Positions 1 to 27,072 of a DNA stretch of 27,072 nucleotides are shown here, piece after piece (within the stretch, counting starts at the first letter, position 1; each line of letters opens with the position of its first letter). Location: NCBI GenBank assembly GCA_020722405.1, contig DYKW01000001.1, positions 18,880 through 45,951 of the forward strand, in the 5' to 3' direction. Below the pieces are notes generated by a model, which was given only the letters and a program-made list of their open reading frames with translations, had not been told where the DNA came from and made no database searches. The DNA comes from Anaerolinea thermophila. Lineage in GTDB: Bacteria > Chloroflexota > Anaerolineae > Anaerolineales > DRKV01. The position numbers and the translations under genes are program-made.

Positions 1-8770: not shown

Positions 8771-11645
8771 CCTGGCTGTCTCCATTTTCATTACCGGAAA
8801 TTTCTTCAGCGTGTGGCGTCAGGCGTACCTTCACTTCAGGCAGTTCCAATGCGCGGCGAATTTCTTCGGCCGCGGTGCGCAACATGGCTTGAACGTCCAA
8901 TGTTTCGCGCAGACGGGTAACAACTTGCGCGCTAGCACGTTCCAGTTGGGCGCGGCGTTGGCTTTCTTCGAACAGGCGTGAACTTTCAAGCGTTATCCCA
9001 AGTTCTTGAACGATATTGTCCAATAGTTCGATTTCGGTTTCCAGCCAGGAAGTCCCTTCTTTGAAAGCGGTGATTGTGCCCAGAGGCACCCCGCTGCTGT
9101 ACACAGGCAGGGTTAGACGAAAACGGCCGTTTTCATCTGGAGCGTTGCTGGCGAGTGGACGTTTTTCTTGTAATGCCTGTTGACTGACTTCGTCCCACAG
9201 TGGTTGGACAGGCAGTGTTTTATCCTGAATTTGAGCATAAGCAAGTGTACGACGGCTGGTGAGTAAGTTGAGCCAGGCACGTTGGGTCACCTCGCCGTAG
9301 GCTCGGCGGATGTCTTCTAGCGCTTTTTCGTTGCGGGCAAAGAGTTGGGCGTTACTTATGGCGATTGCAATTTGATCGGCCAGCAATTGCATCACTTCGA
9401 CGTCTTCTTGGCTGAAAGCATTGGGCTGCGTGCTTTGTACATCCAGTGTACCCAACACTTCTTCACCCGTTATCAGTGGAATGGCCATTTCGGAACGGGT
9501 ATTGGGCAGGTCTGGATTATTGAAAAACACCGCGTCTTCACCAACGTCTAGGGCAATGCGGGGTTGGCGTTGCGCAGTAACGTAGCCGACAATACCAACT
9601 TGTCCAACTTTTAGTTTGTGCCCACGTGCCAACATGCGCTGACCACCCAGACTGTTGCTGGCTTGTAAGACAGCATACTCGCCGCGTGCATCCAGCAAGA
9701 AAATGCCGACGTGGTAGAAACCAAATCGCTTGCTGATTAACTCGGCCACTTGAGGCAATAGACGATCCAGATCGCGAATCTGGTTCGCAATGTGCCCAAC
9801 TTCGGCAGCCGCCTGAATTTGCGCGCTGCGGCGTTTGAAGGCCGCGGTGCGCTCTGCAATTTGTCGCTCCATACTGCTGAGCGTTGTGTTCAGCTGCTCG
9901 GCCATTTGGTTGAAGGTCTCTGCCAACTGACCAATTTCGTCTTCGCCAGAAATTTCTGCGCGTGCGGTTAAATCGCCTGTACTCAAGGTTTGTGCCACCT
10001 GAGCAAGGCGGTTGATTGGACGGCTGATGACTTGTGTGAACAAAATGGCGCCTATTGTCGCCAGAACGATGGTAATCAAGCCTACAAATTGATTATCTCG
10101 TATTTGAGAGATGAGTGTGCTAGAGAAAGACGTTTCCAATTGGTAGTAAGCCACCTTCCAATTGACACTTCCCAGTGGCAATACTACAGCCCGGTAATTT
10201 TCACCGGCTGGATTGTTCTCCGATTCTACTGGTAGTGGGGCGTAGCCCTCCGGGGCGGTGAAGAATGAGGCTGTATCTGCGTTGGCGATGGCCGTTAACA
10301 AGTTGGGAGATTCTACGCTCATGACTTGCATATATTGTAGGGAGAGATAGCCGCGATTTTGGAGAGACACCAGGTGCGTAGGTGCCTCTGGGCCGAGCAG
10401 TGCCAGCGCCAGTTCGGGGCGAGTACCGTGGGCCAGGTGAATATAGTTGTCTTCCAGTGGGACATATAGTGCAGCAAAGGAGTGCACCCCCAAACGGTCG
10501 TTGAAGGCTTCGATGCGTGCTTGCAGGGCATCTGCCCGGTAGCGTGCGACAATCACACCCAAAAATTCGCCGTTGCGTTGGTTTACAATAGGAGCCGATA
10601 AATATAAGTAAGGCGTAGCAGGGTTGGGCTTAATGCTGAATTGTGGTCGGGAGATATAGGTTACGCCTGTGTCTCGCGGCTGCGTGAAGAAATCACGTTG
10701 GTCGAAGATTGTATTGGCGGAATAAGGGTACATGTAGCCGGTCGTATCTTTGACGACTCTACCATCCGCATCCAGTAGCATATAACCGGAGATATTCTGC
10801 AAATCCGTAGCGCGCAGGTTGCGTAAAAATTGATTGACTTCGCTATCCAAAGGCGTAAGTGGGCGATCGCCTTTAGGCATTTGCAGGTATTGAGCCAGCA
10901 GTGGTACATCGGCCGCGGCTTGGACAATTGCCAGATTACCGCCCAAATAAAGTTCGATATCCGCGCTTACTTGTTGCGCAACACCCAGCAGCGCCTGTTG
11001 CGTACCGCTAGTTACCACCTGCCTTAAGTTGCGTAGCATAAGGGTGCTTTGTGCCACGCTCGTAATTACTGCCAGGCCGATAAAACCCAGCAGCAATTTG
11101 TTTGTAAGCGAGTATTGTGAAAACTGGCGTAGCAAAAACAACCCAAAGATGATGGTCGCTACAATAGAAACTGCTGAAGCATACGTCTGAAACCCTGGTA
11201 TAGGCAGACGCCAGGGAATCTTGGCGATATCCATCGCTGTGGTAAAGAGCGCAATTACCAGGGAGAAAATAAAAATAGGCGTTGTTTGCCGTTGAGGTAG
11301 CGTGGCGGTTGTGGTTGCCAGGGCTATAGTAACAATCGCCATCGCAATGGCTATGCCGAGATTCTCCAATAGCAAACTGCCCGTTATGGCTGCTAGGTAA
11401 ATACTTGCCAGTAGAATGTGTATGCCAATTTCGTGCCGTCCTCGGAGACTAAATTGTATACAAGATAGACTGGCTATCAGGCTTAAAATAGTCGCAACCA
11501 ATGCGCCCCAAATTTGCCATTCTGTATGACCATTGATTAATAACCAGGCATAACTACCCAAAAGGAGTAGTGAAAAAAAGGTAGATATTTGCCCAATACG
11601 GTGAGCAGTGTAAGCCTTGGGAGATGAAAACTCAAGCCTTGTCAT
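8763..11645 (-). CDS. Multi-TM + dCache + HAMP + S-helix + GAF1/GAF2/tail sensor; no output domain
   Basis: Cache-like YMLLDADGRVVKDT...YLYLSAPIVNQRNGEFLGVIVARY; HAMP ISRPINRLAQVAQTLSTGDLTARAEISGEDEIGQLAETFNQM; QIAERT; GAF1 NPDLPNTRSEMAIPL. Confidence 0.92.
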   Translation of the reverse strand: MTRLEFSSPKAYTAHRIGQISTFFSLLLLGSYAWLLINGHTEWQIWGALVATILSLIASLSCIQFSLRGRHEIGIHILLASIYLAAITGSLLLENLGIAIAMAIVTIALATTTATLPQRQTTPIFIFSLVIALFTTAMDIAKIPWRLPIPGFQTYASAVSIVATIIFGLFLLRQFSQYSLTNKLLLGFIGLAVITSVAQSTLMLRNLRQVVTSGTQQALLGVAQQVSADIELYLGGNLAIVQAAADVPLLAQYLQMPKGDRPLTPLDSEVNQFLRNLRATDLQNISGYMLLDADGRVVKDTTGYMYPYSANTIFDQRDFFTQPRDTGVTYISRPQFSIKPNPATPYLYLSAPIVNQRNGEFLGVIVARYRADALQARIEAFNDRLGVHSFAALYVPLEDNYIHLAHGTRPELALALLGPEAPTHLVSLQNRGYLSLQYMQVMSVESPNLLTAIANADTASFFTAPEGYAPLPVESENNPAGENYRAVVLPLGSVNWKVAYYQLETSFSSTLISQIRDNQFVGLITIVLATIGAILFTQVISRPINRLAQVAQTLSTGDLTARAEISGEDEIGQLAETFNQMAEQLNTTLSSMERQIAERTAAFKRRSAQIQAAAEVGHIANQIRDLDRLLPQVAELISKRFGFYHVGIFLLDARGEYAVLQASNSLGGQRMLARGHKLKVGQVGIVGYVTAQRQPRIALDVGEDAVFFNNPDLPNTRSEMAIPLITGEEVLGTLDVQSTQPNAFSQEDVEVMQLLADQIAIAISNAQLFARNEKALEDIRRAYGEVTQRAWLNLLTSRRTLAYAQIQDKTLPVQPLWDEVSQQALQEKRPLASNAPDENGRFRLTLPVYSSGVPLGTITAFKEGTSWLETEIELLDNIVQELGITLESSRLFEESQRRAQLERASAQVVTRLRETLDVQAMLRTAAEEIRRALELPEVKVRLTPHAEEISGNENGDSQDV

Positions 11646-14499
11646 GCGTGACCTCAGATAGGTTGCCGATTTGTACCTGAACTTCCGGCAAGTTGAGCGC
11701 TTGCTGAATTTGGGTTACGGTGGTGCGCAGGATGTTTTCCAGGTCCAGGTTTTGACGCAATTGGGCGGCTGTCTCAATGGTGATTTGCTGTTGCCAGGCA
11801 CTCAATCGGGTTTCTTGTGCCTGACGGGCGCTATCCAGTGCCTGTCCTAATTCTGTGCTTAATACTTGCAAGAATGTAATTTCACTTGGACTCCAGGGAG
11901 GTTGGTCGTCGGGTTTTCGGGCTTGTAGACTCCCGATGGTTAAATCGCGCACCCGTAAGGGGATGTGAAACAAACGGGGATTTTGGGGGTCCACGCGTCC
12001 CTCTGGGGGAATCTCCCCCTCAGGAGATGCTCCGTTACCCGGCAGCAGACGCAAACCGGTGACCTCGCGGCGCACCACTGGAGAAGCCAGCATCTCCATC
12101 TGCCGTTGCCAGGCACGACGATCGAATTGTCCCAATGTGGCACGTTGTTCTTCTGCTAGACGCTGACTTTCTTCAATCAGACGGGCATTTTCAATGGCAA
12201 CGGCGACCTGATCTGCCAGCAATTCCAGGATTGCCACATCATCCTCCTGGAAGGCGTCGGGTTTTGTACTTTGCGCGTCCAGCACACCCAAAACGCGCTC
12301 ACCGATAACCAAGGGGAAGGCGGCCTCAGAACGTGTGTCAGGCAGATCGGGGTTATCGAAATGTATGGCATCCGCACCCACGTCGCGGGCAATGCGTGCC
12401 TGGCGAGTAAAAGCAGCATAGCCAACCAATCCTTGCATACCGACACGCAAGCGGTGTCGACGGGCGAGCATACGTTGTCCGCCGGTACTATTGGCTGCCC
12501 GCAGGATGGCGTATTCCCCCTGTTCATCCAGTAAGAAGATGCCCACGTGGTAGAAGCCAAAGTGCTGACTAATACGCTGCGTAATTAGTGGCAGCAATGT
12601 TTCTAATGTTTGCACAGTGCTAATGGCTTTGTTTGTTTCGGCAATGGCTTGCAACTGCTCGGAGCGACGCGCTAAATCTGAGGTGCGTTCAGCAACGCGT
12701 TTTTCCAGGTCTTGAATCGCCTCTTGCAGGCGGTTGGCCATCAAATTGAGGGCACCTCCCAGGATACCCAGTTCATCTTTACTGGCCTCAGGGGCACGTT
12801 GCTCGAAGTGTCCGGCGGCTATTGCCTGTGCAGTGGCTGTCAGTAATTCTACCGGGGCAACAAATTGGCGGATGCTGACCCAAACCAGGGCAAATAACAC
12901 AATGCCGATGAGCACCATTACGCCGATGGATAGATTGGTAAATATCTGTGCAGAAGCGAGAATCTCGCTTTCTGGCTGTTGAACAACGAGTCCCCAGCCA
13001 TTTTCAAGGGGAACAACGTAAGCCCGCCAGGTGATACCGTTGGCATCGGTGTAGGTAAGCCAGGTATGCTCGCGGGTTTGCAGCAATGTGACAACCGGTG
13101 CTTCTCTGGAATAGTCCTCGAGTTGGGTTAGTTCGGCATCGAGCATGTTGGGATGTGCCAATAGAGTGCCGCTTTGATCGACCAGATAAGCATAGCCGTT
13201 TTCTCCAACGCGGGTGTTGAGTACCGTTTTTGTCAAGTCGTCCAGCGTACTGGCAAACATAGCCACCCCGATGATGTTATCTGCAGCATTGCGAATGGGG
13301 GTGGCGACGACCAATGCCGGTTTCTGAGAGGTGCGTCCAATGAGAACCTGTAGCGATGGGGATTGGCCGCGCAGGGCGTTTTGGAACCACAGGCGGTCGT
13401 TGTAATCTTTTGGGGCGACATCATCACTGCGGGCGATATTACGCCCCAGGACATCGGTAGTGCTCACCAGGTACATGTAATCATGGGCAAGATCCATCGT
13501 GCGTAACAACGGTTTTTGGCGCTCAGGGTCAAGACTGCGAATCTCCTCCTGCGCTGCTACTTTGCGTAGTGCTTCTATATTGAAATTTAGCCACTGTTCC
13601 ACTTGAGTAGCGGTTAAATTACCCAAGTCTTGCAAATGGGTGTCGGCATTGATGCGGGCAAGTTTGTAAACCAGGCCATTTGCCGATAGCGTGAGGAAGG
13701 CAATCATGGGCAGCACGACAACCAGGATAAGGCTGCTGATCAGCGGTTGCATACGGACATGACGCACAGTGCTCCCAATGAATTCTTGACGGTAGGCAAC
13801 AACAACATATACCAGCGCGTATAAAGTACAGGTGATTAACATGACCCACGAGACATTGAGCCAAGGTGTGATTAGGGCCAAGGAATGGGTCAACCCGCTA
13901 AGAATCTGTAAACCAAGCAACGCCCAGGCCAGGTTGCGCTGCCGAGGTGTCAGGTCGGCGCGCCATATCAGCCAGATTAACAAAATAAGGACTGCAGATT
14001 GGGTAACAAATGTGTACGTAATGCGGATCAATGTGCCCAATGGGGTGGCAATAAAGACGCTAGCATTGGGCACTACACCTGGTTGCCAGGTAGCCGGGGG
14101 CGTGAAATATATTTGTCGTCCCAGAGCAATGTCTACCAACATCAGGATAACAGGTAAACTGATAAGTACCCATAGTAAGATGCGCCAGCGGCGATGTTTG
14201 CCGCGTAACAGGTCTGGCCGGAATAGGTAGATGACGATGAAAAACGTAGCCACAGAAATTATGGGAAATAGCGTGGCGATGATGCGTAAGGGCAAAAGGG
14301 CACTTGCCACGTCAGTGGCGTGCAAACCGAGCGCCTCACCAATATTGATGGCAGCCAACAGCAACACATAACCGCCAACGGCCTGATTGGCGCGTTCACG
14401 CGGCGCTAGCGCTAAAATGTATAGTCCCAGCACGACCGGTAGCAATACAAGGAGGTCGGCCAGGATTAGAAACGTTTCTTTTGCTAGAAATTCACTCAT
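11632..14499 (-). CDS. 7TM (HisKA_7TM-like) + dCache_1 + HAMP + S-helix + GAF1/GAF2/tail sensor; no output domain
   Basis: About 7 hydrophobic segments, then typical dCache_1 DYNDRLWFQNAL...PALVVATPIRN...GENGYAYLVDQSGTLLAHPN; HAMP DELGILGGALNLM; LEKRVAERT. Likely start is ATG 14499 (GGGAG upstream, ATGAGTGA overlap); the track uses 14529. Confidence 0.9.
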   Translation of the reverse strand: MSEFLAKETFLILADLLVLLPVVLGLYILALAPRERANQAVGGYVLLLAAINIGEALGLHATDVASALLPLRIIATLFPIISVATFFIVIYLFRPDLLRGKHRRWRILLWVLISLPVILMLVDIALGRQIYFTPPATWQPGVVPNASVFIATPLGTLIRITYTFVTQSAVLILLIWLIWRADLTPRQRNLAWALLGLQILSGLTHSLALITPWLNVSWVMLITCTLYALVYVVVAYRQEFIGSTVRHVRMQPLISSLILVVVLPMIAFLTLSANGLVYKLARINADTHLQDLGNLTATQVEQWLNFNIEALRKVAAQEEIRSLDPERQKPLLRTMDLAHDYMYLVSTTDVLGRNIARSDDVAPKDYNDRLWFQNALRGQSPSLQVLIGRTSQKPALVVATPIRNAADNIIGVAMFASTLDDLTKTVLNTRVGENGYAYLVDQSGTLLAHPNMLDAELTQLEDYSREAPVVTLLQTREHTWLTYTDANGITWRAYVVPLENGWGLVVQQPESEILASAQIFTNLSIGVMVLIGIVLFALVWVSIRQFVAPVELLTATAQAIAAGHFEQRAPEASKDELGILGGALNLMANRLQEAIQDLEKRVAERTSDLARRSEQLQAIAETNKAISTVQTLETLLPLITQRISQHFGFYHVGIFLLDEQGEYAILRAANSTGGQRMLARRHRLRVGMQGLVGYAAFTRQARIARDVGADAIHFDNPDLPDTRSEAAFPLVIGERVLGVLDAQSTKPDAFQEDDVAILELLADQVAVAIENARLIEESQRLAEEQRATLGQFDRRAWQRQMEMLASPVVRREVTGLRLLPGNGASPEGEIPPEGRVDPQNPRLFHIPLRVRDLTIGSLQARKPDDQPPWSPSEITFLQVLSTELGQALDSARQAQETRLSAWQQQITIETAAQLRQNLDLENILRTTVTQIQQALNLPEVQVQIGNLSEVTHDKA

Positions 14500-17218
14500 G
14501 CGCAGAGCTCCCGTTTGTTGTGGGGGCAAATAATTGAACCGTCACTTCTTCGAGGTTCAAAGTAGTGTAAATTTTATCTGCTGCGGTGGTTAGAACGTGC
14601 TCCAGGTCGTTCTGCTGACGGAGCCGGGAGACTAATTCGGCGCGTAGTCCTTCCTGAAAAGCACGTCGTTGGATTTCCTGATGTTGGCGGGCATTCTCCA
14701 GTGCCAACGCCATTTGTTCACTCAGTTCCTGGAGTATTTGAATCTCGCTGGGAGACCAATCTAACGCCTCTGGAGTCTTGTGGAATTGCAGTGCACCAAC
14801 AGGTGTTCCGCGTAACAAAAGTGGCACGGCCAGGATTGGGCCATGTCTGTCACGGGAGGCTACAGGTTGTTTTGTAATCACTGCACGCTCGAGCAAGGGG
14901 GACCATGTATCATCTAAAGGGGAGAGAATCCCCTGCGCATAGCGGTACCCCCAGCGGGGGCGTCCGCCGACCAGGTCACGCCAGGCCTGCAGGGTAAATT
15001 CGCCGAAACTGCGTTTAGCAACCTGCAGGGCATTTTCTCGTTCTTCGAATAGGCGGGCGTTATCCAATGCTACGGCAATCTGATCTGCCATAATTTGCAG
15101 GATGGTCAGTGTGTCTTCATCGAAGGCGTTTGGCTTATCGCTTTGAATGGTGAGTGCTCCTAGAATGCGCCCGCGCGAGCGTAAGGGCAAGGCGGCCTCA
15201 GAGCGGGTATTTGGTAGTTCGGGTGCAGTCAAGCGTACTGCGTCGCTCTCGGCAATTTGGGCGATACGTGGCTCTCCGTGTAAGATGCTCCATCCAATCA
15301 TGCCACTGCCTACTTGAATGCGGTGCCCACGGGCCAACATTTTTTCACCTGCCAGCCCGGTGCCGGCCCGTAGTACTGCCCACTCTCCGTGAGCATCAAC
15401 CAGGAAAAGGCCGACATAATAAAGTTGGAAGCGTGTCTGGATAAAGTTGACAACCTGCGTGATAAGCGCATCTACACTTAGAATATTGCTTATAGCAGCG
15501 GCTACTTCAGAGCCAGCACGGAGTAACTCGGCACGCATTTCTAATTGATGTGTGCGTTCTGCCACTTGAGATTCCAGGTTGGTGAGCAATGTCTGCAATT
15601 GTGTAACGGTTTGATTGAACGCACTTGCAAGTATGCCTACCTCGTCTTTGGTGCGTACTACCGCGCGGACGGAAAGGTCACCGGCAGAAATTCGTTCTGC
15701 AACCTGGGTAAGGTCTAGCAAGGGACGCACCAGGTAGTTGGCGAACGTCAAGATGATCACGGCAATTCCCAGCAAGAAGGCGAGAGAAATGATGCTGCCC
15801 GTGCGGGCTTGTACACGTATGGGGGCCAGGAAAACTTCGCGAGGTTGGGTGAATAGCACTTGCCAGGGGCGAGATTGCAGGTTGTGAATCGCAATGAAGT
15901 ATGGCTCGGTGGTATTGGGATCTAGCGATAATTGAGTGGTATTGCGAAAGGCAAGGTCGCGTAGTTCAGCGGCCGGGATACCGGTCATGTCGGAGAGCCT
16001 CTGCAAACGATTCTGCGGGCTTTCGCCGTGTGCCAGGATGATCTGGTTGTTGTCGAGCAAGATGGCAAAAGAATCAGGGCCGCCAGCGCCGGTATATTCG
16101 CTAACTAGACTTTGCAGTAGGTCTGTGCTGTAACGTATGATGATGGTGCCGATAGGTTGGTTTTCCTCATCGCTTATCTGTGCGACAAAGGCCAATGTGC
16201 TGCGGCCATCAGGATGTGTCTCTATGGGTGATACAAAAGATTCTTCGAGTTGTGCGCGCAAGGCGTAGGATGTATCCAGTGTTTTGATATAGGCACTACG
16301 TTCGACATCGGCAGGAATGTTGGCCAACACCTTCCCGTGAATGTCCACCAGCGTGTAACTGTGGATGAAAGCCGGGTTCGTACTGCGTAAATTTTCCAAC
16401 AAAGTGGCTATGTCCAGTTGTTGTTCTGTCGTATGATTGCCTTCCTGTAGAACAAAATCCTGAATGGTAGGCAAACGGGAGTCCGCGCGTGCCAAACGCA
16501 GTGTGCTGGCAATAAAGTTATCGATTTCATTTGCTGTTTCCTGTGCTGTAGCACTCAGGCGTTGCTGGACGCTTGCAGTCAAGTTTTGTGTAGAGGTATT
16601 GATGAAGTAAGTGGTCAGTCCTAATATGACAAACACAACCCCAAGCAAAGTACTGAGCAGATATTTGGTGCGCAGGTCAAGGTTGGGAAAAGCCCGCACC
16701 AGGTAAGCCGCGTAGAGCAGCACCAAAATAAGGGCCAAACCCCATGCAGTAGCAGGCGAGAGGGGCGCTGTACGGGATGTTGTAATGAAAAAATCGGCAA
16801 TGTAAATCGCACTGCCAGCATTCAAGCCGAATACAATAGCCGTATTGACTTCGCGGCGTGGCAGTGTGAGCGGTGCAACCAGCAAGGTGTAGATGGCAAC
16901 AATCAGGGCTGCTAACAAGGCGATATCCGTGTAGAGCAGTACGGCCGAAGTGGCCAAAAACAACATGCCGATGATTAGCATCCAACCGCCGGCCCGCAAC
17001 CGATTCGCTCGTATCCAGGAGACTCCAATAACGCAGGCCAATAAAAAGAGTGCGGAGATCCCAACGAAGGTCCACTGTTGCCAAACGGGGTCAAGTACTG
17101 CCGTGATCAGATTATAGATGAAAAAAACAATCGCCAGGCCCAGGGTAGCCTGACCGATGTGTACGATGGCAGGTCGTTGTCGAACGGTTTTCCTGATGGA
17201 AACAAGACGTTTTTTCAT
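14492..17218 (-). CDS. Multi-TM + dCache + HAMP + S-helix + GAF1/GAF2/tail sensor; no output domain
   Basis: TM bundle resembles that of the 960-aa paralog; Cache-like YTLVDIHGKVLAN...FAILLDNNQIILAHG; HAMP LVRPLLDLTQVAERISAGDLSVRAVVRTKDEVGILASAFNQ; QVAERT; LPNTRSEAALPL. Confidence 0.92.
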   Translation of the reverse strand: MKKRLVSIRKTVRQRPAIVHIGQATLGLAIVFFIYNLITAVLDPVWQQWTFVGISALFLLACVIGVSWIRANRLRAGGWMLIIGMLFLATSAVLLYTDIALLAALIVAIYTLLVAPLTLPRREVNTAIVFGLNAGSAIYIADFFITTSRTAPLSPATAWGLALILVLLYAAYLVRAFPNLDLRTKYLLSTLLGVVFVILGLTTYFINTSTQNLTASVQQRLSATAQETANEIDNFIASTLRLARADSRLPTIQDFVLQEGNHTTEQQLDIATLLENLRSTNPAFIHSYTLVDIHGKVLANIPADVERSAYIKTLDTSYALRAQLEESFVSPIETHPDGRSTLAFVAQISDEENQPIGTIIIRYSTDLLQSLVSEYTGAGGPDSFAILLDNNQIILAHGESPQNRLQRLSDMTGIPAAELRDLAFRNTTQLSLDPNTTEPYFIAIHNLQSRPWQVLFTQPREVFLAPIRVQARTGSIISLAFLLGIAVIILTFANYLVRPLLDLTQVAERISAGDLSVRAVVRTKDEVGILASAFNQTVTQLQTLLTNLESQVAERTHQLEMRAELLRAGSEVAAAISNILSVDALITQVVNFIQTRFQLYYVGLFLVDAHGEWAVLRAGTGLAGEKMLARGHRIQVGSGMIGWSILHGEPRIAQIAESDAVRLTAPELPNTRSEAALPLRSRGRILGALTIQSDKPNAFDEDTLTILQIMADQIAVALDNARLFEERENALQVAKRSFGEFTLQAWRDLVGGRPRWGYRYAQGILSPLDDTWSPLLERAVITKQPVASRDRHGPILAVPLLLRGTPVGALQFHKTPEALDWSPSEIQILQELSEQMALALENARQHQEIQRRAFQEGLRAELVSRLRQQNDLEHVLTTAADKIYTTLNLEEVTVQLFAPTTNGSSAHE

Positions 17219-19371
17219 GCTTTTTCTTCCGTGGGTGTCTCTGGTGGGGTGCCCAACCGGATTTCCAGTGCACTAAAAGGCATATTTTCGCCTATTTCCT
17301 GTAGTGTATTTTGTAAGATGAGATCGACATCCAACGTCTCACGCATACTGCTGACGATTTGCGTGATGATCTGCTCACGGTGGGCACGTTCTTGCAAGTC
17401 GTTGAACAAACGGGCGCTTTCCAAGGCGTAGGCAATTTGCGTGCTGATTGAAGATAGGATTTCTTGTTCCTCTGGTAGCCAGGATTCCCCAGGGGCTTTC
17501 TCGGCATGAATACTGCCGATGACTTGTTCTTGTACCCGAATAGGAATCTCCAGCCCATCGGCGGTTGGCGGGGGCAACTGGCTGGTATCTAACCTGTGCA
17601 GCCCGCTGGCATCGCTCTCGTAACCCAGTAAGCGGGCCTCTAACAGGCGTTTCCAATCGGCGCGGCTAACCTCACCGTATAGGCGACGGCTGGCTTCAAG
17701 TGCGGCTTGATTTTCTGCTATCAGGCGCAGATTTTCGATGGCGATAGCAATCTGGTCGGCCAGGATTTGCAGAATTTGTAATTCGTCCGAACCAAAAGCC
17801 TCCGGATCGGTGCTTTGCATATCCAAGGCGCCCAAAATACGATTGCCGACTTTAAGAGGGAGGACGATTTCCGCGCGGGTTTGTGGCAAAAGGAGATTGG
17901 GTTTATAGAAGGGATCGTCGCTAATGTCGCGAGCGATGCGGGGTACACCAGTTTGGATTACGTGCCCGACAATACCTTCGGTTCCAACACGTAATGTGAT
18001 GCCTGAAGTTAGAATTTCATTGCTTGATTGTCCAGCGGTAGCCTGCAAGACAGCATGTTCGCCCGTTGCATCAAGTAGAAAGATACCGGTGTGATAAGTA
18101 TGAAAGCGCTCGTGAATCAGCAGTGCTACGCGTTTGAGTAGGATGTCAAGGTCGCTTTGGCTGGCAGCAGTTCGGGCAACTTCGGCGGTGGCCTGCAGGT
18201 AGGTAGTGCGCTTTTCCAGTTCTCGTGTGCGCTCTGCCACGCGGTGTTCCAAGGTGTCCATCACCTGTCTAATATGGGCGCTTATGGTATTGAATGCCCT
18301 GGCAAGCAGGCCAAGTTCGTCATTGGTTTCCAGCGCAATAGGCTGTTCCAGTTCTCCTTCCGTGATACTTTTCGCAGCCGTACGCAAGATGTCGATAGGC
18401 GCCAGTGTGCGGGTGACGGAATAGGCTGTGCCTATACCCCCTAAGAAGAGGGCTAATGCCAGTACCCCTAACGTGATAGCCAAACGTTGATTTTGGGTTT
18501 GGATGATGTCAGAACGGTCCAAGATGATTTCCACAATGCCGATGATACTATCGTTGTTATCGCGTAACGGCGCGGCCCTCACCGCCTGGCGGCTTTCCAG
18601 TGTTTGAATATAAGTCGTTTGGGATGTGCCTGCCAGGACATTCGCGTAAAAAGATGACAAATCTGTTTGCGGTGGTAGTGGCTGCTTGAGGGTGGTTGCA
18701 TAGCCACTGAGTGCCGGAACAGGGCCGGCAAAGTGGGCGGCGAATTGTGCATTGGCGGCAATCAGGGCATCGTTAAGTAACAGGATTTGAAAATCTGTTC
18801 CTATCCTATCTTTTAGGTTCTGCAAGGTGTTGATATCCATGTTCAGGGCGATTTCTACCACGCCAACAAAGTTATCGTTGAAAAACACAGGGGCGACACC
18901 GCGTATGGCCAGACCCTCCGCCCCGATTTCCGGACCGGCAGCGTTGTGTTGCGAGGCAATCGCGGCATTGACAACCGATGTAGACGTGGCGGTGGCTTCC
19001 TCTGGCTTGCCGCGGTGGACGGCGAGAAAAGCACTGCCATCAGGAAGATAAAATTGAAACTCTACAATTGGGAAATTCGTGCGCAGCCTTTGGTATACCG
19101 GACGGGTTTGGGCTAGCAGCGTGTAGCGATCACTACGTGCTAATGCTTGGGCAGCAACGGGGTTGCTTGCTATGCTGTTTGCCAGTCCCAAGGCTAGGTT
19201 GCTTTGCGTTTTTATTTCATCATTAAACATTTGCTGGAAGTGGTCGAGTGTTTGCGATTCATTGGCACGAGTCTCTACAGTAATGGTCAATCTCTGACCA
19301 ATGATGAGTGCGATGAGCAGAATAGCAAACCATAGTAACGTTGGAATGATGATTTTACGACTTAAGCGCAT
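17215..19371 (-). CDS. 2-TM dCache_3-like + HAMP + S-helix + GAF1/GAF2/tail sensor; no output domain
   Basis: TM1, then ALARSDRYTLL...EFQFYLPDGSAFLAVH...GLAIRGVAPVF (Cache_3-type), TM2, HAMP DELGLLARAFN, LEHRVAERT, GAF1 LPQTRAEIVLPL, tail RAHREQIITQIVSSMRETLDVDLIL. Confidence 0.9.
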   Translation of the reverse strand: MRLSRKIIIPTLLWFAILLIALIIGQRLTITVETRANESQTLDHFQQMFNDEIKTQSNLALGLANSIASNPVAAQALARSDRYTLLAQTRPVYQRLRTNFPIVEFQFYLPDGSAFLAVHRGKPEEATATSTSVVNAAIASQHNAAGPEIGAEGLAIRGVAPVFFNDNFVGVVEIALNMDINTLQNLKDRIGTDFQILLLNDALIAANAQFAAHFAGPVPALSGYATTLKQPLPPQTDLSSFYANVLAGTSQTTYIQTLESRQAVRAAPLRDNNDSIIGIVEIILDRSDIIQTQNQRLAITLGVLALALFLGGIGTAYSVTRTLAPIDILRTAAKSITEGELEQPIALETNDELGLLARAFNTISAHIRQVMDTLEHRVAERTRELEKRTTYLQATAEVARTAASQSDLDILLKRVALLIHERFHTYHTGIFLLDATGEHAVLQATAGQSSNEILTSGITLRVGTEGIVGHVIQTGVPRIARDISDDPFYKPNLLLPQTRAEIVLPLKVGNRILGALDMQSTDPEAFGSDELQILQILADQIAIAIENLRLIAENQAALEASRRLYGEVSRADWKRLLEARLLGYESDASGLHRLDTSQLPPPTADGLEIPIRVQEQVIGSIHAEKAPGESWLPEEQEILSSISTQIAYALESARLFNDLQERAHREQIITQIVSSMRETLDVDLILQNTLQEIGENMPFSALEIRLGTPPETPTEEKA

Positions 19372-19391
19372 GGGATCTGCTCCTGGTAAAC

Positions 19392-21035
19392 TCAGGTAGT
19401 TTTCTGGTTTGAGGTATCTTCGCGTAATTGAATGCGCACACGCTGTAAGCGCAGGGCTCGTTGGATTTCGCTTGCACTGATGCGCAGAATGGTTTCCATG
19501 TCCAAACTGGCACGTACTTGCTCGGTAATGGTCGTTACGACTTGTTCGCGTTGAGCCTGCTGTAAGGTTTCGCTTACCAAACGCGCGTTTTCTAGTGCTT
19601 GAGCAGTTTGCGTGGCAATGGCTTGGGCAAATGCCCGATCGCTTTCATCCCAGGGTTGGCCGCCTTCCAGGGTAACTTCCCCAATGGTGACACCGCGTAG
19701 CGTTAAGGGAATACGCATGGTGCGAGTTTCAGAGATGACATTGGCGGCCAGCGGGTTTTCCAACTCATGTTCCAATTTTTGCCCCAGGGTGGTTCTGTGT
19801 TGCCATGCAGTTATTAGATATTGTTGGTTGAAGCGTTGTACTTGTTCCAGGGAGCGTTGTAATTGTTGTACTAACTGTACATTATTAATGGCGGTTGCCA
19901 ATGAGTTGGCAATGTTTTCCAGAATGGTGATATCTGTTTGATCGAAAGCATTTGGCCGTTCAGATTGGATGGTCAAGGCACCCCATACTTGGTCTCCCAG
20001 CATAATCGGTAGTGCCAGTTCAGAACGAGTCAATGGTAGCAACGGGTTGTTGAAACGAATGGCTTCTACTCCAGTATCCAGGGCTATACGCGCTTTGCGG
20101 TTTGCAATACACCAACCGATCATGGACGAACCACCAATGGCGAGTTTGTGACCGGCTATGTGCATTTTTTTGCCCGCTTCTCCGGTCCCTGCGTATAGGA
20201 TGGCATAGAGTCCCTGTTCGTCTATTAGAAAGACGCCACAGTAATACAATTGGAAACGTTCGCGCAACAGGTTTACCACGGTCGTCAGTAGAGAATCCAG
20301 GGTGGGAGCACGTCCTAATATGGCGGATATCTCTGCTGCTATATATAATTGTTCCTGACGATGCTCCATTTGTGTGGTATATGTTAGGTCCCGTTGGTGC
20401 TTTTCCTCTAGTTCGAGCGCAGTGTTTTGGTATTTTTTGGATGTATGGCCTAGTGTATTTACCAATGCCGCGATGCTGCTTACCAACACAACACTTATTA
20501 CCAAATAGGATGTACTGGTAGTCAACCAAGTTGTAAACTCTCCAGGCAACCCGACTTTTGTAAAGACGGGAGGGGGAATAATTTGGTATGTCATTAAAGC
20601 GCCGATGAAAAGCAGTGTAATGGTACTAAATAATGTTGCAACTAGACCAAAACCTAGCCCTAGGAAGAGGGTGCTGACGACCACCATGCCGAGCAACCAA
20701 ATACGACCATCACCAGCCGTAGCAAATTGTAAAGAGGCGCTGGTGCCAAGCACATATAATATCCCTACGACACTAACAACCTTCAAATGATAAGGCACGC
20801 GCTTGGTAAAGGCAATGAAAATTAGCCAGGCCGCTACCAGTGCATATATGGCAAGGTATCCCCAGGCTCTATTTTCGAGCATAGATGACAAATTGGTAAG
20901 GAGTGCTAGCATGCCAAACAAGCAAGAGACACGCAGGATGACAATGAGCAATGCTTCTCGTATTTCTTCCAGGGTGTAGCGATCTTGGAAGGAGTCTGGG
21001 ACAAAGAAGGCTTGCAAACGCGACCAAAAAGTCAT
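19392..21035 (-). CDS. Integral-membrane sensor (about 6 TM) + GAF1 + short GAF2 + truncated GAF tail; no output domain
   Basis: Hydrophobic N-terminal ~195 aa (AGDGRIWLLG...); GAF1 YYCGVFLID...NPLLPLTRSELALPI; tail QAQREQVVTTITEQVRASLDMETILRISASEIQRAL. Confidence 0.9.
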   Translation of the reverse strand: MTFWSRLQAFFVPDSFQDRYTLEEIREALLIVILRVSCLFGMLALLTNLSSMLENRAWGYLAIYALVAAWLIFIAFTKRVPYHLKVVSVVGILYVLGTSASLQFATAGDGRIWLLGMVVVSTLFLGLGFGLVATLFSTITLLFIGALMTYQIIPPPVFTKVGLPGEFTTWLTTSTSYLVISVVLVSSIAALVNTLGHTSKKYQNTALELEEKHQRDLTYTTQMEHRQEQLYIAAEISAILGRAPTLDSLLTTVVNLLRERFQLYYCGVFLIDEQGLYAILYAGTGEAGKKMHIAGHKLAIGGSSMIGWCIANRKARIALDTGVEAIRFNNPLLPLTRSELALPIMLGDQVWGALTIQSERPNAFDQTDITILENIANSLATAINNVQLVQQLQRSLEQVQRFNQQYLITAWQHRTTLGQKLEHELENPLAANVISETRTMRIPLTLRGVTIGEVTLEGGQPWDESDRAFAQAIATQTAQALENARLVSETLQQAQREQVVTTITEQVRASLDMETILRISASEIQRALRLQRVRIQLREDTSNQKTT

Positions 21036-23125
21036 TCGATACCCTCCTGGAGTTCGCCTGCCGAATCGGGTTGCGGTGAGGCGCTTGAAATTTCAGGGGA
21101 ATGGAGTTTAATGGACACGCGGCGTGCTCCTAAGTGACGACTTAGTTCCTGGGAGGCTGCATCCAGGATAGTTTGAACATCAAGGGAGGCGCGAACTTTT
21201 TCCGTAGCAGCATATAGTAAACGTTCGCGTTCCGTTTGTGTGCGGGCATCTGCAATGAGACTGGCATTACGAATGGCGATGGCTACCTGAGGGGCCAGTG
21301 TATTCAACAGCATCAGATCATCGTGGTTGAAGGCATTTTCGTGTTCGGTATCCTGGACATTTAGTACACCAATGACTTCGCCACCAACCATAAGTGGCAC
21401 CCCTAGCCAGGATTTGGCAAGTTTACCGTGTTGTTTCGCGCCTAATTCCAAGGCTTTGCGTTCGGTGTCTTCTACGAGCATTAAAGGCTTCTTTTCGCGA
21501 ATCACGATAGACGTTAACCCTTCACCTAACGGAATAGGATCCAGTTGCTCTATCTCACCGTCCTCGTACAAGTAAGGGATTTGTATGGTTTGAGTTTTGG
21601 GTGAATATATGGCAATGTAGAAGGCCACATCACCTATTACACGACTGACTTCCCGGTGAGTGACACTATAAAGGCGGTTAAGGTCAGTTTCAGTAGCCAG
21701 TGCCTGACCAACGGTACTAATTACCGAGAGATTAGAGACTTGCTCTTGTGTGCCGTGAATGGCGTCGATTTTTTCCAAAGCCACCCTGGCAAACTCTATC
21801 AAACTGACGTAGGGTTGCAAAACCGCGGGGGTCAATATTCCATTATCGCGGGCTCCCAAGATGTAAAGGGCGGCGAGGTGTTTTCCGCGCCATAAGGGAA
21901 TATAGGCGACTTCTTCACATTTTAGTTCACGCGGAACGTGTATCAGCACCGCTGGTAAGGTCGTCTCACTAAAATTAGAAATTAGCAAATAGCGCTGATT
22001 TCTGGGGATGACGGATTCCATTTCCCTTAGGGTGTAGGGAATGTATTTGGGTTCGTCGAAAGTGTGGTAACTTTCCTTTGATGGGGAAATACCATGCAGA
22101 CGTAAACGGTCGTTTTCAACAAGCAGGGTAGCAGATTGGAAGGATGTTTGTGCAAAAGCATGGGTGACTTGCTCCAGGATAGATGGCGCATCGTCCATCT
22201 GGCTAATTTGATGGCTGATTTCATAAAGCAGGTTTATTTCCTGTAAATTGAGGCGGGTATTTTCGAGTAAACGTACGTTGCGAATTGCCGATGCAATTTG
22301 GTCTGCTAGTGTTTGCAGGATAACAATGTCGTCTTCATCAAATGCGTCTGACTCAGTGCTTTGTATATCTAATACCCCTAACACTTCCTCGCCTATAGAA
22401 AGTGGTATACAGGCTTCGGAGCGTGTCTGTGGTAGCAACTCATCTTGTAGAAAGAGTCCATCCGTGGAGGTGTCACTCACGACGTGCGGTTCGTTGTTGA
22501 CGGTAACCCACCCAATAACAGAACGTGAACCGACGGCCAATTTATAGTTGCGTTCTTTGAGTTCTTGTCCTGCACTTCCAGTTGCCTCGCTTAGCACAGC
22601 GAATTTCTTTTGATGATCAAGCAGGAAGATGGCGGCATAATAATATTCGAATTGCTCTACAACTCGCTCGACAGTGATTCTTAACAATTCGTCTAAGTGG
22701 GTAGTGCGCGTTGCCAAACGGGTAATCTCGGCGGCTGTTCGAAACTCTGTCAGACGATGTTGTAAGGCGCGAGTGCGTTCTTGTACTCGTTGCTCAAGTT
22801 GTTTGTTGGTTGTTTTGAGGGCAGTTTGTAGTTTGAGAATTTGCTCTGTGATGATTTGATCCAGTGTTGCCCGGTCAATAAAACGCAACTCAACGAGAAT
22901 TTGCCCTAGTAGGCGCGGGTTGCCGGCAATCGCATTTGCTTTCTGATAATTTAATGCTTGTTCCAATTGCTCGGTAGTCAGCAAGTTTTTCTCAATGAGG
23001 TAATCTCCCAGACGAGATACCAGAATTTCTGGTGTCACCGGTATATCAATACTATCTGTAGACGGGACAATATTGTCACTTAGTGGATTGCCCGACGAAG
23101 GTTGATGGAATTGATTGGAAGACAT
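21032..23125 (-). CDS. Soluble MshEN (c-di-GMP-binding type) + S-helix + three GAF + truncated GAF tail protein
   Basis: Residues 38-61 RLGDYLIEKNLLTTEQLEQALNYQ and 71-95 RLLGQILVELRFIDRATLDQIITEQ fit the tandem MshEN motif; LEQRVQERT; no TM segment; tail ERERLLYAATEKVRASLDVQTILDAASQELSRHL. Confidence 0.88.
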   Translation of the reverse strand: MSSNQFHQPSSGNPLSDNIVPSTDSIDIPVTPEILVSRLGDYLIEKNLLTTEQLEQALNYQKANAIAGNPRLLGQILVELRFIDRATLDQIITEQILKLQTALKTTNKQLEQRVQERTRALQHRLTEFRTAAEITRLATRTTHLDELLRITVERVVEQFEYYYAAIFLLDHQKKFAVLSEATGSAGQELKERNYKLAVGSRSVIGWVTVNNEPHVVSDTSTDGLFLQDELLPQTRSEACIPLSIGEEVLGVLDIQSTESDAFDEDDIVILQTLADQIASAIRNVRLLENTRLNLQEINLLYEISHQISQMDDAPSILEQVTHAFAQTSFQSATLLVENDRLRLHGISPSKESYHTFDEPKYIPYTLREMESVIPRNQRYLLISNFSETTLPAVLIHVPRELKCEEVAYIPLWRGKHLAALYILGARDNGILTPAVLQPYVSLIEFARVALEKIDAIHGTQEQVSNLSVISTVGQALATETDLNRLYSVTHREVSRVIGDVAFYIAIYSPKTQTIQIPYLYEDGEIEQLDPIPLGEGLTSIVIREKKPLMLVEDTERKALELGAKQHGKLAKSWLGVPLMVGGEVIGVLNVQDTEHENAFNHDDLMLLNTLAPQVAIAIRNASLIADARTQTERERLLYAATEKVRASLDVQTILDAASQELSRHLGARRVSIKLHSPEISSASPQPDSAGELQEGIE

Positions 23126-23148
23126 GGAATAATCCTAAGAAGTCGCCA

Positions 23149-23190
23149 TGAAAAATGATTTTCACCACCAGACATGAAAATCTATTTTTA
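23149..23190. promoter_or_regulatory. Two tandem palindromic boxes TGAAAA-N4-TTTT(C/T)A; putative operators
   Basis: TGAAAAATGATTTTCA (23149-23164) and TGAAAATCTATTTTTA (23175-23190), each preceded by CA and 26 bp apart, in the only sizeable gap upstream of the sensor array. Confidence 0.45.
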
Positions 23191-23245
23191 GATCAGTTTG
23201 GGAGATTTTTGATTGGTGTGCTATGAGAAGATGGAGAATATGGAG

Positions 23246-23704
23246 TTATCCGGTAATTTCCCAGACCGATTCACCTGCTAATATGCGGCGTATTTGATCT
23301 GGAAAACGATCAGGGTTGAGGGGTTTTCCGATAAACCCGTCAAAACCAGCCTCCCGTGCCTTTTTAATTTGTTCTAAACTGGCTTCAGCAGTGACAGCCA
23401 CCACTAAAGTGTCTTTCAGCCGTTTGGATGCCCGAATTTTCTTAAGTGCTCCGTATCCATCTTCATAGGGGAGGCGGATATCCATGAGCACTAAGTCGAC
23501 GTGTGGCAAAGTGTCGGCGTATTCGACAACCTCATATCCGGACGTTTTCCATTCGCAGTGAATACCCATGTAACCGAGCATACGGGCAATCAAAACAAAG
23601 TTGGAAACATTGTCTTCAACTACTAGAACAATGGCGTCATTGGGGATGATGTTCTCGTTTTTTGAGGATTGTGGAGATGGAGATGGAGATTCAGGAATTG
23701 ACAT
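23246..23704 (-). CDS. Single-domain response regulator receiver (DivK/CheY-like)
   Basis: VLVVEDN, DLVLMDIRLPYEDG (phospho-Asp), VTAEA, GFDGFIGKP; short Ser/Pro-rich N-terminal extension. Confidence 0.93.
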   Translation of the reverse strand: MSIPESPSPSPQSSKNENIIPNDAIVLVVEDNVSNFVLIARMLGYMGIHCEWKTSGYEVVEYADTLPHVDLVLMDIRLPYEDGYGALKKIRASKRLKDTLVVAVTAEASLEQIKKAREAGFDGFIGKPLNPDRFPDQIRRILAGESVWEITG

Positions 23705-23726
23705 GGTCTTATTTGGTGTAAATCAG

Positions 23727-24110
23727 TTAGCGGCCCAGATAGGTATTGATTTGCCTGGGCAGGCTGTCAACATCTATCGGTTTTTGAATGTAACCATCAC
23801 ATCCGGCATCTAGTGTGCGTTCTTTGTCTCCGCGCATTACATTGGCGGTTAACGCAACGATGGGCACACCTTTTAAATGTGGAATCTGTTTGAGTTTGGT
23901 GGTTAGCGTATAGCCGTCCATGTCTGGCATGTTGATGTCCACCAAAATTAAATCGGGGCGAAAATCTTTTTGGATGATTTCCAATGCTTGCAGTGCGTTT
24001 TCGGCCTCAACGACATTGAAGTCCTCAGCCATCAAAATGCGCCGGATGAGCAGACGGTTATCTGGGTTGTCTTCGACATATAGGATGGTAATGGTATCTT
24101 GATCAAACAT
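23727..24110 (-). CDS. Single-domain response regulator receiver (DivK-like)
   Basis: ILYVEDN, DLILVDINMPDMDG, LTANVMRGDKERTLDAGCDGYIQKPI; GGAG upstream. Confidence 0.95.
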   Translation of the reverse strand: MFDQDTITILYVEDNPDNRLLIRRILMAEDFNVVEAENALQALEIIQKDFRPDLILVDINMPDMDGYTLTTKLKQIPHLKGVPIVALTANVMRGDKERTLDAGCDGYIQKPIDVDSLPRQINTYLGR

Positions 24111-24130
24111 TTCTTTTTACTCCAGAATGA

Positions 24131-24139
24131 ATTTTAGCA
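24131..24139 (-). promoter_or_regulatory. Putative extended -10 promoter of the receiver/sensor locus
   Basis: Minus strand reads TG-C-TAAAAT just upstream of the GGAG RBS of 24110; no good -35 found. Confidence 0.4.
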
Positions 24140-24205
24140 CAAATACTTGCTATGCCCATAACACAAGCGTTACAGGTTATTTCGGGCACGTAGACGGATT
24201 TGTAA

Positions 24206-24233
24206 TAGACGCTGGATTTGCTTTTGGTATAGT
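24206..24233 (+). promoter_or_regulatory. Putative sigma70-type promoter of the Zn-ribbon ORF
   Basis: TAGACG-N16-TATAGT with an extended TG (TGGTATAGT). Confidence 0.45.
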
Positions 24234-24310
24234 TTACAGCGCAGGTTTAACCTGTTTCACGCAAATTCTGAGATGGTGCTATTGCATACCAAGCCTAAGA
24301 TGCTTCGATT

Positions 24311-24613
24311 ATGATTACGCGTGGTCAACCTTTTCTGACCTATACAGTGTGTGATGTTTGTGGTTTTCGTTTAATGCGTGTAGAGCACACTGCTACAACA
24401 GGCCAGTTCCATGCATTTTGCCCTGTGTGTGGGCAAGAATGCAATGAGCATGGCGTACAACGGGAAGGTACCAGACTGGCGACGCAGGGGCGGTATCAGG
24501 CCTGGATGGCTTGGCTGCAAAGTGTGGGGCTAAGTTACGATGAATTACAGCACGTCTACCACCTGAACATGTCAGATTTCTTTGATGACGCTGTCACCGG
24601 GACACACATATGA
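24311..24613 (+). CDS. Small hypothetical Zn-ribbon protein
   Basis: C14-DV-C17 and C37-PV-C40 pairs; fills an otherwise empty gap in divergent orientation; candidate promoter upstream; weak RBS. Confidence 0.6.
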   Translation: MITRGQPFLTYTVCDVCGFRLMRVEHTATTGQFHAFCPVCGQECNEHGVQREGTRLATQGRYQAWMAWLQSVGLSYDELQHVYHLNMSDFFDDAVTGTHI

Positions 24614-24673
24614 TTATAAGGTAAGAGCGGCAAATTGCGTAGTCATTTAGTCCGTTTTCTTGAGGCAACGCTT

Positions 24674-24709
24674 AAAAAGACAAAGCACACTGATAATTCA
24701 GTGTGCTTT
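24674..24709 (-). terminator. Rho-independent terminator after tRNA-Gly
   Basis: Perfect 12-bp stem AAAGCACACTGA-ATTA-TCAGTGTGCTTT followed by GTCTTTTT on the minus strand. Confidence 0.85.
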
Positions 24710-24710
24710 A

Positions 24711-24782
24711 AGCGGGCGATGGGACTCGAACCCACGACATTCAGCTTGGGAAGCTGACGTTCTACCACTGAACTACGCCCGC
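24711..24782 (-). tRNA. tRNA-Gly (anticodon CCC); CCA not encoded
   Basis: GCGGGCGTAGTTCAGTGGTAGAACGTCAGCTTCCCAAGCTGAATGTCGTGGGTTCGAGTCCCATCGCCCGCT: 7-bp acceptor stem, CAGC/GCTG anticodon stem around TTCCCAA, GTTCGA T-loop, U73 discriminator. Confidence 0.97.
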
Positions 24783-24796
24783 ATGCTGTGAGCGGT

Positions 24797-24825
24797 ATTA
24801 TAGTCAGCCTGAGGGGTTGTGTCAA
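24797..24825 (-). promoter_or_regulatory. Consensus sigma70 promoter of tRNA-Gly
   Basis: TTGACA-CAACCCCTCAGGCTGAC(17 nt)-TATAAT, followed by a GC-rich CCGCTC discriminator-like stretch. Confidence 0.9.
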
Positions 24826-24857
24826 GGTGAGATTTGTGAATTTAGCGTTTCCAGAAT

Positions 24858-25469
24858 TTAATGTACATTCTCAGTTTGTTGTGCTGTCTGGATAAATGTG
24901 TCTATGTCCTTGGATAGCATTAAAGGTAAGAATGCTACTATTTTTTCCCGTGGCCAATTCCACCACTGGATCATTTCCAATGCTTGTATCTGTTCATGTG
25001 TGAAACGATAGTGAATGATTTTGGCAGGATTCCCTGTTGCTATGGCATAGGGAGGAATATTACGAGTAACAACACTTCGCGCTGCAATAACTGCTCCGTT
25101 TCCTATATTAACACCAGAGAGAATCATTGCATCTTTCCCAAGCCAAACATCATTGCCAATAATTACATCTCCTTTAGAACGAGGATGTCCGGAAATGTTT
25201 CTGGCTTCTGGGAATATGACGGGAAAAGGATAAGTAGTTGCCCAATCTACGCGATGTTCTCCACCTAATAGGATGACCACTCCTTCAGCAATCGAACAAA
25301 AACGACCGATTTCCAATCGTGTCCCTTCTCCCCAAGATAGTACTCTGGGAAAACCGTAAGTGTACTCCCCAATTTTATACTGACTAAGTGACGGGAGTGT
25401 TTTGGTGTAGATTGGTTTATGAGGAAAGAATATTTTCTTAAGTGTGTGTAATATCTTCTTGCACAACAT
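24858..25469 (-). CDS. CatB/Vat-related O-acetyltransferase (hexapeptide-repeat, xenobiotic acyltransferase family)
   Basis: IGEYTYG, LEIGRFCSIA, GGEHRVDWATTYPF, KGDVIIGNDVWLG...IGNGAVIAARSVVTRNIPPYAIATGNPAKII, IQWWNW. Confidence 0.9.
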   Translation of the reverse strand: MLCKKILHTLKKIFFPHKPIYTKTLPSLSQYKIGEYTYGFPRVLSWGEGTRLEIGRFCSIAEGVVILLGGEHRVDWATTYPFPVIFPEARNISGHPRSKGDVIIGNDVWLGKDAMILSGVNIGNGAVIAARSVVTRNIPPYAIATGNPAKIIHYRFTHEQIQALEMIQWWNWPREKIVAFLPLMLSKDIDTFIQTAQQTENVH

Positions 25470-25706
25470 AGTATTGAAATTGCAACTGGACTCCGGCGTT
25501 TTTTATTTGACCGCAGATTTACACGGGTTTTCGCCTTTGAGAGCAAAACTGTGCCGAAAGGCCAAACAAGACTATGAACTTTGTGAAAGCCTGAGGTGAG
25601 TGCTTACAGGAAAGCCGGATGAGGGAAAATCGCATGTCCAGTTTGACGAGGGGGAGTAGACTGTAATGTATTGAGACGCGAACGGGAAAACCCTGAAACG
25701 AGTCTA

Positions 25707-25734
25707 GTACTCTGTCAAGCGTGATTTGATGGGT
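25707..25734 (+). repeat. IS630 left inverted repeat
   Basis: GTACTCTGTCAAGCGTGATTTGATGGGT. Confidence 0.9.
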
Positions 25735-25777
25735 TAGGCTGATTGTGGTATCCTGCTTTCCAAAAAAAGGAGGCAGG

Positions 25778-26899
25778 ATGGCCAAGAGATACATCGTCAC
25801 CTTGAGTGCCGAGGAGCAACAGACCTTACACAATCTGACTAACTCTGGCACTCACCGCGCCCGCAAAATCACTCATGCGCGTATTCTCCTCAAGGTTGGT
25901 GAAGGTTGGTCGGATCAACAAATCAGTGACGCATTGGATGTGAGTGTCTCAACCATCGAACGGGTGCGCCAGCACTTTGTGCTGGATGGGTTGGAGGCTG
26001 CTCTAAATCGGCGTTCCCCTGTCCGCGAGTACAGCCGAAAGTTCGACGGTGAGCGAGAAGCACATCTGATTGCCCTGGTTTGTGGCAAGCCGCCTGACGG
26101 ACATGCGCGCTGGAGTCTGCGCTTGCTGGCTGACCAACTGGTGGAGTTAGAGTACATTGACAGCGTCTCGCACGAAACCGTCCGACAGGTCTTGAACGAC
26201 AACGAACTGAAGCCTTGGCTCAAGAAGGAATGGTGTATTCCGCCGCAAGCCAATGCCGAGTTTGTTTACCATATAGAAGGCGTGTTGGACGTGTACAAAC
26301 GCGCTGCGGAGCCGACCCATCTCATCGTGTGTTTTGACGAGATCCCCGAACAACTGGTAAGCGAGACACGGTTGCCACTCCCGGCAGAACCAGGCCAGCC
26401 GAAACGTTACGATTATGAGTATCGTCGCGAGGGGGTCGTCAATTTGTTTATGTTCTTCGCTCCTCTGCAAAATTGGCGGCACGTCAAAGTCACCGATTGG
26501 CGCACCAAAGCCGACTGGGCCGAATGTATGCGTGACTTGGTTGACGTCCACTTTCCTGACGCTGAAAAGGTCACTGTGGTCCAAGATCAACTGAACACGC
26601 ATGACCCAGCGGCCTTGTACGAGGTGTTTCCACCGGCCGAGGCAAAGCGTATTCTGGATCGGTTGGAGTTCCACTTTACACCCAAGCATGGCAGTTGGCT
26701 CAACATGGCGGAGATCGAACTCAGCGTACTTAATCAACAATGTCTTGACCGATATATCTCCGACAAGCTAACCTTGGCTGAGGAAACACTGGCTTGGGAG
26801 ACGAGGCGTAATGGCAATGGTGCAACCGTCAACTGGCGTTTCACAACCGAAGATGCCCGTATCAAACTCAAGCGCCTCTACCCATCAATTCAGCCTTGA
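25778..26899 (+). CDS. IS630-family transposase
   Basis: N-terminal HTH RARILLK...TIERVRQHFV, WSLRLLA; DDE segments VCFDE, VVQDQLNTH and PKHGSWLNMAEIELS. ATG 25778 follows GGAGG; the track starts at 25745. Confidence 0.93.
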   Translation: MAKRYIVTLSAEEQQTLHNLTNSGTHRARKITHARILLKVGEGWSDQQISDALDVSVSTIERVRQHFVLDGLEAALNRRSPVREYSRKFDGEREAHLIALVCGKPPDGHARWSLRLLADQLVELEYIDSVSHETVRQVLNDNELKPWLKKEWCIPPQANAEFVYHIEGVLDVYKRAAEPTHLIVCFDEIPEQLVSETRLPLPAEPGQPKRYDYEYRREGVVNLFMFFAPLQNWRHVKVTDWRTKADWAECMRDLVDVHFPDAEKVTVVQDQLNTHDPAALYEVFPPAEAKRILDRLEFHFTPKHGSWLNMAEIELSVLNQQCLDRYISDKLTLAEETLAWETRRNGNGATVNWRFTTEDARIKLKRLYPSIQP

Positions 26900-26907
26900 C
26901 AGAGTAC
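26880..26907 (-). repeat. IS630 right inverted repeat
   Basis: Reverse complement GTACTCTGTCAAGGCTGAATTGATGGGT; overlaps the transposase 3' end. Confidence 0.9.
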
Positions 26908-27072
26908 TAGGCTGGAGTCTAACCATTGATGATGCCATCTACTCTACTGTCCATCTGTGGATTAAGGAAAAGATATTTCGACTATCCGCTGGTTTTCGCC
27001 AGATTCTAGTTACAAGTTACCTATTTTCCGCTACCCTTCAGGTAGGGTTTGGTTGGATAGGCGATATCGCCA

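Follow-up and report, generated by a model that had tools for sequence, protein, structure and literature searches.

A soluble GAF sensor with an MshEN_N-type module, a candidate c-di-GMP receptor, in an Anaerolineales sensor operon

What signal does a soluble protein contribute to an operon whose other sensors are membrane proteins? The window (the whole stretch of 27,072 nucleotides that was analyzed) encodes such a protein, 697 amino acids (aa) long. Its eight membrane paralogs have the same S-helix, first GAF domain (GAF1), and C-terminal stub, and presumably the same downstream partner; their inputs, however, are MASE11, dCache, or multi-transmembrane (TM) segments plus HAMP, whereas the input here has a predicted cytoplasmic four-helix fold of the nucleotide-receptor type. 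The gene lies between two stand-alone receiver (REC) genes and a further sensor gene:

23727..24110, minus strand: first stand-alone REC gene (Pfam Response_reg, E 1.1e-28)
23246..23704, minus strand: second stand-alone REC gene, adjoining the sensor gene on its 5' side (Pfam Response_reg, E 1.9e-20)
21032..23125, minus strand: gene of the 697-aa predicted soluble protein (ORF and its translation)
19392..21035, minus strand: next gene, encoding a MASE11-GAF-stub membrane sensor (Pfam MASE11 and GAF)

The first REC gene is probably the first gene of the operon; 5' of it lie a tRNA terminator (24710-24681) and a weak promoter-like site (24158-24131). An AGGA ribosome-binding site stands ∼10 nt 5' of the ATG of the 697-aa protein gene, and the end of the MshEN_N-GAF gene and the start of the MASE11-GAF-stub gene share 4 nt. 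The REC-REC-sensor order is kept in loci L004, L005, L006, L007, L008, and L009, with a MASE11-GAF-stub neighbor also found in L004, L005, and L008. A GAF-type protein was the first sensor after the two REC genes in six of six loci (the window and five others).

The domain order of the 697-aa protein is MshEN_N, S-helix, GAF1, a divergent GAF-like domain, GAF3, a long helix, and a truncated-GAF stub (full-length AF2 model, mean pLDDT 79). Its parts are encoded as follows:

23015..23035, minus strand: short, conserved N-terminal extension before motif I, residues 31-37 (T/S-P-E-I/V-L-V/I-P/S)
22943..23014, minus strand: MshEN motif I, residues 38-61 (R38 L39 G40 ... N47 ... L54 L58 Q61), by direct reading and NF053729
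22913..22942, minus strand: spacer, residues 62-71, with a conserved G68
22841..22912, minus strand: MshEN motif II, residues 72-95 (L72 L73 G74 ... R81 ... L88 I92 Q95)
22706..22840, minus strand: S-helix, residues 96-140, including LEQRVQERT, a homolog of the helix that follows HAMP in the paralogs
22241..22705, minus strand: GAF1 and its exit helix, residues 141-295 (Pfam GAF, E 5.8e-37)
21836..22198, minus strand: divergent GAF-like alpha/beta domain, residues 310-430 (AF2 pattern of helix, strands, helix)
21266..21688, minus strand: full-size GAF3, residues 480-620 (Pfam GAF_2, E 9.3e-42, residues 480-618)
21071..21217, minus strand: C-terminal truncated-GAF stub, residues 637-685 (blastp to four paralogs)

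GAF is the sole significant Pfam family in the protein (residues 143-281 and 480-618). No hydrophobic segment was found in it, the maximum 19-residue Kyte-Doolittle mean being 1.42, whereas all eight paralogs have at least two such segments at 1.6 or above. From the S-helix through GAF1 (residues 100-295), the protein is 36 to 41% identical to the post-HAMP/TM segment of all eight paralogs by blastp. Among the operon sensors, the divergent GAF-like domain (residues 310-430) is unique to this protein; it gave no Pfam match and no blastp match to any paralog. GAF3 is full size, whereas the second GAF of the paralogs is abbreviated, and blastp matches to GAF3 are only partial. The C-terminal stub, with a helix at residues 650 to 665 in the model, was matched by phmmer in 18 GAF-type relatives, and no kinase domain occurs in any GAF-type relative. 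With a shared GAF1 and C-terminal stub and no enzymatic output, the 697-aa protein is an output-less sensor, as are its paralogs.

The segment in front of the S-helix is a genuine MshEN_N homolog, as an HMM match, a PDB sequence search, and the predicted fold confirm. Positions 22841-23014 (minus strand) are exactly codons 38 to 95 of ORF 21032..23125, and these residues match the full length (1-53 of 53) of NCBIfam NF053729, a 53-residue model of the MshE-type c-di-GMP motif, at 47.4 bits (E 1.2e-12; curated cutoff, 38 bits). A six-frame search of the whole MAG returned this site (50.2 bits) and only one other. Searched by phmmer against PDB sequences, the module found MshE (5HTL) first (E 3.3e-5), with PilF and PilB also among the best matches. 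Motif I, which aligns to MshE residues 9 to 32 (HMMER), fits RLGxx(L/V/I)(L/V/I)xxG(L/V/I)(L/V/I)xxxxLxxxLxxQ everywhere except at the turn glycine (motif position 10), which is N47. Motif II follows after a spacer of 10 residues, compared with the canonical 5, and retains L-G at positions 2 and 3, the hydrophobic core, L88, I92, and Q95; its first position is L72 where the canonical residue is Arg, an Arg (R71) standing one residue earlier, and its turn glycine is replaced by R81. An (R/K/L)-L-G start and an L...L..Q end are present in both motifs, with I92 standing for Leu. The original prediction thus holds in its reading of the protein: an MshEN-type module with a single G-to-N departure in the first repeat and a degenerate second repeat, standing, in a soluble member, immediately in front of the common LEQRVQERT S-helix and GAF1, where the paralogs have TM/HAMP. 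On the HMM match that was to accompany it, the two databases disagree: NF053729 scores above its cutoff, but Pfam MshEN (PF05157, T2SSE_N) gave no match in the 697-aa protein at E ≤ 1.

We ascribe the lack of a Pfam match to the extent of the model, not to a lack of homology: PF05157 includes MshEN_C, a subdomain that this protein does not have, since its S-helix comes directly after helix 4 and gives MshEN_C no space. Of 70 relatives, PF05157 matched four, all of the PilB/T2SSE type. Pfam matches of the module to DUF4388, FumaraseC_C, and a Dzip-like family were weak and below cutoffs and were disregarded; weak NCBIfam matches linked the module to NfrB-type C termini. The 10-residue spacer, the Leu at motif II position 1, and the lack of MshEN_C mark a distinct MshEN_N subfamily.

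Structure prediction suggests that residues 38 to 95 form a compact four-helix bundle of the MshEN_N type. The AF2 model of the module (pLDDT 84) places helices at residues 39-45, 51-66, 73-79, and from 85 onward; in the spacer, helix 2 reaches residue 66 and then gives way to a loop, and the N-terminal extension, almost unchanging at P, E, and L throughout alignment A1, forms a short helix (residues 32-35). The top 11 Foldseek matches are all c-di-GMP-bound MshE or PilF GSPII-B structures at 33 to 38% identity, albeit with weak E values (best, 0.018); 5htl_A superimposes with an rmsd of 1.4 Å over 60 columns at 38% identity. VIA-align gave Z scores of 7.7 for 5htl_B (rmsd, 2.5 Å; 60 aligned) and 6.9 for 8pdk_B (rmsd, 1.9 Å; 57 aligned), against 4.1 or less for unrelated chains.

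In both models, one uninterrupted helix runs from residue 85 to 140, continuing helix 4 into the S-helix. A homodimer model of residues 28 to 295 reached an ipSAE of 0.51 (best of three controls, 0.00), with three runs agreeing in at least 63% of contacts and a partner pLDDT of at least 82. The corresponding calibration mark was reached by 20 of 30 same-chain solved pairs and 1 of 23 solved single chains, counts that apply only roughly to a job that used its own alignment and in which the ligand rode along. Resemblance to dimers already solved, whether parallel GAF or coiled-coil, may account for the result, and c-di-GMP was included but unscored, so the job is silent on binding. Symmetric, parallel i-to-i contacts occur in the dimer model at residues 92/96/99/103/106/110/113/117, with heptad-like spacing; residue 36 contacts the S-helix of the partner chain, and L72 and Q75 pack against the partner's D89 and T93. 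The S-helix, with its LExRVxERT-like motif, is accordingly modeled as a long parallel dimeric coiled coil.

The module family comprises 455 clusters at E ≤ 1e-10. Across 131 single-module relatives (50%-cluster depth), R38, G40, Q61, G74, and Q95 are near-invariant, as are the two Leu residues of motif I; in motif II, L72 is Leu in 115 of 131, G74 is Gly in all 131, and Q95 is Gln in 119. The 12 positions equivalent to MshE contacts have a mean entropy of 0.55 bits versus 2.24 bits for the other non-core positions (Mann-Whitney p 3e-6), in an alignment whose rows were picked with a profile derived from this same family, so that conservation may look higher than it is. Few consensus positions of the motif are less constrained than the two for the turn Gly (Gly in 98/131 for motif I and 65/131 for motif II); a close ortholog, P0004, has retained Gly there. 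R71 is unlikely to substitute for the motif II Arg, because it is Arg in only 34 of 131 relatives. The 10-residue spacer occurs in 121/131, and three residues absent from MshE (G68, D89, and T93) are invariant in this subfamily.

The module was found in 145 of 201 sampled Anaerolineales genomes, most of which have only a second, kinase form. In this sister family, present in most sampled Anaerolineales genomes, a zinc ribbon precedes the module and a histidine kinase (HisKA-HATPase) follows it. A class-level sample yielded the module in 7 of 151 Anaerolineae genomes (E ≤ 1e-10), arguing that the subfamily is concentrated in the order Anaerolineales. The sister kinases share the 10-residue spacer, the Leu at motif II position 1, D89/T93, and the S-helix motif, and their module is 47 to 62% identical; they differ in having a classical histidine kinase output rather than GAF-GAF-GAF-stub, in being far more widespread, and, for many copies, in the N-terminal zinc ribbon. 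That the module feeds a kinase family in most sampled genomes is as expected of a real sensor domain. GAF-type modules analyzed with the S-helix form one clade (SH-aLRT 98), although the S-helix segment may carry output-specific signal; the tree of the 67-residue module alone needs seven changes and neither supports nor rejects GAF-type monophyly (AU p 0.48). This MAG has one sister-kinase copy, at 3937-5160 of locus L010, followed by an OmpR-type regulator at 5078-5905. A T2SSE ATPase lies near that kinase paralog, on a contig other than that of the window, and has a bearing on the sister family alone.

The best sequence and fold match, Vibrio cholerae MshE (5HTL), likewise has two tandem 24-residue motifs in a four-helix bundle, and its motif I has the same R-L-G-D and the same L, L, and Q contact residues as motif I of the 697-aa protein. 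MshE has a spacer of 5 and an Arg at the start of motif II, whereas here the spacer is 10, the first residue is Leu, and the turn residues are N and R; the MshEN_C and T2SSE ATPase of MshE are absent here, helix 4 running instead into the S-helix and GAF domains. The isolated MshEN_N of MshE (residues 1-62) binds c-di-GMP with a KD of 0.35 µM without MshEN_C (PMC5013675), and MshE R9, G11, Q32, G40, and Q61, the equivalents of R38, G40, Q61, G74, and Q95, are ligand contacts, not bundle core (Wang et al.). Thermus thermophilus PilF GSPII-B (8PDK), the second-best fold match, begins motif II with L-L-G, as here, but sits on a pilus ATPase as one of three arrayed GSPII domains and has a 5-residue spacer, turn glycines, and a C-terminal subdomain. 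Its natural motif II Leu (L196) stacks on guanine, with a KD of 6 nM (PMC11731258); we therefore set aside the loss of the motif II Arg as a serious defect. A K167L variant binds at 2 nM, and the consensus has been widened to (R/K/L)LG (PMC11731258). In engineered PilF GSPII-A, changing the motif II Arg to Ser (S39) abolishes binding, while Ile for Leu at motif position 21 costs PilF only about 2.4-fold (PMC12002112). The longest spacer that we read among known binders in the PilF alignment is seven residues, in PilF GSPII-C.

We infer that the best explanation, one we hold with moderate confidence, is that the MshEN_N-type module binds c-di-GMP and couples via the S-helix to the GAF rod; binding by itself we regard as reasonably likely.

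A reading that we think unlikely, though it deserves serious weight, is that the module has kept the MshEN_N fold without nucleotide binding and acts as a dimerization cap or protein-docking head for the S-helix/GAF rod, in the manner of the GspE/XpsE and Xanthomonas PilB N-terminal domains, which bind partner proteins and not c-di-GMP. The turn glycines, substituted in both motifs here, are described as highly conserved and required for the helix turns (Wang et al. 2016, PMC5013675), and the doubled spacer and the missing Pfam MshEN match point the same way. Non-binding PilB N-domains complexed with PilZ are also among the fold matches (Z about 5), and two non-binders of the same fold are documented: XpsE, in which several key residues are lost (PMC5013675), and PilF GSPII-A, in which a fully restored consensus can still fail to bind for structural reasons (PMC12002112). 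Because of the latter, a near-consensus motif is insufficient for binding. The conserved hydrophobic contact positions could reflect folding rather than ligand binding; moreover, in the dimer model L72/Q75 face the partner's subfamily-specific D89/T93, so that dimer contacts, in place of the ligand, could occupy some of the surface expected to bind it. Yet where XpsE lost key residues, the five listed above are near-invariant in the 131 relatives; their MshE equivalents contact the ligand, and folding alone would not require their retention. The deviating positions are those that vary freely in the family, and kinases of a family found across most of the order's genomes have no sensor domain other than this module. 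Non-binding PilF GSPII-A has elongated helix N termini (PMC12002112); in our models, helices 1 and 3 begin right at the motifs after Pro/Ser breaks, with no N-terminal elongation.

It is much less probable that the module binds a different ligand, such as 3'3'-cGAMP, another cyclic dinucleotide, or a guanine nucleotide, with the long spacer and the Leu reflecting changed specificity. A section of Wang et al. is headed "MshEN can also bind cGAMP" (PMC5013675), and the subfamily has invariant residues of its own in G68, D89, and T93; but both half-sites retain the guanine-recognizing G amides, Leu clusters, and Gln residues, and GGDEF cyclases are many in the genome (at least 12 matches in the MAG). 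A chance resemblance in an ordinary helical linker, which a short, helical, Leu-rich region and the weak Foldseek E values might suggest, is next to impossible and is refuted by the above-cutoff NF053729 match, the two-site MAG search, the exclusively MshE or PilF GSPII-B top structural matches, and the 455-cluster family.

Returning to c-di-GMP binding, we propose that one extended ligand would sit on the exposed N termini of helices 1 and 3 (R38-L39-G40 and L72-L73-G74), the Leu/Leu(Ile)/Gln triplets of helices 2 and 4 (L54, L58, Q61 and L88, I92, Q95) completing the site. Since helix 4 passes without interruption into the dimeric S-helix, a bound ligand would alter how that parallel coiled coil packs, or its register, and so change the state of GAF1 and the GAF rod. 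Signaling by protein-protein contact is to be expected because the protein has no enzymatic output and ends in a truncated-GAF stub: the state would pass to the downstream partner of the paralogs, for which the presumed candidate is the giant multi-GAF hybrid histidine kinase at the operon end. The sensors would in this way report on intracellular c-di-GMP as well as on the extracellular signals that the paralogs sense.

More speculatively, and as a joint claim that we consider improbable as it stands, the MshEN_N-GAF protein would be an obligatory cytoplasmic member of a multi-receptor assembly composed of two receivers, the c-di-GMP sensor, variable membrane GAF-stub sensors, a ParA-type ATPase, and the giant multi-GAF hybrid kinase; c-di-GMP at the S-helix head would gate or bias how the output-less sensors drive the single kinase. 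The original prediction had also hinted at a role in motility, adhesion, or a filamentous lifestyle, a suggestion that found no support in the window or the syntenic loci. An Rfam scan of the window detected a tRNA only and no c-di-GMP riboswitch.

The 53-residue module is a portable regulatory input on signaling or polysaccharide proteins in the fusions of Wang et al. as well: MshEN_N-only architectures listed in their Supplementary Table 4 (2016) are REC-MshEN_N, MshEN_N-AAA_31 (EpsG), (MshEN_N)2-CheX, CheA with an inserted MshEN_N, and Escherichia coli NfrB (GT2-MshEN). MshEN_N-S-helix-GAF-only and MshEN_N-HisKA are absent from these architectures, whose sole GAF entry is GAF-MshEN-T2SSE, with GAF upstream of a pilus ATPase. 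In the literature found (subscription journals lay outside its coverage), MshEN architectures with GAF, with histidine kinase, or from Chloroflexi are undescribed, and we found no paper on the zinc ribbon-MshEN_N-HisKA-HATPase kinases.

Anaerolineae have many c-di-GMP cyclases and phosphodiesterases but few recognized receptors. Wang et al. credit Anaerolinea thermophila with 15 GGDEF proteins, 10 HD-GYP proteins, and one MshEN but list it without PilZ; no PilZ match was found in our MAG, which is 59% complete. If the long-spacer MshEN_N subfamily binds c-di-GMP, its receptors would act via phosphorelay rather than via pili or polysaccharide enzymes, and the four-helix receptor would be able to plug into S-helix transducers as a sensor, its ligand-binding helix 4 at the same time beginning the signaling coiled coil. 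This model of coupling through helix 4 is simple and testable, and the kinase sisters offer a direct enzymatic readout. Should the assembly reading be true, it would represent a previously undescribed integration of a second messenger with many extracellular inputs, and the GAF form together with the sister kinases would give c-di-GMP receptors to a lineage whose cultured relative lacks a listed PilZ.

By profile, motif, and predicted fold, residues 38-95 of the 697-residue soluble GAF protein belong to the MshEN_N family, bearing out the identity first proposed for them:

22841-23014, minus strand: MshEN_N module, codons 38-95 of the 697-codon ORF 21032..23125

Motif I (residues 38-61) reads R-L-G-D-Y-L-I-E-K-N-L-L-(4)-L-(3)-L-(2)-Q; as the original prediction held, this RLGxx-type repeat fits the published MshEN 24-mer at all positions except the turn Gly, here N47. 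The degenerate second repeat that it described is motif II, which runs from L72 to Q95 after a 10-residue spacer and retains L-G at positions 2 and 3, the hydrophobic core, L88, I92, and Q95, with Leu in place of the canonical Arg and R81 in place of the turn Gly. Neither the 5-residue spacer nor the turn glycines of canonical MshEN_N are present. NCBIfam NF053729, a curated 53-position model ("c-di-GMP motif, MshE-related"; cutoff, 38 bits), matched exactly residues 38-95 at 47.4 bits (E = 1.2e-12), a sequence match far above chance. A six-frame search of the whole MAG placed the module at only two sites, one of them residues 38-95, and phmmer against all PDB sequences gave MshE (5HTL) as the best match, ahead of PilF and PilB. 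The proposed check against Pfam MshEN (T2SSE_N) gave no match on this protein. The Pfam model describes the whole domain, including an alpha/beta MshEN_C half that this protein lacks, and it matched only 4 of 70 relatives, all four PilB-like. Judged by sequence, residues 38-95 lie outside the full-domain MshEN family of Pfam.

The AF2 model of residues 28-138 (pLDDT 84) has helices at 39-45, 51-66, and 73-79; helix 4 begins at residue 85 and runs on without stopping. The best eleven Foldseek matches in the PDB were all c-di-GMP-bound MshE or PilF GSPII-B (5htl_A: rmsd 1.4 Å, 60 columns, 38% identity), with E-values that are weak because the domain is small. VIA-align gave Z = 7.7 for 5HTL (rmsd 2.5 Å, 60 aligned) and Z = 6.9 for 8PDK (rmsd 1.9 Å, 57 aligned); unrelated chains reached at most 4.1. 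These comparisons of a predicted structure support the family assignment.

In the full-length AF2 model (pLDDT 79), helix 4 continues to residue 140 and is followed by GAF1, a divergent GAF-like domain (310-430), a full-size GAF3 (480-620), a 45-residue helix, and a short C-terminal stub. No hydrophobic segment occurs in the protein, against two or more in each of the eight paralogs that the window encodes. Across S-helix and GAF1, identity to the segment after HAMP/TM is 36 to 41% for all eight paralogs, none of which has anything corresponding to the N-terminal module or the middle domain. Only its input end and its middle thus set the protein apart from the paralogs, and the placement originally described, a cytoplasmic module replacing TM/HAMP ahead of the shared LEQRVQERT helix, holds. 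The middle GAF-like domain (window 21836-22198) also lacks a Pfam match.

In published MshEN structures, guanine is stacked against the position 1 side chain, and its O6/N7 are bonded to the amides of Gly-3 and the residue after it, where helices 1 and 3 have their free N termini; the bases also touch a Leu cluster, and the terminal Gln makes bonds to ribose and phosphate (PMC5013675). Isolated MshEN_N (residues 1-62) binds c-di-GMP at 0.35 µM (PMC5013675), so the absence of MshEN_C does not stand in the way. This protein keeps the Arg, Gly, and Gln residues that contact ligand in MshE and lie outside its bundle core. A profile search with the module returned 4,439 clusters at E ≤ 1e-3 and 455 at E ≤ 1e-10. 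Among 131 single-module members, whose alignment rows were picked with the family profile and whose apparent conservation may be inflated, mean entropy was 0.55 bits at the 12 positions equivalent to MshE contact residues, versus 2.24 bits at other non-core positions (Mann-Whitney p = 3e-6).

Conservation among the 131 single-module members
R38: 122/131
G40: 129/131
Q61: 122/131
L72: 115/131
G74: 131/131
Q95: 119/131
Turn Gly, motif I: Gly in 98/131
Turn Gly, motif II: Gly in 65/131
Spacer: 10 residues in 121/131

By this pattern, the protein deviates at the turn-Gly positions, where constraint is among the weakest of any consensus position in the motif. In the AF2 models, helices 1 and 3 start at the motifs past Pro/Ser breaks; the modeled module is without the elongation of these helices seen in PilF GSPII-A, a nonbinder. 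Against binding we counted the long spacer (10 residues versus the canonical 5), the possible inflation of conservation by profile-based row selection, and the precedent of PilF GSPII-A that consensus alone is insufficient (PMC12002112). Ser at motif II position 1 abolishes binding in engineered PilF GSPII-A (PMC12002112). We considered the Leu at this position as a defect and dropped it, since natural PilF GSPII-B has Leu196 and binds at 6 nM; K167L in its motif I improved binding to 2 nM, and its authors widened the consensus to (R/K/L)LG (PMC11731258). Taking sequence and models together, we predict c-di-GMP binding by the module with somewhat better than even confidence. The interpretation as a whole is partly supported, in the module's identity and placement; c-di-GMP binding and an input role to the sensor set are what we infer, with good motivation.

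The S-helix begins as helix 4, which bears L88, I92, and Q95. For residues 28-295, a homodimer model reached an ipSAE of 0.51, above the calibrated mark (best of three controls, 0.00), although this pass may reflect likeness to parallel GAF and coiled-coil dimers already solved. In calibration, 20 of 30 proteins solved as one-chain pairs came up to this mark, compared with 1 of 23 solved as single chains; these counts apply only roughly here because the homodimer model was built from our own alignment and included a ligand. Runs agreed in at least 63% of contacts, with a partner pLDDT of at least 82. Symmetric contacts in the model (92-92, 96-96, 99-99, 103-103, 106-106, 110-110, and 113-113) indicate a predicted parallel coiled coil starting inside the module, and L72 and Q75 of one chain contact D89 and T93 of its partner:

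window 22847-22861: D89/T93 site, residues 89-93
window 22901-22912: L72/Q75 site, residues 72-75

D89 (122/131 relatives) and T93 (110/131) are near-invariant and subfamily specific, whereas MshE has Leu and Ala at the equivalent positions. The modeled interchain contact adjoins the expected ligand site. c-di-GMP bound at the helix 3 N terminus and helix 4 would alter coiled-coil packing, which in turn would set the state of the GAF rod.

Two stand-alone receiver genes precede the gene, and a 4-nt overlap links it to the next sensor gene, to which it is translationally coupled; eight membrane GAF-stub sensors, an NMT1-type binding protein, and a ParA-type ATPase lie 3' of it. Features at the two ends of the operon are as follows:

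window 25745-26899: IS630-type transposase gene
window 24858-25469: hexapeptide transferase gene
24825-24797: tRNA-Gly(CCC) promoter, sigma-70 type, perfect 12/12
24711-24782, minus strand: tRNA-Gly(CCC) gene
24710-24681: tRNA-Gly(CCC) terminator, 13-bp stem
window 777-1553: ParA-type ATPase gene, preceding the giant multi-GAF gene
L003 (locus holding the rest of this gene) 9705-18878 plus window 2-805: last operon gene, >3,000 codons, many GAF domains, C-terminal HisKA-HATPase-REC-REC

The tRNA-Gly(CCC) unit (24681-24825) stands between the hexapeptide transferase gene and the signaling operon, which therefore probably begins at the first REC gene. The giant multi-GAF gene encodes the operon's only kinase. 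The arrangement REC-REC-MshEN_N-GAF-membrane sensors(-ParA-giant GAF protein) is widespread: it occurs in L004 and L005, with an orthologue about 62% identical; in L006, whose orthologue is more distant and has a CHASE4-GAF sensor after it; and in L007 to L009, in three more genomes, one of a sister genus and two of another family of the order. How many membrane sensors follow, and with which inputs, differs from locus to locus; the MshEN_N-GAF protein is present in all of them, invariably as the first sensor. Kinase domains are absent from all GAF-type relatives; the stub occurs in 18 of them. At L004 (1-8274), a same-strand polysaccharide-type set (GT2, several methyltransferases, GT4, and hexapeptide transferase) precedes the operon; in the window, only the hexapeptide transferase is left of it before the IS630-type transposase gene.

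The module also heads zinc-ribbon-HisKA-HATPase kinases of about 340 to 470 residues, one of which is the MAG's second copy:

L010 3937-7740 (own genome, contig C150): zinc-ribbon-MshEN_N-HisKA-HATPase kinase locus

Past this kinase lie an OmpR-type response regulator, a DUF6812 protein, and a 446-residue T2SSE-family ATPase without its own MshEN domain, a gene set that possibly links the kinase form to a pilus or secretion ATPase. Of 201 genomes sampled from the order, 145 have the module, most of them as a single kinase-form copy only; across the class it turned up in only 7 of 151 sampled. The MAG, 59% complete, has at least 12 GGDEF matches and one EAL fragment, and no PilZ was found in it. 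Among the best profile matches are six proteins (P0023, P0027, P0032, P0034, P0035, and P0066) of 430 to 1,180 residues with 6 to 8 tandem MshEN_N-like repeats, many beginning P-[LIM]-G, on which Pfam reports only partial matches to DUF4388, FumaraseC_C, or NHase_beta_N; they may be multisite c-di-GMP binders or sponges.

MshEN_N is established as a portable module: Wang et al. listed fusions to REC, CheX, CheA, AAA_31, peptidase, and cyclase domains, as well as a GAF-MshEN-T2SSE protein (PMC5013675). The MshEN_N-S-helix-GAF-only and MshEN_N-HisKA architectures are absent from that list and from the literature covered by our searches. The suggested role in motility, adhesion, or filament lifestyle found no support in our data. 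The module represents a distinct, long-spacer MshEN_N subfamily serving as the sensor of S-helix transducers. The individual parts are all of known kinds. The result offers a simple coupling model and concrete, easily testable candidates for c-di-GMP receptors in a lineage where few are known.
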